Shown here: positions 1 to 50,039 of the stretch, piece by piece
Position numbering within the stretch: the stretch's first letter is position 1
Layout: each line of letters starts with the position of its first letter
Assembly: GCA_964592755.1 (NCBI GenBank)
Contig: CAZQFS010000001.1
Coordinates: 41,731-91,769, forward strand
Reading direction: 5' to 3'
Length of the DNA: 50,039 bases
DNA from: an uncultured bacterium
Lineage (GTDB): Bacteria; Hydrothermota; Tepidihabitantia; Tepidihabitantales; Tepidihabitantaceae
The notes under the pieces: generated by a model
The model's input: the letters and a program-made list of their open reading frames with translations, nothing else
Databases searched by the model: none
Told to the model about the DNA's origin: nothing
Position numbers and translations under genes: made by a program

Positions 1-1553
1 TCCAGGGGGAGCGGCGGGTCTGGACCTATCGCGCGTTTCGGGAGCAAGTCCTGCCCGAGGCCTATCCCGAGCGTGAACACGTGCCAAAGACCCTCATCTT
101 CGCCAAGGACGACTCCCATGCCGAGGACATCGTCGGCATCGTGCGTGAGGAGTTCGGCAAAGGCGACGACTTCTGCCAGAAAATCACCTATCGCACCGGC
201 TTCATACGCGTGCCCCTCCCCGGGCATGAGTCCGAACCCAACCCGCCACATACCTGGGAGAAGGTGTCGAACGTCTCCGGTGCTGATGTTCTGCGCGTCT
301 TCCGCACGTCCTTCAACCCGCGCATAGCTGTGACCGTAGACATGATTGCCACCGGCACCGACGTGAAGGCGATAGAGGTCCTGGTCTTCATGCGCAACGT
401 CATGTCCGCCGGGTTCTTTGAGCAGATGAAAGGCCGTGGCGTCAGGGTGATGGACCCTGAGAAACTCAAGGCCGTTACCCCGGACGCCATCATCAAAGAC
501 CGCTTCATCATCGTGGACGCAGTCGGCGTCTGCGAGCGAGACAAGACTGAAACCACGCCACTGGAACGCCGGCCCAACGTCTCGCTCAGGAAGCTGCTTG
601 CCTTCGTCGCTGCCGGCGGGACCGAAGAGGACGCCCTCACATCACTTGCCGGCCGGCTGATGCGACTGGACCGGAAGCTGGTTCCAGAACACAAGGATGA
701 ACTCCGCAAGCTGGCCGACGGCAGGAGCCTGTCGGACCTTGCCGGTGCGCTCGTTCGCGCCACCGACCCGGATGAACAAGAGGCTGCCGCCCGAGCCAAC
801 GCCGGGCTTTTGCCAGACCGGCAGCCGACCGAGGAACAGGTAGCCAAGGCCACAAGCGAACTGATGCAGGCGGCGGCAAAGCCCTTTCACGACCCCAAGC
901 TAAGACAACGGCTCGTCGAACTCCACCAGGAATCCGAGCAGGTGATAGACATTGTCTCCGGTGATGAACTGCTCTCCTCGCAACTGGCCAAGGACACCGC
1001 GGAACGCGCCGGTGAGGTCGTGCGCGACTTCCGCGCGTGGATTGAGAAGAACAAGGACGAGATAGAGGCGTTGCAGGTGCTCTACTCCGGCCGGTACGCC
1101 AGCCGGCTCAAGCTCAGCGCCGTGAAAGACCTCGCCCGACAGCTCAAGAACCCTCCGCTAAGCACCAACCCTTCCGAGGTCTGGCATGCCTTTGAGCTCG
1201 TCGAGGGCCGCAAACCCGGCGGGTCCAGAGTTCGGCAGGCCGCCGACTTGATACGGCTCGTGCGCCATGCGCTGGAGCCGTCTGAACCGCTGGCGGCGTT
1301 CGCTGAGACCGTGGCAGAGAGGTACAAGGCCTGGCTTGCCGCGCAGGACATGGCAGGTGTGGAGTTCAACGACCAGCAACGGGAATGGCTGGATAAGATA
1401 GCCGAACACATCGGCAACAGCGTGACCTTCGAGGAAGAGGACTTCGACTACGGCTGGTTCGCCCAGCACGGGCGCCTCGGCAGAGCCAGCCAGCTCTTCG
1501 GCTCAAGGCTGAACGACCTGATTGCCAGCCTGAACGATGAACTGGCCGCATGA
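1..1553 (+). CDS. hsdR: Type I restriction enzyme R subunit (HsdR), C-terminal part; 5' end is outside the window
   Basis: The frame is open from nt 3 (QGERRVWTYRAF...), so the listed GTG at 81 is internal. Helicase C-lobe motifs KTLIFAKDDSHAEDIV and VDMIATGTDVKAIEVLVFMR...MKGRGVR are present. A long helical tail ends ...FGSRLNDLIASLNDELAA, as in EcoEI/COG4096-type HsdR. Same strand as hsdS and hsdM. Confidence 0.85.
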   Translation, partial: QGERRVWTYRAFREQVLPEAYPEREHVPKTLIFAKDDSHAEDIVGIVREEFGKGDDFCQKITYRTGFIRVPLPGHESEPNPPHTWEKVSNVSGADVLRVFRTSFNPRIAVTVDMIATGTDVKAIEVLVFMRNVMSAGFFEQMKGRGVRVMDPEKLKAVTPDAIIKDRFIIVDAVGVCERDKTETTPLERRPNVSLRKLLAFVAAGGTEEDALTSLAGRLMRLDRKLVPEHKDELRKLADGRSLSDLAGALVRATDPDEQEAAARANAGLLPDRQPTEEQVAKATSELMQAAAKPFHDPKLRQRLVELHQESEQVIDIVSGDELLSSQLAKDTAERAGEVVRDFRAWIEKNKDEIEALQVLYSGRYASRLKLSAVKDLARQLKNPPLSTNPSEVWHAFELVEGRKPGGSRVRQAADLIRLVRHALEPSEPLAAFAETVAERYKAWLAAQDMAGVEFNDQQREWLDKIAEHIGNSVTFEEEDFDYGWFAQHGRLGRASQLFGSRLNDLIASLNDELAA

Positions 1554-1657
1554 TTGACACGCCCGGTTCGTGCATGACCAGCAGTCAACCGGCTGCGGTT
1601 AAGAAGCGGCCACCAGATTGATGCGCTCGAGTGTATACCAATTTGTCATCACCTCGC

Positions 1658-1686
1658 TTGACTATATGCCATTTTGGCATTATCAT
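1658..1686 (+). promoter_or_regulatory. Sigma70-like promoter TTGACT-17nt-TATCAT with a 6-3-6 palindrome (ATGCCA TTT TGGCAT, 1666-1680) in the spacer
   Basis: -35 TTGACT at 1658-1663 and -10 TATCAT at 1681-1686, 17-nt spacer, in a locally AT-rich patch of a GC-rich genome. The perfect inverted repeat inside the spacer is a plausible operator for the XRE-type HTH encoded immediately downstream. ATG 1692 lies 5 nt after the -10. Confidence 0.5.
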
Positions 1687-1691
1687 GTTCC

Positions 1692-2864
1692 ATGAGAGGA
1701 CGAGATACCGTGACCGCTAAGTCCGGCATTTCCAGGGCCATAGCCGCGCGTCTGGCCCACGCCCGAACCGAGGCCGGCCTGACCCTGCGCGCCGCAGCCA
1801 AGGAGCTCGGTTTCGACAGCTACCAGACTCTCTCGAAAATCGAGAAGGGAGAACGTCCGGTTCGCGCGACCGAACTCGTGAGTATCGCCCAGCTGTACCA
1901 GCGCAGCGTCGGCTACTTCCTTGCTTCAGAGGCTCCTGTCGCCCGTCCGGCCGTGCTCTGGCGCGGCCGGGCCGACTCCCCGACCCGTCTCAAGGTCGAA
2001 CATCGGTTCCTGCAGTACTGCGAAGACTACGCCCGGCTGGAAGAGCTTGCGGGTCACTCCGCGCCGCGGTTTCCTCTGAAGTGGCCCGAACGTGTCGAAA
2101 GCTTCGGCCAAGCGGAAAGGGCAGCGCAGGCGACCTCGGCGCAGATGGGGCTCGGGCCGTGTCCTGGACCGAGTCTTTCAGATGTGCTAGAGGACAGGTT
2201 CGGCGTCAAGGTCTTGATCACCGACACCGAGGGGGCCGGTTCGGCCGCCTCGGTCATGGATTCCTTCGGCGCAGGGATACTCATCAACCGTCATGAAGCC
2301 CCGTGGCGTATGAACTTCAGCCTGGCGCACGAACTCTTCCATCTTGTTACCTGGGGTATGTTCGAGCCATCTGAGATACACTGCGGCAACGCGAAGACGG
2401 CCCCGGAGAGATTCGCCGACCGCTTCGCGGCGGTGTTGCTGCTGCCGGACACCGCGGTGCGAAGGGAATTCGAGTCAAGGGTCAAGGACAAGGCGCTCTC
2501 CTACATAGACTGCCTGGCGATGGCCCGCGAATTCGGTGTGTCAATCGACGCTATGGTCTGGCGGCTGGCGTCACTTCGGCTGGTGGACCGGAAGTCCGCC
2601 GAAGCAGCCCTCAAGTCGGATAAGTTGCGCGAGTTGAGCAAGACTGAACGACGGGAGGACTGGGCTGACGAACGGGTCCACTCGGGACGCTCGCGCCGCT
2701 TCACGGCCCTGGCAATCGAATGCCTTCTGTCCGGACACGTCTCCCGGGGCAGATTCTCCGAGTTGACGGGCATCAGTCGCGGCAGCATCGACGCCTTCCT
2801 CAAGCTATCCGGGTACGACCCCGCGGGTGACTACGTTGGCGAAATCAGCACTAGTACTGCTTGA
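1692..2864 (+). CDS. XRE-family HTH fused to ImmA/IrrE-type (COG2856) zinc metallopeptidase
   Basis: N-terminal HTH: LTLRAAAKELGFDSYQTLSKIEKGERPVRATELVSIAQLY. HExxH zinc site: SLAHELFHLVTW. This is followed by FAAVLLLPDTAV, typical of COG2856. Start is either ATG 1692 (leaderless relative to the promoter) or GTG 1710 preceded by GAGGA at 1696-1700. The listed TTG 1674 lies inside the promoter. Confidence 0.8.
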   Translation: MRGRDTVTAKSGISRAIAARLAHARTEAGLTLRAAAKELGFDSYQTLSKIEKGERPVRATELVSIAQLYQRSVGYFLASEAPVARPAVLWRGRADSPTRLKVEHRFLQYCEDYARLEELAGHSAPRFPLKWPERVESFGQAERAAQATSAQMGLGPCPGPSLSDVLEDRFGVKVLITDTEGAGSAASVMDSFGAGILINRHEAPWRMNFSLAHELFHLVTWGMFEPSEIHCGNAKTAPERFADRFAAVLLLPDTAVRREFESRVKDKALSYIDCLAMAREFGVSIDAMVWRLASLRLVDRKSAEAALKSDKLRELSKTERREDWADERVHSGRSRRFTALAIECLLSGHVSRGRFSELTGISRGSIDAFLKLSGYDPAGDYVGEISTSTA

Positions 2865-3363
2865 TGCTGATGTGGTCATTGAGGCCTTCCGGCTCGGCAT
2901 CTGGGCTCATCTTGTCACCAAGGCCGACATCTACGTAGCTGCAACCGTGGCCGAGGAGGCGATGCATTACTTCGACCCGGCGACGGGCCAGAGGCGTTAC
3001 ATTGACCTGGCTGCCGAGGTCGGCGGAAAGAGAATCACCATCCTCAACGGCGACGCGACCGAGATGGCGCGCGTGCAGGCCGCCTGCCGTCGGCACTGGG
3101 TGGACCTGGACACAGGAGAACTCGAGTCGATTGCGATTGTGGCCACAGGGTCGTATAGCTTCTGCACTGCCGACCGTGCCGCGGCCGAGGCCATGGCCCT
3201 GCTCGACATGCAGGGCCGAGCCATATCGCTCGAGGAATTCGTCCGCAGGCACGGAATCGCGTCGAGAATCAGCATGAAGCCCTACTACTCTGCAGCGACG
3301 ATGACCAGGTGGCTCAAAGAAGGCGGCATCCTGAAGGCGCAGACGTTCAGGACGAAGCGTTGA
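2827..3363 (+). CDS. PIN-like nuclease domain protein
   Basis: Acidic residues are spaced as in PIN folds: LLDADVVIEA, VAEEAMHY, DLDTGELESIAIV, FCTADRAAAEA. Overlaps the upstream ImmA-HTH gene by 38 nt (GTG 2827; TTG 2836 is an alternative), suggesting translational coupling. Confidence 0.6.
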   Translation: MTTLAKSALVLLDADVVIEAFRLGIWAHLVTKADIYVAATVAEEAMHYFDPATGQRRYIDLAAEVGGKRITILNGDATEMARVQAACRRHWVDLDTGELESIAIVATGSYSFCTADRAAAEAMALLDMQGRAISLEEFVRRHGIASRISMKPYYSAATMTRWLKEGGILKAQTFRTKR

Positions 3364-3371
3364 TAGCGCAG

Positions 3372-3443
3372 AGCGTCACGTCGCTCTTCGGCTCCGAGTT
3401 CTACGAGCTGATGGCCAGCATGCCCGAGACACTGGCCGCATGA
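3372..3443 (+). pseudogene. Relic of a second hsdR 3' end (last about 23 codons plus stop)
   Basis: Translates to SVTSLFGSEFYELMASMPETLAA*, against the resident hsdR end ASQLFGSRLNDLIASLNDELAA* (1485-1553). By hand alignment 50 of 69 nt are identical, including the shared terminal 12-mer ctggccgcatga. The relic stop overlaps the ATG of the next gene (ATGA at 3440-3443). Confidence 0.55.
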
Positions 3444-4138
3444 GCGTCACGCTGGAGTTCAAGACAGTCGCCTACGACTCGGTTGCACTCCCTTTGGGGT
3501 TCCCCGACATTCACACGTCCGACGCCATAACTGCGCAGCAGGAGGCTGCCGTGGTGCAGTGGCTACTCGGCCGCAGCCCGGCCAAGGGACTTGTCATGTC
3601 TGAACTGAAACTGAGCGAAGACGTGTCCTTCTGGCCGGCAGTGGCTGAGCCCGTAACAGACCTGCACCGAAAGCCCGGTGACGTAGACGCGCTACTGTGC
3701 GGAAGGGACAGTCCGCACACAGCGACCGCAGTTGAAGCGAAATGCGTGAAGGTCGTCGCGGTGGCCGTTGGGCAGGACCGTGTGAACCGGCTTGGCAAAC
3801 TCTCGAAAGCGGTCCAGCAGGTGAACGGCCTCCGGGACATGGGCTTCCACGAATCGTATCTTGCGGTCCTGTGTCTCGTGGACGCGCAGGAGCGGCTCGA
3901 GCCAAACACCGTGTTCCGCGAGATGTCGCCCAAAACCCTTTCGCGTGTATACGACTTTCCCTGTCGTGATGACCTGCACCGAGAGGTCGGGTTTCTGATA
4001 GTCGAGATAGCCCAGCCTACTGCCAAGGGCTTCAACCGAATGGCCAACATCAATGTATGCCGCGTCCAAGCCGCCATAGCGCAAGACCAACCTATAGAAT
4101 TGACCAACCGCATTGCGGAGTACGTCAAGTATCACTGA
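3440..4138 (+). CDS. Hypothetical protein with PD-(D/E)xK nuclease-like motif
   Basis: 232-aa ORF with an ATG start. Candidate restriction-endonuclease-fold core GDVDALLC...(11 aa)...AVEAKCVKV (D ... E-x-K). The 3' end overlaps the hsdS start by 26 nt. Confidence 0.55.
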   Translation: MSVTLEFKTVAYDSVALPLGFPDIHTSDAITAQQEAAVVQWLLGRSPAKGLVMSELKLSEDVSFWPAVAEPVTDLHRKPGDVDALLCGRDSPHTATAVEAKCVKVVAVAVGQDRVNRLGKLSKAVQQVNGLRDMGFHESYLAVLCLVDAQERLEPNTVFREMSPKTLSRVYDFPCRDDLHREVGFLIVEIAQPTAKGFNRMANINVCRVQAAIAQDQPIELTNRIAEYVKYH

Positions 4139-5654
4139 GGCCGGCGGCCGGCCACTGCCCCCCGGCTGGGCGCGGACGACTCTGGGCGAGGTCGCTACGC
4201 TGAACCCCAAGCCAAGGAGCCTGCCCGCGGATGGTGCCAGCCCGGTGACCTTTGTCCCGATGTCCGCAGTAGGCGTGGAGCACGGCGGCATTGCCCGGCC
4301 AGAGGTGAGGCGACTGGACCAAGTCCGACGAGGTTACACCCCGTGTCAGTCCGGTGATGTATTGTTCGCCAAGATAACGCCCTGCATGGAGAACGGAAAG
4401 GTGGCCGTCGTACCGGAGAGCCTAGTCGGTGGCATCGGGTTCGGCTCGACCGAGTTTGTGGTGCTACGCCCCAGAGACGGAATCGAGCCGCGCTGGCTGA
4501 GTCGGTTCCTATCGCAGACGTCCTTCCGACGCCGCGCGAGACGGGCCATGACGGGTGCGGTCGGACAGCAGCGCGTTCCGAAGGACTTCATAGCGACCGA
4601 GTCGCTTCGCATCGCGCCCTACCGGGAGCAGCAGCGTATCGCGGACAAGATTGACGAGCTATTCTCAGACCTTGATGCCGGAGTGAAGGCGCTGGGGCGG
4701 GTGAAGAAGAACCTGGAACGCTATCGGGCGTCGGTGCTCAAAGCCGCAGTCGAAGGTCGGCTCACAGCGGATTGGCGCAAGGCGCATCCCAATGTTGAAT
4801 CAGCAACCGAACTCCTGAAGCGCATCCTCAAGGAGCGTCGCAAGCGTTGGGAAGAGGCCCAACTCGCCAGGTACCAAGCCAAAGGCAGACAGCCTCCCAA
4901 AGGCTGGCAGGCGAAGTACAAGGAACCCGCCCCGCCCGACACATCCGAGCTTCCCTCGCTGCCCGAAGGCTGGTGCTGGGCGACGGTGGACATGCTTGGC
5001 GTCGTGTCCGGTGGCCTAACCAAGAACCCAAGTCGTGATTCAGCCCCCAGACGGATGCCATACCTGCGAGTGGCCAACGTCTACGCCGACCGCTTGGCAC
5101 TCGACGACGTCAAGCTGATTGGGGTCTTCGACAGAGAACTGCCGGGTGTGCTCGTTGAGTCAGGCGATCTGCTGGTAGTAGAGGGAAATGGCAGCAAAGA
5201 CCAGATTGGGAGAGTTGCCACTTGGGACGGGAGCGTAAGACCATGCGCTCACCAGAACCACATCATCAAGGTGAGGTTTCTGTTGCCCGAGTTGGGTCGG
5301 TATGTGCAGGACTGGTTGCTCTCGGTACCGGGCAGGCGGCGCGTCGAGAAAGCGGCCAGTTCCACATCGGGACTTTACACGCTGAGCATTTCCAAGGTGC
5401 AGTCGCTTCAAGTTCCTCTCCCTCCCTTGCAGGAGATACTGGCCATCCGCGACGAGGTCGAGAGAAACACGTCTCTTCTGGTTTCCGACGCCACCGTGGC
5501 TGAGACTACGCTGCGCCGCACAGGCGCCCTCCGCCAAGCCATCCTCAAACGGGCCTTTGAGGGACGACTCGTGCCCCAGGACCCGAACGACGAGCCCGCT
5601 GAGAAGCTGCTGGAGAGGATTCGGGCTGAAAGGCGAACCGCCAGTGCGAGATAA
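4113..5654 (+). CDS. hsdS: Type I restriction-modification specificity subunit (HsdS)
   Basis: Two target-recognition halves each begin with the typical LPxGW motif (LPPGWARTTLGEV; LPEGWCWATVDML). They are separated by conserved helical spacers (REQQRIADKIDELFSDLDAGVKAL...; LQEILAIRDEVERN...ILKRAFEGRLV). Only TTG 4113 is available as a start upstream of the first motif. Confidence 0.85.
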   Translation: MRSTSSITEAGGRPLPPGWARTTLGEVATLNPKPRSLPADGASPVTFVPMSAVGVEHGGIARPEVRRLDQVRRGYTPCQSGDVLFAKITPCMENGKVAVVPESLVGGIGFGSTEFVVLRPRDGIEPRWLSRFLSQTSFRRRARRAMTGAVGQQRVPKDFIATESLRIAPYREQQRIADKIDELFSDLDAGVKALGRVKKNLERYRASVLKAAVEGRLTADWRKAHPNVESATELLKRILKERRKRWEEAQLARYQAKGRQPPKGWQAKYKEPAPPDTSELPSLPEGWCWATVDMLGVVSGGLTKNPSRDSAPRRMPYLRVANVYADRLALDDVKLIGVFDRELPGVLVESGDLLVVEGNGSKDQIGRVATWDGSVRPCAHQNHIIKVRFLLPELGRYVQDWLLSVPGRRRVEKAASSTSGLYTLSISKVQSLQVPLPPLQEILAIRDEVERNTSLLVSDATVAETTLRRTGALRQAILKRAFEGRLVPQDPNDEPAEKLLERIRAERRTASAR

Positions 5655-7113
5655 CACCGTTCCCGCCGCAGAGTCAGTCATCGACGTATTCCTTTCCTAC
5701 ACCAGAGCGGACAAGGACTGGGTTCGGGGGCTGGCAGAACGGCTTGAGTCGGAGACCATTGACGGCACCAGGACGGGACGACCAATCAGAGTCTTCTTCG
5801 ATGAATGGGACATAGATGTCGGTGAGAATGTCGTGGTCCACGTCAATGCGGGGCTTGAGAAAGCTCGTTTCACGGCAGTCGTAGTATCACCGGACATGCT
5901 TGGTGCGGATTGGCCGACATACGAATGGACTGCCGTGGTCGCCAGCGACCCTGTGAACCGCGACAAACGCCTCATTCCACTGTTCCTCCGCGACGGCTCC
6001 GAGAAAGGGGGCAACCGCATCGAATTGCCTGCGCCGTTTCGGGTTCTGAACTGGATCGACTTCCGCCGCAAGCAGGACCACAAACGTTCGCTTCAGCGTC
6101 TTCTTCGTCGGATCAGAAGCCTGCCCCCGGCCCGCGGGCGCAGGCTTCCGCCGCTCGCGTATGTCACCCCTGCCGCGCCGGTGCCTTCACCAGAGCGAGA
6201 CACACCGGCTGAAGCCGACACAATACAGGAGGTCGTTCTCAGCAATCTTCTTCCTGTCGAGAGCTATCCTGGCGCAATCTGGAGTGCCCCGACGTCCGCC
6301 CGACAGCGAAGCGACGTCACATCCGAGGCCCCGGACGTGCCGGCATTCGAACTTCGAGAGCAGCGTCTGTACACGTTCACCGATTTGACCCGCCCAGAGG
6401 GTCCGTTTGCGCCGTTCGTGGATAGGGCTGCGGCACACAGCAATGCCGTCTCAAGCTGGATGGGTGATGATGCCCGCTGGCGCTGGTTTATTGCCTTGCT
6501 TAATCGGTGCCTAAGGCTGCATCTCAGGGGGCTGCCAGTCAGACAAGACGAAAAGGGGCGCTTCGTCTTCCTGTCCGACAATGGGGCTACGCGGAAGTGG
6601 TCGTGGGGTCCCGGGCGCAGACGAGAACGCGAGGTTGCCGCAAGAAAGTCCAATCCGGTCACGGGGCAGGAGTTCTGGGTACACCACGGCTCACGCTTGC
6701 GATTCCAGACACTGGGCGACAAGCTGTTCCTTCTTGTAGACCCCTGCTATGTGTTCACGTCAGATGGCATGCAGCCTCTATACAGCCGGGTTGTAGGGCC
6801 GTTGTCGGTGAAGTGGACCGGCCGAGAACGTAACGCGTCCATCTTGCGCCACGTGACGTTCTGGTCTCGGTTTCTGAGTCGCGGCCGGCGGAGGGTGCAA
6901 ATCGAGACCGGGGCAACACCGATAACCTTGTCCTGCGTCCCGGCGCTTGCTCGAACTCAGCGCGGGATAGAGTTCGACCACGTAGGGTTCCAGAACCTCA
7001 TCGACCAGGTCGACGACGAATTGGGCGCGGTTGCCGCCAGCGTCATGGCGTCTGACGCTCAAGGGACTCATGTTTTCGATAATGACGTGCCGGAGGCAGA
7101 TGAGACCACATAG
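5644..7113 (+). CDS. TIR-APAZ protein (SPARTA-type partner of short pAgo)
   Basis: N-terminal TIR: VIDVFLSYTRADKDW, RVFFDEWDIDVGE, AVVVSPDMLGADWPTYEWTAVV (candidate catalytic Glu), LIPLFLRD, LNWIDFRR. About 300 aa of APAZ-sized C-terminal region follow. Sits directly upstream of a short pAgo, as in SPARTA operons. Preferred start is GTG 5644 (GAAAGG 10 nt upstream), overlapping the hsdS stop by 11 nt. The listed TTG 5557 would overlap hsdS by 98 nt. Confidence 0.75.
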   Translation: MRDNTVPAAESVIDVFLSYTRADKDWVRGLAERLESETIDGTRTGRPIRVFFDEWDIDVGENVVVHVNAGLEKARFTAVVVSPDMLGADWPTYEWTAVVASDPVNRDKRLIPLFLRDGSEKGGNRIELPAPFRVLNWIDFRRKQDHKRSLQRLLRRIRSLPPARGRRLPPLAYVTPAAPVPSPERDTPAEADTIQEVVLSNLLPVESYPGAIWSAPTSARQRSDVTSEAPDVPAFELREQRLYTFTDLTRPEGPFAPFVDRAAAHSNAVSSWMGDDARWRWFIALLNRCLRLHLRGLPVRQDEKGRFVFLSDNGATRKWSWGPGRRREREVAARKSNPVTGQEFWVHHGSRLRFQTLGDKLFLLVDPCYVFTSDGMQPLYSRVVGPLSVKWTGRERNASILRHVTFWSRFLSRGRRRVQIETGATPITLSCVPALARTQRGIEFDHVGFQNLIDQVDDELGAVAASVMASDAQGTHVFDNDVPEADETT

Positions 7114-8707
7114 GAGATTCAACACACAGGGCCAGTCCGACGTCTCCCGCGGCGATCTTCTCCAGCAGAAGTTGCTCCGGGACGCCACACCGTCGTTTCA
7201 TTGCTGGCACGTCGCGGAACCAAAGCTGATATTTGCGGATGGACATAGGTGCGAGGACCCCAAGACCGGGCTTACCCTGTATGGGCCAGCCGGATTGGGC
7301 AAGGGCGCACGGTCATCGATTCGGCTCGGGATTATCGGTACGGGAGAAACAGTCCAAATGGTCCGCAACTGGCTCAAGCTGGCAGAGCACAGGATTACTG
7401 CGGGCAGGGACAAGAAAGGCAGGGCCTACGACCCGCTGTTGTCCCCAGACTTCCCCGGGTTCGGTGCTTACCCGCCATTCCACTGTGAAGTCGAGTTGGC
7501 TGACCAACACTGTGTCACCGTGCCGGGAAGGGAGTTCGAGCGCGTTGCCGAACCGGAGGAACTGGGCGCACGCATCAGTCGAGCCATTGAGGTTGTGGCG
7601 GCTCGTCTAGAATCTCTGGCCACAATTGAGCACTCGCCAGACGTAGTCTTGTGCGCGATGCCCAATGTTGTCGACTTGGCCTGTGGTCCCCAACGCGTAC
7701 GCGCTCCTCGGCCGGTCGCGATCACACCGTTCCAGAAGGCCGTCCGGAAACTTCGGCGGAAGGCCGCGAAGCTCGGGCAGTTGGCAATGGACCTTCGTCT
7801 TCCTGAAACCGGTGACGAAGACATGGAACACTGGGACTTCCACAATGCACTCAAGGTGAGAGCCATGCGATTTCGGCTGCCTACCCAGTTGGTCTGGGAG
7901 AGCACACTGACAGGGGCAAAATCGACGCAGGACCCTGCCACGATCGCTTGGAACCTGCTTGTCGCCCTCTACTACAAAGCAGGCAATCTACCTTGGCAAT
8001 TGGACTTTGGAGCCTCAGGCACGTGCTTTGTGGGCGTCACGTTCTACCGAGAAGGACCGGATCCGCAAGCACCTACGAGAATCAGCCTTGCTCAGGTGTA
8101 TTCCGAGGCAGGCGACGGTCTTGTACTGAAGGGCGAGCCAGTGCTGTGGGACCAGAAGCGCGACCGGCGGCCGCATCTTACCAGGGACACGGCCGAGACA
8201 CTCCTTACACGGGCAATCAGGTTGTACGAGCAGCACTACGACCGGGCACCAACGAGAGTAGTGGTGCACAAGACATCCCGCTATTGGCCCGAGGAGCTCG
8301 ATGGCTTCCGAGGTGCGCTTGACGCTATTCGCTCATACGACCTGCTGACTCTTGAGCAACGAGGTATCAGGTTTCTCCGTCTGGGCACCGAGCCACCCCT
8401 GCGCGGAACCGTAGTTCAGTTGGCGAACCGCGACTATCTCGTGTACACTCACGGATACGTGCCGTTTCTCAAGTGTTACCCCGGCATGCGGATTCCCAAT
8501 CCGATCGAGGTGGTAGAGCACCACGGGGATTCGGACGCCGAGCGGGTCTGTAGCGAGATACTCGCCTTGACCAAGCTCAATTGGAACAACTGCAGCTATG
8601 GCAGCGCTGACCCCGTGACAATCGCCTTCTCGCAACAGGTCGGCAGGATTTTGACGGAACTACCCGGCGGGGTTACGCCCGCGACCAATTACCGCTTCTA
8701 CATGTAG
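7100..8707 (+). CDS. Short prokaryotic Argonaute (MID-PIWI only, catalytically inactive)
   Basis: From memory, closely resembles characterised SPARTA Agos: AEPKLIFADGHRCEDPKTGLTLYGP, DFHNALKVRAMRFRLPTQLV (H..K MID motif), TIAWNLLVALYYKAGNLPWQL, ILALTKLNWNNCSYGSADPVTIAFSQQVGRILT, C-terminal YRFYM. PIWI catalytic positions are substituted (CFVGVTFY instead of GxD; VVVHKTSRY). Start is ATG 7100 (GGAGG at 7092-7096, overlaps the upstream stop by 14 nt) or TTG 7172, which better matches homologue N-termini. Confidence 0.8.
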   Translation: MRPHRRFNTQGQSDVSRGDLLQQKLLRDATPSFHCWHVAEPKLIFADGHRCEDPKTGLTLYGPAGLGKGARSSIRLGIIGTGETVQMVRNWLKLAEHRITAGRDKKGRAYDPLLSPDFPGFGAYPPFHCEVELADQHCVTVPGREFERVAEPEELGARISRAIEVVAARLESLATIEHSPDVVLCAMPNVVDLACGPQRVRAPRPVAITPFQKAVRKLRRKAAKLGQLAMDLRLPETGDEDMEHWDFHNALKVRAMRFRLPTQLVWESTLTGAKSTQDPATIAWNLLVALYYKAGNLPWQLDFGASGTCFVGVTFYREGPDPQAPTRISLAQVYSEAGDGLVLKGEPVLWDQKRDRRPHLTRDTAETLLTRAIRLYEQHYDRAPTRVVVHKTSRYWPEELDGFRGALDAIRSYDLLTLEQRGIRFLRLGTEPPLRGTVVQLANRDYLVYTHGYVPFLKCYPGMRIPNPIEVVEHHGDSDAERVCSEILALTKLNWNNCSYGSADPVTIAFSQQVGRILTELPGGVTPATNYRFYM

Positions 8708-8708
8708 C

Positions 8709-10211
8709 ATGAATTCATCACAAATCGGCACCCGGGTCTGGAACATGGCCACCGTGTTGAAGAGCGATGGGCTGAGCTACATGGAGTACGTAGGCCAGAT
8801 TACCTATCTGCTGTTCCTGAAGATGGCGCATGAGCTGACCCAGGCCCCGTACAACCGGCCGAACGTCATCCCGCCGGACAAAGATGGCAACCCGCTGGGT
8901 TGGCCGGAATTGCTGAAGCGCGACGGCGCGGACTTGGCCACGTTCTACGAACATACCCTGACCGAGTTGGGCCGGAAGAAAGGCATGCTCGGCGCCATCT
9001 TCCTGAACGCGAAGAGCGCAATCAAGGACCCGGCCAAGCTCAGGCGGCTTATCGTTGACCTTTTTGAGAAGCAGGAAGGCGGCTGGGTAAGCATGGACGT
9101 GGACGTGAAGGGCGCTATCTATGAGGAGTTGCTCAATCGGACTGCGGCCGAGTCACCTTCCGGCGCGGGCCAGTATTTCACGCCCCGCGAGCTCATCAGG
9201 GCCATAGTGGACGTGATGCAGCCGAAACCCACTGACACTATCTGCGACCCGGCCGCGGGCACCGGCGGATTCCTGCTGATTGCCTATGAATACGTGGTCA
9301 GCCAATACGGGTCAGCGATGGACCGGGACGCCCAGAAGCAGGTGCAGGAGCGCCTCATCAGCGGCATGGAACTGGTGCCGGACACGGGTAGGCTATGCGT
9401 GATGAACCTGTACCTACACACCATTGGTGGAGACGAAACCACCGTCCTGGTTGGTCACGACAGCCTGGCCCAGCCTGCACCCACGACTTATTCGATGGTC
9501 CTGACCAATCCGCCTTTTGGCCGGAAGGGCAGCATCATCACCGTAGACGACGAGGGCGAGCTTGAGCGCGAGCGGCAGGTGGTGAACCGACCCGACTTCT
9601 GGCAGGAGACGACGAACAAGCAGTTGAACTTCCTGCAGCACGTCTACACCATGCTCAAGGTGGACGGCCGGGCCGCAATTGTCCTGCCTGACAACGTGCT
9701 ATTCGAGGGCGGGGCCGGGGAGAAAATCCGGCGCAGGCTGCTTTCGACCTGTGATGTTCACACGCTCCTGCGCCTGCCCACCGGCATCTTCTACAAGCCC
9801 GGGGTGAAGGCCAACGTGCTCTTCTTTGACAAGCGGCCCGGTTCGGAGAAGCCGTGGACCACCAAGCTCTGGGTTTATGACCTGCGGACGAACAAGCACT
9901 TCACCTTGAAGCAGAACCCAATCACGCGGGATGACTTCAACGAGTTTGTGGACTGTTGCCGGCCGGGCGAACGGCATCTGCGGACGCCGACCTGGAGTGA
10001 GGAGAACCCGGAAGGCCGCTGGCGGTGCTTTGACTACGAGGAGTTGCAGAAGCGCGACAAGCTGAGCCTCGACCTCTTCTGGCTCAAGGACAAGAGCCTC
10101 GAGGACTCCGAGAACCTGCCCGAGCCCGAAGTCATCGCCGCCGAGATAGCGGACGACCTGCAAGAAGCCCTCGACCAATTCCGCAGCATTGCGAAGGACC
10201 TGGAGCAGTAG
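8709..10211 (+). CDS. hsdM: Type I restriction-modification N6-adenine DNA methyltransferase subunit (HsdM)
   Basis: HsdM N-terminal helix region (YVGQITYLLFLKMAHE), SAM-binding ICDPAAGTGGFLL, catalytic motif IV LTNPPFGRKG. ATG 8709 lies 1 nt after the pAgo stop codon (TAG 8705-8707). Confidence 0.9.
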   Translation: MNSSQIGTRVWNMATVLKSDGLSYMEYVGQITYLLFLKMAHELTQAPYNRPNVIPPDKDGNPLGWPELLKRDGADLATFYEHTLTELGRKKGMLGAIFLNAKSAIKDPAKLRRLIVDLFEKQEGGWVSMDVDVKGAIYEELLNRTAAESPSGAGQYFTPRELIRAIVDVMQPKPTDTICDPAAGTGGFLLIAYEYVVSQYGSAMDRDAQKQVQERLISGMELVPDTGRLCVMNLYLHTIGGDETTVLVGHDSLAQPAPTTYSMVLTNPPFGRKGSIITVDDEGELERERQVVNRPDFWQETTNKQLNFLQHVYTMLKVDGRAAIVLPDNVLFEGGAGEKIRRRLLSTCDVHTLLRLPTGIFYKPGVKANVLFFDKRPGSEKPWTTKLWVYDLRTNKHFTLKQNPITRDDFNEFVDCCRPGERHLRTPTWSEENPEGRWRCFDYEELQKRDKLSLDLFWLKDKSLEDSENLPEPEVIAAEIADDLQEALDQFRSIAKDLEQ

Positions 10212-10415
10212 TCCGGCTTCTCGTTCTTTCCCGAACTCACCCACACTTTCCCCCGTCCGGCTCAGGCCCGAAGTGCGCATGATAGGTGAGGTCAGATTGC
10301 TCTTTGACAACTTGTCTTGTGCACAACCGCGGGCCGGGCAGCCAGGCCCGCGGTAGCGACGGCCGGCCGGTTGCGGCCCGGCCGGCCACCGCCGCAGAAA
10401 GGAGGTGGAAACACC

Positions 10416-10790
10416 ATGAGCGACCCGACAAAGCGCATCGCCAACTGGGACGCCGGCTACGACACCTCGGCCATCAAGGCCAAGGTGGATAAGAAGCGGC
10501 CGGACATGCTCTCCCGGGTGCAGGCTCAGTTTCCTGCCATTTCCTCGATGGAGGGGCAGGTGAAGCAGGTGCTCGACCTGGCGGGCTCAACGGTCATCGA
10601 ATACCCGTTTTACCTGAGCTTCGCACGCGAGTTGTGGAGCATGACCCACGAGCGGGAAATCTCCGGCGAGGCTGCGGCGGTCGAGGCTGAGACCCTCATC
10701 GTGAAATGGGTGGCCCGCGGACTGACGCGCAGCGTGCTGGAGAACATCCGCACCGGCGTGTTCAACATCGCGCCGCCTTCATCGCCGTAA
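10416..10790 (+). CDS. Hypothetical small protein (124 aa)
   Basis: ATG 10416 is preceded by a strong SD (AAAGGAGGTG, 10398-10407). The listed start at 10317 runs through GC-rich hairpins. No recognisable domain. Confidence 0.5.
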   Translation: MSDPTKRIANWDAGYDTSAIKAKVDKKRPDMLSRVQAQFPAISSMEGQVKQVLDLAGSTVIEYPFYLSFARELWSMTHEREISGEAAAVEAETLIVKWVARGLTRSVLENIRTGVFNIAPPSSP

Positions 10791-10807
10791 GGCGAAGCAA
10801 GGACAAC

Positions 10808-10837
10808 GGCGGCAGAGAGGGCTGCATCTCTGCCGCC
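10808..10837. terminator. 11-bp GC-rich hairpin between convergent genes (bidirectional terminator candidate)
   Basis: GGCGGCAGAGA (10808-10818), loop gggctgca, TCTCTGCCGCC (10827-10837). Lies between the end of the 10416-10790 CDS and the 3' end of rnpB. No strong U-tract. Confidence 0.45.
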
Positions 10838-10865
10838 TCTGACTTGAGGGTCTGCGGACGAAGCT

Positions 10866-11240
10866 GGTACGAGGCGGGTCTGTAAGCCGAGTTCTGTACC
10901 AGACCCTGGGGCCTGGTGACGGTCATTTATCTGGACACCGGGTTGCCCTGGTGCCTCAAGCAGCCTACCCGGGAATCGTCGCGGACCGGGCCGGTCCTGT
11001 TCCCATCTTGGCCTTGCACCCGGCAGGGTTTTTCCGCCCGACACGTCACCGCGCCGGGCAGTGCGCTCTTACCGCACTTTTTCACCCTTACCCTGGACGA
11101 AAACAGGGCGGTGTGGTTTCTGTGACACTTTCCGTCCACGGGCCGTCTCCGGCCCGCAGCCTCGCTCTTAACGAGTGCCGTGCCCTGCGGTGCTCGGACT
11201 TTCCTCCCGGCATGCCGGGCGACCGTCCGACCCGCCTCAC
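10866..11240 (-). ncRNA. rnpB: RNase P RNA, bacterial type A
   Basis: The minus strand reads GAGGAAAGTCCGAGC (CR-I), GGGTAAGGGTGAAAAAGTGCGGTAAGAGCGCAC and ACAGAACTCGGCTTACAG (CR-V). P1 pairing: 5' GAGGCGGGTC (complement of 11229-11238) with 3' GACCCGCCTC (complement of 10871-10880). Length is about 375 nt. Ends are approximate to within about 5 nt. Confidence 0.85.
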
Positions 11241-11244
11241 CACT

Positions 11245-11273
11245 ATTGTAGATGAACGGCGCGCCTGCGGCAA
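11245..11273 (-). promoter_or_regulatory. Candidate rnpB promoter TTGCCG-17nt-TACAAT
   Basis: On the minus strand, -35 TTGCCG (complement of 11268-11273), 17-nt spacer, -10 TACAAT (complement of 11245-11250). This places the TSS at about 11238, at the start of the P1 helix. Confidence 0.45.
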
Positions 11274-11308
11274 GGCCGGGGTGAACTCGGGCCGGGCCGG
11301 AGTATAAT

Positions 11309-12193
11309 ATGTCCGTGGTCTGCTGTGCGTGTCCGTTTGAATGCGGCGTTGACCGAAGGCGGCAGCTTGGTGTCTGTCGCGCTCCCGACGAGTTCCACGT
11401 TGCCCAGGCTCAGCTCCACTTCTGGGAAGAGCCGCCGGTCTCGGGCACGCGCGGCTCGGGCACCGTCTTTTTCAGCCACTGCAATCTGCGCTGCCGGTTC
11501 TGCCAGAACTACGACATCTCGCAGCAGGGATACGGCCGGCCGGTCACGCCTGAGCGCCTGCAGGAGATGATGCGCGAACTCGAAGCCCAGGGTGCACACA
11601 ACATCAACCTCGTCACCCCGACCCACTACTCTTTGCAGCTTGTCCCGGTGCTCACGCAGGCCCGTCGGCACCTGAAGATACCGTTTGTCTGGAACTCCAA
11701 CGGCTATGAGAAAGCCGAGACCATCGCGCAACTTGAGGGGCTGGTTCAGGTGTATCTGCCTGACTTGAAGTACTTCTCTGACGAACTGGCACAGGCTTGT
11801 TCGGCTGCCCCGCACTACTTCAGGCATGCCGCGGCCGCGATTACCGAGATGAAACGTCAGGTCGGCACCAATCGCTACGACGAGCACGGCGTCATCGAGA
11901 AAGGCCTCATCATCCGTCATCTGGTCCTGCCCGGCCACGCCGACGACAGCCGCCGCGTCCTGGCCTGGATTCACGACCATCTCGGCCCGCGCACGCACGT
12001 CAGTCTGATGGCGCAATACTACCCGACCCACCGGGCCGCGGACCTGCCCGGCATGAATCGCCGGCTGTCTGCCGCCGAGTACGACTATGTGCGCCGGTAC
12101 TTCGAAGATCTGGGTTTCGAAGAAGGGTTCGCTCAGGAGCTCTCCGCTGCCCGGCGTGAGTACACGCCGGACTTCAAGGGGCGTGGGGTGTAG
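11309..12193 (+). CDS. Radical SAM protein (PflX/COG1313-like activating-enzyme family)
   Basis: CNLRCRFCQNYDIS (CxxxCxxC radical SAM cluster). An upstream Cys-rich N-terminus (CCACPFECGVDR...GVC) and NINLVTPTHY are typical of this family. Confidence 0.8.
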   Translation: MSVVCCACPFECGVDRRRQLGVCRAPDEFHVAQAQLHFWEEPPVSGTRGSGTVFFSHCNLRCRFCQNYDISQQGYGRPVTPERLQEMMRELEAQGAHNINLVTPTHYSLQLVPVLTQARRHLKIPFVWNSNGYEKAETIAQLEGLVQVYLPDLKYFSDELAQACSAAPHYFRHAAAAITEMKRQVGTNRYDEHGVIEKGLIIRHLVLPGHADDSRRVLAWIHDHLGPRTHVSLMAQYYPTHRAADLPGMNRRLSAAEYDYVRRYFEDLGFEEGFAQELSAARREYTPDFKGRGV

Positions 12194-12237
12194 GCTGGTT
12201 TTGACTTCGTCGCGTCTGCTCGTAGACTTCTTGCTTC

Positions 12238-13665
12238 ATGTGCGGCATCATCGGCCTTGTCGGCGCGAAACCGGTCGGCACTGAGCTGGTCGAGGGACTG
12301 CTCGCGCTTCAGCACCGGGGCCAGGACTCGGCCGGGATCCTGACTTCGGACGAGACTTTCCACCTGAAGAAGGGCAACGGCACGGTCGCGAACGTCTTCA
12401 ATCCGAAGAATCTGGCGCGGCTTGCCGGCAGCACGGGCATCGGTCATGTCCGCTACCCGACCATCGGCCCGGGCTCGGTCGAGGACGCCCAGCCGTTCTA
12501 CGTCAACCACCCGTTCGGCGTGGCCATCGTCCACAACGGCAATGTCACTAACTACGCCAGTCTTCACCGGCAGTTGACCTGCCGGGACATGCGGCAGTTG
12601 ACGAGCTCTTCCGATGCCGAGCCAATCCTCAACGTCCTTGCCCAGGAGCTGGAGAAGACCGACCTCGCCCGGTTCGGCCCGGCTTCGGTCTTTGCCGCGC
12701 TGGACAGCGTCTACCGCCGCGTGCAGGGCTCGTACTCGGTCGTCGGTCTGATTCACGGTCAGGGTCTGCTTGGGTTCCGGGACGCTATGGGCATCAAGCC
12801 GCTCGTGCTGGGCCGACGCGGCCGCGACTACGCCTTCGCCTCGGAGAGCGTTGCCTTTGACCGGCTCGGGTTCAGCCTGGTCCGCGACGTCCGTCCCGGC
12901 GAAGCGGTGTTCATCGACGCCCGGCGACGGCTCCACTCCTGCCAGGTCAGACCCGGCCGGCATCGCGGCTGCATCTTCGAGTATGTTTACTTTGCCCGGC
13001 CCGATTCGGTCATCGACGGCATCGAAGTCTACGAAGCCCGTCTGCGCCTGGGGGAGAACCTGGCCCGGCAGGTGATGGAACAGGGGCTGCAGCCGGACGT
13101 CATCGTGCCGATTCCCGATACGGCCCGGGCCGCGGCCAGCCAGATATCCCGCGTTACCGGTATCGAGCTGCGCGAAGGCCTGATAAAGAACCGCTACATC
13201 GCCCGCACGTTCATCATGCACGGTCAGGACCGCCGCGCTCTGTCCGTGCGCCAGAAGCTCAATCCGGTGCGGTCCCAGGTCCGCGGCCGGAAGGTACTGC
13301 TGGTGGACGATTCAATCGTCCGCGGAACCACGTCGCGCGAAATCGTGCAGATGGTGCGCGATGCCGGTGCCCGCGAGGTCTACCTGGCAATAACTGCGCC
13401 GCCCCTGCGCTTTCCCTGCGTCTACGGCATCGACATGATGACCCGGGGTGAGTTTGCGGCCAAGGACCGAACCGTCGAACAGGTGCGCCGGCTGGTCCGT
13501 GCCGACGCTTTGGTGTACCAGACCTACGACGGGCTGATTGACGCGGTCCGGGGCGAGCACAGCGACATGGGTTTCTGTACCGCCTGCTTCAACGGCGAGT
13601 ACCCGACCGACATTGCCCCGCGCGACCTTGCCCGTATGGAAGCCGAACGGAAGAAGTGGTGCTGA
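12238..13665 (+). CDS. purF: Amidophosphoribosyltransferase
   Basis: MCGIIGLVG N-terminal nucleophile Cys, LQHRGQDSAGI, PRTase motif VLLVDDSIVRGTTS, C-terminal Cys ligands (CVYGIDM ... CTACFNGEYP). Confidence 0.95.
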   Translation: MCGIIGLVGAKPVGTELVEGLLALQHRGQDSAGILTSDETFHLKKGNGTVANVFNPKNLARLAGSTGIGHVRYPTIGPGSVEDAQPFYVNHPFGVAIVHNGNVTNYASLHRQLTCRDMRQLTSSSDAEPILNVLAQELEKTDLARFGPASVFAALDSVYRRVQGSYSVVGLIHGQGLLGFRDAMGIKPLVLGRRGRDYAFASESVAFDRLGFSLVRDVRPGEAVFIDARRRLHSCQVRPGRHRGCIFEYVYFARPDSVIDGIEVYEARLRLGENLARQVMEQGLQPDVIVPIPDTARAAASQISRVTGIELREGLIKNRYIARTFIMHGQDRRALSVRQKLNPVRSQVRGRKVLLVDDSIVRGTTSREIVQMVRDAGAREVYLAITAPPLRFPCVYGIDMMTRGEFAAKDRTVEQVRRLVRADALVYQTYDGLIDAVRGEHSDMGFCTACFNGEYPTDIAPRDLARMEAERKKWC

Positions 13666-13691
13666 CCTTACCTCGGAAAGGAGACAACTAG

Positions 13692-14783
13692 ATGCCATCC
13701 GCCTTAGGCCTCGGCCTGCTGCTGCTCAGTCTCTCCCCGCCCTCGGGCGTGACCGCCCGCGACGTGCCCAATGACCGCGGCAACAGCATCGCGGTGACGT
13801 GGACACGTTCGCCGGACTCAACCGTGCTCAACTACAAGGTGTTGCGGCAAGCTGGCGACGCCGCGGAGTGGGAAACGCTCGGCCTGGTCGGCCGGCTCGC
13901 CTCCCGTTATGTGGACAGCGACGCCCGACGCGGAGTGCCCTACCGGTACGCCATCCTGGCCGAGTCAGAACTCGAGGCCGCTCTATCCGAACCCTCACCC
14001 GAGGCGAAGAGCGTTGCCCAGTGGTTCAACACCGACACCTTTCAGGCACTGGTCGGCACGATTGTGCTGGGCTTCATCTTCCTTTACCTTATCAACCGGG
14101 CCAAGAAGGACCGGAACCTGTTCATCCGGCGCATCTCCGGTCTCGACGCGGTTGACGAAGCCTTGGGCCGCGCCACCGAGATGGGCCGGGCCACGCTCTA
14201 TGTGCCCGGGCTCTCCAGCATCGCCGACGTCGCCACCATCGCTTCGCTCAACATCCTCGGCGAAGTGGCGAAGAAGACGGCCAAGTTCGGCACACCGCTC
14301 ATCGTGCCCAACCGCGACCCGATTGTCTACACGGTTGCCCGGGAAATGGTGAAGGAGTCGTACACCTCGGTCGGTCGGCCCGACATCTTCTCGGAGGATA
14401 TCGTCTTCTTCGTCACCGACCAGCAGTTCGCCTTTGCCGCGGCGGTGGACGGCATCATGGTGCGCGAGAAGCCAGCCACCAACTTCCTCATCGGGATGTT
14501 CTGGGCCGAGTCGCTTATCCTGGCCGAAACCGGCGCGGCGACCGGCGCGGTACAGATTGCGGGCACCGACGCCGTCACCCAGCTCCCCTTCTTCATCACC
14601 GCCTGCGATTACACCCTCATCGGCGAGGAGCTGTATGCCGCGTCCGCCTACCTGTCGCGCGAACCCCTGCTCCTGGGAGCGGTCAAAGGCCAGGATTACT
14701 CCAAGGCCCTCATCGTCGTCCTGATACTGGCCGGCACGCTGCTGGCCCTGGCCCTGAACGTGCCGGTAACCCGGTATCTGTAG
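13692..14783 (+). CDS. Membrane protein: signal peptide, FN3-like domain, large TM-anchored domain (function unknown)
   Basis: SD AAGGAG upstream. Signal-like N-terminus MPSALGLGLLLLSL. FN3-like stretch (IAVTWTRSPDSTVLNYKVLR...YRYAILA), then hydrophobic segments. First gene of a four-gene coupled operon. Confidence 0.6.
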   Translation: MPSALGLGLLLLSLSPPSGVTARDVPNDRGNSIAVTWTRSPDSTVLNYKVLRQAGDAAEWETLGLVGRLASRYVDSDARRGVPYRYAILAESELEAALSEPSPEAKSVAQWFNTDTFQALVGTIVLGFIFLYLINRAKKDRNLFIRRISGLDAVDEALGRATEMGRATLYVPGLSSIADVATIASLNILGEVAKKTAKFGTPLIVPNRDPIVYTVAREMVKESYTSVGRPDIFSEDIVFFVTDQQFAFAAAVDGIMVREKPATNFLIGMFWAESLILAETGAATGAVQIAGTDAVTQLPFFITACDYTLIGEELYAASAYLSREPLLLGAVKGQDYSKALIVVLILAGTLLALALNVPVTRYL

Positions 14784-14798
14784 AACAACGGAGGAGAG

Positions 14799-15470
14799 AT
14801 GAAGAGAAGAATCCCCCTGCTACTCGTGCTTGTGCTGGGCATCTTTGCCGCAATCGCCGCCTTTGTCCCGCACCCTGCCATCTGGCACGTCGATGAGACC
14901 CTGCGCAACGACGTCATGCGTATTCTGTCGGCCTTCGGCCTGGTGCTCGGCATCGGCTCCATCCTTCAGCACCACCTGCTGAAAATCAAGCGCCACGCCC
15001 AGCACTGGCAGTACAGCTATATCACCATCATCATGCTCATCATCACGGCTATTGTCGGCGTCTTCGGTGGTATAGACCCCAACCGGCCCGGCCTGCTGCC
15101 GACCCACATCGGCTCGTTCTCATTCCACATGCAGACGCTGTACACCAACGTCATGGTCCCGCTGGGCGCGACGATGTTCGCCATGCTGGCCTTTTTCATG
15201 GCGTCGGCCGCGTACCGTGCGTTCCGTGCCCGCACGGTTGAGGCTACTCTACTGCTGGCCTCGGCCTTTGTCCTGATGCTCGGCGCCGTACCCCTGGGCC
15301 GGATGATTCACCACCAGTTGCCCTCATTCGCCGAGTGGATTCTCACCGTGCCGAACACCGCGGCCAAGCGCGGCATCCTGTTCGGCGTCGAGCTCGGCAT
15401 CTTCGCCACGTCCTTGAAGATTGTCCTCGGCATTGAACGTGGCTGGCTCGGCGGGGGAGGTGGCAAGTGA
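14799..15470 (+). CDS. Polytopic membrane protein (function unknown)
   Basis: SD GGAGGAG upstream and multiple hydrophobic helices. The stop overlaps the next gene's GTG (GTGA at 15467-15470). Confidence 0.6.
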   Translation: MKRRIPLLLVLVLGIFAAIAAFVPHPAIWHVDETLRNDVMRILSAFGLVLGIGSILQHHLLKIKRHAQHWQYSYITIIMLIITAIVGVFGGIDPNRPGLLPTHIGSFSFHMQTLYTNVMVPLGATMFAMLAFFMASAAYRAFRARTVEATLLLASAFVLMLGAVPLGRMIHHQLPSFAEWILTVPNTAAKRGILFGVELGIFATSLKIVLGIERGWLGGGGGK

Positions 15471-16348
15471 ACCTCTGGCAGCGTCTGCAGGCAATCGACC
15501 GCCGCTGGGTCTACCTCGTGGTCTGGCTGGTCGTGATGCTCCCGCTCATCTTCCCGTTCCGCATCAAGCCCAAGGCTACGCCGCCGGTAGAGAGACTATT
15601 CCAGTTCATCGACACCATGCCGCGCGACAAGGCTCTGGTCATCTCCGTTGACTACGGGCCGGACACCCAGGCCGAGCTCCAGCCCATGCTCATCGCGTTC
15701 CTGCGCCATGCCTTTGCCACCGGCCACCATGTCGGAATGTGCGCCATGGACCTGAACGGCCTGGGACTGGGCGAGAACGCCCTGCGCCAGGTTACGGCCG
15801 AGTTCAACGCCCATGCTACCACCCGCGCGGACTCGGTCATTAACGGCGAGGACTATGTCTTCTGGGGCTGGACCACGCCGATTGTTACGGTGATGCTGGG
15901 GATGGGTGAACGCATCGCTCGTGTCTTCCCGGTTGACTACTACGGACAACCGACCGAAAGCCTGCCTATTATGACCCGGCTCAAGAACTACGACGACGTC
16001 GGGCTGCTGGTCACGATCGCCTCGACTGCGATGCCCCGGTCATGGATCAACTACGCCCAGGTGCAGTTCGGCGTCCGGCTCGCTTGCGGCGTGACCGCGG
16101 TCTCGGCGGCGGACTACTATCCCTACCTCAACTCCGGCCAGTTCACCGGCCTGCTGGGCGGCATGAAAGGCGCCGCCGAGTACGAAGACTTGCTGCTCGA
16201 CCGGCTGCAGAAGAACAACATGGACTGGGGCCAGCGGTACAAGGGAACCGAGGCCATGTCCTCCCAGACCGCGGCTCATCTCGCCATCATGGTCTTCATC
16301 GTCATCGGCAACATTGCTTTCTTTGCCTCGAAGAGGAGGAAGTCATGA
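15467..16348 (+). CDS. Bitopic membrane protein with a large soluble domain (function unknown)
   Basis: N-terminal TM (WVYLVVWLVVMLPLIF) and C-terminal TM (AAHLAIMVFIVIGNIAFFA). ATGA overlap with the next gene at 16345-16348. Confidence 0.6.
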   Translation: MNLWQRLQAIDRRWVYLVVWLVVMLPLIFPFRIKPKATPPVERLFQFIDTMPRDKALVISVDYGPDTQAELQPMLIAFLRHAFATGHHVGMCAMDLNGLGLGENALRQVTAEFNAHATTRADSVINGEDYVFWGWTTPIVTVMLGMGERIARVFPVDYYGQPTESLPIMTRLKNYDDVGLLVTIASTAMPRSWINYAQVQFGVRLACGVTAVSAADYYPYLNSGQFTGLLGGMKGAAEYEDLLLDRLQKNNMDWGQRYKGTEAMSSQTAAHLAIMVFIVIGNIAFFASKRRKS

Positions 16349-17001
16349 ACATCGTCAACCCGCTGACCGCGCAGGGCGCCTGGGTGTGGATTGCCGCCAT
16401 CCTCACGCTGGCAATATTCTCCTTCCTCTATCGCGAGAATCCGTTCTACCGCATCGCCGAGCACCTCTATGTCGGCATCGCCAACGGCTACTTCATCACC
16501 TTCTACTGGCACCGCGTCCTCATGCCGACCCTGTTCACGCCGGTGGCGCACAACCCGAACATCGTCGTCAAGGCATGGCTCATCAGTATCGCCATCATCG
16601 GCGCGTTCTACTTCACACGATTCATCCCCAAACTGTCGTGGCTGGTCCGTATCCCCATTGCCATCCTGCTGGGATACTCGTGCGGTGCCAGCATCCCTCG
16701 CGCGGTTGAAGGTGAGATTATTCGGCAGCTCAAGGCGACCATCATCACCCGCGCCCATTTCGCCCACTGGGATACCGCGCTCTGGGCTATCATCATCCTG
16801 CTCGGTGTCATCGCCACGGTCAGCTACTTCTTCTTCTCGGCCGAGCGCAAGGGCGTGCTCAAGCCGGTGAGCTACATCGGCGTCATCTTCATCATGGTCG
16901 GGTTCGGCGCGTCATTCGGCTACACGGTCATGGCCCGCATCTCGCTCTTCATCGGCCGGCTGCAGTTCCTGCTCGGTGACTGGCTCGGATTGATCCGCTA
17001 G
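16345..17001 (+). CDS. Polytopic membrane protein (function unknown)
   Basis: Internal ATG 16345 (SD AGGAGGAAG) chosen over the listed 16042 start, which would overlap the preceding gene by 300 nt in another frame. Starts MNIVNPLTAQGAWVWIAAILTLAIF..., strongly hydrophobic. Confidence 0.6.
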   Translation: MNIVNPLTAQGAWVWIAAILTLAIFSFLYRENPFYRIAEHLYVGIANGYFITFYWHRVLMPTLFTPVAHNPNIVVKAWLISIAIIGAFYFTRFIPKLSWLVRIPIAILLGYSCGASIPRAVEGEIIRQLKATIITRAHFAHWDTALWAIIILLGVIATVSYFFFSAERKGVLKPVSYIGVIFIMVGFGASFGYTVMARISLFIGRLQFLLGDWLGLIR

Positions 17002-17017
17002 CCGCGCTGCTACGTTC

Positions 17018-17046
17018 AGAGCGGGCTGCCTCTGGCAGCCCGCTCT
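17018..17046. terminator. 13-bp hairpin between convergent operons
   Basis: AGAGCGGGCTGCC (17018-17030), loop tct, GGCAGCCCGCTCT (17034-17046). Lies between the membrane operon (+) and the anti-sigma gene (-). Confidence 0.5.
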
Positions 17047-17083
17047 CAATACGGGGACGCTGGACCGCTTCCGCGGCCCGGCT

Positions 17084-17578
17084 CTAGTATTCCTCGATGA
17101 AACCCCGGCCGTACGTCGCTGCGACCACTGCCAGCGCCACACTCAGCCCGACAACCACGAGCGGCACCATCGCCAACTGGCCGGCCGTCACTGACGAGGG
17201 CACCGGCAGCCTGAGCTGACCCACGGTCTCGGGCCCGACGTTCAGCCGTCGAGCCAGCTCGAATGACCCGGCGAGCAGCGGCCCGCGGAACAGCCAGGCC
17301 GCGAACCCCAGTATCGGGATGAGCGCCAGCGCCCACCACGGGCCAGGGTAGAACGCCCGCTGCCGGGGCAGGCTGGCCAGCACGCGCGCGGAGAACTCGG
17401 GTGAAGGCTCGAGCACCGGCTGGTGGTCCAGGCTGGATACTAGCGCGGTCAGCACTGCCAGTTCGCGCTGGCAGCCGGGGCATTCCAGCAGATGGGCATC
17501 AACCGCCTTCCGCTTCTCCGCAGCAAGGTGCCTCGTGACGTAGTCCTGCAGCAGTCCCTGGAATTCATCGCAGCTCAT
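17084..17578 (-). CDS. Anti-sigma factor, zf-HC2 type, membrane anchored
   Basis: N-terminal MSCDEFQGLLQDYV...HLLECPGCQREL (H-x3-C-x2-C zinc motif), followed by TM segments. ATGA overlap with the upstream ECF sigma gene. Confidence 0.7.
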   Translation of the reverse strand: MSCDEFQGLLQDYVTRHLAAEKRKAVDAHLLECPGCQRELAVLTALVSSLDHQPVLEPSPEFSARVLASLPRQRAFYPGPWWALALIPILGFAAWLFRGPLLAGSFELARRLNVGPETVGQLRLPVPSSVTAGQLAMVPLVVVGLSVALAVVAATYGRGFIEEY

Positions 17579-18153
17579 TGCAGCATCACCTCTTTCAGGT
17601 TCTCCCAGCCGACCCGCTCGAGCAGGCGCGTCTTCAACACGGCGCGCGCCCGGTGGATGTGCGCCTTGACCGTACCCATCGGCTTGCGGGTCATCTGGGC
17701 AATCTCTTCATATGACAGGCCGTTGAAGTGGTACATCGTGATGGCCGCCCGGTAGTCGTCCGGCAGCTTGCTCACCTCGTCCTGCACCACCTCCTGTATG
17801 CCCTTGGTCCGGTACGCTTCGACCGGACCGTCGATATCCACCGCCATCGCCTCGTCCAGCTCGACCTCGGGCTTGCGCTTGCGTAACTCGCTGATGCAGG
17901 TGTTGTAGCATATCCGGTACAGCCACGACGAGAACTTCGACTGGCCGCGGAACCCGGGCAGGGCGGCGTAGGCTTTGATGAACGTCTCCTGGGCCATGTC
18001 CTCGGCCCGGCCCGGGTCGCGCATCAGCCGGTATGCCATCGAGTACATCATGCCCTTGTAGCGGTTCAGGAGCACCGCGAAGGCGTCCTCGTCGCCTCGG
18101 GCCGCGCGTTGGACCAGCGCTTCTTCGGCAGTGGCTTCCATTTCTCTGACCAT
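17575..18153 (-). CDS. ECF (RpoE-like) RNA polymerase sigma-70 family factor
   Basis: Region 2 (DAFAVLLNRYKGMMYSMAYRL...AEDMAQETFIKAY...FSSWLYRICYNTCI) and region 4 HTH (YEEIAQMTRKPMGTVKAHIHRARAVL). Confidence 0.9.
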   Translation of the reverse strand: MVREMEATAEEALVQRAARGDEDAFAVLLNRYKGMMYSMAYRLMRDPGRAEDMAQETFIKAYAALPGFRGQSKFSSWLYRICYNTCISELRKRKPEVELDEAMAVDIDGPVEAYRTKGIQEVVQDEVSKLPDDYRAAITMYHFNGLSYEEIAQMTRKPMGTVKAHIHRARAVLKTRLLERVGWENLKEVMLQ

Positions 18154-18225
18154 AAGACGCCCTCAGGCGGCTAATGTTACACCCTATGCAACAAACCCGC
18201 AAGACCCCGCGTCGTACAGAGCAGA

Positions 18226-18444
18226 ATGACGCATACAGCGAGAATCGTCTTCGCCGCGGCGCTGGCACTGGTAGTGGGCGGAGCGGTGGTCGCATCCGCC
18301 CGCCATCCCGGTGCCGGCAGCACAGTGCCTGAGGTCCTGGTGACAGCCCGGGGCCCGAACGCGGTGGTAGACGAAATAGTTGTCCGCCCGACCGGCGGAC
18401 AGAACCTGGCTGAAACCACCTCAGCCAACACCAGCGTGAACTAG
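18226..18444 (+). CDS. Possible small secreted protein (72 aa)
   Basis: ATG start with a signal-like ARIVFAAALALVVGGAVVASA. Divergent from the ECF sigma gene. No clear SD. Confidence 0.3.
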   Translation: MTHTARIVFAAALALVVGGAVVASARHPGAGSTVPEVLVTARGPNAVVDEIVVRPTGGQNLAETTSANTSVN

Positions 18445-18460
18445 AAAGCAGGAGGCAACA

Positions 18461-18880
18461 ATGGACCCGAGCTCATTCGTGAACTCCATCACCGGTGTCG
18501 TCGCGGTCGTGATGATATTCGCTATTCCGATAGTGACGACCGCGCTCATCGCCGCGGTGATACTCTCCGTCGCCGGCAAGCGCCACAAGGAACGTATGAA
18601 GATGATTGAACAGGGCATGATGCCACCCCCGCCGAGAAAAACCCGGGGTTATGCGCTCCTCGGCTGGGGTGCGGTCTCAGCCGCGTTCGGCCTGGCCCTG
18701 CTCGTGGCGCAACTGGCCGCCGGCTCAGTCGCTGACCTTGAAGGCGGCTTCATCTTTCTCTTTGTTGGCGCTGCGCTCATCATTGTCTGGCTCATCCGTC
18801 ACAACAACCAGCAGCAGGAACCGGAGTCCGACGAGCCCCAGAAGTCTGTTACGCAAGACCCTCCCAAACCGCTACCGTAG
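18461..18880 (+). CDS. Small membrane protein (139 aa)
   Basis: Strong SD (GCAGGAGG) upstream of ATG 18461. Two or three TM helices flank KRHKERMKMIEQGMMPPPP. Confidence 0.6.
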   Translation: MDPSSFVNSITGVVAVVMIFAIPIVTTALIAAVILSVAGKRHKERMKMIEQGMMPPPPRKTRGYALLGWGAVSAAFGLALLVAQLAAGSVADLEGGFIFLFVGAALIIVWLIRHNNQQQEPESDEPQKSVTQDPPKPLP

Positions 18881-18888
18881 CCGGAACG

Positions 18889-18918
18889 GCCGGGGCGCGG
18901 GACACCCCGCGCCCCGGC
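18889..18918 (+). terminator. 12-bp GC hairpin after the 18461-18880 gene
   Basis: GCCGGGGCGCGG (18889-18900), loop gacacc, CCGCGCCCCGGC (18907-18918). Weak T-tract. Confidence 0.4.
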
Positions 18919-19257
18919 GTTCAGCCCGCCGCCTGTTGAACCTGCTCCGCACCGCCTGTGGAACTCCTACTGCGTCATGACCAGCTGCTTTGAGCCAAGA
19001 AGCACGCGCCGCGATGCAGCTTGGCATGTTGTAGCAAGATACACGGTTGAGATAAACGGCGGCGGGGTCGGGCCGGTGACCTGGCTGTGGCCCATCTCTG
19101 CCATCAGCCGGCATGAAGGCCTGAGGCGAAGATGAGCCGGCCAGCTAGAATCTGCACGACGAGTCCGAACTGGCGTTGGGCAATCAAGGCTGGCATTCTC
19201 CCTGTGCCATTACCCTATGACACTATCGCTGTGCTATCGCACTGTGCGCTGGGTTGT

Positions 19258-19286
19258 TTGACACCGGCCGGGCTAAGGTTTATGAT
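19258..19286 (+). promoter_or_regulatory. Candidate hdr operon promoter TTGACA-17nt-TATGAT
   Basis: -35 TTGACA at 19258-19263, 17-nt spacer, -10 TATGAT at 19281-19286. hdrC ATG at 19298 implies a very short (about 5 nt) leader. Confidence 0.45.
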
Positions 19287-19297
19287 ATTCGTCCACC

Positions 19298-19690
19298 ATG
19301 CAAATCCCCGCTGGCAAGGCACTAGTGCGCCAGATTGAAGAGCTGAGCGGTCAGGTCGTTTCGGACTGCTACCAATGCGGGTGCTGTACTTCCGGCTGCC
19401 CGATAGGCGAAGACATGGACCCGCCGCCAAGCAAGGCCATCCGTCTGTTGCAACTGGACCGGGCGCACGAGCTCCTAGCGTCAGAAGGCATCTGGCTGTG
19501 CGCGTCGTGCCTGGTCTGCGGCACGCGCTGCCCGCGGGCAGTAGACTATGCGCGCATCGCCGAAGCCTGCCGGGCCATCATCCTGCGCACGCGGCAGAGC
19601 AAAGTGGACCCGGATACCGTGACCGGCCCTGACCTGGACGAGATTCCCCAGCAGGCGTTCATCGCCAGCTTTCGCAAGTTCTCGGTATGA
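19298..19690 (+). CDS. hdrC: Heterodisulfide reductase subunit C-like (2x[4Fe-4S])
   Basis: CYQCGCCTSGCP and CASCLVCGTRCP motifs, about 130 aa. ATGA overlap with hdrB. Confidence 0.8.
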   Translation: MQIPAGKALVRQIEELSGQVVSDCYQCGCCTSGCPIGEDMDPPPSKAIRLLQLDRAHELLASEGIWLCASCLVCGTRCPRAVDYARIAEACRAIILRTRQSKVDPDTVTGPDLDEIPQQAFIASFRKFSV

Positions 19691-20544
19691 GGTACGTTTA
19701 CTACCCGGGCTGCACGCTCTACACCAAGGCGAGGAACCTGGACTCCTGTGCCCGCAAGGCCGCGGCCCGGGTCGGGTTTGAGCTGGTCGAGATGCCCTCG
19801 TGGAACTGCTGCGGGGCAATCTACAACACCGGCACCGACGACCTCGCGGCCCAGGTCGGGCCGGTGCGCAACCTGGCCAAGGCCAGTCAGTTGGGCGAAA
19901 AGCTTGTGACCCTGTGTGCTGCCTGCCACAACGTGCTCAAGCGGGTCGACGACCGGCTCCATGCGCAGGGGAATCAGGTCGAGCGCGACCGGCTCATTGC
20001 CTTTGTCGATGAGAAGTTCGAGCGCCGGGTCCGGGTGATGCACTACATCGAGGTGCTCAAGAACGATATCGGGTTCGGGAAGGTGAAGGAGAAAGTGACG
20101 AAGTCGCTCGCGGGCCTCAAAGTCGCCTCCTACTACGGATGCCTGATGGTGCGGCCCAGGGAGGTGCTGCAGTTCGATGACCCGGAGAACCCGCAGGTGA
20201 TGGATGACCTGGTGGCAACCCTGGGCGCGGTACCGACGCCGTTCGACTTCAAGGCCGAGTGCTGCGGCGGATACCTGGTGGTGAACCGGCGGGACGTTGC
20301 CCGGACCGCGTCAAAGAGGATTCTCGATAACGCCCGAGCGCGCGGGGCCGAGACGATTGTCACCACCTGCCCGCTGTGCCAACACAACGTGGACAAGCTG
20401 CGGCCGGTCGGTGACGGCACGATGCCGGTGTTCTACTTCACTCAGTTACTCGGGCTCGCGGTCGGGCTGCCGGTCGAGGACCTGGGTTTCGAGCACAACG
20501 CGTTTGACCCGAAGCCGTTCCTGAAGCAGAAAGGCCTCATCTGA
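19687..20544 (+). CDS. hdrB: Heterodisulfide reductase subunit B-like (two CCG domains)
   Basis: YYPGCTL..., WNCCGA and ECCGG Cys-rich CCG motifs, TTCPLCQHN. Confidence 0.85.
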   Translation: MRYVYYPGCTLYTKARNLDSCARKAAARVGFELVEMPSWNCCGAIYNTGTDDLAAQVGPVRNLAKASQLGEKLVTLCAACHNVLKRVDDRLHAQGNQVERDRLIAFVDEKFERRVRVMHYIEVLKNDIGFGKVKEKVTKSLAGLKVASYYGCLMVRPREVLQFDDPENPQVMDDLVATLGAVPTPFDFKAECCGGYLVVNRRDVARTASKRILDNARARGAETIVTTCPLCQHNVDKLRPVGDGTMPVFYFTQLLGLAVGLPVEDLGFEHNAFDPKPFLKQKGLI

Positions 20545-22493
20545 TGGCCGGCCGGCCCCGGGTCGGCGTGCTCGTCTGCCATTGCGGCATCAACATCGCC
20601 GGCGTCGTGAAGGTTCCGGAGGTGATGGAACGCGTCGCCCGGTGGGACGGCGTCGCGGTTGTGAAGGACTACAAGTACTGCTGCTCAGACCCGGGCCAGC
20701 AGATGATTCGTGAGGCCGTCAAGGCCGACCGGCTCGACCGGGTCATCGTCGCCTGCTGCTCGCCGACCCTGCACGAGACGACATTCCGCAACGCCTGCGC
20801 CGAGGCGGGTTTGAACCCATACCTCTGCGAGATTGCCAACATCCGCGAGCAGTGCTCGTGGGTGACCAAGGACAAAGACCAGGCCACGACCAAGGCGACC
20901 GAGATTATCAGAACCGTGCTGGCCAAGGCCGAGCTCGACCAGCCGCTCGAATCCATCACCGTGCCCATCAACAAGCGGGCACTGGTCATCGGCGCCGGCA
21001 TCGCCGGCATCCAGGCCGCACTGGACATTGCCAATGCCGGCTACGAGGTCGTGCTGGTCGAGAAAGAGCCCTCTATCGGCGGGCACATGGCCCAGCTGTC
21101 CGAGACCTTCCCGACCCTTGACTGCTCCCAGTGCATTCTGACACCGCGCACGGTCGAGGCCGGCCGTCACCCGAAGATAAGGCTCATGACCTACTCCGAG
21201 GTCGAGAGCGTCTCCGGGTACGTCGGCAACTTCCGGGTGAGGATACGGCAGAAGGCGAGATACGTGGACTTTGATGCCTGCACCGGCTGCGGCCTGTGCA
21301 TGGAGAAATGCCCGGGCCGGGCCGAGTCGAGCTTTGAGCGCGGCATGGCAAAACGCAAGGCGATTTACCGCCTGCTGCCCCAGGCCGTGCCGAACCGGCC
21401 GGTGATTGACGCGCAGTCGTGCCTGTACCTGCTCAAGGGCAAGTGCGGGGTGTGTGCCAAAATCTGCCCGACCCAGGCGATTCGCTACGACGACAAGGAC
21501 AAGCTCGCTGAGGAAGAGGTCGGCGCGATTGTGATGGCGACCGGGTACGAGCTGTTCGACGCGGCCAAGCTCGGTTCGTACGGAGTGGGAACGGTGCCGG
21601 ACGTGATTGACGGGCTGGCGTTCGAGCGGCTGTTGTCGGCTTCCGGCCCGACTTCGGGCGACGTGAAACGGCCCAGCGACGGCAAAACCCCGAAGAAAGT
21701 CGTCTTTGTCCAGTGCGCGGGCTCGCGCGACTCGACTCAGGGCATGCCGTACTGCTCGAAGATATGCTGCATGTACACCGCGAAGCAGGCCATCCTGTAC
21801 AAGCACCGGGTGCACGACGGCGAGGCGACGGTCTGCTACATCGACGTGCGCACGCCGGGCAAAGGGTTCGAGGAGTTCTACCGGCGCGCAACCGACGAAG
21901 GAGTTCAGTACCTGCGTGGCAAGGTTTCGAAGATTTACAGGCAGGGCGACAAGGTCGTCGTGTGGGCATCAGACACCTTGGCCGGCCGCAAGGTCGAGCT
22001 CGAAGCCGACCTTGTGGTGCTGGCAACCGCGGTGGTCGCAAACCCGGACGGGGTCGCGCTCGCCCACAAGCTCAAGACCCAGCTCGACTCCCACGGGTTC
22101 ATGACCGAGGCGCACCCGAAACTCCGACCAGTCGAGACCCTGACCGCCGGGTTCTTCCTCGCCGGGTGCGGACAGGGGCCGAAAGACATCCCTGAGACCG
22201 TGGCCCAGGCCTCGGCCGCCGCGGCCAAGGTTCTCGCGATGTTCGGCTCGACCAAACTGACCCATGCGCCGACCGTCGCGGTCGTGGAAGAGGAGATTTG
22301 TGTCGGCTGTGGTAACTGCGAGCGGACCTGCGCTTACGAGGCGGTCAAGGTCGATACCAAGCGCGGACTCGCGGTCGTGAACGCGGCGCTGTGCGAAGGA
22401 TGCGGCGCGTGTGCCATGAGCTGTCCGTCCGGCGCCATGAACCACAAGAACTTCACCAAGAAGGCCATTCTCGAAATGGCGGACCAGTTCTAG
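20544..22493 (+). CDS. hdrA: Heterodisulfide reductase subunit A-like flavoprotein
   Basis: N-terminal Cys domain (VLVCHCGINIAGV...IVACCSPTLHE...IREQCSWV), FAD fold (VIGAGIAGIQAALDIANAG...GGHMAQLSETFPTLDCSQCILTPR), inserted and C-terminal ferredoxin motifs (CTGCGLCMEKCP; CVGCGNCERTC; CEGCGACAMSCP). Confidence 0.9.
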   Translation: MAGRPRVGVLVCHCGINIAGVVKVPEVMERVARWDGVAVVKDYKYCCSDPGQQMIREAVKADRLDRVIVACCSPTLHETTFRNACAEAGLNPYLCEIANIREQCSWVTKDKDQATTKATEIIRTVLAKAELDQPLESITVPINKRALVIGAGIAGIQAALDIANAGYEVVLVEKEPSIGGHMAQLSETFPTLDCSQCILTPRTVEAGRHPKIRLMTYSEVESVSGYVGNFRVRIRQKARYVDFDACTGCGLCMEKCPGRAESSFERGMAKRKAIYRLLPQAVPNRPVIDAQSCLYLLKGKCGVCAKICPTQAIRYDDKDKLAEEEVGAIVMATGYELFDAAKLGSYGVGTVPDVIDGLAFERLLSASGPTSGDVKRPSDGKTPKKVVFVQCAGSRDSTQGMPYCSKICCMYTAKQAILYKHRVHDGEATVCYIDVRTPGKGFEEFYRRATDEGVQYLRGKVSKIYRQGDKVVVWASDTLAGRKVELEADLVVLATAVVANPDGVALAHKLKTQLDSHGFMTEAHPKLRPVETLTAGFFLAGCGQGPKDIPETVAQASAAAAKVLAMFGSTKLTHAPTVAVVEEEICVGCGNCERTCAYEAVKVDTKRGLAVVNAALCEGCGACAMSCPSGAMNHKNFTKKAILEMADQF

Positions 22494-25400
22494 ATGAGCC
22501 AGGAAGCCTCAAGCGCCGAGCCTCAAGCCCTGGTGGGAGCCGTACTGGTGGTTGGTTCCGGGATTGGCGGCATCCAGTCGTCGCTCGAGCTGGCCGATGC
22601 CGGGTTCAAGGTCTATCTGCTCGACGAAGGTCCGGCCATCGGCGGCGTCATGGCGATGCTCGACAAGACCTTCCCGACGAACGACTGTTCGATGTGTATC
22701 TTGTCGCCGAAGCTCGTCGGGACGGGCCGACACCAGAACATCGAACTGCTCAACTACTGCGAACTTCTCGGGCTCGAAGGCGAACCTGGCCGGTTCCGGG
22801 CGCGAATCAGACGCAAGCCGCGGTTCGTGCTGCTCGACAAGTGCACCGGCTGCATGGACTGCACCAAGGTCTGCCCGGTGGAGGTTCCGGATGCGTACAA
22901 CCAGAACCTGGCCACGCGTCGCGCCACCTACAAACTCTACCCCCAGGCGATACCGAACGCGGTCGCCATCGAAAAGAACGAGTCGCGTGCGCCCTGCCGC
23001 ATCGCCTGCCCGTCCGGGGTGAATGCGCAGGGCTATGTTGCGCTCGTGTCGCAACGGAAGTTCAAGGAAGCGTTCGACCTGGTGCGTGAGCGCCTGCCGT
23101 TTGTCGGCGTCTGCGGCCGGGTCTGCCACCACCCGTGCGAGCAGGAGTGCAACCGCAAGGAGTACGAGTTACCAGTTTCGATTCGGACCATCAAGCGGTT
23201 TGTTGCCGACTACGCCTACGCGAACGGCCCGACGCCGTATGCCCTGCCCGCGCAGGAGCGGAGCGAGCGGGTCGCGGTGGTCGGTGCCGGGCCGGCGGGT
23301 CTGACCTGCGCGCTGGACCTGCGGGCCAGGGGGTACAGGGTCACGGTGTTCGAGGCGTCGTCGCACGCGGGCGGCATGATGCGCTGGGGGATTCCGGCGT
23401 ACCGCCTACCCCGCGCGACGCTCGACCGGGAAATCAAGGACATTACCGACACCGGGGTGGAGCTGAGGCTCAACGCCCCGGTCAAGTCAACCGCCGAGGT
23501 GCAGAAGCTGCTCGGCCAGGGATACTCGGCGGTCTTTCTGGCGCTCGGCTGCCACAAGAGCCGGACCTTGAAGATTGATGGCATGGGGCTTGACGGCGTG
23601 CTGCACGGCATCGAGTTCCTGCGCGCGGTGAACGAGGGCAAACCGCCGGCCGTCGGCAAACGAGTCGTGGTCATCGGCGGCGGCAACGTCGCGGCCGACG
23701 TGGCCTTGTGCGCCCGGCGGTCGGGAGCCGAAGAGGTAACCATGGTCTGCCTTGAGTGCCGCGAAGAGATGCCGGCCCACGAATGGGAAATTGAAGACGC
23801 CCTGGCCGAAGGCGTGAAACTGAGTCCTTCGTGGGGCCCACAGGCAATAGTCGGCGAGCACGGCAGGGTCGCGGGCCTGAAGACCGTGGAGTGCACCCGG
23901 GTGTTCGACGACCAGGGCCACTTCGCGCCCGAGTTCAACTCGTGCGTCGAGGGGTTCGTACCGGCCGACACGGTCATCCTCGCCATTGGCCAGATGGTTG
24001 ATGCCGACGGCTTTGACGGCTTTGAGCGCGGGCCTGGCGGGACGTTCAGGACCGCGAAGCTGACGCTGGCGACGAGCGTCCCCGGTGTGTTTGCCGGCGG
24101 CGATGCGGTTGCCGGTCCGGCGTCAGTGATTGAGGCGGTTGCGGCCGGACACGAGGCCGCCATCTCCATTGACCGGTACATCAACGGCCAGGACCTGACC
24201 GAGGGTCGCGAGCCGCCGCAGTACCGGCCGGCCCGGCCCGAGGAGTCGGCCGCGGCGCGGACAAAGATTGAACGACGCGCCCGGGCCCAGGAACCGGCAC
24301 TTCCACCGGCTGAACGCGCGGGCAACTTCCGGGAAGTATGGTTTGGTTTCGATGAGGAGACAGCGGTCTCCGAAGCCCAGCGTTGTCTCAGTTGCGGCGT
24401 CTGCTCGGAGTGTATGCAGTGCGTTGCCGCATGCGAAGCCAAGGCCATAGACCACACCATGGTCGCGGCCGAAGAAGAGATTGCGGTCGGGGCGGTCGTG
24501 CTCTCGGCCGGATTCAAGGAGTACAAGCCGACCGGTGAGTTCGGGTACGGCTACGGCCGATACCCGAACGTCGTGACGAGCCTCGAGTTCGAGCGGATTC
24601 TTTCCGCCTCCGGTCCCTACGAGGGACACGTGCGGCGGCCGAGCGACCAGCGGCAGCCGAAAAAGGTCGCCTGGGTGCAGTGCGTCGGGTCGCGCAACGC
24701 CGAACACTACTACTGCTCATCGGTCTGTTGCATGTACGCGACAAAGGAAGCGGTGATTGCCCGCGAGCACTGCGGCGGCAACCTCGACTGCCACGTGTAC
24801 TTCATGGACATGCGCTGCTTCGGCAAGGATTTCGAGAAGTACTACGAGCGGGCGAAGAATGAGTACGGCATCCAGTTCCGGCGGTGCAAGGTGAGCGCGG
24901 TGACGCGGGTCGAGGGCAGCGAAGACCTGTGCATCTCCTACGAAGACGAGGCCGGCGTGCTGAAAGCAGAAAACTACGACTTGGTCGTCGTGTCGACCGC
25001 ACTCGCAGCCAACCCGCGCGTGGTCGAGCTGGCGCAGCGCATCGGAGTCACGACCGACGAGCAGGGATTTGTCTGGATCGACCGATTTGAGCCGATGCTC
25101 ACCAGTCGGCCGGGCGTCTATGCCTGCGGTGCCCTGACCGAGCCCAAGGACATACCCGAGACCGTCACCGAGGCCACCGGCGCGGCGGCCGCGGTCTCGT
25201 CGCTCCTCGCCCCGGCCCGCAATACGCTGGTGCGGAAAAAGGATTATCCGCCGTTCCGAGACGTCTCCGGCGAGGAGCCGCGTATCGGCGTATTTATCTG
25301 CAACTGCGGTATCAACATCGGCGGCGTCGTAGAGGTTCCCAGCGTCGTCGAGTATGCGCGCACCCTGCCGGGCGTCGTCTACGCCGAAGAGAACCTATTC

Positions 25401-26963
25401 ACCTGCTCGCAGGACACACAGCAGAAGATTCGCCACGCCATCGACGAGCACAGACTCAACCGGGTCGTCGTCGCCTCCTGCACGCCGCGCACCCACGAGC
25501 CCCTGTTCCAGGAGACCCTGGCCGAAGCCGGCCTCAACCCCTACCTCTTCACGATGGCCAATATCCGCGACCAGTGCTCCTGGGTGCACATGCACGATGC
25601 CGAGCGGGCGACCGAGAAGGCTCGGGAGCTCGTGCGCATGGCGGTCGCCAACTCGCGGCTGCTGCGTCCGCTCCAATCCTATCCTCAGACGATTGCCCAG
25701 AAAGCGCTGGTCATCGGCGGCGGGCTCGCGGGCATGACCGCGGCCATCGCCATCGGTGACCAGGGCTTTGAGACCTATCTGGTCGAGCGCGAAGACCGGC
25801 TGGGCGGCAACCTGCTGCGCCTGCGCTACACCGAGCACGGCGACGACATCCCGGGCTACGTTGCACGGCTCGAAGAACGCGTGCGGCGTCATCCTCTGGT
25901 CAAGGTCTTCACCGGCGCGGAGCCGGTCGAGGTGACCGGCTATGTCGGCAATTACAAGACGCGTATCACGACGAACGATGGCGCGATTGACCTCGAGCAC
26001 GGAGTCTCTGTCGTCGCGACTGGCGCCGGGGAGTACCAGCCGACCGAGTTCCTTTACGGCAAGGACCCGCGGGTTCTTACCCAGAGCGAGCTCGAGGTCC
26101 GCCTTGCCGGCCCGGCGCCTGACGCCTCGACCACTGAACACCTTGACCCGTCTTCCCTGAAGCACGTCGTCATGGTACAGTGCGTCGGCTCGCGCGAACC
26201 GGAGCACCCCTGGTGCTCGCGCATCTGCTGCACCGAGGCGGTGAAGAACGCGCTCAGGCTGAAGCAGCTTAACCCGAAGGTGAATGTGTACGTGCTCTAT
26301 CGGGACATGCGCACCTACGGGTTCAAGGAAGCGCTGTACCGTGATGCCCGGGCCGCGGGCGTGATGTTCGTCCGTTTTGACCCCGAGACCCGGCCCGACG
26401 TCAAGGTTCAGGACGGACGGCTGCACGTGTCGGTCCACGACCCGCTGCTCCAGCGTCGCCTGGGCATCGATGCCGACCTGCTGGTGCTGTCGGCCGGGGT
26501 CGTGCCCCCGAAAACCAATCCGGCGCTCGGACAGCTGCTCAAAGTGCCGTTGAACGAGGACGGTTTCTTCCTCGAAGCGCACATGAAGCTGCGACCGGTC
26601 GACTTCACGACGCGTGGGGTATTCATGGCCGGCATGGCGCACAGTCCGCGCCGCATCCCCGAGACCGTGGCCCAGGCCTATGCTGCCGCGGCTCGCGCCT
26701 GCTCGCTCATCTCGCACAAGGAGCTCTCAACTGAGGCGGTGGTGGCCGAGGTGAACCAGCGCTGGTGTGTCGGGTGCGGCGTGTGCGAGGAGGTTTGTCA
26801 GTACGAGGCCGCCCGACTCAATCCGGAGACCGGCAAGTCCGAGGTGACCGCGGTGCTGTGCCAGGGATGCGGGGCGTGTGCTGCGGCCTGCCCGTCCGAA
26901 GCCATCAAACTGAAGAGCTTCGAGGCGAAGAATGTCCTCTCCATGGTGGATTCGGCGTTGTGA
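22494..26963 (+). CDS. 1489-aa chimera: HdrA module interrupted by a GltD/NfnB-like NAD(P)H-binding module, followed by a second complete HdrA module
   Basis: aa 1-165 are HdrA FAD N-part (VVGSGIGGIQSSLELADAG...DKTFPTNDCSMCILSPK; CTGCMDCTKVCP). aa about 165-610 are GltD-like (CPSGVNAQGYV..., CGRVCHHPCEQECNR, VAVVGAGPAGLTCALDL, VVVIGGGNVAADVA, VFAGGDAV). HdrA then resumes (CLSCGVCSECMQCVAAC...FERILSASGPYEGHVRRPSD...CSSVCCMYATKEA). A second full HdrA starts at RIGVFICNCGINIGGV. Confidence 0.85.
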   Translation: MSQEASSAEPQALVGAVLVVGSGIGGIQSSLELADAGFKVYLLDEGPAIGGVMAMLDKTFPTNDCSMCILSPKLVGTGRHQNIELLNYCELLGLEGEPGRFRARIRRKPRFVLLDKCTGCMDCTKVCPVEVPDAYNQNLATRRATYKLYPQAIPNAVAIEKNESRAPCRIACPSGVNAQGYVALVSQRKFKEAFDLVRERLPFVGVCGRVCHHPCEQECNRKEYELPVSIRTIKRFVADYAYANGPTPYALPAQERSERVAVVGAGPAGLTCALDLRARGYRVTVFEASSHAGGMMRWGIPAYRLPRATLDREIKDITDTGVELRLNAPVKSTAEVQKLLGQGYSAVFLALGCHKSRTLKIDGMGLDGVLHGIEFLRAVNEGKPPAVGKRVVVIGGGNVAADVALCARRSGAEEVTMVCLECREEMPAHEWEIEDALAEGVKLSPSWGPQAIVGEHGRVAGLKTVECTRVFDDQGHFAPEFNSCVEGFVPADTVILAIGQMVDADGFDGFERGPGGTFRTAKLTLATSVPGVFAGGDAVAGPASVIEAVAAGHEAAISIDRYINGQDLTEGREPPQYRPARPEESAAARTKIERRARAQEPALPPAERAGNFREVWFGFDEETAVSEAQRCLSCGVCSECMQCVAACEAKAIDHTMVAAEEEIAVGAVVLSAGFKEYKPTGEFGYGYGRYPNVVTSLEFERILSASGPYEGHVRRPSDQRQPKKVAWVQCVGSRNAEHYYCSSVCCMYATKEAVIAREHCGGNLDCHVYFMDMRCFGKDFEKYYERAKNEYGIQFRRCKVSAVTRVEGSEDLCISYEDEAGVLKAENYDLVVVSTALAANPRVVELAQRIGVTTDEQGFVWIDRFEPMLTSRPGVYACGALTEPKDIPETVTEATGAAAAVSSLLAPARNTLVRKKDYPPFRDVSGEEPRIGVFICNCGINIGGVVEVPSVVEYARTLPGVVYAEENLFTCSQDTQQKIRHAIDEHRLNRVVVASCTPRTHEPLFQETLAEAGLNPYLFTMANIRDQCSWVHMHDAERATEKARELVRMAVANSRLLRPLQSYPQTIAQKALVIGGGLAGMTAAIAIGDQGFETYLVEREDRLGGNLLRLRYTEHGDDIPGYVARLEERVRRHPLVKVFTGAEPVEVTGYVGNYKTRITTNDGAIDLEHGVSVVATGAGEYQPTEFLYGKDPRVLTQSELEVRLAGPAPDASTTEHLDPSSLKHVVMVQCVGSREPEHPWCSRICCTEAVKNALRLKQLNPKVNVYVLYRDMRTYGFKEALYRDARAAGVMFVRFDPETRPDVKVQDGRLHVSVHDPLLQRRLGIDADLLVLSAGVVPPKTNPALGQLLKVPLNEDGFFLEAHMKLRPVDFTTRGVFMAGMAHSPRRIPETVAQAYAAAARACSLISHKELSTEAVVAEVNQRWCVGCGVCEEVCQYEAARLNPETGKSEVTAVLCQGCGACAAACPSEAIKLKSFEAKNVLSMVDSAL

Positions 26964-26992
26964 GAGACGATTCGGAGACGGAGGTACGGAAG

Positions 26993-27415
26993 ATGGAGCA
27001 GTTTGAGCCCAAGATTGTCGGTTTTCTTTGTAACTGGTGCACGTACGCCGGCGCAGACCTTGCCGGGACGTCTCGGATGCAGTATCCGCCGCACATGCGG
27101 CCCATCCGGGTGATGTGTTCGGGCGCGGTCGACTCGGTCTACATCCTGCGGGCGCTGCTGGAAGGCGCGGATGGGGTGTTCATCGGTGGCTGCCACCCGG
27201 GCGATTGTCACTACGTTTCCGGCAACTACAAGGCAAGACGCCGGATGGTGCTCTTCAACTCCGTCATGCGCTCGCTCGGCCTGGATGAGGAGCGTGTCTG
27301 GCTGCGCTGGATTTCTGCGGCCGAGGGACGCAAATTCGCCGACACCATCACCGCGATGACCGAGCACCTGCGCAAGAAGGGGCCGAGTCCCTTTAAGCAG
27401 AAGTGGGAAGTGTGA
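26993..27415 (+). CDS. mvhD: MvhD-like (methyl-viologen-reducing hydrogenase delta subunit family) [2Fe-2S] protein
   Basis: IVGFLCNWCTYAGADLAG...IRVMCSGAVD...GVFIGGCHPGDCHY, characteristic of MvhD/FlxD. ATG 26993 follows GGAGACGGAGG. The listed 26765 start overlaps the preceding gene. Confidence 0.85.
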   Translation: MEQFEPKIVGFLCNWCTYAGADLAGTSRMQYPPHMRPIRVMCSGAVDSVYILRALLEGADGVFIGGCHPGDCHYVSGNYKARRRMVLFNSVMRSLGLDEERVWLRWISAAEGRKFADTITAMTEHLRKKGPSPFKQKWEV

Positions 27416-27422
27416 GGGAACG

Positions 27423-28541
27423 ATGAAGGGCACACTCAAGGTCAAAGACAGGAATACCGAAGCGACCGTACGCGAGCTGCTGCGGCGCTGGCTCAAGGAG
27501 GACAAACTGTCGGCCGTCCTTGTCCCGGCGTATTCAGCCGCCGGCACGGCGACCCTGGCCCTGGTTTCGAATCCAAGTAAACTGGACGACGCCGCACCGC
27601 TCCTGCCGGCGATGGGGGTCAATGCGGCATCGGTGGTCGCGGAGATTGCCCGCGAGCCGTCGTCCAACGCGAAGGTCGGGCTGCTGCTGCGGCCCTGCGA
27701 AATGCGCGCGGTCGTGGAACTGGTCAAGCTCAGGCAGGTCCTGCTGGACAGCATCGTGCTCATCGGCATTGACTGTCCGGGCACGTACAAAACCGCCGGG
27801 TTTCGCCACGTGCGTGGCAACGACACGGACTTCGACAACCGGCACGTCCGGGACCAGGCCGGCTGGGCCGAGAACTTGAGCTTCCGGACTGCCTGCCAGA
27901 TGTGCGAGTTCCCGAAGCCGCTCGTCTTCGACCTTGCCGTCGGCTATGTCGGCCTAAACCCGGACGGAGAGCTCTGGCTTGAAGCAGCAACCGACAAGGG
28001 CGCGGCGCTGCTCGAGGGTGTCGAACTCAAGCCCGGCGACGAGCCGCCAGCGCGGAAGAAGGCGCTCGAAGCCCTGGTCTCGATGCGGAAGGCGAAGACG
28101 GCACAGCGGCTTGCGGAGCTGGACAAGGTGATGATGGGACCAGCGAAGCTGGTCGAGTACTTCGCCGACTGCCTGAACTGCCACAACTGCATGAGGGTCT
28201 GCCCGGTCTGCTACTGCCGGGAGTGCTTCTTCGATTCCGACACCTTCCAGCGCGACTTGGGCGAGCACGTCCGGGTGTCGCAGCGCAAAGGCATGACGCG
28301 GATGCCGTCCGAGACGCTGCTGTTTCACATCACGCGCATGAACCACATGATGACATCGTGCGTGCAGTGCGGCATCTGCGAGGACTCCTGCCCGGTCACG
28401 GTCGGGCTCGCGACCCTGTTCAAGAAGGTCGCGCAGAATGCGCAGCAGGAGTTCGACTACCTGTCGGGCCGCAGCCTGGATGAACCACTGCCGCTGACGA
28501 TGTTCCGAGAAGACGAGTTCCGCAAGGTGGGCGAGGAGTAA
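27423..28541 (+). CDS. Iron-sulfur oxidoreductase subunit with C-terminal 2x[4Fe-4S] motifs (FrhB/FdhB- or AsrA-like; family not resolved)
   Basis: CLNCHNCMRVCPVCYC and CVQCGICEDSCP. N-terminal region with LLRPCEMRAVVELVK...IGIDCPG. Embedded in the hdr cluster. Confidence 0.6.
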   Translation: MKGTLKVKDRNTEATVRELLRRWLKEDKLSAVLVPAYSAAGTATLALVSNPSKLDDAAPLLPAMGVNAASVVAEIAREPSSNAKVGLLLRPCEMRAVVELVKLRQVLLDSIVLIGIDCPGTYKTAGFRHVRGNDTDFDNRHVRDQAGWAENLSFRTACQMCEFPKPLVFDLAVGYVGLNPDGELWLEAATDKGAALLEGVELKPGDEPPARKKALEALVSMRKAKTAQRLAELDKVMMGPAKLVEYFADCLNCHNCMRVCPVCYCRECFFDSDTFQRDLGEHVRVSQRKGMTRMPSETLLFHITRMNHMMTSCVQCGICEDSCPVTVGLATLFKKVAQNAQQEFDYLSGRSLDEPLPLTMFREDEFRKVGEE

Positions 28542-28543
28542 GG

Positions 28544-29245
28544 TTGGCCGAGACTCAGGAGCTGCTCGTCAACGACCTGGACGCAGACTTCAAGCACCGC
28601 CTGGCCGAGAAGTACGGTGATGTCGGGTTCATGCACTGCCTGTCCTGTGGTTCGTGCTCGGCTTCCTGTCCGGTGCGCCGGCTGGACGAGAAGTACAACC
28701 CCCGCCGTATCATCCGGATGGCAATCATGGGCATGAAGGACGAGGTCTACCGGTCGGAGTTTGTCTGGATGTGCTCGTATCACGTGACCTGCCTGCGCCG
28801 CTGCCCGCAGGGCGTGAACATCGGCGAAGTGGCGGACGCGGTTTCGCGCCTGGCCGAGGAGGCACGCCAACGGCCGGCCGCTAGGAAAGACCGGGTCACG
28901 CCGGACCAGATGGACCGCGAGTTCAAGAAACAGGCGAGCAGGATGGCGGAGAGCGTCACCGCCTGTTTCGTCTGCGGTTCGTGCAGCGCGGTCTGCCCGG
29001 AGACGCTCTTCGACCCGGACAAAGACCCGCGCCGGTTCATCCGCAAGGTCAACCTGGGCCTGCGCGACGACGCCCTGGGCGACGAGTTCAAGGACATCTG
29101 CGCCACCCACTTCCGCTGCATCTCGCGCTGCCCCCAGGGTGTGCAGATAAGCAGGATAATGAACGTTATCAAGCAGTGCGCGACGGAAGACGGCTACTCG
29201 TACCCGGAAAGCCTGAAGGCGCTGGAGCGGATCGACAGTGGATGA
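28544..29245 (+). CDS. Duplicated HdrC-like ferredoxin (two HdrC-type halves)
   Basis: Half 1: CLSCGSCSASCP ... CSYHVTCLRRCP. Half 2: CFVCGSCSAVCP ... CATHFRCISRCP. TTG start at 28544, 2 nt after the previous stop. Confidence 0.7.
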   Translation: MAETQELLVNDLDADFKHRLAEKYGDVGFMHCLSCGSCSASCPVRRLDEKYNPRRIIRMAIMGMKDEVYRSEFVWMCSYHVTCLRRCPQGVNIGEVADAVSRLAEEARQRPAARKDRVTPDQMDREFKKQASRMAESVTACFVCGSCSAVCPETLFDPDKDPRRFIRKVNLGLRDDALGDEFKDICATHFRCISRCPQGVQISRIMNVIKQCATEDGYSYPESLKALERIDSG

Positions 29246-32200
29246 GTTAGCCGCCATGCGGCAGCCGGCTTCGACCGAGGCGAAGCGCGTCGGGGCGGTG
29301 ATGGTCGTTGGCGGCGGCATCGGTGGTGTGCAGGCCGCGCTCGATTTGGCCAACTCCGGCTACCGGGTCTACTTGGTCGAACGGTCGCCGGCGATCGGCG
29401 GAGTCATGGCGATGCTCGACAAGACTTTCCCGACCAACGACTGCTCGATGTGCATCCTGTCCCCCAAACTCGTGGCCGCGGGTCGGCATCACAACATCGA
29501 ACTCCTGACCTTGACCGAGGTGGTTTCGGTCGAGGGCGAGCCGGGCAACTTCAGGGTGAGGCTGCTTTGCCACGCCCGGTCCGTGGACCTGGCGAAATGC
29601 ACCGGCTGCGGCGACTGCCTGGCCAAGTGCCCGGTCCGGGACCTGCCCAACGAGTTCGAAGGCGGCCTGAGTCAACGCCGCGCCATCTACCGGCTCTACG
29701 CGCAGGCGGTACCGAATGCACCGACGATTGACCGCGCCCACTGCCTGAAGTTCCTGAAGGACAAGTGCGGCGCATGCCAGAAGTCATGCAAGGCGGGCGC
29801 CATAGACTACACCCAGGAGGACCAGGAACTGACGCTCGCCGTCGGCTCGATTGTCGTCGCCGCCGGTTCCAGGGTCGCGCCGACCTCCCTGCGCCCCGAA
29901 TACGGCCACGGCCGCTATCCGAATGTCGTGACCAGCGTCGAGTTCGAACGCATCCTCTCGGCTTCCGGCCCGTACTCGGGCCACGTGCGGCGGCCGTCGG
30001 ACAAACGGACGCCTGGGAGAATCGCCTGGCTGCAGTGCGTCGGCTCGCGTGATGACTCGGTCGAACGTGGCTACTGTTCGGCGATGTGCTGCATGTACGC
30101 GGTGAAGGAGGCCGTCATCGCCCGGGAGCACGCCCGCGAGGTCGAGCCGACTGTCTTCTACATGGACATGCGTTCCTACGGCAAGGACTTTGACAAATAC
30201 GTCGAGCGCGCCCAGACGCAGTACGGCGTGCGCCTGGTGCGTGCCCGCGTGCCCGAAATCCGCGATGACCCAGTAACACACAACCTCACGGTGCGCTACG
30301 CCGGCGACGACGGCGCATGCGCCGAAGAGTTTGACATGGTCGTTCTCTCCTGTGGGTTCGTGCCGCCGGTCGAGCTCATCGAGCTGGCCAAGCGGCTCGA
30401 ACTCGAGCTCGACCGGTTCGGGTTCGCCCGGACCGACAACTGGGACCCGAACGCCAGCCGCGCCGGGATAAGCGTCGCCGGCAGCTTCGCCCAGCCGATG
30501 GCGATACCGGAGGCCGTTACCGGCGCCTCGAGCGCCGCCGCGTCAGCCGAGGCGGTGCTCGCGGCCGAGCGCGGCACGCTGGCTCGCACCCTGCCGGCTC
30601 CGCCCGAAACCGACGTGCGGGGCGAGGCGCCGCGCATCGGCGTGTTCGTCTGCCACTGCGGCATCAACATCGGTGGGGTCGTGCGCGTGCCCGAGGTGGT
30701 CGAGTTCGCCCGCACCCTGCCGCACGTTGTCTACGCCGAAGAGAACCTCTATTCCTGCTCCGGCGACACCCAGGACAAAATCAAGGACCGCATCCGGGAG
30801 CACCGGCTCAACCGTGTGGTCGTTGCCTCCTGCTCACCGCGCACCCACGAGCCGCTGTTCCAGGCGACCGTGGCCGAGGCCGGCCTGAACCCGCACCTGT
30901 TCGCGATGACTAACATCCGTGACCAGTGCTCATGGGTGCACATGAGAGAGCCGGACCGGGCGACCGAGAAATCGAAGGACCTTGTGAAGATGGCGGTGGC
31001 ACGTGCCCTGCGTCTGAAACCACTGCCCAGGGTGAAGCTGCCGGTCACCAAGGCCGGGCTTATTATCGGCGGCGGCATTGCGGGCATGACTTCGGCGCTG
31101 GCCCTGGCGGGCGCAGGGTTCGAAGCCTTCCTGGTCGAGCGCGCGGCGCAGCTCGGCGGCAACGCCCGCAGCATTGCCCGGACGGTCGAAGGCGACGACG
31201 TGCGCCGGCGCCTGGCGGACCTTGAGGCCCGCGTCAGGCAGCATCCGCGCATCAAGGTCTTCGCCGGCGCGCGCATCAAGGCGATTGCCGGGTTTGTCGG
31301 CAACTTCCAGACCACCATCGGCAAGTCCGACCAGTCCAAAAGTTTTGACGCGTCAGACTCAATCCTGCAGCACGGCGTCGTCATCGTTGCTACCGGCGCG
31401 CAGTACCGGACGCCGAGCGAATACGGCTACGGCGCGAGTCCGGCCGTCATCAGCCAGAAAGAGTTCGAGGCGTTGCTCGACCAAGAGCCGGCAAAGGTCA
31501 GGCAGGCCGGCCGCGTGGTCATGGTTCAGTGCGTCGGCTCGCGCGACGAAGAACATCCGTACTGCTCGCGCATCTGCTGCACCGAGGCGGTGAAGAACGC
31601 GCTGGCGGCCAAGGAACTCAACCCCGATGCCGACATCTACGTCCTCTACCGCGACATCCGGACCTATGGGATGCGCGAAGAGTACTTCCGCAAGGCACGG
31701 CAGCAGGGTGTCGTCTTCATCCGGTACTCGCCCGAGCAGAAGCCGGACGTGAAGCTCGTTGACGGCAAACCGGTCGTCTCGGTGCGTGACCCGGTCCTCG
31801 GCCGGGAAATCGAACTCTCGCCTGACCTGCTCGTGCTCTCCTCCGGACTCGTGCCGCAGACCGGTTCCGACGAACTGGCCCGTATGCTCAAGGTCCCGCT
31901 CAACAGCGACGGCTTCTTCCTCGAAGCTCACATGAAACTGCGGCCGGTCGACTTTGCCACTGAGGGTGTGTTCATGGCCGGGCTGTGTCACTTCCCCAAG
32001 TTCATTGATGAAGCAACGGCTCAGGCCCAGGCTGCCGCGGGCCGCGCGGCCACGATTCTCTCGCGTGACACGCTTGAGGCCGAGGCCGCGGTTGCCAGCG
32101 TAGACCCGGCCCGGTGCTCGGCCTGCCACATGTGCGAGCGACTTTGTGCCTATCGGGCAATCGAGGTCAAGGTCGTCAACGAGAAGACCGGCCGCGAGGC

Positions 32201-32330
32201 CGCGGTCGTCAACGAAGCCCTGTGCAAAGGCTGCGGCGCCTGCGCGGCCAACTGCCGCTCCCTCGCCATCGACATCCGCGGCTTTGCGTCCGAGAACATC
32301 GCCCGCGAAATCGCCGCCCTGCTCGACTAA
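29238..32330 (+). CDS. 1030-aa tandem HdrA-like flavoprotein (two HdrA modules)
   Basis: Module 1: VVGGGIGGVQAALDLANSG...DKTFPTNDCSMCILSPK...FERILSASGPYSGHVRRPSD...CSAMCCMYAVKEA. Module 2 begins RIGVFVCHCGINIGGV, then IIGGGIAGMTSALALAGAG, CSRICCTEAVKNA, and terminal ferredoxin motifs. Start is GTG 29238 or ATG 29256. Confidence 0.85.
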   Translation: MDELAAMRQPASTEAKRVGAVMVVGGGIGGVQAALDLANSGYRVYLVERSPAIGGVMAMLDKTFPTNDCSMCILSPKLVAAGRHHNIELLTLTEVVSVEGEPGNFRVRLLCHARSVDLAKCTGCGDCLAKCPVRDLPNEFEGGLSQRRAIYRLYAQAVPNAPTIDRAHCLKFLKDKCGACQKSCKAGAIDYTQEDQELTLAVGSIVVAAGSRVAPTSLRPEYGHGRYPNVVTSVEFERILSASGPYSGHVRRPSDKRTPGRIAWLQCVGSRDDSVERGYCSAMCCMYAVKEAVIAREHAREVEPTVFYMDMRSYGKDFDKYVERAQTQYGVRLVRARVPEIRDDPVTHNLTVRYAGDDGACAEEFDMVVLSCGFVPPVELIELAKRLELELDRFGFARTDNWDPNASRAGISVAGSFAQPMAIPEAVTGASSAAASAEAVLAAERGTLARTLPAPPETDVRGEAPRIGVFVCHCGINIGGVVRVPEVVEFARTLPHVVYAEENLYSCSGDTQDKIKDRIREHRLNRVVVASCSPRTHEPLFQATVAEAGLNPHLFAMTNIRDQCSWVHMREPDRATEKSKDLVKMAVARALRLKPLPRVKLPVTKAGLIIGGGIAGMTSALALAGAGFEAFLVERAAQLGGNARSIARTVEGDDVRRRLADLEARVRQHPRIKVFAGARIKAIAGFVGNFQTTIGKSDQSKSFDASDSILQHGVVIVATGAQYRTPSEYGYGASPAVISQKEFEALLDQEPAKVRQAGRVVMVQCVGSRDEEHPYCSRICCTEAVKNALAAKELNPDADIYVLYRDIRTYGMREEYFRKARQQGVVFIRYSPEQKPDVKLVDGKPVVSVRDPVLGREIELSPDLLVLSSGLVPQTGSDELARMLKVPLNSDGFFLEAHMKLRPVDFATEGVFMAGLCHFPKFIDEATAQAQAAAGRAATILSRDTLEAEAAVASVDPARCSACHMCERLCAYRAIEVKVVNEKTGREAAVVNEALCKGCGACAANCRSLAIDIRGFASENIAREIAALLD

Positions 32331-32438
32331 CGGTTGAGCCGACAACGATGAGTTGACCGGTGCGACCTTGCTCCGGAATAGACAACCGGCCGTCGCGGTA
32401 TGTTGAGTTGTCCGGCGAACGCCGGACAAGGAGTCCCA

Positions 32439-32810
32439 ATGAACCGAAGTCTGATAGCACTGTCGGCAGCTCTGCTGCTTGCGGGACCGGTCCTTGCGAC
32501 ACCACGCCACCGTGGCGGGCACGTGCGAGGTCATGCCCCTTCGCCCGCCCGGATGCGCCTTGGCGTTGTCTGGGAGTGGATGAACGGATGCTGGTTCTTC
32601 TGGGAAGACGGCAGGATGTACGCCTGTCCCCCAGGGTATCGGCACCAATGCGGGCCAGGATGTCGGCACCACGGGCCCGGGCTCGGGTTTCGCCGCCCTG
32701 AGCCGCCGCGACGTCCCAGCAACCGAGGCGGTCACCAGCCGCCGAGCCACGAACGGCCTGGAGGCGAACGGCGCGGCGAAGGCAGACACCGACCATCCGG
32801 CAGGCACTGA
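32439..32810 (+). CDS. Possible small secreted His/Arg/Pro-rich protein
   Basis: ATG 32439 after AAGGAG. Signal peptide MNRSLIALSAALLLAGPVLA. Low-complexity basic C-terminus, so coding status is uncertain. Confidence 0.4.
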   Translation: MNRSLIALSAALLLAGPVLATPRHRGGHVRGHAPSPARMRLGVVWEWMNGCWFFWEDGRMYACPPGYRHQCGPGCRHHGPGLGFRRPEPPRRPSNRGGHQPPSHERPGGERRGEGRHRPSGRH

Positions 32811-32834
32811 GCGCTGCCCGACCGAGGTCTCCTT

Positions 32835-32860
32835 GCGGGAGCGGCGTACGTCGCTCCCGC
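32835..32860. terminator. 9-bp hairpin in the convergent intergenic region
   Basis: GCGGGAGCG (32835-32843), loop gcgtacgt, CGCTCCCGC (32852-32860). Confidence 0.35.
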
Positions 32861-32876
32861 GTCTGTCTGAAGTTGC

Positions 32877-32901
32877 GGCCGCGCGGGGAAACCGCGCGGC
32901 C
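32877..32901 (-). terminator. 10-bp GC hairpin immediately downstream of recX
   Basis: GGCCGCGCGG (32877-32886), loop ggaaa, CCGCGCGGCC (32892-32901). Lies 5 nt beyond the recX stop on the minus strand. Confidence 0.45.
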
Positions 32902-32905
32902 ATCC

Positions 32906-33526
32906 CTACGGTTCGATCTCAGGCGCGTCCATGACGCGCTGAATCGTGTCCGGTGAGAAGCCGCGGCGGGCAAGAAGAGCGTAGAGACGGCGCTTAAGCA
33001 CCAGGGGTTCCAGGCGCTGATTGCGCTCGCGGTACTTCTCCGCGACCGCCTTCGCGGCCACAACTTCGCTTGGGGCCTGGGCCAGCGCCGCTTCGGCTTG
33101 CTCGCGAGTGATGCCACGCTTGGCCAGTTCCTGCCGTACCCGCCACTTGCCTTTGTGCCCGATGCTCACGCGGTCCTGGACAAACTGGCGGGCATAGCCT
33201 TCGTCGTTCACCATCTTCAGCTCAGTCAGACGGTCAAGTGTTGCCTTCACGGTCTCGGCCGGGAACCCTTTGCGCGTCAGTCGTTCGCTCAGTTCGGCCT
33301 GAGTACGTGCCTTGTACGAAAGCAGGAGAAAGGCATAGTTCCGCGCCTGAAGGGTCTGCTCCTCGCGAGCTATCCGTTCGAGTTCGGCACGGTCAAACTC
33401 CATGCCCGGCTTGAGCCCGAGCGCGGCGACCGTGTCCTGAGAAAGTCCGACAAGAAAACGGCCGTCGACAAAGACCGAGACCCGCCGCCTACTTCTTCTT
33501 TGCGGCTGGAGTGCGGTTATCCTCAT
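32906..33526 (-). CDS. recX: RecA regulator RecX
   Basis: Repeated helical RecX pattern ([28 protein letters not shown]...[26 protein letters not shown]...). Directly downstream of recA. Start taken at internal ATG 33526 (MRITALQPQ...), overlapping the recA 3' end by 38 nt. Confidence 0.8.
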
Positions 33527-34547
33527 CGGCAGGCGCAGGTCTGGCTGGCCTGGGTATCTTGAGCACATCGTAGAGCTGGGCTTCGGCCTTCCGGGCAACC
33601 TGTGGATTCTCAGTCAGGAACTCAACGGCTGCGTCCCGCCCCTGACCGATGCGCGTGTCGCCGAACGTGTACCAGGTGCCGGACTTTGTGAAGACGTTGT
33701 GCTCGGTTCCGATGTCGACCAGCTCGCCCATGCGCGAGATGCCGCGGCCGTAGATCAGGTCGAACTCGGCCTCACGGAACGGCGGCGCGACCTTGTTCTT
33801 TACCACCTTGACCCGCGTGCGACTGCCGATGACGGTGTCGTCTTTCTTGATTGCAAGGATGCGCCGGATATCGAAACGCATCGTGGCATAGAACTTGAGC
33901 GCCAGTCCGCCGGTCGTGGTCTCGGGATTGCCGAACATCACGCCGATTTTCTGCCTTATCTGGTTGGTGAAGATGCCGCAGGTCTTTGTGCGCGCGGCCA
34001 CGCCTGAGAGCTTGCGCATCGCCTGTGACATGAGCCGGGCCTGGACTCCGACAAAGGCATCGCCCATCTCGCCCTCGATTTCCGCGCGCGGCACCAGGGC
34101 CGCGACCGAGTCAATGACGAAGAGGTCGATGCCACCGGAGCGGGTCAGCATCTCGGCGATCTCCAGAGCCTGCTCACCCGAGTCCGGCTGTGAGACCAGC
34201 AGTCTTTCCAAGTCTACGCCCAGGGCCTTGGCATAGCCGGAGTCGAGTGCGTTCTCGGCGTCGATGAACGCCGCACTACCACCCAGCTTCTGACACTGGG
34301 CGATGATGGAAAGCACGAGCGTGGTCTTGCCCGAGCCCTCCGGCCCGTAGACTTCGACGAACCGGCCGCGCGGTACGCCGCCGATTCCCAGAACCGCGTC
34401 CAGACCGATGGAGCCGGTGGGAATCGCCTCGACGGGTACGACCGGGTTCTCGGCGCCGAGCCGCATCACCGAGCCTTTGCCGTACTGCTTTTCAATCTGA
34501 GCCAGAGCATTGACCAGCGCCTTCGACTTCTCGTCTTCTTTGGGCAT
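33489..34547 (-). CDS. recA: Recombinase RecA
   Basis: [18 protein letters not shown], Walker [49 protein letters not shown]. Confidence 0.97.
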
Positions 34548-34601
34548 GCAGCCTCCGTTTCAATTTGGGCAGAGTATAGGTCTGACCCTGCCCAAGTCAA
34601 G

Positions 34602-35984
34602 CTATCTTGTCGTCAATACAAGCGTTGTCCGCGACACGACCCGGGCGCATTCCATCACCAGGAAGTAGCTGCCCGGCGCGAGGCCACGGCGCTCAAACCT
34701 GAACAGGTTCTCTCCGACCCGGGCCGGTCCGCCAAACAGCTCGCGCGAAAGCCGGCCCGCAGCATCATATAGAGCGAGACGAGTCGCCCCTGATGCTGCG
34801 GTGCGGAAACTGATCCAGGCCCGGTCGCGCACCGGGTTGGGAAAGACCCTGAGTCCGGGCGCGACCGCTGCCGGCTTCGCCGTCTCGATTGCCTGTCCCG
34901 GGTCCTCACGGGTGTGGTAGACGTACTTGTCCCCGCCAGAACCATAGACCCCTTGCTCGAAGATTACGTGCGCCCGGTCACGCGAGTCAACGCAGACTTT
35001 GGGTCCGGCCAGGCGCACCGGGTCGGTCTGAATCACCGTGTCCGGCACCAGGGTCAGGACCGAATCCGGCACTGACCGGCCGCCAGCATCGAGGTCGCCG
35101 CGCAGCACCGTGTAGTATAGGTTGTGCGCGTCTGATGCCGCATCCACATAGACCACGCGGAGATTGCCGGCCGAGTCCACCGCGACGTTCGGGTCCCAGC
35201 GTTCGGTGCCCTGTGTGAAGACCGAGTTGTCCACTGCCACTGAGCCATCCGGCCTGAGTTTCAAGTAGCGTAGCTGCACCCCGTCTGTCCAGGTCCGGAA
35301 CACGAAGTGGACGCAGGTGTCGGGCGTGGCAACCACCCGGCAGTGCGACATCACACGGATAGTCTGGAGTGTATCAAAGGTCCAGCTCGTCCCGCCATCA
35401 GTCGAGAGTCCGTAGAGCAGCCGCTCCATGCCGTCCTCGGTCGTCAGATGGAGCCAGCCGCGCGGGTCGTGGGCCAGGCTGGTCCGGCCTGTCCACGGGT
35501 CGCCGCAGTGGAGAAACTGTCGCCAGACGAGCCGCTCGCCGTTCGGGCCGAGTCTGGTGAAGTAGACACTGTCATTACCCTGCGAGTTGGTCGTGAGCAC
35601 GCAGTTGGAATCGTCGGTGACGCCCGCATCCATGTGAAACACGCCGCCGAGATACATCCCCAGCAGCGGCTGGCCGATGTAGATGTTTCTGCCTTCGGCA
35701 TCCTGCACAATCGGCTGGTACTCGTAGCCGTGCCACGGGCGCCGCACCCGCATGGTGTCGCCGTCGGTGTTGAGCAAGTACAGGTCGTGCTCCGGGTCTG
35801 AGTTCGAGTAGTTGTAGCGCATTACTGCGCAGTAGAGCGTGTCGAGCCGGTCAACTGCCAGCCGCACGTTCAGCCACCAGTAATCCCAGCTCGGATAGCT
35901 GCCCACGAGCTTTCTCGGGGTCCAAAGACCCTGGCCGCAAGCCAGTGCCATCAGCAGGATGACCGGAATCGTGACTCGTTTCAT
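34602..35984 (-). CDS. Secreted beta-propeller/BNR-like protein with T9SS type A C-terminal sorting domain
   Basis: Signal peptide MKRVTIPVILLMALACG. C-terminal about 80 aa: LRVFPNPVRDRAWISF...LALYDAAGRLSREL...LAPGSYFLVM, typical of Por/T9SS tails. Confidence 0.7.
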   Translation of the reverse strand: MKRVTIPVILLMALACGQGLWTPRKLVGSYPSWDYWWLNVRLAVDRLDTLYCAVMRYNYSNSDPEHDLYLLNTDGDTMRVRRPWHGYEYQPIVQDAEGRNIYIGQPLLGMYLGGVFHMDAGVTDDSNCVLTTNSQGNDSVYFTRLGPNGERLVWRQFLHCGDPWTGRTSLAHDPRGWLHLTTEDGMERLLYGLSTDGGTSWTFDTLQTIRVMSHCRVVATPDTCVHFVFRTWTDGVQLRYLKLRPDGSVAVDNSVFTQGTERWDPNVAVDSAGNLRVVYVDAASDAHNLYYTVLRGDLDAGGRSVPDSVLTLVPDTVIQTDPVRLAGPKVCVDSRDRAHVIFEQGVYGSGGDKYVYHTREDPGQAIETAKPAAVAPGLRVFPNPVRDRAWISFRTAASGATRLALYDAAGRLSRELFGGPARVGENLFRFERRGLAPGSYFLVMECARVVSRTTLVLTTR

Positions 35985-36409
35985 GTCTCCTCCAGCTTCC
36001 GCCGGTTGACTTCACCCGAGGCCTGCTTTTCCAGGTCATAGAGCCTGAACCTCGCTGCCTTCATCTTGCGGCTCAGGTTCGGCTCGGTCACTTTCAGCAC
36101 CTCTTCCAGCACTCTGGCCGCTTCTTCTGCTCGCTTGAAGTTGGCGAGCAGGACATCCTCGAGGTTACGGCGTCGGGCCCGGTCGAACCGGTCGCCACGC
36201 CCGAGGTCAGACCTGCTGTTCCGGGCCGCCACGGCGCGTCGCCGGAGCGAGCGCGTGTCCGCGCTGACTTGGGTTCTCAGGCGGCGGATGCTCGCCAGCA
36301 GCCGCGGTCGCTCCAGGACGAGCCTGACCACGTCTTCCACCACCCTCAGTCCTTCGGTCAGCCGGTTCAGATTGACGTCAACGATACGATTGATGCGGCG
36401 TTCATCCAT
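35981..36409 (-). CDS. Hypothetical helical protein
   Basis: Start at internal ATG 36409 (MDERRINRIVDVNLNRLTEGLRVVEDV...). ATGA overlap with the downstream T9SS protein gene. No confident family call. Confidence 0.45.
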   Translation of the reverse strand: MDERRINRIVDVNLNRLTEGLRVVEDVVRLVLERPRLLASIRRLRTQVSADTRSLRRRAVAARNSRSDLGRGDRFDRARRRNLEDVLLANFKRAEEAARVLEEVLKVTEPNLSRKMKAARFRLYDLEKQASGEVNRRKLEET

Positions 36410-36496
36410 CACCTGCCAGCATAAGACCGCCCCGGTCCAAGTCAAGCCCGGCGCGGGACTTGACAGCAGGTCGGCAGGGGTTAGAGTGATATCACT

Positions 36497-37867
36497 ATGC
36501 GGCTATTCCTGTGGACACTCGCGCTGGGCGCGACGGCTTTCGGACAGACGGTGGAGACGCCGGTCAGCTTTGACGGGCAGGGCAGGGTATTCAGACTTTC
36601 ACCCGAAGCGAACCGGGCGGCGGGCGTGTTTCCTGACCTTGCGGACTTTGACCATGTGGAACTCTGGCGTTCCGACACGGCGGTCCTGGTCCAGGTCTAC
36701 CACCGCGACGGCACCCGTTCAGGCCGCACGCTCACCCCGGCCGACCTCGACGCGATTCGCATCCGGACGGACACCTATCTCTCCCTGCGTCCGGTCCGGC
36801 AGGTGCTCGACCAGGAAGGCCGGGGCCGGTTCCTCTTTGAGCAGCTTCCGATTGCGCTCGGCTGGTACGGCCCCTCCGTGCTCATAATCATCCAGCCCGA
36901 TGACTTACGCATAGCTTCAGGGGTGTACCTCTTGAGCAGCGCGGCAAGCTACTTCATCCCGATGGCCTACACTGCCGGCGCCCGGGTCACCAATGCCCAG
37001 GCACACCTGAGCGTCTCATTCGGCTACCGCGGCATCCTGGCCGGTTTCCTCTTGAGCGACCTGCTCCAGGTTCACGACGAAACCCCCAGGTGGAACGCTA
37101 TGTTCATGCTCGGCACAAGCATCGGCGGTCAGGTTGCGGGCCGTATCCTCGCCGACAGGTTCTCGCTGGGTCAGGCCACGCTGGTGACAAACTACACCGA
37201 CCTCGGCACCATGGGCGGTGCTTTGACCGGCGTGATAGTCGAGAATACGCTGCTCCGGGACCAGTTCAATTCTACGCCGCTTTCGGCTCTTACCCTGGCC
37301 GGCATGGCCGCCGGCATTGTTGCCGGCAACGCTCGTGCCCAGAGGTGGAACTGCACCGAAGGCCAGGTCATCGTGGACCGCACCGGCGGGCTTCTGGGTG
37401 CGGCGGTTGCTCCGGCGCTCTACTATGTGGCGACCGGCGCTCAATTGTTCCACCGGGACGGCGGCGCAGACCTTGAAGTGCTCTCTGCCCTGGCAATCGG
37501 CGGGGCAGTGGCCGGGACCTGGTGGACCGAGACGCGGCTCCACGACCTGCCGCTCAGCATCAGCAGCGGCTACATCGTCGCGGGCACGACCATTGCCGGC
37601 GGGCTGGTCGGCGCCGGGCTGGGGTTCATGTTCAATACCTCAAACCCCGAAGAGCGCATGGTTGTCGCAACCACGGCCGCCGGTGGCGTGGCCGGCTTTC
37701 TGGGTGGACTCAGGCTGGCTCAGAGCCTGGAGCCTGCGGCGAGCACCCGGGCCGAGCGGGCCCGGTTCCGGCTCGAGCTGAACCACGCCGCACTGGCCGG
37801 GGCAGTGGCCGAGTACGCCGGCCGACGCACTTTCAAAGCGCCGAACCTCGTAACGGTCGGGTTCTAG
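36497..37867 (+). CDS. Membrane protein with signal peptide and Gly/Ala-rich TM region (function unknown)
   Basis: MRLFLWTLALGATAFG signal. N-terminal soluble part, then many hydrophobic G/A-rich segments. Confidence 0.55.
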   Translation: MRLFLWTLALGATAFGQTVETPVSFDGQGRVFRLSPEANRAAGVFPDLADFDHVELWRSDTAVLVQVYHRDGTRSGRTLTPADLDAIRIRTDTYLSLRPVRQVLDQEGRGRFLFEQLPIALGWYGPSVLIIIQPDDLRIASGVYLLSSAASYFIPMAYTAGARVTNAQAHLSVSFGYRGILAGFLLSDLLQVHDETPRWNAMFMLGTSIGGQVAGRILADRFSLGQATLVTNYTDLGTMGGALTGVIVENTLLRDQFNSTPLSALTLAGMAAGIVAGNARAQRWNCTEGQVIVDRTGGLLGAAVAPALYYVATGAQLFHRDGGADLEVLSALAIGGAVAGTWWTETRLHDLPLSISSGYIVAGTTIAGGLVGAGLGFMFNTSNPEERMVVATTAAGGVAGFLGGLRLAQSLEPAASTRAERARFRLELNHAALAGAVAEYAGRRTFKAPNLVTVGF

Positions 37868-37978
37868 TGCACGCTGGCCGCCGGTTACCGTTCGGGAATA
37901 CGAGCGGGGCATTGATACAGCCCGAGCCGCGACGAGCACGGTCGGCGAATCACCGTTGAACAATACCGGGAGTGCACG

Positions 37979-40492
37979 ATGAACTGCTTCTTCCTTCTGC
38001 TTCTTGCTCAGGTTCCCGCGTCGGTACCGGTTCCCTACTATGACCCCCTGGGGCGTCAACCCTCTGCCTACGAGGAGTACGCCGCCAGTCTGACCGATGC
38101 GCCGTATGAGGCCGGTGTGCGGCAGCGATTTACGTCCGGCAAAGACACGCGGCTGGTGCTAATCCTCGTCAATGCCGAGTTGTACCCGGCCATCGAGGAC
38201 GAGCTTTCGCACTACCTCGACGATGTGGGCGCGTCCGGCTTCGATACCAAGCTCATGACCGTATCCGGCGGTCGGCCCGCGAATCTGCGCGCAACCCTGC
38301 AGGCCCACCGTGATTCCGGCCTCGTCGCCGGTGTGATGGTCGGGGACCTGCCGGTGGCGTGGTGGGAGGACAGCGAGTACGGCGAGGACTATCCCATAGA
38401 CCTCTTCTTCTCCGACCTCGACGGCACGTTCGCCGACGCTGACGGCGACGGCAAGTACGACCGCCATTCGGGCAGCACCGCGCCCGACATCCAGCTCGGC
38501 CGCATCTACGCGTCGCGGTTCACCTACGGCGCCGAGGACGCTCTCATCCGCTCATACTTCCAGCGCAACCACGCGTACCGCACCGGGCAGTTGACCCTGC
38601 CGCGGCGGGCCCTGGCCTACAACGAGGTCGACTGGTACCCGAACGACCACGGCCTGGGCAGCCTCTACTCCGACGTAACCGTGTTCAATGACCAGAACAC
38701 GACCACGGCGCACCACTACCGGAGTCAACTGGCGCACGGCTACGAGTTCACCCACGTCATCGCCCATTCATCACCGTGGGTCCACTCTTTCTTCCTCGCG
38801 AACGACGAGTTTGGGGCCGGCTCGATGTTCAACTTCGAAGTCCCGGCGCTCTGCCCCCGGGCGGCATTCTACTTCATCAACGGGTGCATGAGCGGCCGGT
38901 TCACTGAGCGCGACAACCTCGGCAACTGGTACCTTTTTGCCCAGCCATGGGCGCTCGAAGTGATGGCCTCGAGCCAGTTGATGTACGGCGTGAACAGCCT
39001 GGCCACGGTTTACCAGGCTTTGGCCCGGGACTCGACCTTTGGCGCGGCCTTCCTCGCCTGGCACCGCACCAACTACGCAAGCTTCCGGGGCACGTGCCTT
39101 CTGGGCGACCCGACCCTCAAGGTGGACCGCTCAGCTCCGCAGGCTGCGCGAGTCAGACTGCCCCACTATACCGAGCCGGTGCTGGCCGACTGGAACACCT
39201 GCGAAGTCGAGAGTTCGAACTTCGTCAACGGCCATCCTGTTATCGGCTTCTCCCAGGGCAGACTCAGGATTGTGTTCGACTCCGGCCGCCGGGTGCGGTC
39301 CGATACTTACCTCTCGTCGTTCGACGGGGCTCGATTCACCTCGCCTGAGTCGGTGGCCTGGCACGAGTACTACGACCTGTTCCCGGCCTGCGCGACCGAT
39401 GCCGTGGGCCGGTTCTGGGTTGCGTGGCAGAGCTTCCGGGACTACTCAAGCTACGAGCACTTCCAGGTCTTCAGCGCGCGGTACTACAACGGGCAGTGGT
39501 CGTCGGTCAGCCGGGTCGGGCCCCAGGCCGGTTACCACGACGTGCAGCCGGACCTTGCCTCGGGTACGGATACCATGGTCTGGTGCGCGTTCAAGTCCTG
39601 GCGCAACGGCCAGGCCGACATCTGGGTCTCGAATGCGTACAACGCCGGCGCGTGGGCTGCGCCGGTACGCCTGACTGCCGACTCGCTCGACCAGGTTGAC
39701 CCGTGCGTCGTCGTCGACCGCGGGAACCATCCCTGGGTCTTCTGGACATCGCTCTCCCACGGCCACTGGGAACTGCACGGCCGCAGGAACGACGGCGGCT
39801 GGCTGCCGGTCTTTGTGCTCGACTCGTCCGGCAACAACAGCTCGCCGCGCGCCGCGGTCGACCAGGAAAACCGTCTCTGGGTCGTATGGCACAAGTGGCA
39901 GGGTGCGCAGTCCGACGTCTGGTACGCCTGCTACGACTCGGCCTGGTCCGTGCCCGCGCCCCTGACCTCAAGCCCGTGCGACGACATCCTGCCCGACATC
40001 GCGGCCGCGTCCGACGGCACGGTCTGGGCCTGCTGGCAGTCGCGCGCGACCGGGCACTGGGACATCGTCACTTCGCGCTACCTGGACGGCTGGAGCGAGC
40101 CTGAGCCGCTGGTCGCGGACTCGGCGAACGACTACGACCCGGTCATTAGCAGCGATTCTGGCGGCATCTGGGTGGCGTGGGCATCTGACCGACGCGGCTA
40201 CTGGAACATCCGGGCCGCGCGCAACTCGCTGACCGGCGTGCAGGGTCCTGAACGCAGCGGCCCGTTCGTGGTACGTGCGGCGCCCAACCCGTTCCGCGAC
40301 CGGACGCGGCTCTCAGGCCCGAGCGTATTCTCGGTCGATGTCTTCGGTGTTGACGGCCGCAGAGTGGCCCGGCTCGACAGCAGGAACGGCGAGGCTGCTT
40401 GGTCGCCGGCAGGCCTTGCCCCGGGTGTCTATGTAGCGCATGTCGCCGCGCCGGGGACGAACTCGACCATCCGGCTCATCCGGGCAAGATAG
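37979..40492 (+). CDS. Large secreted protein with T9SS C-terminal sorting domain (N-terminal C25/gingipain-like region possible, then repeated W-rich propeller-like units)
   Basis: Signal-like N-terminus. LVLILVNAELYPAIEDEL...DLFFSDLDGTFADADGDGKYD. Repeated units of the type VWxAWQS/VWVVWHK/IWVAWASDR. C-terminal AAPNPFRDRTRLS...VDVFGVDGRRVARL...LAPGVYVAHV. Confidence 0.7.
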   Translation: MNCFFLLLLAQVPASVPVPYYDPLGRQPSAYEEYAASLTDAPYEAGVRQRFTSGKDTRLVLILVNAELYPAIEDELSHYLDDVGASGFDTKLMTVSGGRPANLRATLQAHRDSGLVAGVMVGDLPVAWWEDSEYGEDYPIDLFFSDLDGTFADADGDGKYDRHSGSTAPDIQLGRIYASRFTYGAEDALIRSYFQRNHAYRTGQLTLPRRALAYNEVDWYPNDHGLGSLYSDVTVFNDQNTTTAHHYRSQLAHGYEFTHVIAHSSPWVHSFFLANDEFGAGSMFNFEVPALCPRAAFYFINGCMSGRFTERDNLGNWYLFAQPWALEVMASSQLMYGVNSLATVYQALARDSTFGAAFLAWHRTNYASFRGTCLLGDPTLKVDRSAPQAARVRLPHYTEPVLADWNTCEVESSNFVNGHPVIGFSQGRLRIVFDSGRRVRSDTYLSSFDGARFTSPESVAWHEYYDLFPACATDAVGRFWVAWQSFRDYSSYEHFQVFSARYYNGQWSSVSRVGPQAGYHDVQPDLASGTDTMVWCAFKSWRNGQADIWVSNAYNAGAWAAPVRLTADSLDQVDPCVVVDRGNHPWVFWTSLSHGHWELHGRRNDGGWLPVFVLDSSGNNSSPRAAVDQENRLWVVWHKWQGAQSDVWYACYDSAWSVPAPLTSSPCDDILPDIAAASDGTVWACWQSRATGHWDIVTSRYLDGWSEPEPLVADSANDYDPVISSDSGGIWVAWASDRRGYWNIRAARNSLTGVQGPERSGPFVVRAAPNPFRDRTRLSGPSVFSVDVFGVDGRRVARLDSRNGEAAWSPAGLAPGVYVAHVAAPGTNSTIRLIRAR

Positions 40493-40623
40493 CAGCCTGA
40501 CCCGGCGCCACGGCCATGGCGGAATCGGATGGCCGCACTACGCGGCTGTGCTCTGTCTTGTTCGCGTCGTGGTCTGTGCAGCAGCGGCTCAGCCGCGGAA
40601 GAACTCAATGAGCGGGTAAGGTG

Positions 40624-42459
40624 CTAACCCGCGCCCGAACTGCCGCCGCCACCGCCGCCACCACCGCCGCCAGAGAAACCGCCACCCGACGATGACGCGG
40701 TGGAGAACGACTGCATCATACTGCCCAGGTTGGCGGCAAAGCTCTGAAACCCCGCCATGCTGGAGGCGAATGACGACAGGCCCGCGCCGTGACCCGTGCC
40801 GGCACCGAAGTACCAGACCGGCATTGCCAGGGCCGCACCCTGTCTTTCGGCCAGTTGGCCCACATGCCGGAGAAACTCGTCGGCCACGCCCAGCGCCACG
40901 GCGTAGACGTAGTACTGCTCCCAGATGGCGAGCAGCTTGACCGGCGCCTGCTCGATGGCCGAGAAGTCGGTGAGGAACTTTCTGAACTTGTGCCAGCGCT
41001 TGTGCTCAAGATACGCGGTCGGGTGCCAGCGTCGAATCGTGCGGCCCGCAAGGATAAAGACCGCAAAGGCCGCGCCGGCAATGACGAATCCAAACGGCAG
41101 TGAGCCGCGTCCCGGCCCGCCCGCGATTGCCTGCACGCCAAGACCAAGGAAGAACCCACCTAACACAGCGCATACCAGGGCTGCCGCGACGAAGATGCGG
41201 TAAGCCCATCGGCTGGCTTGCTCAGTGAACTCCGTGCCCAGTTGCGCCACCCACCACTCCTTGCCCTGCCGGACCAAGTCAGGAATCATGGCCCGTACCT
41301 CGGTCGAGTGGTTCGTACCGTACTGCTTAAGCATCTTCTCGTCGAATCGGTCCCTGCCGGCCCCGACCCGTTTGAAGAAGAAGTCAACCACTGTCTGGTC
41401 CAGAGGGGTGACTCCGGGCCCAAGCCCGGGCTTGTCCAGCCGGAACTCGTAGCGCGTCTTCCGTCCCTCCTTTACCTCGTGTACCGAGACCATACCTTTG
41501 CGCGCGAGTTCGAGCAGGGTCGCCATCATGGCCTGGAAGACAGGCTGGGTCAGGCCGCTTTCCTCCGGGTTCTGGTGCATGATGACCGGGACCGTCACCG
41601 GCGGCGCCGAGCGCGGCGGCTCGTGTTCGTAGATTGCCTGGTAGTCGAGCTTCGGCTCGCGCCCGTACCGGAAGTAGAACACGAGCAGCAGGGCCAGCGG
41701 CACGAACACGGCGAGCACGAACCCGAGCGGGATGAACACGTACTTCCGCACCCCGGACATGACGAAGTTCCGCTTCTCCTGGGCAAGGATGGCCGCGTAA
41801 CGCCGCACCGGAATCAGGGACGCCTGCTGGTACAGGCCCGGCGCTGACAGCACCCGCACTTCAACGAAGGCGTTGCGCGGGATGCCGCTCTGCCACACCG
41901 ATGCCTGGTCCATCGCATCCGAGAAAGAGAGCGTGCCGGGCCGTGCTGCCGAGTGCACATAGACCTTGAACAGCTCCGACGACGGTCCAGGCAGGTGCAG
42001 CTCTACTGCAATCTCCTGCATCGGCTCGTGCTCGTCTTCGACTACTTTCCAGTAGAACTCGGCCACGTCCGTGTAGCGCCGGACCGCGCCGATAACGGTG
42101 TAGTCGAGCAGGAATGTGCGTTCCTCGTCCTGGGCTGAGTAGCCCCACTTGATGTACAGCGACCGGTCGGTGCTGGTCAGTTCGAGCGGCTTGAGCTCTT
42201 GCCAGCCTGCCGGTGTCTGCTCGGCCAGCCGGTTGAATACGATGTCGTCCGCGCCCTGCTTCTTCAGGTCAACGAACGCCCAGGAGAATGAACCATCGAA
42301 ATAGTAGGTACGTTCCTGGACAACCCGCGCGTTGCCGTCCGGCTGCAGCCATACCTCGGTTCTCACCATGGGGTAGTGATAAGACTTCGCGATGACCGGC
42401 GAGAAGACGAGCGCCGGCAGAACCAGGAGGAAGTGAAACCTTGTGTGTCTACTGCTCAC
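40624..42459 (-). CDS. DUF2207-like membrane protein with poly-Gly C-terminus
   Basis: Signal/TM, then a beta-rich extracellular domain (YHYPMVRTEVWLQPDGNARVVQERTYYFDGSFSWAF), central TM helices, and C-terminal SSSGGGFSGGGGGGGGGGSSGAG, typical of DUF2207. Start taken at GTG 42459 (AAGGGAG upstream) rather than the listed 42540. Confidence 0.7.
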   Translation of the reverse strand: MSSRHTRFHFLLVLPALVFSPVIAKSYHYPMVRTEVWLQPDGNARVVQERTYYFDGSFSWAFVDLKKQGADDIVFNRLAEQTPAGWQELKPLELTSTDRSLYIKWGYSAQDEERTFLLDYTVIGAVRRYTDVAEFYWKVVEDEHEPMQEIAVELHLPGPSSELFKVYVHSAARPGTLSFSDAMDQASVWQSGIPRNAFVEVRVLSAPGLYQQASLIPVRRYAAILAQEKRNFVMSGVRKYVFIPLGFVLAVFVPLALLLVFYFRYGREPKLDYQAIYEHEPPRSAPPVTVPVIMHQNPEESGLTQPVFQAMMATLLELARKGMVSVHEVKEGRKTRYEFRLDKPGLGPGVTPLDQTVVDFFFKRVGAGRDRFDEKMLKQYGTNHSTEVRAMIPDLVRQGKEWWVAQLGTEFTEQASRWAYRIFVAAALVCAVLGGFFLGLGVQAIAGGPGRGSLPFGFVIAGAAFAVFILAGRTIRRWHPTAYLEHKRWHKFRKFLTDFSAIEQAPVKLLAIWEQYYVYAVALGVADEFLRHVGQLAERQGAALAMPVWYFGAGTGHGAGLSSFASSMAGFQSFAANLGSMMQSFSTASSSGGGFSGGGGGGGGGGSSGAG

Positions 42460-42689
42460 CGAAAACTCCCTTGTCTTGCGAAGCGGGGACCGGATTCTGA
42501 ATGGCGTCGGTACAGGGCATACGTCAGTACCCAAAGTCAATACCCAGGCCGGCTGAGTTGCAGCACAGGTTGAGCCCGGCAGACACGGTGTCTATCTCGT
42601 CTCTGCTGAAGCCGGGCGGAGTTCGGGATCCACGCAAGATTCTGTACGGCTTTGAACCCGAAGTCAAGTCGGCGCGGCGGAATCGCCGC

Positions 42690-43694
42690 TCAGCCGCGAT
42701 TCGGAACCCCTCGACGGAGACGACTCAGTTCGCGAGCGAGTTGTCTAAGCAGGGCAGGGTTCTCGACCTTCCTGCGCCAGTCGGCAGGGATGGCCTTGAT
42801 GCCCAGCGCCGTGCCGAGGATTGCGCCTGTGATGGAGCCGGTGGAGTCGCTGTCGCCGTCGCGGTTGACCGCGGCGAGCACGGCCGCCCTCCAGTCGTCC
42901 TTGTACCTGAGCGCATAGCAGAGCGACACGGCCAGCGCTTCTTCTCCGACCCACGCCTCGCCGAGAAGGGCATTCTCGTCCGGCCTCGGCTTGCCGGCGA
43001 GTTGTACCGCCTGTTCGACCTTCGCAAGTGTCTCTTCGTGACCGGGGTACCTGACCAGGGAACTCCTGGCCGACGCGATGGCGGTATAGAGTTCCTCTCC
43101 GTCGTGCAAGGCTGCAATCAGCTCAGCCAGGAACCCGGCCGGAAGGTAGCCCGAAGGATGGCCATGAGTGATGGCCGCGCAGTCAACGCCAACCTGGAAG
43201 GCGACGCCGGCAGGAAAGAGCAGCCCGACCGGCGCGGTCCGCATCACGCCGCCGCAGCCTTTGCTGCTGTTGATGGGGTTTGCCGTGGTGCCTGTCCGGC
43301 CGGAGCGGAGTGCGCTGAGGCAGGACGTGCCCGGTGCCCGGCGTTGGCTGGGGTCGTCCTGCGTTCCGAGCCACGCCACGTACTCCTGGTACACCAGTGC
43401 GGCAACGTGGCTGGATGCCGCTGTGCCAAACTCGCAAACCGCACGGATGCAGCCCCGGGCCGTGGCCAGCGTCATCTGCGTATCGTCGGTGTAGAGTCCG
43501 GGCGCACCGTAGATGCTCCCGACCAAGTCGGTTACCCCGGCCGGGCCGTATTCAGCGTGGATTGCGGCCAGCGACGAGAACTCCACCGGAGCACCCAGCG
43601 CATCTCCGACCGCAGCTCCAAAGACGCAGCCGAGGGCGCGCGATGGGCGCGGAATCACGGGATTTCGGGGGCGGTGGGGCTGTTGAGAAACCAC
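42690..43694 (-). CDS. ADP-ribosylglycohydrolase family protein (DraG/ARH-like)
   Basis: ALGCVFGAAVGDALGAPVEF near the N-terminus and GDSDSTGSITGAILGTALG near the C-terminus (the metal-binding motifs of the family). Confidence 0.8.
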   Translation of the reverse strand: MVSQQPHRPRNPVIPRPSRALGCVFGAAVGDALGAPVEFSSLAAIHAEYGPAGVTDLVGSIYGAPGLYTDDTQMTLATARGCIRAVCEFGTAASSHVAALVYQEYVAWLGTQDDPSQRRAPGTSCLSALRSGRTGTTANPINSSKGCGGVMRTAPVGLLFPAGVAFQVGVDCAAITHGHPSGYLPAGFLAELIAALHDGEELYTAIASARSSLVRYPGHEETLAKVEQAVQLAGKPRPDENALLGEAWVGEEALAVSLCYALRYKDDWRAAVLAAVNRDGDSDSTGSITGAILGTALGIKAIPADWRRKVENPALLRQLARELSRLRRGVPNRG

Positions 43695-44580
43695 GAAGGT
43701 ATCGGCCTGAACGAAGTGAAGGGTCTGAGGGACGCTTCCTGTGTTTCCAAGTGTTGTCAGGTCAATGCCTCTTGATGCTTACCTGTTCTTTCTGTTCCGC
43801 GTCAAGGGCAGGGCAGAGTCAACGGGTCTGGTCCGTTCCAGCACAGCCGAATGGTAGCAGCCGGCGAATGTGAGTCAAGGTCGTCTGCTCTGCGGATGAT
43901 TCCGGCGACACCTTGCTTATCTCATCTTCGTCAAGCTTGGGCTGGCCTCAGTCCGCATCGCGGGGAGGTTTGCCGGCGGCTTTCGGCCAACGGCTGACGG
44001 CCCTGGCTGGAACCGGATTTGAGACTCGGTTACCGTCAGAGATCGCCATGTGGGTGGGCGGTGCGTGTCGAGCAGCAGCGCGCGTTGTCAGGCGCGGTCT
44101 CGGGCAGACGCCCGCAGCGTTCTGCTTGCGCCCGGATTCCGGCCTGCCCTTGCGCCTGGCTTCGAACCTGCCGCGGGAACTGGAAACCGCACTGCTGCCA
44201 GACCTGCTCATCGACCCGCTGTCGGCCGCGCCTCGGAAACCGGCGTCGGAGCCGTTGACGCACACGCTGGTCGAACTGCTGCTGCTCCTGGCAGCAGAGA
44301 CGCCTTTCGCACCAACTTCTGGCCCACATTCGTACCCGGTGGGGGGAGTGGCTCCCGGAGTCGCTCCCCTGAGCACTCTCCGCGGCAGTTCCTGGGGTTC
44401 GATTGCAGGGTAAGTTACCACTAGTACGAAAGTTATAGCTTCCAGTCAGGCTCTCAGTGGTTTCGCCGGAGTGATGCCTAGTCGTTATGTGGGATGACTC
44501 AGCAGGCCTTGAGCCTGTTGCGGAGGTCGGACGCGCTCTGCGGGTCTTTCGTGCCTGTCCGACTCTCACCTCAGCCCTGC

Positions 44581-44699
44581 CGCGCCGGCCACGACGATGA
44601 CATCTCCGGTCATGCCGCCCATATTGGAACCATGCCAAGCCCGCCCGCAGACGCCGAAGCCGCAAGCCGTGAACCGCTGAGAATCAACGCGCCCGCGCC
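44581..44699 (+). repeat. Copy 1 of a 113-bp-period repeat (blocks A-B plus the start of A)
   Basis: Block A is 44581-44638. Block B includes the 37-nt core gacgccgaagccgcaagccgtgaaccgctgagaatca (44650-44686). The A-start cgcgcc recurs at 44694, giving a period of 113 nt. Confidence 0.7.
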
Positions 44700-44954
44700 A
44701 CTGGACCACTTTGCCAGTAGAGCATGCTTCCGCCTCCTTCTTGACACCGGCCCGAACTCGCCTGTCCTGATTCCCGATTCCCGATGGCAAGCGTCCCTGA
44801 CGCTGCCGCTGACCGGGTCGAGCGGTTCCGCCATGACCGCCGGGTCTTCCTGACTCGGGACATGACCGGATTCGGCCCGGCGACGGGCCGTGTCCCGAAG
44901 CATGGAGGTCGTAGAAAAGGCCTCAGGAAGTCCGGTAAGAACACCTGCCTGCGT

Positions 44955-44983
44955 TTGATTTGGTGGCGAAAAGGGGCTATACT
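44955..44983 (+). promoter_or_regulatory. Candidate vapBC promoter TTGATT-17nt-TATACT
   Basis: -35 at 44955-44960, -10 at 44978-44983. SD GAGGTG lies 5 nt before ATG 45008. Confidence 0.4.
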
Positions 44984-45007
44984 GACCCAGCAAACGCGAG
45001 GTGAAAT

Positions 45008-45217
45008 ATGAAGACTCTGGATGAGATAATCGAATCAACGAAGGAACTGCCTGAGGAGTTGCAGGCCGAGGTCAGGGACTTCGCGCGCTACCTTCGAGAC
45101 ACCCGGATTCCGAAGTCCCCCGGCAGAATGAAGCTAACGTGGCGGGGAGCTTTGCGGAGCCTTCGCGGCCGCTACACCTCGGTGGAACTCCAGCACAAGA
45201 GTCTCGGGTGGTGGTAA
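45008..45217 (+). CDS. Antitoxin (DUF2281/VapB-like) of a PIN toxin
   Basis: MKTLDEIIESTKELPEELQAEVRDFARYL...KLTWRGALRSLRGRYTSVELQHKSLGWW, the pattern I recall for DUF2281-type antitoxins. Directly upstream of a PIN gene. Confidence 0.7.
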   Translation: MKTLDEIIESTKELPEELQAEVRDFARYLRDTRIPKSPGRMKLTWRGALRSLRGRYTSVELQHKSLGWW

Positions 45218-45219
45218 CG

Positions 45220-45705
45220 GTGTACCTACTCGATACGTGCATCCTGCTCGAGTATCTCCTTGACCAAGCAAAGGCTGATGAAGTAGAGGAATTCCTTCTC
45301 GGAGCATCGGGCACGATGTGCATTACCGAATTCTCTCTCTACTCTATCGGCATCAACATGCTGCGACAGAAACTGGCGGACCGGTTCATCGAGTTCGCTG
45401 ATGACGTGCTTGTCGCCGGGCAGGTTAGGTTGCTCAGGCTTGGACCATCGGACATGGCAGCCGTCGCCGGGGCGGCGCGGCGCTTCGGATTCGACTTCGA
45501 CGATGCCTACCAGTACGTCGCGGCGGAAAAGCACGACCTGACGTTGGTCAGCTTCGACGCCGACTTCGACCGGACCGACCGCGGACGAAAGACGCCTGCG
45601 GACATACATGGTGAGCCACCCATCGCTCGCGACAAGCCCGCGCAGCAGCGGGCGGGCAAGCCGCGGACCAAGCCTGCCCGCGGACGCCGAAGCCGCAAGC
45701 CGTGA
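45220..45705 (+). CDS. vapC: PIN-domain toxin (VapC-like) with a basic C-terminal extension encoded by the repeat
   Basis: VYLLDTCILLEYL (first Asp), CITEFSLYSI (Glu), FDFDDAYQYVAAE (Asp), LVSFDADFD (Asp). Start is GTG 45220 or 45208. The last about 40 aa (Arg/Pro/Lys-rich) run into repeat copy 2, and the stop codon lies inside the 37-nt core. Confidence 0.75.
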   Translation: MYLLDTCILLEYLLDQAKADEVEEFLLGASGTMCITEFSLYSIGINMLRQKLADRFIEFADDVLVAGQVRLLRLGPSDMAAVAGAARRFGFDFDDAYQYVAAEKHDLTLVSFDADFDRTDRGRKTPADIHGEPPIARDKPAQQRAGKPRTKPARGRRSRKP

Positions 45706-45790
45706 ACCGCTGAGAATCAGCGGGCCCGCGCCGGCCACGACGTTGATATCTCCGGTCGTGCCGCCCATATTGGAGCCATGCCAATCCTGC
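45668..45790 (+). repeat. Copy 2 of the 113-bp-period repeat (end of A, then blocks B-A)
   Basis: The same 37-nt core occurs at 45683-45719 (37/37 identical). Block A at 45727-45784 matches copy 1 at 54/58 nt. The ccaa[g/t]cc landmark recurs at 45668 and 45781 (period 113). Confidence 0.7.
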
Positions 45791-46041
45791 CCTGTCGGCA
45801 GACCGAGAAGCTCATGCGGCAGATCGCTCCCACGCGAGACCTGCTCACTGAGCTGGACACAAAGCACCCTGACATTCTGCGCGCCGAGGGCATTGTGCCT
45901 GCCGACTATCGCGGAGCATGGTGTTCCGTTCCGCAATCGAGAGCAATCGCGGTACGTTCGCGGCCACAACAAGCCCATGCGCGGTTCGCTTGCCCCGCGA
46001 GGTGACGAGGGAGCAAGCTGCGAGCCTTTGTTCGCACCAGT

Positions 46042-46069
46042 TTGACCTTCGCATCTGACATCTTATAAT
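46042..46069 (+). promoter_or_regulatory. Sigma70-like promoter TTGACC-16nt-TATAAT placed for a leaderless transcript
   Basis: -35 at 46042-46047 and -10 at 46064-46069. ATG of the downstream gene at 46077 is separated from the -10 by 7 nt, and no SD is possible. Confidence 0.5.
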
Positions 46070-46076
46070 ACCGCTG

Positions 46077-47126
46077 ATGCCTAAGCCAGACGACCTGTAC
46101 GCATCCGCAGTCCTCTTCTGGCCCAAAGCACTGGTTGAACGCGAGGCGTCCGTCAGCACGATTCCACTTCTGCTTGAAACGCAGGACCAGTTCATAAGCC
46201 TCCTCAACATCTCCGACGCTGCACCCGACGCGTGGCAGAAGGCGCTCACGGCCTCCAAGTCCTTGTCGGCGAACCTGTTCCTCAAACATCTGATGGTCAT
46301 TTCAGACGTAGGCGGGGAGTTGCTCCAGCGACTCAGAACTGAGCTGGCAAAGGCCTTTCCTAAGGGAGTCATGACCTTTGGCTGGAAGGGGCAGCCACAC
46401 AGCTACTGCTTCAAGGCCGTGCTCACTCAGAAGAGGCTCGACAACAAGACCTTGGCAGTTGACGGTCCAAGCCTGGTGCACCCGCGGCAACTTACTGATG
46501 TCATGGTGGACGTAGCGATGCTGCTCCTGCACGGCGCCGCCAGTGTGGACCCGCTGGTCCCTGCTCCGATCAAGGAGAAGTGCGTAGTCGGCGGTCTGAT
46601 GGGACAGAAGCAGGAGTTGGTCACGTTCGTCAAGCAACGCTACATACTCGTCAGCCGGATCACGCAGGGTGCCAGATCCAACACTCTTGGGCAACTGGCT
46701 CAGGACCTTGTGAAAGAGACGCTGGAAGGGCTGTTGGAGGGCTGGAAGTTCACACGCAACGGCACTATCCCGGGGATAAGCCAGACCGGTGGGCTCACCG
46801 ACATCGGCTTCGACATCGTCGCCAGGTCACCGAAGGGCAGGTATGTGGCGATAGAAGTGACTTTTCAGGTGACCACGAACAGCGTCATCGAGCGCAAGGC
46901 CGGGCAAGCCGAGGCAAGAGCGAAGGTTCTGCACGCGGCGGGGCACCGAATTGCGTACGTCATCGATGGAGCCGGCAACTTCCAGCGTCAAGCCGCACTG
47001 CGTACGATCTGCCAGTTCAGCGACTGCGCAGTCACCATAAGAGAGGACGAATTGGCGAAACTCGCGCAGTTCCTGCGTGCTGCTGATGATTCGGCAGCCA
47101 CGAAGTCCAAGCCCGGGCGCAACTGA
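46077..47126 (+). CDS. Putative type II restriction endonuclease (PD-(D/E)xK-like core)
   Basis: 349-aa ORF translationally coupled (TGATG) to a DNA methyltransferase. Candidate catalytic core GFDIVARSPKGRYVAIEVTFQVTTNSVIERK (D ... E-x-x ... E-x-K). Family and specificity not recognised. Confidence 0.55.
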   Translation: MPKPDDLYASAVLFWPKALVEREASVSTIPLLLETQDQFISLLNISDAAPDAWQKALTASKSLSANLFLKHLMVISDVGGELLQRLRTELAKAFPKGVMTFGWKGQPHSYCFKAVLTQKRLDNKTLAVDGPSLVHPRQLTDVMVDVAMLLLHGAASVDPLVPAPIKEKCVVGGLMGQKQELVTFVKQRYILVSRITQGARSNTLGQLAQDLVKETLEGLLEGWKFTRNGTIPGISQTGGLTDIGFDIVARSPKGRYVAIEVTFQVTTNSVIERKAGQAEARAKVLHAAGHRIAYVIDGAGNFQRQAALRTICQFSDCAVTIREDELAKLAQFLRAADDSAATKSKPGRN

Positions 47127-48934
47127 TGCCGCACCAAAGCGAAGCCTGCACTCGACTCCGACTCGAGAGTCGAATAATCAAGAAGCTTGCCGACATGTCC
47201 ACACGCAGTGACAGCATGACCCCCACCGCCTACCTGCTTTGGTTTCCCAGTGGTAGAACGGATGGCGACGCGGCGGAGAGCAAGGACGCGCTCGCCGAGT
47301 TGCTGCAGTTTGCCTCGGGCCTACACGAAGAGTCGGTGGTGTGCATTCTCACCACACCACCCGACGCCGCCCGCCTGACGTCAATACTTGGCGGCCAACT
47401 TAGATTCCAGCTCTGGGTGGCCGTGAAGACCAACCATGACCCCGAAGCAACATCCGCCGGCATGCTGGCAAGGCGCCACGTCGCGCTCCTCGTGTACTCC
47501 CGCTATCCCGGTTCACTCAACCACACCAAGACCCGCATCGCATACACCTACTGTGCTGCGTGCGGACGGACCACGAAGGACTACGGTGGCAAGAAGCACC
47601 TTTATCATGAGTATGGCACTCTTCTGTCCGACGTTTGGCGAGACATAAGCTGTGACCCCGCTTGCGATATCCGTGCCGTGGTTGACCGGCTGCGGGATCT
47701 GTTCGGCCTAGCACCGTATCGCGCCCTCCACCTGCTCGACCTCCGAGAGTGTCGCGAGCTCCAGCCTGGGCGGGCGATTGTGGCGGTGGCTGAGGAATGT
47801 CTGGTGCGCTCGGAAGTCGGCGATGCCATTCCGGTGGGCTCGGAGCTGGTCAAGGGCGACTGCCTTGAAGTCCTCCAGTCTCTGCCTGAGAACTCCGTGG
47901 ACCTCTGCTTTGCAGACCCGCCATACAATCTGCGAAAGAAGTACGACCGGTGGGATGACTCGCTTGAGTCCGTCGAGTACTTCTCCTGGTGCGACCGATG
48001 GCTATCCGAACTCGCGCGCGTGCTGAAGCCGGGCCGCACACTCGCAGTGGTGAACATTCCCCTATGGGCCGCGCGCCACCATCAACACCTGTGCTCGATT
48101 CTCTCCTACCAGAACTGGATTGCCTGGGACGGCCTCGGCTTCCCGGTGCGGATGGTCATGCCCGCTCACTACGCCATCCTCTGCTTCTCGAAGGGTCCGC
48201 CGCGTCCTCTCCCAGGGCTCGACCCCAAGGTCGCCCGGACTCCCGATTCTGCTAACCTGCAGTCGCTCCTGGACGGCTACTGCGCGAGACCGGGCTGCAT
48301 GGCTCTGCGGAGATACCGGGGCACGAAGGATGCCGAACTCATCACCGACCTGTGGGCCGACATTCACCGCCTCAAGCACAACAGCCGGCGAGTGGACCAC
48401 CCGTGTCAACTACCGCCAAGACTCATGCGCCGGCTCATTGCGCTGTTCACACAGCGGGATGAACTCGTGTTGGACTGCTTCGACGGCGCCGGGACTACGA
48501 CTCTGGTGGCACACCAGATGGGGCGCAGGTTCTTCGGAATCGAACTGTCAGAGCAGTATCACAAGCTCGCACTCACGCGCCACCAGCAGGTGGTGCGCGG
48601 CGAAGACCCGTTCGGGAAACGGGACGAGGTCCCGACCAGCAAGAACAGCCCGGTCCAGCGTCTGCCGAAGCAGAACTACTTGGTCAGCAAGAAGACGTTG
48701 CAGCTCGAGGTCCGCAGGATAGCCCACCAGCTTGGTCGCCTGCCGACGAGAGACGAAGTCCGCGCATTGTGCAAGTATCCGGTTGAAATGTACGACAAGT
48801 ACTTCGTGAGTTGGGGCGAGGTCTGCGCTGCCGCGCGTACGACCGGAATGACCGAGTATCCCAAGGCGCTGAGCAAGCGTGAAAAACAGCAGGTGCTTGC
48901 CTTCGACCGGCGCGCTACACGCCAAAGACCATGA
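47126..48934 (+). CDS. DNA methyltransferase, beta-class N4/N6 (DPPY), with a degenerate N-terminal methyltransferase-like duplication
   Basis: Active half: VDLCFADPPYNLRKKYD (motif IV), DHPCQLPPRLMRRLIALFT, VLDCFDGAGTTTLVAHQMGRRFFGIELS (motif I). N-terminal about 215 aa parallel this half with the motifs destroyed (see finding). Confidence 0.85.
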   Translation: MPHQSEACTRLRLESRIIKKLADMSTRSDSMTPTAYLLWFPSGRTDGDAAESKDALAELLQFASGLHEESVVCILTTPPDAARLTSILGGQLRFQLWVAVKTNHDPEATSAGMLARRHVALLVYSRYPGSLNHTKTRIAYTYCAACGRTTKDYGGKKHLYHEYGTLLSDVWRDISCDPACDIRAVVDRLRDLFGLAPYRALHLLDLRECRELQPGRAIVAVAEECLVRSEVGDAIPVGSELVKGDCLEVLQSLPENSVDLCFADPPYNLRKKYDRWDDSLESVEYFSWCDRWLSELARVLKPGRTLAVVNIPLWAARHHQHLCSILSYQNWIAWDGLGFPVRMVMPAHYAILCFSKGPPRPLPGLDPKVARTPDSANLQSLLDGYCARPGCMALRRYRGTKDAELITDLWADIHRLKHNSRRVDHPCQLPPRLMRRLIALFTQRDELVLDCFDGAGTTTLVAHQMGRRFFGIELSEQYHKLALTRHQQVVRGEDPFGKRDEVPTSKNSPVQRLPKQNYLVSKKTLQLEVRRIAHQLGRLPTRDEVRALCKYPVEMYDKYFVSWGEVCAAARTTGMTEYPKALSKREKQQVLAFDRRATRQRP

Positions 48935-49109
48935 CCGAGTCGCGCCTGCGCGTTCTTCACCCCGTCCTCCTTCTACCTTCCTCGTTCTCCATTCTCGCAT
49001 TCCTACCCGCCGCCGCACCCGCACCCCCAGGGTCGAGAAGATTCTGGTGCCAAAGAAACGGGCCGATTCTATCCGCACTGCCGACAGAGAGTCCAGCAGC
49101 GTCGCCGAC

Positions 49110-49394
49110 GTGCCACGCCGCCGGAGAGTCGCAGGTCGTGAGCCTCGTCTTACGACCGGTTGGCATTCAACTGCAACTGGGGGACTGGTCACGGGCAACT
49201 CGCGCGTCGAGCGCGCCCGGGAATACTCCGACCCGGACCATTCCGAGAGTGAGGAGCGCTTCATTCTGCTGGGCATGAGCCGTCGCCTGCGGGTTCTGGT
49301 CATATGTCACTGTTACCGCGAGAGCGAGTCCGTCATACGAATCATGTCGGCACGCAGGGCCGACAGAAGCGAGGAAGAAGAGTACTGGAGATGA
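49110..49394 (+). CDS. brnT: BrnT-like (DUF497) toxin; N-terminus diverged or uncertain
   Basis: C-terminal two-thirds match the family pattern: DPDHSESEERFILLGMSRRLRVLVICHCYRESESVIRIMSARRADRSEEEEY. Start is unclear (GTG 49110 proposed). The usual FEWD...KHG N-terminal motif is not recognisable. Confidence 0.5.
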   Translation: MPRRRRVAGREPRLTTGWHSTATGGLVTGNSRVERAREYSDPDHSESEERFILLGMSRRLRVLVICHCYRESESVIRIMSARRADRSEEEEYWR

Positions 49395-49398
49395 GCTT

Positions 49399-49632
49399 AT
49401 GAGAGCGCACTATGACTTTGCCGGAATGAAGGGGCGGAAGAACCCGTATGCGCGGCGGCTGAAGCAGTTCGTCACGATTCGACTCGACCGTCCCTCGATT
49501 GAGTACTTCCGGGACCTTGCGGCAAGGACCGGGCTGCCTTACCAGAGTCTGATCAACCTGTATCTCAGGGACTGTGTCGAGCACCGGCGCCGGCCGTCGC
49601 TGCGGTGGGTTTCTACGGCCACCGCTGATTGA
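49399..49632 (+). CDS. brnA: BrnA-like antitoxin
   Basis: MRAHYDFAGMKGRKNPYARRLKQFVTIRLDRPSIEYFRDLAARTGLPYQSLINLYLRDC, the BrnA pattern (VTIRLD ... YQSLIN). Lies 4 nt downstream of brnT. Confidence 0.75.
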   Translation: MRAHYDFAGMKGRKNPYARRLKQFVTIRLDRPSIEYFRDLAARTGLPYQSLINLYLRDCVEHRRRPSLRWVSTATAD

Positions 49633-50039
49633 CCCGACGGCCGCCAAGTCAAGTCTCGCTGACGCAATGAGAGATTCCTGACGCAACGTCATTCCAGATG
49701 GCAGGCGCGCTCCGCGCGAGTCTGCAGGTCGCGGTATAGGACTTCGCACTTTGGACGTCCAGCCTCTGGCTTCATACGTCTTGCCTGGGCCGCTCCCGTG
49801 ACCTGATGCGAGCCGGGCTTCGGCCGCGGTCTTGCCGCGAGTGTCAGGTCGCCGGTCAATGCCCGAGGCCCAAGCCTTATGACTAATCAACGCGGAAGTG
49901 TTGAATGGCCGAGCCTTGGCGTTCCTTTGACTTCGCTCAGGACAAGCCTTGGCGGTTGTCTTGCTCGAAACCCGAGGGACACTTCCCATGTTTCGTGCCT
50001 GTGCCAAGGCGCGGTTCCGGGCCGGGTTCATCAACCGGT

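Follow-up and report, generated by a model that had tools for sequence, protein, structure and literature searches.

What might explain why a type I restriction-modification (R-M) operon carries a TIR-APAZ/short Argonaute (pAgo) pair between hsdS and hsdM, and a second two-gene module after hsdR? The ORF layout and domain scans of positions 1-10211 of the window, by which we mean the whole 50,039-nucleotide stretch of DNA that was analysed, identify eight genes, all on the + strand, in the order hsdR (3' part), HTH/M78-peptidase, PIN-fold, orf3440, hsdS, TIR-APAZ, short pAgo and hsdM (Table 1); the original prediction counted nine but named eight, and the ninth ORF (10416-10790) lies beyond that range. 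We regard the operon as a carrier for exchangeable, autonomous and co-expressed defence cargo, like those that harbour PrrC, TgvAB and DarTG2, a reading to which we would give a probability of roughly 0.7.

Table 1. Features of the first 10,211 positions of the window.
Feature	Coordinates	Strand	Evidence
hsdR, 3' part; type IB-like, EcoEI/EcoAI family	1..1553	+	Pfam EcoEI_R_C 2.8e-33; NCBIfam PRK11448 6.6e-40
Promoter-like site TTGACT-17-TATCAT, with palindromes	1635..1686 (promoter 1658-1686)	+	Promoter and palindrome searches
HTH (XRE) + M78/ImmA-IrrE zinc peptidase, RmrA-like repressor/antitoxin (putative)	1692 or 1710..2864	+	HTH_3 8.4e-10; Peptidase_M78 1.8e-14 (Pfam)
PIN-fold protein, 175 aa from TTG 2836, candidate toxin	2836..3363	+	AF2 and Foldseek
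Relic copy of hsdR 3' end	3383..3443	+	76% identity with 1493-1553; CTGGCCGCATGA at the end of both copies
orf3440, conserved accessory gene of the hsd family	3440..4138	+	PD-(D/E)xK-like motif GDVD 80-83, E99-x-K101
hsdS, two target-recognition domains (TRDs), start TTG 4113	4113..5654	+	PADLOC Specificity_I 5.5e-154, residues 14-510
TIR-APAZ, effector subunit and putative NADase, 489 aa	5644..7113	+	TIR_2 3.6e-24; APAZ part Aga_REase-PNTD 1e-36
Short pAgo (MID + inactive PIWI), 535 aa, predicted sensor subunit	7100..8707	+	PADLOC pAgo_I 1.7e-148
hsdM, N6-adenine methyltransferase	8709..10211	+	N6_Mtase 1.8e-62, HsdM_N; PADLOC MTase_I 1.8e-175

The carrier is a chromosomal operon, probably from a member of the Planctomycetota; the EcoEI/EcoAI-like family to which it belongs has a gene order of its own, hsdR-orf3440-hsdS-hsdM. 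The hsdR reading frame runs from base 3 to a TGA stop at 1551-1553, and the full gene on the source contig encodes at least 950 amino acids with HSDR_N, DEAD, ResIII and SWI2_SNF2 domains. The closest related operon (L168), about 80% identical at the DNA level, encodes an HsdM that is 84% identical, and its orf3440 homologue (78% identical) lies directly between hsdR and hsdS. The orf3440 family comprises 469 clusters without a Pfam domain, in which D81, D83 and K101 are invariant; this motif is the basis of the PD-(D/E)xK-like label proposed earlier, a tentative one, and the AF2 model is poor (pLDDT 43). Residues 18-189 of HsdS match Pfam Methylase_S, and blastn against L168 finds conserved segments at 4626-4990 and 5509-5614, with variable TRDs. 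HsdM has the DPAAGTGGF and NPPF motifs and is 64% identical to that of another operon of the family, L068. The R-S-M order, previously taken as atypical, is a trait of the hsd family, found in L168, L001, L068 and L173, and not a result of insertion. The argument that the methylase, expressed by read-through, protects the host from its own HsdR is also weak for a type I system: it is established knowledge, restated in PMC11411939, that HsdM itself is needed for type I restriction, so lost read-through would kill both activities and expose nothing.

Judged by sequence comparison, both additional modules are real insertions, and the predicted splitting of the operon is upheld because the comparison with L168 and a 70-nt repeat scar point the same way. 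Blastn homology between the window and L168 is interrupted at 1554-3431 (it ends at 1553 and returns at 3432) and at 5615-8704. The HTH/PIN pair is absent from the L168 operon, and in the window this module is flanked by a diverged direct repeat of the hsdR 3' end (70 nt, 76% in the repeat search), of which the relic is the right-hand copy. The hsdS-hsdM slot of L168 holds a GIY-YIG/DUF4357/RAMA gene, and that of a Gemmobacter plasmid (L173, HsdM 51% identical, order R-S-DUF262-M) a DUF262/GmrSD-like gene. There is a compositional step between pAgo and hsdM: GC3 is 0.68 in both TIR-APAZ and pAgo, 0.82 in hsdM and 0.79-0.86 in neighbouring chromosomal genes. Direct reading of the sequence reproduces the junctions given in the original prediction: orf3440 and hsdS overlap by 26 nt (no in-frame start other than TTG 4113 precedes the conserved N-terminus of HsdS), hsdS and TIR-APAZ by 11 nt (GTG 5644 against TAA 5652-5654), TIR-APAZ and pAgo by 14 nt (ATG 7100 against TAG 7111-7113, with GGAGG 3 nt before the ATG), and pAgo and hsdM are 1 nt apart (TAG 8705-8707, c, ATG 8709). 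The Argonaute pair is, as claimed, wedged between hsdS and hsdM with zero intergenic room. The gene calls made independently by JGI for the source contig match for TIR-APAZ, pAgo and hsdM. In the same calls, hsdS is shortened. All three cargos (window, L168, L173) overlap the end of hsdS by 11 nt, and the window and L168 have the stop-1 nt-ATG junction with hsdM in common; the tight geometry is a property of the slot and not of SPARTA, which weakens the earlier reading.

The Argonaute pair has the architecture of SPARTA (clade S2A; CrtSPARTA, MapSPARTA, PDB 8qlo, 8fex, 8ifk), with the same overlapping TIR-APAZ and MID-PIWI* pAgo layout, the TIR glutamate and the HK-type MID motif, and by analogy would be expected to couple RNA-guided sensing of ssDNA to NAD(P)+ depletion. 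The glutamate in ..DWPTYEW.. aligns with the AbTir glutamate in ..DWTNYEL.., and in pAgo K252, Q263 and K293 are invariant and H248 near-invariant, corresponding to the HK-type MID motif (PMC6299218), with VVVHKTS in place of the catalytic RDG segment. In sequence, however, the pair is nearer to representatives of clade S2B. Among solved structures, SPARHA and SPARDA (S2B; HNH-, DREN- or DUF4365-APAZ; PMC12738770) come closest to both the pAgo and the APAZ part: pAgo scores 276 bits against 9om4_B (5.9e-81; then 9qbp_B and 9jsb_A) but about 180 bits against SPARTA pAgos (8qlo_B/8fex_B, ~1e-52), and the APAZ part is closest to the HNH-APAZ chain 9om4_A (4.4e-26), whereas the TIR-APAZ search returned no SPARTA TIR-APAZ chain at E 1e-3. 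In the window's pair a TIR takes the place of a nuclease as effector domain; published summaries list TIR in S2A and "various effectors" in S2B. The pair also lies inside a type I operon, unlike stand-alone SPARTA.

How often are such pairs linked to R-M genes? The same R-S-[TIR-APAZ-pAgo]-M order is found in an unrelated Planctomycetota MAG (L001; pAgo 61%, HsdM 49% identity), and other permutations recur: [pair]-M-S-..R in L081/L098, R-S-M-[pair] in L068, where a very different TIR-APAZ/pAgo lineage (pAgo 39%) is joined by a 4-nt GTGA overlap, further type I arrangements (L036, L004/L087, L039, L071, L142, L127), and partners of type III (L047/L136), type IIG (L014/L060) and type IV. At least six distinct architectures have the pair co-oriented with and abutting R-M genes, and overlapping stop and start codons at many independent junctions suggest that co-expression is selected. 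The linkage is nevertheless not obligate, with an R-M gene within 1 kb at 15 of 121 evaluable Argonaute-pair loci and most homologues standing alone. In the window's own pAgo clade, co-oriented R-M genes lie within 5 kb in 7-8 of about 11 loci that have enough upstream flank, which exceeds a simple hotspot model and could reflect functional coupling. Other cargo in these operons includes CBASS, GmrSD, YhcG and AAA_15/21.

Functional integration of the two systems, which we consider unlikely, could take the form of a PrrC-like guard, in which the type I enzyme physically holds or licenses the Argonaute/TIR pair and releases it when phage anti-restriction proteins inhibit the enzyme, or of priming, in which HsdR cleavage and RecBCD processing produce DNA ends and single-stranded fragments that trigger pAgo. 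The enrichment in the pAgo clade and the recurring architectures speak for such integration, as do the embedded order kept in L001 despite the divergence of HsdM and the union of the same hsd family with a distant lineage in L068; PrrC in EcoprrI is a precedent, and TgvAB protects 10-100-fold better with the whole type I cluster (PMC11411939). Yet slot and junction geometry are common to unrelated cargo, CBASS occupies the equivalent position in L039, the majority of homologues dispense with R-M genes, and the embedded proteins have, by their lengths, no added domain compared with non-embedded homologues (e.g., L084, L002). The variety of partners, which span differing type I families and types III, IIG and IV, argues against a specific protein-protein interface, and we found no sign in the sequences of a mechanistic fusion between the two systems.

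The gene after hsdR begins at ATG 1692 (possibly leaderless; also the JGI call) or GTG 1710, and its product matches 16 RmrA profiles in PADLOC (best 2.5e-21) and capP (2.2e-17). As in RosmerTA (RmrT/RmrA; Millman et al. 2022, 10.1101/2022.05.11.491447), this HTH and zinc-peptidase gene has a small partner gene that overlaps it (29 nt), but the partner, whose fold is PIN, matches no RmrT profile. It has zero matches in Pfam, PADLOC and PHROG; the AF2 model (pLDDT 73.7) and its top Foldseek matches, the PIN domains Nob1, 1y82, 1v96 and VapC4 (E 1e-4 to 1e-3, TM 0.5-0.68), back the PIN-like label assigned originally. D13, D15, E19, E44, D50, E98, E100 and D116 are invariant. Its homologues are always 3' of an overlapping HTH/M78 gene, and the pair occurs on other contigs without hsd genes, with the identical 29-nt overlap, which counts for module autonomy, as does the lack of an adjacent R-M gene in most pAgo homologues.

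The only strong promoter-like site is the one at 1658-1686, the best match in 1-11400 (10 of 12); as the scan used a sigma-70 consensus on a Planctomycetota-like genome, further promoters may lie within coding sequence. The perfect 6-3-6 palindrome ATGCCAtttTGGCAT (1666-1680) lies inside its spacer, and a degenerate copy with two mismatches, ATACCAATTTGTCAT (1635-1649), lies 31 nt upstream; we infer a putative operator of the HTH protein. The terminator scan found no terminator-like site with a good stem on the + strand of 1700-10200. It is conceivable, if rather improbable, that the operon is inducible, the HTH/M78 protein acting mainly as a stress- or phage-responsive repressor on the model of CapH/CapP, IrrE or RptR, so that expression of hsdS, the Argonaute pair and hsdM would stay low until the protein was inactivated by its own peptidase domain, and the PIN protein being an accessory and not an antitoxin-controlled toxin. 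The near-consensus promoter with its perfect and half-conserved palindromes, the capP match and the absence of a terminator before hsdM agree with this, and RptR, a dedicated repressor that binds palindromes overlapping the promoter of a seven-ORF type I/DarTG2 island, sets a precedent (PMC12255303). However, the HTH/M78-PIN pair moves as a unit, the best PADLOC matches of its regulator are RosmerTA antitoxins, L168 has the same hsd operon without the regulator, and the promoter remains a consensus match. Induction would be compatible with the cargo-carrier explanation.

It is very improbable that the Argonaute pair arrived recently as a passenger, broke hsdS-hsdM coupling and left one or both systems non-functional: its lower GC3 suggests recent arrival, and a remnant HsdM_N/YgjP fragment after pAgo in L092 and a split pAgo in L066 indicate that decay does happen at such loci, but none of the eight ORFs is disrupted and catalytic or binding motifs are kept (TIR Glu, HK MID motif, NPPF), a second sample contains the identical locus, the order is conserved in L001 at 61% pAgo identity, and the exact stop-1 nt-ATG junction keeps the coupling.

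With the operon as a carrier, cassette 1, a two-gene HTH/M78 repressor-antitoxin (RmrA-like) and PIN-fold toxin, would have entered at the hsdR/orf3440 junction, bringing its own operator-bearing promoter, with the duplicated hsdR 3' end on its flanks; cassette 2, TIR-APAZ and short pAgo, would occupy the hsdS-hsdM slot, where relatives put other nucleases. The seven distal genes are probably co-transcribed and translationally coupled. By homology, HsdM2S1 would methylate host DNA and HsdR2M2S1 would restrict unmodified DNA as a first line. The pAgo/TIR-APAZ heterodimer would load 5'-phosphorylated small RNA guides, sense complementary single-stranded DNA from replicons that invade or are present in high copy, and oligomerise, and its TIR NADase would deplete NAD(P)+. 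This second line would end in abortive infection or in loss of the plasmid. The HTH/M78-PIN pair may be a toxin-antitoxin or Abi unit and probably also represses the internal promoter. Each module would be independent, linkage providing co-inheritance, co-expression and complementary coverage and not a joint enzyme. Of the reading first proposed, the insertions, the wedged pair and the recurrent order survive; the shared slot geometry, the mostly stand-alone homologues and the fact that such embedding is known weaken it.

This arrangement is reminiscent of EcoprrI, in which an abortive-infection effector, PrrC, lies between type I hsd genes on the same strand. PrrC is a single ATPase/ACNase protein, which the R-M enzyme keeps masked and which T4 Stp triggers, whereas the window has no PrrC-type domain or sign of masking, and its slot is S-M, not S-R. 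TgvAB of Vibrio cholerae VPI-2 is likewise a two-gene autonomous system inside a type I operon, for which a role complementary to restriction has been proposed (PMC11411939), but its genes encode type IV restriction of the GmrSD kind where the window has an Abi-type Argonaute/TIR pair. That type I operons can harbour autonomous defence systems has been described for PrrC, TgvAB and DarTG2 and in the "guilt-by-embedding" catalogue of Payne et al. 2024 (10.1101/2024.01.29.577857) for BREX, DISARM and type I R-M, where known and new defence systems between type I genes are a general phenomenon; Argonaute and SPARTA are not mentioned in its text or accessible supplements. Our literature search found no paper on a SPARTA/type I fusion, in keeping with the original supposition that it was undescribed. 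The EPEC RptR-hsdM-hsdS-darT-darG-hsdR-M48 island resembles the operon in the window in that type I genes enclose a toxin-antitoxin defence system; it differs in regulator family, gene order and cargo, and the regulator-like gene of the window is inside the operon, after hsdR. The DarTG2 embedding site has been called a possible recombination hotspot (PMC12255303).

Why would a short Argonaute (pAgo) and its TIR-APAZ partner lie between hsdS and hsdM of a type I restriction-modification (R-M) operon? The most likely answer, judging from the analysis as a whole, is that the modules of the locus are autonomous and that the operon packages them as exchangeable defense cargo for co-inheritance and co-expression. 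Co-packaging in a type I operon has been shown experimentally for TgvAB (PMC11411939) and for DarTG2/RptR (PMC12255303), and genes embedded in defense operons have been catalogued by Payne et al. (10.1101/2024.01.29.577857). Embedding in type I operons is already known as a general phenomenon, as is SPARTA itself; what is new is the Argonaute/TIR cargo in the hsdS-hsdM slot, the exact-junction exchange of cassettes and the repeated association with R-M genes of a pAgo clade that bears TIR and resembles S2B. The original prediction was not aware of any R-M/SPARTA operon fusion, and a literature search likewise turned up no SPARTA-like system described within a type I operon; Ryazansky et al. 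2018 go no further than naming HsdS and a SAM methyltransferase among the orthogroups that neighbor pAgos.

ORF layout and domain scans place eight genes in succession on the + strand of window positions 1-10211. The original prediction counted nine, of which only eight were named and are present, although the same-strand run itself stands. Its junction sizes proved exact when read directly: overlaps of 26 nt for orf3440/hsdS, 11 nt for hsdS/TIR-APAZ and 14 nt for TIR-APAZ/pAgo, with the ATG of hsdM following the pAgo stop after a single nucleotide. Upstream of LPPGW, the conserved HsdS N-terminus, TTG 4113 is the sole start, and GGAGG precedes the pAgo start at ATG 7100. Independent gene calls on a JGI metagenome contig (Ga0394875_0000618) match for TIR-APAZ, pAgo and hsdM, and the identical locus was also found in a second sample. 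The JGI call puts the hsdS start at 4386 (422 aa), cutting off most of the first target-recognition domain; the profile alignments require the TTG 4113 start instead.

The type I system looks complete at the sequence level. The part of HsdR in the window is of the EcoEI/EcoAI C-terminal type in domain scans (EcoEI_R_C, 2.8e-33; PRK11448, 6.6e-40), and the full gene on the source contig encodes HSDR_N, DEAD/ResIII, SWI2_SNF2 and EcoEI_R_C domains, as expected of a type I HsdR. HsdM is identified by N6_Mtase (1.8e-62), HsdM_N and PADLOC MTase_I (1.8e-175), and both the AdoMet motif DPAAGTGGF and NPPF can be read in its translation. HsdS matches PADLOC Specificity_I (5.5e-154) over residues 14-510, and when it is compared with its counterpart in L168, the closest related operon, conserved blocks alternate with two variable domains, the two target-recognition domains of a specificity subunit. 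The enzyme would be predicted to methylate and restrict DNA.

Sequence comparison identifies both the HTH/PIN module and the Argonaute pair as insertions in the type I operon; the proposal that the operon is split by two inserted modules is borne out by L168 and by a direct repeat around the HTH/PIN module. L168 is a 7-kb contig with the order hsdR-orf3440-hsdS-X-hsdM, its HsdM being 84%, its orf3440 product 78% and its DNA about 80% identical to the window. DNA homology reaches the hsdR stop (1553), is missing over 1554-3431 and returns 8 nt before the orf3440 ATG; it then tracks the conserved hsdS blocks to 5614, is missing over 5615-8704 and returns at the stop codon before hsdM. X encodes a 292-aa GIY-YIG/DUF4357/RAMA protein and sits in the slot just as the Argonaute pair does in the window, with an 11-nt overlap at the hsdS stop and one nucleotide left before the hsdM ATG. 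The same hsd family on a Gemmobacter plasmid (HsdM 51%) has the order R-S-DUF262-M, again with an 11-nt overlap, and in a Vibrio plasmid hsdS and hsdM are adjacent and the slot is empty. The embedded-cassette pattern is found both ways: the cassette occurs outside the host system, and the same hsd family occurs without the Argonaute pair (L168, the Gemmobacter plasmid L173, and L174). GC3 is 0.68 for TIR-APAZ and pAgo and 0.82 for hsdM across the 1-nt junction, with neighboring chromosomal genes at 0.79-0.86. The HTH/PIN module lies between 70-nt direct repeats (1493-1562 and 3383-3452; 76% identical), the second copy being a relic HsdR C-terminus (LFGSEFYELMASMPETLAA versus LFGSRLNDLIASLNDELAA). 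This is the sole long repeat, and no direct-repeat scar surrounds the Argonaute cargo. The locus is a concrete, sequence-resolved case of cassettes being exchanged within a type I R-M operon, in which one hsdS-hsdM slot with conserved junction geometry is filled in relatives with an Argonaute/TIR pair, a GIY-YIG/RAMA nuclease or a GmrSD-like enzyme.

An overlap of exactly 11 nt with the hsdS stop is seen in three unrelated cargos: TIR-APAZ (window 5644-5654), GIY-YIG/DUF4357 (L168 2417-2427) and DUF262 (L173 7073-7083). Alignment of four loci revealed no clear sequence homology at the hsdS/cargo junctions, the geometry alone being in common. A mobile-element context for the window itself was rejected: it contains no tRNA, and the downstream neighbors include rnpB, a radical-SAM gene, a purF-like amidotransferase gene and, further on, recA. 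A GC-rich hairpin (10808-10837, - strand) about 30 nt beyond the 3' end of the RNase P RNA may be its terminator.

Within the pair, the TIR-APAZ protein matches TIR_2 (3.6e-24), and its C-terminal two thirds match Argonaute-associated APAZ profiles. The Glu of DWPTYEW in the TIR domain aligns with that of the AbTir NADase motif WTNYE, so a TIR-APAZ gene with the catalytic Glu present lies directly upstream of pAgo, as for a SPARTA partner. The 535-aa pAgo (PADLOC pAgo_I, 1.7e-148) aligns over its full length to short pAgo chains and, as in SPARTA, consists of MID and an inactive PIWI, with no N or PAZ domain. It keeps the HK-type MID signature (H248, K252, Q263 and K293; PMC6299218), and its PIWI domain is devoid of catalytic residues, with VVVHKTS in place of the catalytic segment. 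The gene architecture is shared with SPARTA, but among PDB chains the best pAgo match is SPARHA (9om4_B, 5.9e-81), followed by SPARDA pAgos (1e-64 to 1e-73) and SPARTA (about 1e-52); the APAZ region matches HNH-APAZ (4.4e-26), and no SPARTA TIR-APAZ chain matched at 1e-3. For both subunits, then, the S2B representatives score above canonical SPARTA in a comparison of bit scores. Published summaries list TIR under S2A and 'various effectors' under S2B (PMC12738770). Because both subunits are nearer S2B while TIR is listed under S2A, we call the pair 'SPARTA-like', a sequence-level label, rather than SPARTA proper. The complex would sense invader ssDNA using RNA guides and then deplete NAD(P)+. 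A plasmid search with the pAgo returned relatives at no more than 36% identity and was uninformative on R-M context; among the matches listed, the partners, where annotated, were mostly DUF4365 (SPARDA-like).

How often do such pairs adjoin R-M genes? In 165 loci around pAgo relatives, neighbors were labeled by tblastn, local profiles and Pfam checks. The last were applied to adjacent ORFs because the local profiles drifted, the HTH profile catching TIR-APAZ ORFs and those for 'HsdR' and 'HsdM' recruiting helicases of other kinds and methylases that were type IIG, type III or fused; for three loci (L083, L093 and L025) the label was lowered to 'helicase, not proven R-M'. A co-oriented R-M-like gene lies within 1 kb in 15 of 121 non-redundant evaluable loci and is absent from the other 106. 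Within the window's clade the figure is 6 of 14 loci (7-8 of about 11 within 5 kb), against 9/107 outside it. The neighborhood survey suggested in the original prediction also recovered the hsdS-upstream/hsdM-downstream order in L001, a Planctomycetota MAG, and in the other arrangements tabulated the pair is co-oriented with and abuts R-M genes. From these counts and arrangements, the Argonaute/R-M linkage is real, repeated and concentrated in one clade, and it is far from obligate. Fusion into R-M operons has happened repeatedly in a large TIR-APAZ/short-pAgo clade that resembles S2B more than canonical SPARTA, above all in Planctomycetota.

Window features, and gene orders in which an Argonaute pair (TIR-APAZ plus short pAgo) adjoins R-M genes
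Feature or locus	Position	Strand	Match or gene order	Remarks
PIN-fold orf	2836-3363	+		
orf3440	3440-4138	+		
hsdS	4113-5654	+		
TIR-APAZ	5644-7113	+		
Short pAgo	7100-8707	+		
hsdM	8709-10211	+		
RNase P RNA class A, bacterial	10867-11238	-	RF00010, 244.5 bits, full length	immediately after the hsd locus
recA	33489-34547	-		
L001 (Planctomycetota MAG)			hsdR-DUF4160-hsdS-[TIR-APAZ-pAgo]-hsdM	window order; 8-nt overlap, 12-nt gap; pAgo 61%, HsdM 49%
L081			[pair]-hsdM-hsdS-AAA-hsdR	on ICE-like element
L098			[pair]-hsdM-hsdS	
L068			hsdR-DUF3800-hsdS-hsdM-[pair]	GTGA overlap; HsdM 64%, pAgo 39%
L036			hsdR-hsdM-YhcG-hsdS-[pair]	
L004, L087			hsdM-YhcG-hsdS-hsdR-YgjP-[pair]	
L039			hsdM-hsdS-[CBASS]-hsdR-YgjP-[pair]	
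L071, L142			hsdM-hsdS-hsdR-[pair]	
L127			[pair]-hsdR	
L047, L136			type III Mod/Res-[pair]	
L014, L060			type IIG adjoining pair	
L003, L007			GmrSD-[pair]	

The identities in L068 indicate a different Argonaute lineage on the same hsd family. The L081 array (7505-20024) runs integrase-TIR-APAZ-pAgo-hsdM (676 aa)-hsdS (263 aa)-AAA_15/21 ATPase-hsdR, with a 4-nt overlap between the integrase and TIR-APAZ genes; it adjoins TrwC, a T4SS coupling protein, ArdC and ParDE, and the Argonaute/R-M operon therefore rides an ICE-like element. The type I operon of L039 (1-11563; Anaerolineales MAG) carries two abortive-infection systems, the CBASS consisting of a PNP-SAVED effector and a CD-NTase, and the whole array is on one strand.

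The HTH/M78 protein (HTH_3 plus Peptidase_M78) matches 16 PADLOC RmrA profiles (best 2.5e-21), as an RmrA homolog would. RmrA is the antitoxin of RosmerTA (Millman et al. 2022, 10.1101/2022.05.11.491447). No RmrT-family toxin lies beside the RmrA-like gene, neither the PIN-fold orf nor orf3440 having a PADLOC match; both also lack a Pfam domain, and PHROGs and NCBIfam added nothing for these two small ORFs. The window thus has an RmrA-like protein in common with RosmerTA but differs in the partner, a PIN fold and not RmrT. This partner (175 aa from TTG 2836) overlaps the HTH/M78 gene and has an invariant acidic residue set in its family alignment; Foldseek matched its AF2 model (pLDDT 73.7) to PIN proteins, Nob1 and VapC4 among them, at TM 0.5-0.68. 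On four other contigs the PIN-fold gene is in every case preceded by an HTH/M78 gene that overlaps it, and hsd homologs were not detected on these short contigs (1.1-2.4 kb). The two proteins would form a toxin-antitoxin/Abi unit. Alternatively, the HTH/M78 protein may be mainly regulatory, which is compatible with the operon being a carrier of cargo. A consensus scan located a near-consensus promoter-like site, TTGACT-17-TATCAT, at 1658-1686, with a perfect palindrome (ATGCCAtttTGGCAT) inside its spacer and a degenerate copy 31 nt upstream, an arrangement that would fit autorepression by the HTH protein. A sequence scan revealed no convincing + strand terminator from this promoter until after hsdM, and the HTH gene through hsdM would constitute a single translationally coupled unit, with added read-through from hsdR.

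Does restriction talk to the Argonaute? The original prediction held that HsdM, which shields the host from its own HsdR, appears to be transcribed only by read-through of the TIR-APAZ/pAgo pair. As an argument, this shielding carries little weight: restriction by a type I enzyme requires HsdM just as methylation does, and polar loss therefore turns both activities off. A wiring of restriction to this short-pAgo/TIR clade could take the form of a guard against anti-restriction, the type I complex licensing or masking Argonaute-TIR in the manner of PrrC, whose effector gene is likewise embedded in an hsd operon, or of priming, with restriction-generated ends as the ssDNA trigger of pAgo. Such wiring would explain why, across at least six architectures, the pair and hsd genes stay joined codon-to-codon, and the clade-level enrichment speaks for it; however, the slot is common to unrelated cargo, the partner R-M types vary and the embedded pair has no extra domains, and we consider it improbable. 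One 10-kb clone would allow a direct test of whether restriction and the abortive infection triggered by the Argonaute act in synergy or show epistasis, and even without coupling the locus would be a useful example of layered immunity packaged at the level of an operon. Decay of the locus is unlikely because every ORF and motif is intact and the gene order is kept in L001.

The remaining gene of the operon, orf3440, belongs to a family of about 240 aa with 469 clusters at 50% identity. None of 35 members tested contains a Pfam domain, and profile searches against PDB and Pfam gave no match; the predicted structure is poor (pLDDT 43), too low for a fold search. D81, D83 and K101 are invariant across the family, a motif that makes orf3440 a PD-(D/E)xK-like candidate. 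In L168 its homolog lies directly between hsdR and hsdS, and it may therefore be a putative type I accessory nuclease. The locus thereby points to an uncharacterized accessory family tied to type I systems.

Other observations concern individual loci. The pAgo of L066 (Verrucomicrobia UBA1319) is in two pieces about 2.5 kb apart (6705-7502 and 10001-10750), apparently interrupted by an insertion. In L003 (11641-19344) a 2567-aa sacsin/HATPase_c protein begins 30 nt past the pAgo stop, and a 1406-aa N6_Mtase, Methylase_S and AAA_16 fusion lies upstream of the pair. In L092 (4321-4869), a 182-aa ORF 13 nt past pAgo combines a segment from the N-terminus of HsdM with the C-terminal half of a YgjP-like metallopeptidase; it resembles what a deletion in an hsdM...ygjP operon would leave behind. 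Elsewhere in the window, a second DNA methyltransferase (47126-48934; N6_N4_Mtase, 1.4e-39) is fused to an HNH-associated repeat and preceded by a 349-aa ORF (46077-47126), and may represent another R-M or orphan methylase locus.

Follow-up and report, generated by a model that had tools for sequence, protein, structure and literature searches.

A candidate RosmerTA-class cassette inserted beside a resident nuclease-like gene in a type I restriction operon

Genes and features between hsdR and hsdS

[quoted passage not shown] The full-length hsdR in L081 encodes 950 aa with HSDR_N, ResIII, and EcoEI_R_C domains, and the nuclease motif of HsdR itself (ADYLLY...IEAK) is intact. The gene pair between hsdS and hsdM is termed SPARTA-like because Pfam TIR_2 matches it at E 3.6e-24 and PADLOC assigns it Aga/APAZ together with pAgo_I (E 1.7e-148). 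The hsdM gene matches Pfam N6_Mtase (E 1.8e-62) and PADLOC MTase_I (E 1.8e-175). There are three inserts among the hsd genes of the window: an ORF1-ORF2 cassette, ORF3, and the SPARTA-like pair. Housekeeping genes come after hsdM and flank the island, and no integrase, excisionase, or phage genes were found near the cassette or in the island.

Table 1. Coordinates in the window of the type I operon, its inserts, and associated sites
Feature	Position	Strand	Remarks
hsdR 3' part, EcoEI_R_C C-terminal domain	81..1553	+	Pfam EcoEI_R_C E 2.8e-33; upstream of the insertion
Candidate second operator O2	1635..1649	+	ATACCAATTTGTCAT; 31 bp upstream of O1
Sigma-70-type cassette promoter	1658..1686	+	TTGACT-17 nt-TATCAT; 10/12 consensus positions
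Palindromic operator O1	1666..1680	.	ATGCCAtttTGGCAT (ATGCCA ttt TGGCAT), in promoter spacer; perfect 6+3+6 inverted repeat
ORF1, XRE-HTH + M78/ImmA-IrrE Zn-peptidase + conserved C-terminal domain	1692..2864	+	390 aa
ORF2, PIN-like putative toxin	2836..3363	+	175 aa; alternative start GTG 2827
Relic of hsdR 3' end	3381..3443	+	encodes ...SLFGSEFYELMASMPETLAA*; ends in ATGA overlapping ORF3 start
ORF3, PD-(D/E)xK-type motif	3440..4138	+	232 aa; E35, D81, D83, E99-x-K101
hsdS, specificity subunit	4113..5654	+	PADLOC Specificity_I E 5.5e-154, residues 14-510
TIR-APAZ + short pAgo (SPARTA-like pair)	5557..8707	+	between hsdS and hsdM
hsdM, type I methyltransferase	8709..10211	+	N6_Mtase, MTase_I; closes the defense operon

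Type I operons with embedded genes have been published, among them cases with RloF, TgvAB, DarTG2, and PIN toxin-antitoxin pairs (PMC11411939, PMC12255303, PMC5499597), so the statement that nothing normally lies between hsdR and hsdS was too strong. As in those loci, foreign defense or toxin-antitoxin genes stand between the hsd genes of the window and are probably cotranscribed with them. The embedded families, however, are others, and the window, unlike the published loci, keeps a presumed scar of the insertion in the form of a relic hsdR 3' end; L001, a sister operon that lacks the cassette, serves for comparison.

The ORF1-ORF2 pair and its promoter

Pfam places HTH_3/HTH_31 at residues 17 to 76 of ORF1 and Peptidase_M78 at residues 168 to 292 (E 1.7e-14). 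The HELFH sequence corresponds to H213-E214-x-x-H217, and 18/18 homologues, at 26 to 72% identity, keep both HEXXH and E239, which bears out the earlier reading of a fused XRE HTH and Zn-peptidase. RosmerTA antitoxins are Zn-peptidases with diverse toxin partners (10.1101/2022.05.11.491447; PMC10440598). RmrA proteins are of the ImmA/IrrE type and usually carry an N-terminal XRE HTH, an arrangement that ORF1 displays, and 14 PADLOC RmrA models match it (best E 2.3e-21). A match to NCBIfam spr1629 falls below the cutoff, and the best PHROG is phrog_2439, "transcriptional regulator" (E 1.6e-36). We infer that ORF1 is RmrA-like, a predicted antitoxin and autorepressor.

The overlap of ORF2 with ORF1 is 38 nt, as first annotated, from GTG 2827 and 29 nt from TTG 2836, the start chosen in public gene calls and consistent with homologues of 175 aa. 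The ORF2 family comprises at least 347 clusters without Pfam annotation. Its acidic residues are D10 (64/65 members), E95 (65/65), E97 (64/65), and D113 (65/65), in keeping with the three to five conserved acidic residues expected of PIN domains at the C-terminal ends of core strands or where helices start. The family has in addition a conserved E at 41/42, a (T/S)xD motif, and a further conserved stretch toward the C terminus (S131, G140). By hhalign, the family aligns over 105 columns with a DUF3368/PIN target of 9 plasmid proteins annotated as DUF3368, PIN domain, or VapC (probability 73%, E 3.1e-5; negative control, 0.2%); all four acidic positions are in register, and the plasmid proteins themselves follow XRE-ImmA genes. 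No match to ORF2 was found among Pfam (including DUF3368, DUF4411, and PIN), NCBIfam, PHROGs, and PADLOC models, nor did PADLOC RmrT models match ORF2 or 65 family members. The AlphaFold (AF2) model has a pLDDT of 58.7, and Foldseek with this model returned nothing at E <0.001, the sub-threshold hits being the PIN structures 1w8i, 1y82, 1v96, and 5h4g mixed with thioredoxin-like folds. The PIN-like product proposed initially is thus backed by the profile match and the acidic motif, but not by a Pfam or a significant Foldseek match. From one moderate hhalign result plus motifs, we assign ORF2 as PIN-like with moderate confidence, and its family may correspond to a non-Pfam PIN cluster such as PIN_14.

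All 15 intact genome loci that have an ORF2 relative carry an ORF1 homologue directly upstream and overlapping it, with E-values of 1e-48 to 1e-111. These loci are spread over Planctomycetota, WOR-3, Bacillota, Actinomycetes, Thermodesulfobacteriota, and others, and the same pairing is seen in metagenome loci L002 to L006 and on a Burkholderia plasmid. Elsewhere the module has unrelated, mostly housekeeping surroundings, and the DNA past the ORF2 stop shows no relatedness between loci. No ORF3 and no hsd gene turned up within 10 kb of the 15 ImmA-ORF2 loci; of the three families for which co-occurrence had been raised, ORF1 and ORF2 are the two that stay paired in every intact related locus.

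The promoter with its palindrome, described at first from the window, is indeed present. Promoter-like sites of such a match number 2 in the region against 0.5 expected. The ATG of ORF1 at 1692 lies 5 nt past the -10 box, a leaderless-like arrangement, with GTG 1710 as an alternative start. In L006 the promoter (-35 box and spacing) and the palindrome, which there reads ATACCAATTTGGCAT at an unchanged position, are conserved, whereas the flanking DNA is not, and most related loci have their own TTGACA promoter and palindrome. The O2 site has two mismatches to the O1 pattern (4 such matches in the whole window against 1.5 expected) and differs from the L006 operator at 1 nt. No further operator copies were found near other window promoters or upstream of hsdR, the pattern occurring only at the cassette promoter, and no terminator was found after ORF2. 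The ORF1 HTH is predicted to repress its own operon through O1, and O2 may likewise function as an operator. These comparisons support ORF1 and ORF2 as a conserved, mobile module of two genes with a promoter of its own, of the protease-antitoxin/toxin type, which would belong to a known class, RosmerTA-like or "HTH-DUF955 + PIN-like."

ORF3 and the hsdR relic

The D...ExK core reported earlier for the 232-aa ORF3 product is present, as PGDVD (81-83)...E99-A-K101. Across the family, D83 and K101 never vary (114/114), E35, upstream of the D...(E/Q)xK element, is likewise fixed, and position 99 holds E in 95 members and Q in the other 19. The pattern agrees with the catalytic motif of PD-(D/E)xK nucleases, which lies on the second and third core strands. 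The family is unannotated and has at least 469 cluster representatives at 50% identity. A few members give sub-threshold Pfam matches (Mrr_cat, 0.0037; PDDEXK_9, 0.00098; HSDR_N_2, 0.012), Tox-REase-2 is also among the weak matches, and a PDB match to 9wuf covers the motif only. The hhalign comparisons with EcoKMrr and with the HsdR nuclease domain (HsdR-N) were not significant (<1%). Foldseek with the low-confidence model (pLDDT 42.6) was uninformative, and the strand and helix order of that model fits alpha-beta-beta-beta-alpha-beta. It is the motif, then, that supports a candidate PD-(D/E)xK fold. ORF3 shares the D...(E/Q)xK motif, the upstream conserved Glu, and weak family matches with Mrr-like and other stand-alone PD-(D/E)xK nucleases; it differs from them in its lack of significant profile similarity to EcoKMrr or HsdR, in having no recognizable DNA-binding domain, and in the translational coupling of its subfamily to hsdR and hsdS.

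In the sister operon L001, the order is hsdR(ATGA)ORF3-hsdS-DUF4357-hsdM, with ORF3 at 78% identity and the cassette absent. L080 reads ...LNEARAA*(ATGA)ORF3-hsdS, again without the cassette, and the P0012 contig has the same hsdR-ORF3-hsdS geometry. ORF3 and hsdS overlap by 26 nt in the window, with a like geometry in L001 and a range of 14 to 26 nt overall. The wider ORF3 family occurs in defense or mobile-element neighborhoods, with variable neighbors and without an ImmA partner.

The 63-nt relic in front of ORF3 is identical to positions 1491 to 1553 at 47/63 nt (z about 8), against 35/63 for the runner-up position in the window and a background of 16.8 +/- 3.7, and it also aligns with L001. 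The relic is best read as the scar of a cassette insertion at the hsdR-ORF3 junction, because this hsdR 3' end still adjoins ORF3. With no more than 75% identity between both hsdR ends, the duplication could be old or could reflect recombination with another allele. On this comparative evidence, ORF3 is a separate gene native to the hsdR-hsdS junction in this type I lineage and lies outside the cassette, since its closest homologues adjoin hsdR on one side and hsdS on the other, with no cassette, and it is absent from all ImmA-ORF2 loci elsewhere. The three genes, which the initial annotation had treated as a trio, hence do not form a unit.

Interpretation and relation to known systems

We consider it probable that the locus combines two independent things, a RosmerTA-class cassette inserted in a type I operon and a separate resident gene, ORF3. 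The cassette, about 1554 to 3375, would be self-contained and inserted just past the hsdR stop codon, its promoter driving ORF1 and a translationally coupled ORF2. ORF1 dimers would bind the spacer palindrome, and perhaps the half-degenerate site upstream, and so repress the operon, while ORF1 would also keep the ORF2 nuclease harmless. The strict conservation of HEXXH...E suggests that proteolysis, and not binding alone, is part of this control. Infection or stress would disturb ORF1 and free ORF2, which would cleave RNA and arrest the cell, the arrest serving as abortive infection or as an addiction that stabilizes the island. An ancestral ORF3, coupled to hsdR by the ATGA overlap, would have been separated from it by the insertion, with the relic left behind and the coupling to hsdS retained; ORF3 would most likely act as an additional stand-alone nuclease within the restriction operon.

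The cassette resembles RosmerTA (RmrT/RmrA), which includes the Rosmer-family pair RipAB (Spr1630/Spr1629) of S. pneumoniae with its XRE-ImmA antitoxin (PMC12795458), in the N-terminal XRE HTH and ImmA-type Zn-peptidase of its presumed antitoxin and in its layout as an operon of two genes, in which the small partner comes from varying families. It differs in that ORF2 matches no PADLOC toxin model, in an antitoxin-first gene order, and in its position inside a type I operon. PIN-like families cotranscribed with HTH-DUF955 were described by Matelska et al. in 2017 (PMC5499597). In these HTH-DUF955(COG2856) modules (COG2405/DUF3368, DUF4411, PIN_14, PIN_20, and PIN_26, some three-component or fused), as here, a fused HTH-peptidase gene with a conserved HEXXH directly precedes a PIN-like gene of about 170 aa, the profile match of ORF2 is to DUF3368/PIN proteins encoded after plasmid XRE-ImmA genes, and PIN toxin-antitoxin pairs within type I loci were noted as well (PMC5499597). 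The ORF2 family, in contrast, escapes the Pfam DUF3368, DUF4411, and PIN models and has the extra C-terminal segment.

Other readings of the locus are less well matched by these comparisons. The M78 peptidase and XRE HTH, a hallmark of ImmA/IrrE, and the best PHROG match would suit a leftover switch of the ImmR/ImmA (ICEBs1) or IrrE/DdrO (Deinococcus) type, from a mobile element or stress regulon and with ORF2 as an unrelated passenger; in those systems, proteolysis of an XRE-type repressor by an M78 Zn-peptidase brings derepression (PMC12828697). ImmR/ImmA switches, however, have a separate repressor substrate and integrase or excision genes, whereas ORF1 fuses HTH and peptidase, its partner is a putative nuclease with a conserved acidic catalytic set, the two are coinherited across phyla in overlapping frames, and there is no mobile-element or DNA repair regulon context nearby, so that this reading is scarcely credible. 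That a peptidase switch controls both the PIN-like and the PD-(D/E)xK proteins in one sensor-effector unit, as initially suggested, is very improbable. The three genes are contiguous on one strand, are all nuclease- or regulator-like, and have no terminator between ORF2 and ORF3, yet this reading is largely refuted by comparative context: ORF3 relatives are missing from all 15+ ImmA-ORF2 loci, close ORF3 homologues directly follow hsdR without the pair, the wider family shows no ImmA partner, and the relic sits between ORF2 and ORF3. For ORF1 and ORF2, a protease-antitoxin/toxin module is favored, by the RmrA matches, the adjacency, and the PIN-like profile match.

A cassette acting mainly as a C-protein- or RptR-like transcriptional controller of ORF3-hsdS-SPARTA-hsdM, with peptidase self-cleavage derepressing and boosting the defense operon, would account for a strong promoter directed into the operon, and RptR, which represses a type I operon that harbors a toxin-antitoxin pair, is a precedent (PMC12255303). 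Controllers of R-M systems, though, are associated with hsd genes across genomes and have operators at the operon promoter; the module occurs elsewhere in mostly housekeeping contexts, the orthologous operon L001 has no cassette, the operator is confined to the cassette promoter, and ORF2 would be left without a role. We regard this reading as quite improbable and dedicated control of hsdS-SPARTA-hsdM as unlikely, while incidental read-through into downstream genes is possible, since ORF2 has no terminator. It is also rather unlikely that ORF1-ORF2 is a plain addiction module (postsegregational killing) that stabilizes the restriction/SPARTA island with no part in phage defense. Its architecture is like that of type II toxin-antitoxin systems, it is scattered across genomes, and PIN toxin-antitoxin pairs in type I loci have been proposed as island stabilizers (PMC5499597), but those members of the ImmA-antitoxin class that have been assayed do protect against phages (10.1101/2022.05.11.491447; PMC10440598), and stabilization and defense are compatible and would share a mechanism. 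Similarly doubtful is a joint proposal in which ORF3 belongs to an undescribed PD-(D/E)xK family and has, in this lineage, become an integral accessory of the type I enzyme. Its synthesis would be coordinated with that of HsdR (by the ATGA overlap of L001 and L080) and HsdS, and it would serve the enzyme as a further nuclease or sensing subunit instead of being an independent embedded system; the inserted protease-controlled promoter would now make expression of ORF3, hsdS, SPARTA, and hsdM respond to infection.

The favored interpretation, an inserted cassette plus a resident gene, corrects the reading of the locus: the supposed three-gene unit would be a mobile RosmerTA-class cassette next to a nuclease-like gene that was already part of the type I operon. 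The general principles, ImmA-type antitoxins with PIN-like toxins and defense genes within type I loci, are already published, and for that reason the locus holds little surprise for a specialist. It offers a clean natural example of defense-operon growth by insertion, seen in the second copy of an hsdR 3' end and in a sister operon that lacks the cassette and has DUF4357 in place of SPARTA in its hsdS-hsdM slot. It also brings to light two sizeable families outside current domain and defense databases, the PIN-like ImmA partner and the PD-(D/E)xK-motif family of ORF3, both of which are reasonable candidates for experimental testing.

Layout of the operon and probable insertion of a two-gene cassette

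The window begins within hsdR, and three reading frames (ORF1 to ORF3) stand between that gene and hsdS.

Genes of the type I operon and the frames embedded in it
Feature	Position	Strand	Remarks
hsdR 3' part	81-1553	+	EcoEI_R_C domain; window begins within hsdR
ORF1	1692-2864	+	XRE-type HTH and Peptidase_M78
ORF2	2827 or 2836 to 3363	+	overlaps ORF1
ORF3	3440-4138	+	PGDVD...EAK
hsdS	4113-5654	+	
TIR-APAZ gene	5557-7113	+	
short pAgo	7031-8707	+	
hsdM	8709-10211	+	

A near-identical 64-kb metagenome contig (L081) carries the complete 950-aa hsdR, and the identical arrangement is present in two more samples. On the 5' side of hsdR, L081 encodes a sigma factor along with a divergent two-component system, therefore placing a defence operon of ~11.5 kb in a chromosomal setting; 3' of hsdM, the window continues with anaerobe housekeeping genes of radical SAM, purF-like, and heterodisulfide-reductase-like types. 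Outside the window, ~30 nt 5' of the hsdR start, L081 carries a near-consensus promoter, TTGACT-17-TATAAC (L081:5204-5232), likely the main operon promoter. Between hsdS and hsdM lies a SPARTA-like pair (TIR-APAZ plus short pAgo, 5557-8707), whereas the same slot in L001, a cassette-free sister operon, holds a DUF4357 gene (L001:2417-3295), so that embedded defence genes appear to be exchangeable at the hsdS-hsdM junction. Directly 3' of hsdM, a 157-aa ORF (10317-10790; 124 aa in the public gene call) has no Pfam match and may be a further island passenger or the first flanking gene. A cluster of large flavin/FeS oxidoreductases with CCG and 4Fe-4S domains (19687-32330; heterodisulfide-reductase-like), which includes an F420-hydrogenase-beta-like protein, indicates a strictly anaerobic host and has no relation to the cassette. 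Known RNAs were ruled out, as an Rfam scan of positions 1-11000 found none and tRNAs are absent throughout the window.

The initial annotation had grouped ORF1, ORF2, and ORF3 as one possible sensor-effector module. The features that it named (an HTH-ImmA gene, a gene overlapping it, the ORF3 motif, and a promoter with a palindrome) are all real in the sequence; the membership of ORF3 is not borne out, as its closest homologues adjoin hsdR and hsdS without the pair and no relative occurs within 10 kb of the pair at the intact ImmA-ORF2 loci in species-representative genomes. The closest of all (78% identity) is in L001, where the order is hsdR-ORF3-hsdS-DUF4357-hsdM and the frame preceding ORF3 ends in SLNEELAA* (SLNDELAA* at the hsdR end in the window), with a 4-nt overlap at the ORF3 start codon. 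The L080 homologue (71% identity) is preceded by a frame ending in LNEARAA* with ATGA and is followed by hsdS; the same geometry recurs on a third contig. The ImmA-ORF2 pair is absent from all three.

The 63 nt leading up to and into the ORF3 start (3381-3443) encode ...SLFGSEFYELMASMPETLAA* and are identical to the true hsdR end (1491-1553) at 47 of 63 positions, the runner-up place in the window reaching 35/63 over a background of 16.8 +/- 3.7. Past the ORF2 stop, the DNA is unrelated among the window and two comparison loci, L006 and L002; the cassette therefore ends at ~3363-3380, and the hsdR-end relic belongs to the host operon. The same unrelated DNA rules out that the relic traveled with the cassette. 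The simplest reading of these sequences is that a ~1.8-kb cassette, comprising ORF1 and ORF2, inserted between hsdR and ORF3 and left behind an hsdR 3' end that is either duplicated or recombinant. With just 75% identity between the two hsdR-end copies, the route may have been a duplication long ago or a recombination event involving a different hsdR allele.

Two smaller features were seen at the junctions. The hsdR stop region (GAACTGGCCGCATGATTGACACGCCCG) recurs ~64 nt downstream as a 27-nt direct repeat (1539-1565 and 1603-1629, 70% identical), which may be a further degenerate junction remnant or chance. Within the relic, at 3411-3443, a 10-codon mini-ORF (MASMPETLAA*) has a stop overlapping the ORF3 ATG (ATGA), an arrangement by which ORF3 could have kept termination-reinitiation coupling despite the insertion.

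The ORF1-ORF2 pair and its relatives

Residues 17-76 of ORF1 form an XRE-type HTH, and residues 168-292 match the Peptidase_M78 (ImmA-IrrE) domain in Pfam with an E value of 1.7e-14. The motif H213-E214-x-x-H217 together with E239 is invariant among 18 ORF1 homologues with identities of 26-72%, and this conservation across divergent proteins makes it very probable that the peptidase is active. In PADLOC, ORF1 matched 14 models of RmrA, the RosmerTA antitoxin (best E value, 2.3e-21).

The cassette has its own promoter, TTGACT-17-TATCAT (1658-1686), which matches the consensus at 10 of 12 positions and contains a perfect palindrome, ATGCCAtttTGGCAT, in its spacer; a weaker second copy lies 31 bp 5' of the first, at 1635-1649. 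L006, whose ORF2 is 63% identical to that of the window, keeps both promoter boxes (-35 and -10), the palindrome (ATACCAATTTGGCAT), and an ATG placed 5 nt past the -10 box, while the DNA farther upstream is not conserved between the two. The palindrome was ruled out as the mark of a regulon, being present solely at the cassette's own promoter, and the L081:5204-5232 promoter has no copy of it. As the ORF1 ATG (1692) follows the -10 hexamer by just 5 nt both in the window (1681-1712) and in L006 (~290-315), the spacing suggests a leaderless ORF1 mRNA. The window also offers an alternative GTG start at 1710 with GAGAGG ahead of it, and loci more distant than L006 have ordinary leaders with Shine-Dalgarno sequences.

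The overlap of ORF2 with ORF1 is 29 nt if translation begins at TTG 2836, as public gene calls have it and as agrees with 175-aa homologues, or 38 nt from GTG 2827. The ORF2 family comprises at least 347 clusters, every one unannotated, with invariant residues D10, E95, E97, and D113 (within LLDAD, GExES, and FC(T/S)xD) plus a Glu at position 41/42. ORF2 has zero matches in Pfam, NCBIfam, PHROGs, and PADLOC, and scans of 21 and 65 family members gave weak matches at most. Profile searches against PDB sequences returned nothing useful for ORF2, and its structure model (pLDDT 58.7, from a shallow alignment) found nothing significant with Foldseek. For a profile-profile comparison, nine plasmid proteins bearing the annotations DUF3368, "PIN domain-containing," or "VapC family toxin" were aligned as the reference; several are encoded directly 3' of XRE-ImmA genes homologous to ORF1. 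The match has a probability of 73% (E value of 3.1e-5 over 105 columns; unrelated control, 0.2%), and the two families' four conserved acidic positions fall in register. In line with the initial proposal, ORF2 is taken with moderate confidence as a divergent PIN-like protein akin to the COG2405/DUF3368 partners of HTH-DUF955 proteins.

A search of species-representative genomes for ORF2 relatives gave 17 loci, 15 with an intact relative. In 15/15 of these, an ORF1 homologue (E values of 1e-48 to 1e-111) lies directly upstream with overlapping reading frames; the sources are Planctomycetota, WOR-3, Aegiribacteria, Bacillota, Actinomycetes, Thermodesulfobacteriota, and Desulfomonilia. Most have a TTGACA-type promoter of their own together with a palindrome, the neighboring genes are heterogeneous and chiefly housekeeping, and no ORF3 relative or hsd gene occurs within 10 kb of the pair. 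A Burkholderia plasmid also carries a pair of this type (hhalign, 97.5%). Such a scattered, self-promoted distribution is typical of toxin-antitoxin modules.

In Sinorhizobium meliloti plasmid pC (L077:1-6077), an XRE-ImmA gene and a shortened ORF2-like gene sit within a DISARM locus, between a DNA methyltransferase gene and drmA; the 137-aa ORF2-like protein aligns with the C-terminal two thirds of the ORF2 family (hhalign, 90%). It provides a second example of such a cassette lying inside a different defence system. Three loci in WOR-3 MAGs (L009:10001-10528, L022:10001-10138, and L023:3832-3909) have an intact ORF1 homologue and an apparently interrupted or truncated ORF2 relative, the decay pattern expected when a toxin gene loses function and the antitoxin/repressor persists.

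The ORF3 family

A full HMM search (E value of <=0.001) yielded 469 cluster representatives at 50% identity, mostly of ~245 aa. Among 114 aligned members, E35, D83, K101, and G184 are invariant, position 81 holds D (111 members) or E (3), and position 99 holds E (95) or Q (19). The consensus, KPGDIDxL...(15)...ECKRVKV, reads as a classic PD-(D/E)xK signature, with weak support beyond the motif. ORF3 matches nothing in Pfam, NCBIfam, PHROGs, or PADLOC; the 114 members gave a few sub-threshold matches to Mrr_cat, PDDEXK_9, HSDR_N_2, Tox-REase-2, and Card1, and PDB sequences gave a motif-only match to a "restriction endonuclease." The AF2 model has a pLDDT of 42.6 (shallow alignment) and was uninformative in Foldseek. 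The motif named by the initial annotation is conserved, and the PD-(D/E)xK fold is a candidate assignment based on that motif.

With hhalign values of <1% against EcoKMrr and the HsdR nuclease domain, ORF3 was rejected as a copy of that domain or as Mrr-like at the profile level. Replacement of a nuclease lost from HsdR was likewise ruled out, as HsdR retains ADYLLY...IEAK; ORF3 is therefore an additional nuclease-like protein. Patterns built from close homologues returned nothing in genome and metagenome scans, and a scan with a five-sequence sub-alignment provided 53 metagenome loci for comparison. Their neighbors vary (among them integrases, SAVED, ResIII, TrwC, TIR, and DUF499), with no recurring partner gene. 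A general link of the wider family to type I restriction-modification was rejected, since only 1 of the 53 loci lies near hsdM/hsdS, plus one HsdS run-on protein. In the latter, P0238 (301 aa), the N-terminal ~50 residues (...LRDTLLPKLISGELRV...) resemble the HsdS C-terminal end and match many Specificity_I models; whether a true fusion or a gene call that ran on, it puts another ORF3 relative directly 3' of hsdS. ORF3 could also serve the type I enzyme as a functional accessory, in tight coupling with both HsdR and HsdS, but this is unlikely.

Proposed action and relation to known systems

We propose that the cassette promoter drives ORF1 and ORF2, with ORF1 perhaps read from a leaderless or near-leaderless mRNA. 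ORF1 would repress its own promoter by binding the palindrome in the spacer and perhaps also the site upstream of it, and would neutralize the PIN-like ORF2; the invariance of HEXXH...E points to a part for proteolysis in this. Infection or stress would disturb ORF1, freeing ORF2 to cleave RNA and stop growth. As no terminator was seen 3' of ORF2, transcripts probably run on into ORF3-hsdS-SPARTA-hsdM, and a side effect of the cassette on their expression is possible. The comparative data give no indication that the cassette is a dedicated controller of hsdS-SPARTA-hsdM, the other role first suggested for it.

HTH-DUF955 plus PIN-like architectures were described for COG2405, DUF4411, PIN_14, PIN_20, and PIN_26 by Matelska et al. 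in 2017 (PMC5499597), RosmerTA by Millman et al. (10.1101/2022.05.11.491447), and PIN-like proteins partnering the ImmA node in the NetFlax study (PMC10440598). Among Rosmer-family pairs, RipAB of S. pneumoniae, whose antitoxin is of the XRE-ImmA type, has been studied (PMC12795458). Embedding in type I loci is known for DarTG2 with RptR (PMC12255303), for TgvAB and RloF between hsdR and hsdS (PMC11411939), and for PIN toxin-antitoxin pairs (PMC5499597). Both the embedding of toxin-antitoxin or nuclease genes in type I operons and the ImmA-antitoxin/PIN-like-toxin class are thus documented. What is new here is the two specific families, neither of which the present domain and defence HMM libraries cover, and a clear scar of insertion that can be set beside a cassette-free sister operon.

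What the first reader, a model, noticed from the sequence alone, without database searches (positions are those of the whole stretch)
5644..8707. SPARTA-type TIR-APAZ plus catalytically dead short pAgo
The 5644-7113 product starts with a TIR domain (DVFLSYTRADKDW, FFDEWDIDVGE, DWPTYEWTAVV with a conserved-position Glu). It continues with an APAZ-sized region.

The 7100-8707 product has only MID and PIWI. It has an H..K-type 5'-end pocket motif (DFHNALKVRAM...PTQLV). PIWI active-site positions are replaced (VGVTF, VHKTS).

Several blocks are close to what I recall of experimentally studied SPARTA Agos, notably ILALTKLNWNNCSYGSADPVTIAFSQQVGRILT and the C-terminal YRFYM.

Both start codons are unusual. 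TIR-APAZ has no in-frame ATG before the TIR core, so it must use GTG 5644 or an upstream TTG. The pAgo has either a 39-aa N-terminal extension (ATG 7100) or a TTG start (7172).
Basis: partly seen in the sequence, partly recalled or inferred. Interest (0 to 1): 0.7.

Follow-up and report, generated by a model that had tools for sequence, protein, structure and literature searches.

The report
TIR-armed short Argonaute defence pair
Two overlapping genes encode a catalytically dead short Argonaute and a TIR-APAZ partner that most likely kill or arrest the cell by destroying NAD+ when invading DNA is detected. The pair belongs to the little-studied TIR branch of the nuclease-associated S2B Argonaute clade, not to the well-studied SPARTA clade, and it sits inside a type I restriction-modification operon.

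Summary
Positions 5644-7113 encode a 489-aa TIR-APAZ protein. Positions 7100-8707 encode a 535-aa MID-PIWI-only Argonaute that lacks the catalytic tetrad. Both proposed start codons (GTG 5644, ATG 7100) are supported by homologues and by an independent gene call.

The domain architecture, and probably the working principle, are those of SPARTA: guide RNA plus target DNA causes oligomerisation, which switches on the TIR NADase.

The pair is not a member of the canonical SPARTA clade S2A. The Argonaute and the APAZ domain are closest to the HNH- and DREN-nuclease systems SPARHA and SPARDA (clade S2B). Family profiles do not detect canonical SPARTA TIR-APAZ proteins. The TIR is an AbTir-like TIR_2 domain with an invariant Trp-x3-Glu motif (W90, E94).

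One published phylogeny mentions a "subgroup of TIR effectors" in S2B. I found no experimental study of it.

The pair is nested between hsdS and hsdM of a type I R-M operon, with overlapping or abutting reading frames. Two diverged genomes conserve this arrangement.

Verdict: a new member of a known but uncharacterised subgroup, of moderate interest.

The parts
5644..7113 (+). TIR-APAZ effector gene (489 aa, GTG start, overlaps the hsdS stop by 11 nt)
   Evidence: (identical 489-aa protein P0001). The AF2 model has pLDDT 79.8, and its whole-chain fold matches SPARTA TIR-APAZ chains.
5680..6114 (+). TIR domain (about residues 13-157), TIR_2 / AbTir-like. W90 is at 5911-5913 and the predicted catalytic E94 at 5923-5925.
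   Evidence: Pfam TIR_2 at 3e-24. AbTIR chains at 1e-9 with DW..YE aligned. E94 is invariant and W90 at least 90% conserved in 52 homologues. Codons checked.
6199..7008 (+). APAZ domain (about residues 186-455), S2B type
   Evidence: PADLOC Aga_REase-PNTD1-PNTD2 at 8.9e-37. Profile against PDB: HNH-APAZ 3.5e-46, DUF4365-APAZ 6e-20. Foldseek match to 9om4_A: 28% identity, TMt 0.78. In the APAZ tree the S2B grouping has 94% support.
7009..7110 (+). [quoted passage not shown]
   Evidence: The last 35 residues hold 9 D/E and 0 K/R here. The family mean is 12.3 D/E against 1.2 K/R, n=52. The analogy is the acidic tail of BabSPARTA, which occupies the nucleic-acid cleft (PMC10899771). The function here is inferred.
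7092..7096 (+). GGAGG ribosome-binding box, 3 nt before the pAgo ATG and inside the end of the TIR-APAZ gene (translational coupling)
   Evidence: Read from the sequence.
7100..8707 (+). Short pAgo gene (535 aa, ATG start, 14-nt overlap with TIR-APAZ). MID and PIWI only; PIWI is inactive.
7100..7216 (+). Family-specific basic N-terminal extension of the pAgo (residues 1-39, predicted helix 17-28)
   Evidence: Present in all 44 aligned family members: median 39 aa before the conserved EP, 7.8 K/R against 3.3 D/E. Reference short pAgos have 0-17 aa. Helix taken from the model. Function unknown.
7841..7978 (+). MID 5'-end binding pocket: H248 (7841-7843), K252 (7853-7855), Q263 (7886-7888), K293 (7976-7978)
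   Evidence: K252, Q263 and K293 are invariant and H248 at least 90% conserved. They align with TtAgo R418, K422, Q433 and K457 and with FHDQLK...PTQ of BabAgo.
8033..8278 (+). PIWI positions of the lost catalytic tetrad: GVTFY (8033-8047) opposite TtAgo D478, and HKTS (8267-8278) with T392 opposite TtAgo D546
   Evidence: hhalign of the family profile against TtAgo from pTT27. The same substitutions are seen in all family members and reference short pAgos.
4113..5654 (+). hsdS, type I R-M specificity subunit, immediately upstream and overlapping
   Evidence: PADLOC Specificity_I at 5.5e-154 over residues 14-510. Pfam Methylase_S.
8709..10211 (+). hsdM, type I R-M methyltransferase. Its ATG starts 1 nt after the pAgo stop.
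   Evidence: PADLOC MTase_I at 1.8e-175. Pfam N6_Mtase at 1.8e-62. Junction read.
1..1553 (+). 3' part of hsdR, cut by the window edge
   Evidence: The frame is open from base 3. Pfam EcoEI_R_C at 2.8e-33. NCBIfam type I endonuclease PRK11448 at 6.6e-40. The orthologues in L024 and L031 are 919 aa.

Best explanation
This is a two-gene short prokaryotic Argonaute defence system of clade S2B whose effector is a TIR NADase.

Shown by sequence and models:
- A 489-aa protein carries an AbTir-like TIR domain (W90, E94), an S2B-type APAZ domain and an acidic tail.
- It is translationally coupled to a 535-aa MID-PIWI Argonaute. That protein keeps the 5'-phosphate pocket (H248, K252, Q263, K293 and the C-terminal Met) and has lost the DEDX nuclease site.

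Inferred from characterised relatives (SPARTA, SPARDA, SPARHA):
- The two proteins form a 1:1 heterodimer that loads 5'-phosphorylated small RNAs from the transcriptome.
- In the resting state the acidic tail fills the nucleic-acid cleft and the TIR is held inactive.
- Pairing of the guide with single-stranded DNA of a high-copy invader displaces the tail and rearranges the PIWI sensor loops.
- This exposes Ago-Ago contacts and drives oligomerisation.
- Clustered TIR domains then form composite active sites around E94 and consume NAD(P)+, causing growth arrest or death of the infected cell (abortive infection).

Not known: whether the active assembly is a tetramer, as in S2A SPARTA, or a filament, as in its closer relatives SPARHA and SPARDA; and whether the product is ADPR or a cyclic ADPR isomer.

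The pair is co-transcribed with, and nested in, a type I R-M operon (hsdR ... hsdS, TIR-APAZ, pAgo, hsdM). I read this as a two-layer defence cassette inherited as one unit.
For: Domain identity.

Fold:
- The TIR-APAZ model matches whole SPARTA TIR-APAZ chains (E 5e-17, about 480-530 aligned columns).
- Its APAZ matches SPARHA at 28% identity and TMt 0.78.
- The pAgo model matches SPARDA, SPARHA and SPARTA Agos at TMt 0.81-0.88.

Catalytic and binding residues:
- E94 is invariant and W90 is conserved.
- The MID pocket is conserved.
- The tetrad is lost.
- The acidic tail is conserved, with the BabSPARTA precedent.

Gene pairing: all 29 related genome loci examined carry the pAgo, or the part of it that their contig or assembly retains (partial in L025 and L033, split in L016), directly downstream of the TIR-APAZ on the same strand.

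Clade placement:
- Bit scores run SPARHA > SPARDA > SPARTA > SPARSA.
- The closest plasmid relatives have DUF4365, SMEK or SIR2 partners, at no more than 36% identity.
- NJ trees.
- Profile tests.
- Literature: a 'subgroup of TIR effectors' in S2B (10.1101/2023.06.08.544223).

Mechanism precedents.

Operon:
- ORFs overlap or abut, and there is no + strand terminator-like site between 4113 and 10200.
- The same hsdR-hsdS-TIR-APAZ-pAgo-hsdM order occurs in L024 and L031, at 57-62% identity for the pair and 46-58% for the Hsd proteins.
Against: - There are no biochemical data for any member of this TIR subgroup, so every mechanistic step after 'the proteins exist with intact motifs' is by analogy.
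- The trees are neighbour-joining on modest taxon sets, and the PDB references are partial sequences rebuilt from HMMER alignments. The deep S2B node has only 54% support in the pAgo tree, against 94% in the APAZ tree.
- The nearest solved TIR relatives (AbTir, TcpB) are cyclase-type TIRs, so the product and the downstream logic could differ from SPARTA.
- E94 was aligned to AbTIR, not directly to MapTIR-APAZ E77.
- The MID motif is H..K, as in many SPARTA Agos, whereas SPARHA and SPARDA have R..K. Guide preferences may therefore differ.
- The conserved basic N-terminal extension of the pAgo has no counterpart in any studied system.
Confidence: 0.75

Rival explanations
1. It is a canonical SPARTA system, a member of clade S2A orthologous to MapSPARTA, CrtSPARTA and BabSPARTA.
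For: It has the same two-gene order and the same TIR-APAZ plus MID-PIWI architecture. Whole-chain Foldseek hits to SPARTA TIR-APAZ chains rank at the top. It shares with S2A Agos an H..K MID motif and a long MID insertion.
Against: - The S2A clade has 100% support and excludes this family in both the pAgo tree and the APAZ tree.
- SPARTA Agos score about 95 bits lower than the SPARHA Ago.
- The family profile finds no S2A TIR-APAZ among four plasmid examples. Among solved SPARTA chains it finds only a marginal hit to CrtTIR-APAZ 8z92_E (3.7e-4). It hits HNH-APAZ at 3.5e-46.
- Identity to SPARTA TIR-APAZ in the structural alignment is only 13-16%, against 28% to the SPARHA APAZ.
Confidence: 0.05
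2. The TIR domain is a signal-producing cyclase. On activation it would make a cyclic ADPR isomer, as AbTir and Thoeris ThsB do, and that isomer would switch on a separate effector. NAD+ depletion would not be the killing step.
For: The closest solved TIR relatives are AbTIR, a related TIR protein and TcpB/BtpA-type proteins. PADLOC also gives weak ThsB-like and PDC-S66 TIR hits.
Against: No candidate receptor gene (SLOG/ThsA-like, SAVED or similar) is conserved next to the pair. The only recurrent neighbours in 30 loci are type I R-M genes. Every characterised pAgo-linked TIR or SIR2 effector acts by NAD+ depletion.
Confidence: 0.08
3. The pair is mechanistically coupled to the type I R-M enzyme it is nested in, rather than being an independent second defence layer. 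For example, it might sense restriction products, or act only when restriction or methylation fails.
For: - The nested order hsdS, TIR-APAZ, pAgo, hsdM has coupled reading frames, and two other genomes keep it despite about 40% protein divergence.
- In L006 the pair directly follows hsdS.
- Type I R-M genes lie within 10 kb in 8 of 29 family loci against 0 of 49 TIR-only control loci, p = 1.8e-4.
- An S2B SIR2-APAZ/pAgo on a Mesorhizobium plasmid is also followed by hsdS-hsdM-hsdS.
Against: - 21 of 29 family loci have no detectable type I R-M gene nearby, and where one is present the arrangement varies: nested, adjacent, several genes away, or convergent.
- Embedding unrelated, independently acting defence genes in type I R-M operons is a documented general pattern (TgvAB, PrrC).
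- Studied short pAgo systems work alone in E. coli.
- The control set comes from other phyla, and detection used this window's own Hsd proteins.
Confidence: 0.1
4. The genes are decaying remnants without function.
For: Nothing specific. There are only the unusual GTG start and a Pfam Piwi score below threshold (E 0.048).
Against: Both ORFs are full length. All diagnostic residues are intact and conserved across a family that spans Planctomycetota, Verrucomicrobiota, Myxococcota, Bdellovibrionota, Gemmatimonadota and an archaeon. Both models are confident.
Confidence: 0.02

Closest known systems
SPARTA (short pAgo / TIR-APAZ, clade S2A: MapSPARTA, CrtSPARTA, BabSPARTA)
   Same: - The gene order is the same: TIR-APAZ, then pAgo.
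- The domain architecture is the same at fold level.
- It has a TIR with a conserved Glu, an acidic C-terminal tail on the APAZ protein, an H..K MID pocket and an inactive PIWI.
- The expected output is NAD(P)+ loss after RNA-guided DNA recognition.
   Different: - It belongs to a different clade for both the pAgo and the APAZ.
- Its TIR is so diverged that family profiles do not cross-detect.
- The pAgo is 22-25% identical and the TIR-APAZ 13-16% identical to SPARTA counterparts.
- The pAgo has an extra basic N-terminal extension.
- The oligomeric state is unknown.
SPARHA (short pAgo / HNH-APAZ, AcaSPARHA, PDB 9om4)
   Same: It is the closest solved relative of both the pAgo (5.9e-81) and the APAZ (profile 3.5e-46, 28% identity, TMt 0.78). 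It belongs to the same S2B assemblage.
   Different: - Its effector is an HNH DNase, not a TIR.
- Its MID motif is R..K, not H..K.
- It lacks the long MID insertion and the N-terminal extension.
- SPARHA is activated as a filament (PMC12738770). Whether this system forms filaments is untested.
SPARDA (short pAgo / DREN(DUF4365)-APAZ; Xau, Eae, Nba)
   Same: The pAgo is 28-33% identical at TMt 0.85-0.88. APAZ profile hits range from 6e-20 to 6e-15. The best plasmid relatives carry DUF4365 partners.
   Different: Its effector is a PD-(D/E)xK nuclease, it degrades DNA and RNA collaterally, and its activation by filament assembly is documented.
S2B 'subgroup of TIR effectors' noted by phylogeny (10.1101/2023.06.08.544223)
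   Same: It matches the description: TIR fused to an S2B-clade APAZ and partnered with a short pAgo.
   Different: The paper gives only a one-line mention. I could not check that its sequences are this family, and I found no functional or structural work on the subgroup.
AbTir / TcpB-type bacterial TIR NADases (PDB 7uwg, 8g83, 4lqc)
   Same: They are the closest solved TIR domains and share the W-x3-E motif.
   Different: They are stand-alone or coiled-coil virulence or defence proteins, not APAZ fusions. As I recall, they make cyclic ADPR isomers; this was not checked here.
Defence genes embedded in type I R-M operons (TgvAB in Vibrio cholerae VPI-2, PrrC; 'guilt by embedding')
   Same: A second defence module is inserted between hsd genes and transcribed with them.
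   Different: The embedded module here is a short pAgo system. The text I searched in those papers does not list a short pAgo as an embedded module.

Membership tests
Short pAgo system (short pAgo plus APAZ partner) | The Argonaute consists of MID and PIWI only (no N or PAZ domains) | tested here: met
   At 535 aa it aligns end to end with 471-507-aa solved short pAgos. PADLOC pAgo_I at 1.4e-148. Model TMt 0.81-0.88 to short pAgos.
Short pAgo system (short pAgo plus APAZ partner) | The PIWI lacks the DEDX catalytic tetrad | tested here: met
   TtAgo D546 aligns with T392. There is no Asp opposite D478 (GVTFY) and nothing acidic opposite D660. The same holds across the family.
Short pAgo system (short pAgo plus APAZ partner) | An adjacent gene encodes an effector domain fused to APAZ | tested here: met
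   The gene directly upstream overlaps the pAgo by 14 nt. APAZ is detected by PADLOC, by PDB sequence and profile searches, and by fold.
Short pAgo system (short pAgo plus APAZ partner) | The two proteins form a stable heterodimer | not testable with these tools
   Only single-chain prediction was available. It is inferred from translational coupling and homology.
SPARTA in the strict sense (clade S2A) | The pAgo falls in phylogenetic clade S2A | tested here: not met
   In the NJ tree, S2A (BabAgo plus four plasmid Agos with TIR partners) has 100% support and excludes the window and its family. Bit scores to SPARTA Agos are about 180, against 276 for SPARHA.
SPARTA in the strict sense (clade S2A) | The TIR-APAZ partner is homologous in sequence to S2A TIR-APAZ | tested here: not met
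   The family profile gives no hit to four S2A TIR-APAZ proteins at E up to 10. In the PDB only 8z92_E (CrtTIR-APAZ) is hit, at 3.7e-4. The APAZ tree separates them, 100% against 94%. Similarity exists only at fold level.
SPARTA in the strict sense (clade S2A) | The TIR domain has the catalytic glutamate | tested here: met
   E94 is invariant in 52 homologues and aligns with the Glu of the AbTIR W-x3-E string. It was not aligned directly with MapTIR-APAZ E77.
SPARTA in the strict sense (clade S2A) | NAD(P)ase activity dependent on guide RNA and target ssDNA, with tetramerisation | not testable with these tools
   This needs biochemistry and structural work.
Clade S2B short pAgo systems, TIR subgroup | The pAgo groups with S2B references (SPARHA, SPARDA, SMEK- and SIR2-associated) | tested here: met
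   Best PDB and plasmid relatives. The NJ tree groups it with them outside S2A, but that deep node has only 54% support.
Clade S2B short pAgo systems, TIR subgroup | The APAZ groups with S2B APAZ domains | tested here: met
   The profile hits HNH-, DUF4365-, DREN-, SMEK- and SIR2-APAZ. In the APAZ NJ tree the S2B node has 94% support.
Clade S2B short pAgo systems, TIR subgroup | The N-terminal effector is a TIR domain | tested here: met
   Pfam TIR_2 at 3e-24. The same holds for all listed homologues.
Type I restriction-modification system (context) | hsdS, hsdM and hsdR are present and intact | tested here: inconclusive
   hsdS and hsdM are full length. hsdR is cut by the window edge: only its C-terminal 516 codons are visible. 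Activity is not testable here.

The most novel reading that the evidence does not exclude
A TIR NADase was grafted independently onto the filament-forming S2B Argonaute scaffold. On that reading this system would be activated as a pAgo-nucleated TIR filament rather than as the SPARTA tetramer. Its conserved nesting between hsdS and hsdM would reflect a functional two-layer unit with the type I R-M enzyme, in which abortive infection is triggered when restriction fails. The family-specific basic N-terminal extension of the pAgo would be part of this distinct activation or assembly mode.
Probability: 0.2. Interest if true: 0.7.

Novelty: new member of a known kind. Interest (0 to 1): 0.45.

Why it matters
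Short pAgo systems are now a model for how nucleic-acid recognition is converted into effector oligomerisation. S2A SPARTA forms tetramers, while the S2B nuclease systems form filaments.

A natural chimera with a SPARTA-like effector on an S2B scaffold can test whether the Argonaute scaffold or the effector dictates the assembly mode. TIR domains themselves need head-to-tail arrays to become active, which makes the test informative.

The family is sizeable: about 140 TIR-APAZ homologues in the database searched, across at least five bacterial phyla and one archaeal MAG. In the literature I could search, it is untouched experimentally.

The conserved embedding in a type I R-M operon adds a concrete case for studying how layered defences are co-inherited and co-expressed.

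For annotation, genome pipelines that label any TIR-APAZ plus short pAgo pair as 'SPARTA' merge two independent lineages.

Tried and rejected
- Pfam on the pAgo gave no hit at E <= 0.01 and only a sub-threshold Piwi match at E 0.048. Identity therefore rests on PADLOC, the PDB and fold comparison.
- The first bootstrap run with Biopython timed out. I replaced it with a numpy NJ bootstrap.
- I searched for sequence similarity to canonical SPARTA TIR-APAZ with a single sequence and with a family profile, at permissive thresholds. Apart from one marginal hit there was none, which became evidence in itself.
- A plasmid search for close relatives found nothing above 36% identity. It did supply annotated reference pairs for the trees.
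- L029, a TIR-only match at 56% identity, looked like a possible case of the same TIR in another context. It has no intact ORF there and sits among repeats, so I dropped it.
- I considered checking conservation of the SPARDA and SPARHA filament-interface residues. I did not pursue it, because interface residues are unlikely to be informative at about 30% identity.
- Literature searches for an experimentally studied S2B TIR system found none.
- The neighbouring ORFs without family hits (2827-3363, 3440-4138, 10317-10790) stayed unassigned after Pfam, PADLOC and NCBIfam.

Full report
**What is in the sequence**

The + strand between 4113 and 10211 carries four tightly packed ORFs:
- hsdS, 4113-5654
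- a 489-aa ORF from GTG 5644 to 7113
- a 535-aa ORF from ATG 7100 to 8707
- hsdM, 8709-10211

The junctions are an 11-nt overlap, a 14-nt overlap and a 1-nt gap. A GGAGG box lies 3 nt before the ATG at 7100. No + strand terminator-like site lies between 4113 and 10200, and one sits at the hsdM stop.

Upstream lie the 3' part of hsdR, cut by the window edge, and three further ORFs.

**The effector protein**
- Residues 15-154 match Pfam TIR_2 at 3e-24.
- The rest matches PADLOC APAZ (PNTD1-PNTD2) models. The best of these is a restriction-endonuclease-APAZ model at 8.9e-37.
- Against solved structures, the single sequence hits the HNH-APAZ of SPARHA (9om4_A, 4.4e-26), DUF4365/DREN-APAZ of SPARDA, and AbTIR-type TIR domains. 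It hits no SPARTA TIR-APAZ chain.
- A profile of 52 homologues sharpens this: HNH-APAZ 3.5e-46, DUF4365-APAZ about 1e-19, DREN-APAZ 6e-15, AbTIR 4e-16. The only SPARTA chain hit is CrtTIR-APAZ 8z92_E, at 3.7e-4.
- The alignment shows an invariant E94 within W90-x3-E94. This aligns with the DWTNYE string of AbTIR.
- The C-terminal tail is strongly acidic: a family mean of 12.3 D/E against 1.2 K/R in the last 35 residues. It recalls the autoinhibitory tail described for BabSPARTA (PMC10899771).
- The AlphaFold model (pLDDT 79.8) matches whole SPARTA TIR-APAZ chains at fold level (E 5e-17, 13-16% identity). Its APAZ half matches SPARHA best (28% identity, TMt 0.78) and then SPARDA.

**The Argonaute**
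- PADLOC pAgo_I scores 1.4e-148.
- PDB sequence hits rank as follows:
  - SPARHA Ago, 5.9e-81 (276 bits)
  - SPARDA Agos, 250-222 bits
  - SPARTA Agos, about 180 bits
  - a further 'Piwi domain protein' chain (8in8_C), which I take to be the GsSir2/Ago Argonaute although this identity was not checked, 102 bits
- The model (pLDDT 82.7, pTM 0.80) gives the same order by identity: 28-33% for SPARDA and SPARHA, 22-25% for SPARTA. TM-scores are 0.81-0.88 throughout.
- I fetched TtAgo from plasmid pTT27 and aligned it to the family profile. H248, K252, Q263 and K293 correspond to the TtAgo 5'-phosphate pocket R418, K422, Q433 and K457. D546 corresponds to T392. No Asp lies opposite D478 and nothing acidic lies opposite D660.
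- The PIWI is therefore inactive and the guide pocket is intact.

**Start codons**
- The database holds an identical 489-aa TIR-APAZ, and homologues begin 10-14 residues before the DVFL core.
- For the pAgo, an independent gene call gives 535 aa.
- All 44 aligned homologues carry a basic N-terminal extension. The codon at 7172 (TTG) encodes a nearly invariant internal Leu.
- ATG 7100 is therefore the start.

**Which clade**

SPARTA was defined as clade S2A. S2B holds APAZ fused to various other domains (PMC9097488).

I rebuilt reference sets from PDB alignments. I added plasmid loci whose partners are annotated as TIR, SIR2, SMEK or DUF4365.
- In an NJ tree of pAgos (529 columns, 200 bootstraps, S1B outgroup), the S2A references form a 100% clade that excludes the window.
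- The window and 24 family members lie with SPARHA, SPARDA, and SMEK- and SIR2-associated Agos. That deep node is weak, at 54%.
- The APAZ tree is clearer: S2A TIR-APAZ 100%, and S2B including this family 94%.
- A family HMM detects the DUF4365-, SMEK-, Nostoc- and SIR2-APAZ partners but none of the four S2A TIR-APAZ proteins.
- This agrees with one published statement that S2B contains 'a subgroup of TIR effectors', suggesting effector exchange between clades (10.1101/2023.06.08.544223).
- I found no functional or structural study of that subgroup.

**Distribution and context**
- The protein search returned about 140 TIR-APAZ homologues at 37-58% identity.
- A genome scan returned about 30 full or partial loci. 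They come from Planctomycetota, Verrucomicrobiota, Myxococcota, Bdellovibrionota, Gemmatimonadota and one Thermoplasmata MAG.
- In all of them the pAgo follows the TIR-APAZ on the same strand.
- The only other recurrent neighbours are type I R-M genes. An HsdM-like gene lies within 10 kb in 8 of 29 loci, against 0 of 49 TIR-only control loci, p = 1.8e-4. This control is rough and phylogenetically biased.
- The window's closest relatives, L024 and L031, are sisters at 88-90% bootstrap. They share the exact nested order hsdR, hsdS, TIR-APAZ, pAgo, hsdM, although their proteins are only 46-62% identical to those of the window.
- In L006 the pair directly follows hsdS, and in L001 it lies three genes downstream.
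- Embedding of independent defence modules in type I R-M operons is a documented pattern (TgvAB, PrrC). I therefore read the nesting as co-inheritance of two defence layers, not as proof of coupling.

**Mechanism**

By homology with SPARTA, SPARDA and SPARHA, the most likely scheme is:
1. The two proteins form a heterodimer loaded with 5'-P guide RNA.
2. The acidic tail and TIR docking keep it off.
3. Target ssDNA binding moves the PIWI sensor loops and exposes Ago-Ago surfaces.
4. Oligomerisation brings TIR domains together.
5. NAD(P)+ is consumed through E94, and the infected cell stops growing.

What is shown here is the presence and conservation of every element this scheme needs. The activity, the guide and target types, the product, and the choice between tetramer and filament are all inferred or open.

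**Verdict**

The system belongs to the uncharacterised TIR branch of clade S2B, not to canonical SPARTA.

It is a new member of a subgroup already noticed in one phylogeny. Three features are worth following up:
- an independently acquired AbTir-like TIR
- a family-specific basic N-terminal extension on the Argonaute
- conserved nesting in a type I R-M operon

Noticed in passing
window 1674-4138: A second cassette is embedded in the same R-M operon, between hsdR and hsdS. It holds an XRE-HTH plus M78/IrrE-peptidase fusion (1674-2864), with a promoter-like site at 1658-1686. Two ORFs without any family hit follow (2827-3363, 3440-4138). The 3440-4138 product contains a PD-(D/E)xK-like string (GDVDALL...AVEAKCVK), seen by eye only. 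L031 lacks the cassette, and L024 has a different 199-aa ORF there.
   Followed up: partly
window 7100-7216 (pAgo residues 1-39): All 44 aligned family pAgos carry a basic, poorly conserved N-terminal extension. It ends in a semi-conserved helix (residues 17-28 here). Reference short pAgos of S1B, S2A and S2B have only 0-17 residues before the conserved EP motif. Its function is unknown.
   Followed up: partly
window 7664-7840 (pAgo residues 189-246): The MID insertion between P188 and F247 is 53-69 aa in S2-clade Agos paired with NADase effectors. These are the S2A TIR references, the Mesorhizobium S2B SIR2 partner, and most of this family (42-44 aa in the Myxococcota/Bdellovibrionota branch). 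It is about 15-41 aa in Agos paired with nucleases. The sample is small, and the S1B SIR2 reference, at 13 aa, does not fit.
   Followed up: partly
L082 (Mesorhizobium plasmid NZ_CP083953.1) 441-7464: An S2B-like SIR2-APAZ (853 aa) plus short pAgo pair is followed directly by hsdS, hsdM and hsdS genes. This is another short pAgo system sitting next to a type I R-M module.
   Followed up: no
L001 5273-9933; L006 6957-8252: In related Planctomycetota loci, further same-strand ORFs sit between the type I R-M genes and the TIR-APAZ/pAgo pair. In L001 they are 517, 272 and 701 aa, and in L006 431 aa. They were not annotated and may be additional embedded defence genes.
   Followed up: no
L027 (Thermoplasmata archaeon MAG) 262-3238: A complete TIR-APAZ plus pAgo pair of this family (32-36% identity) occurs on a 5.4-kb contig binned to an archaeon. 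This means either inter-domain transfer or a binning error.
   Followed up: no
window 10317-10837: A 157-aa ORF without any family hit follows hsdM. A strong hairpin (11 pairs, 8 G-C) on the - strand at 10808-10837 follows it and may mark the end of the island.
   Followed up: no
L029 10001-10591: A TIR-plus-linker segment 56% identical to residues 5-201 of the window protein lies in a Planctomycetales contig. It has no intact ORF, no APAZ and no pAgo, and it sits among repetitive sequence. It is probably a decayed copy.
   Followed up: partly
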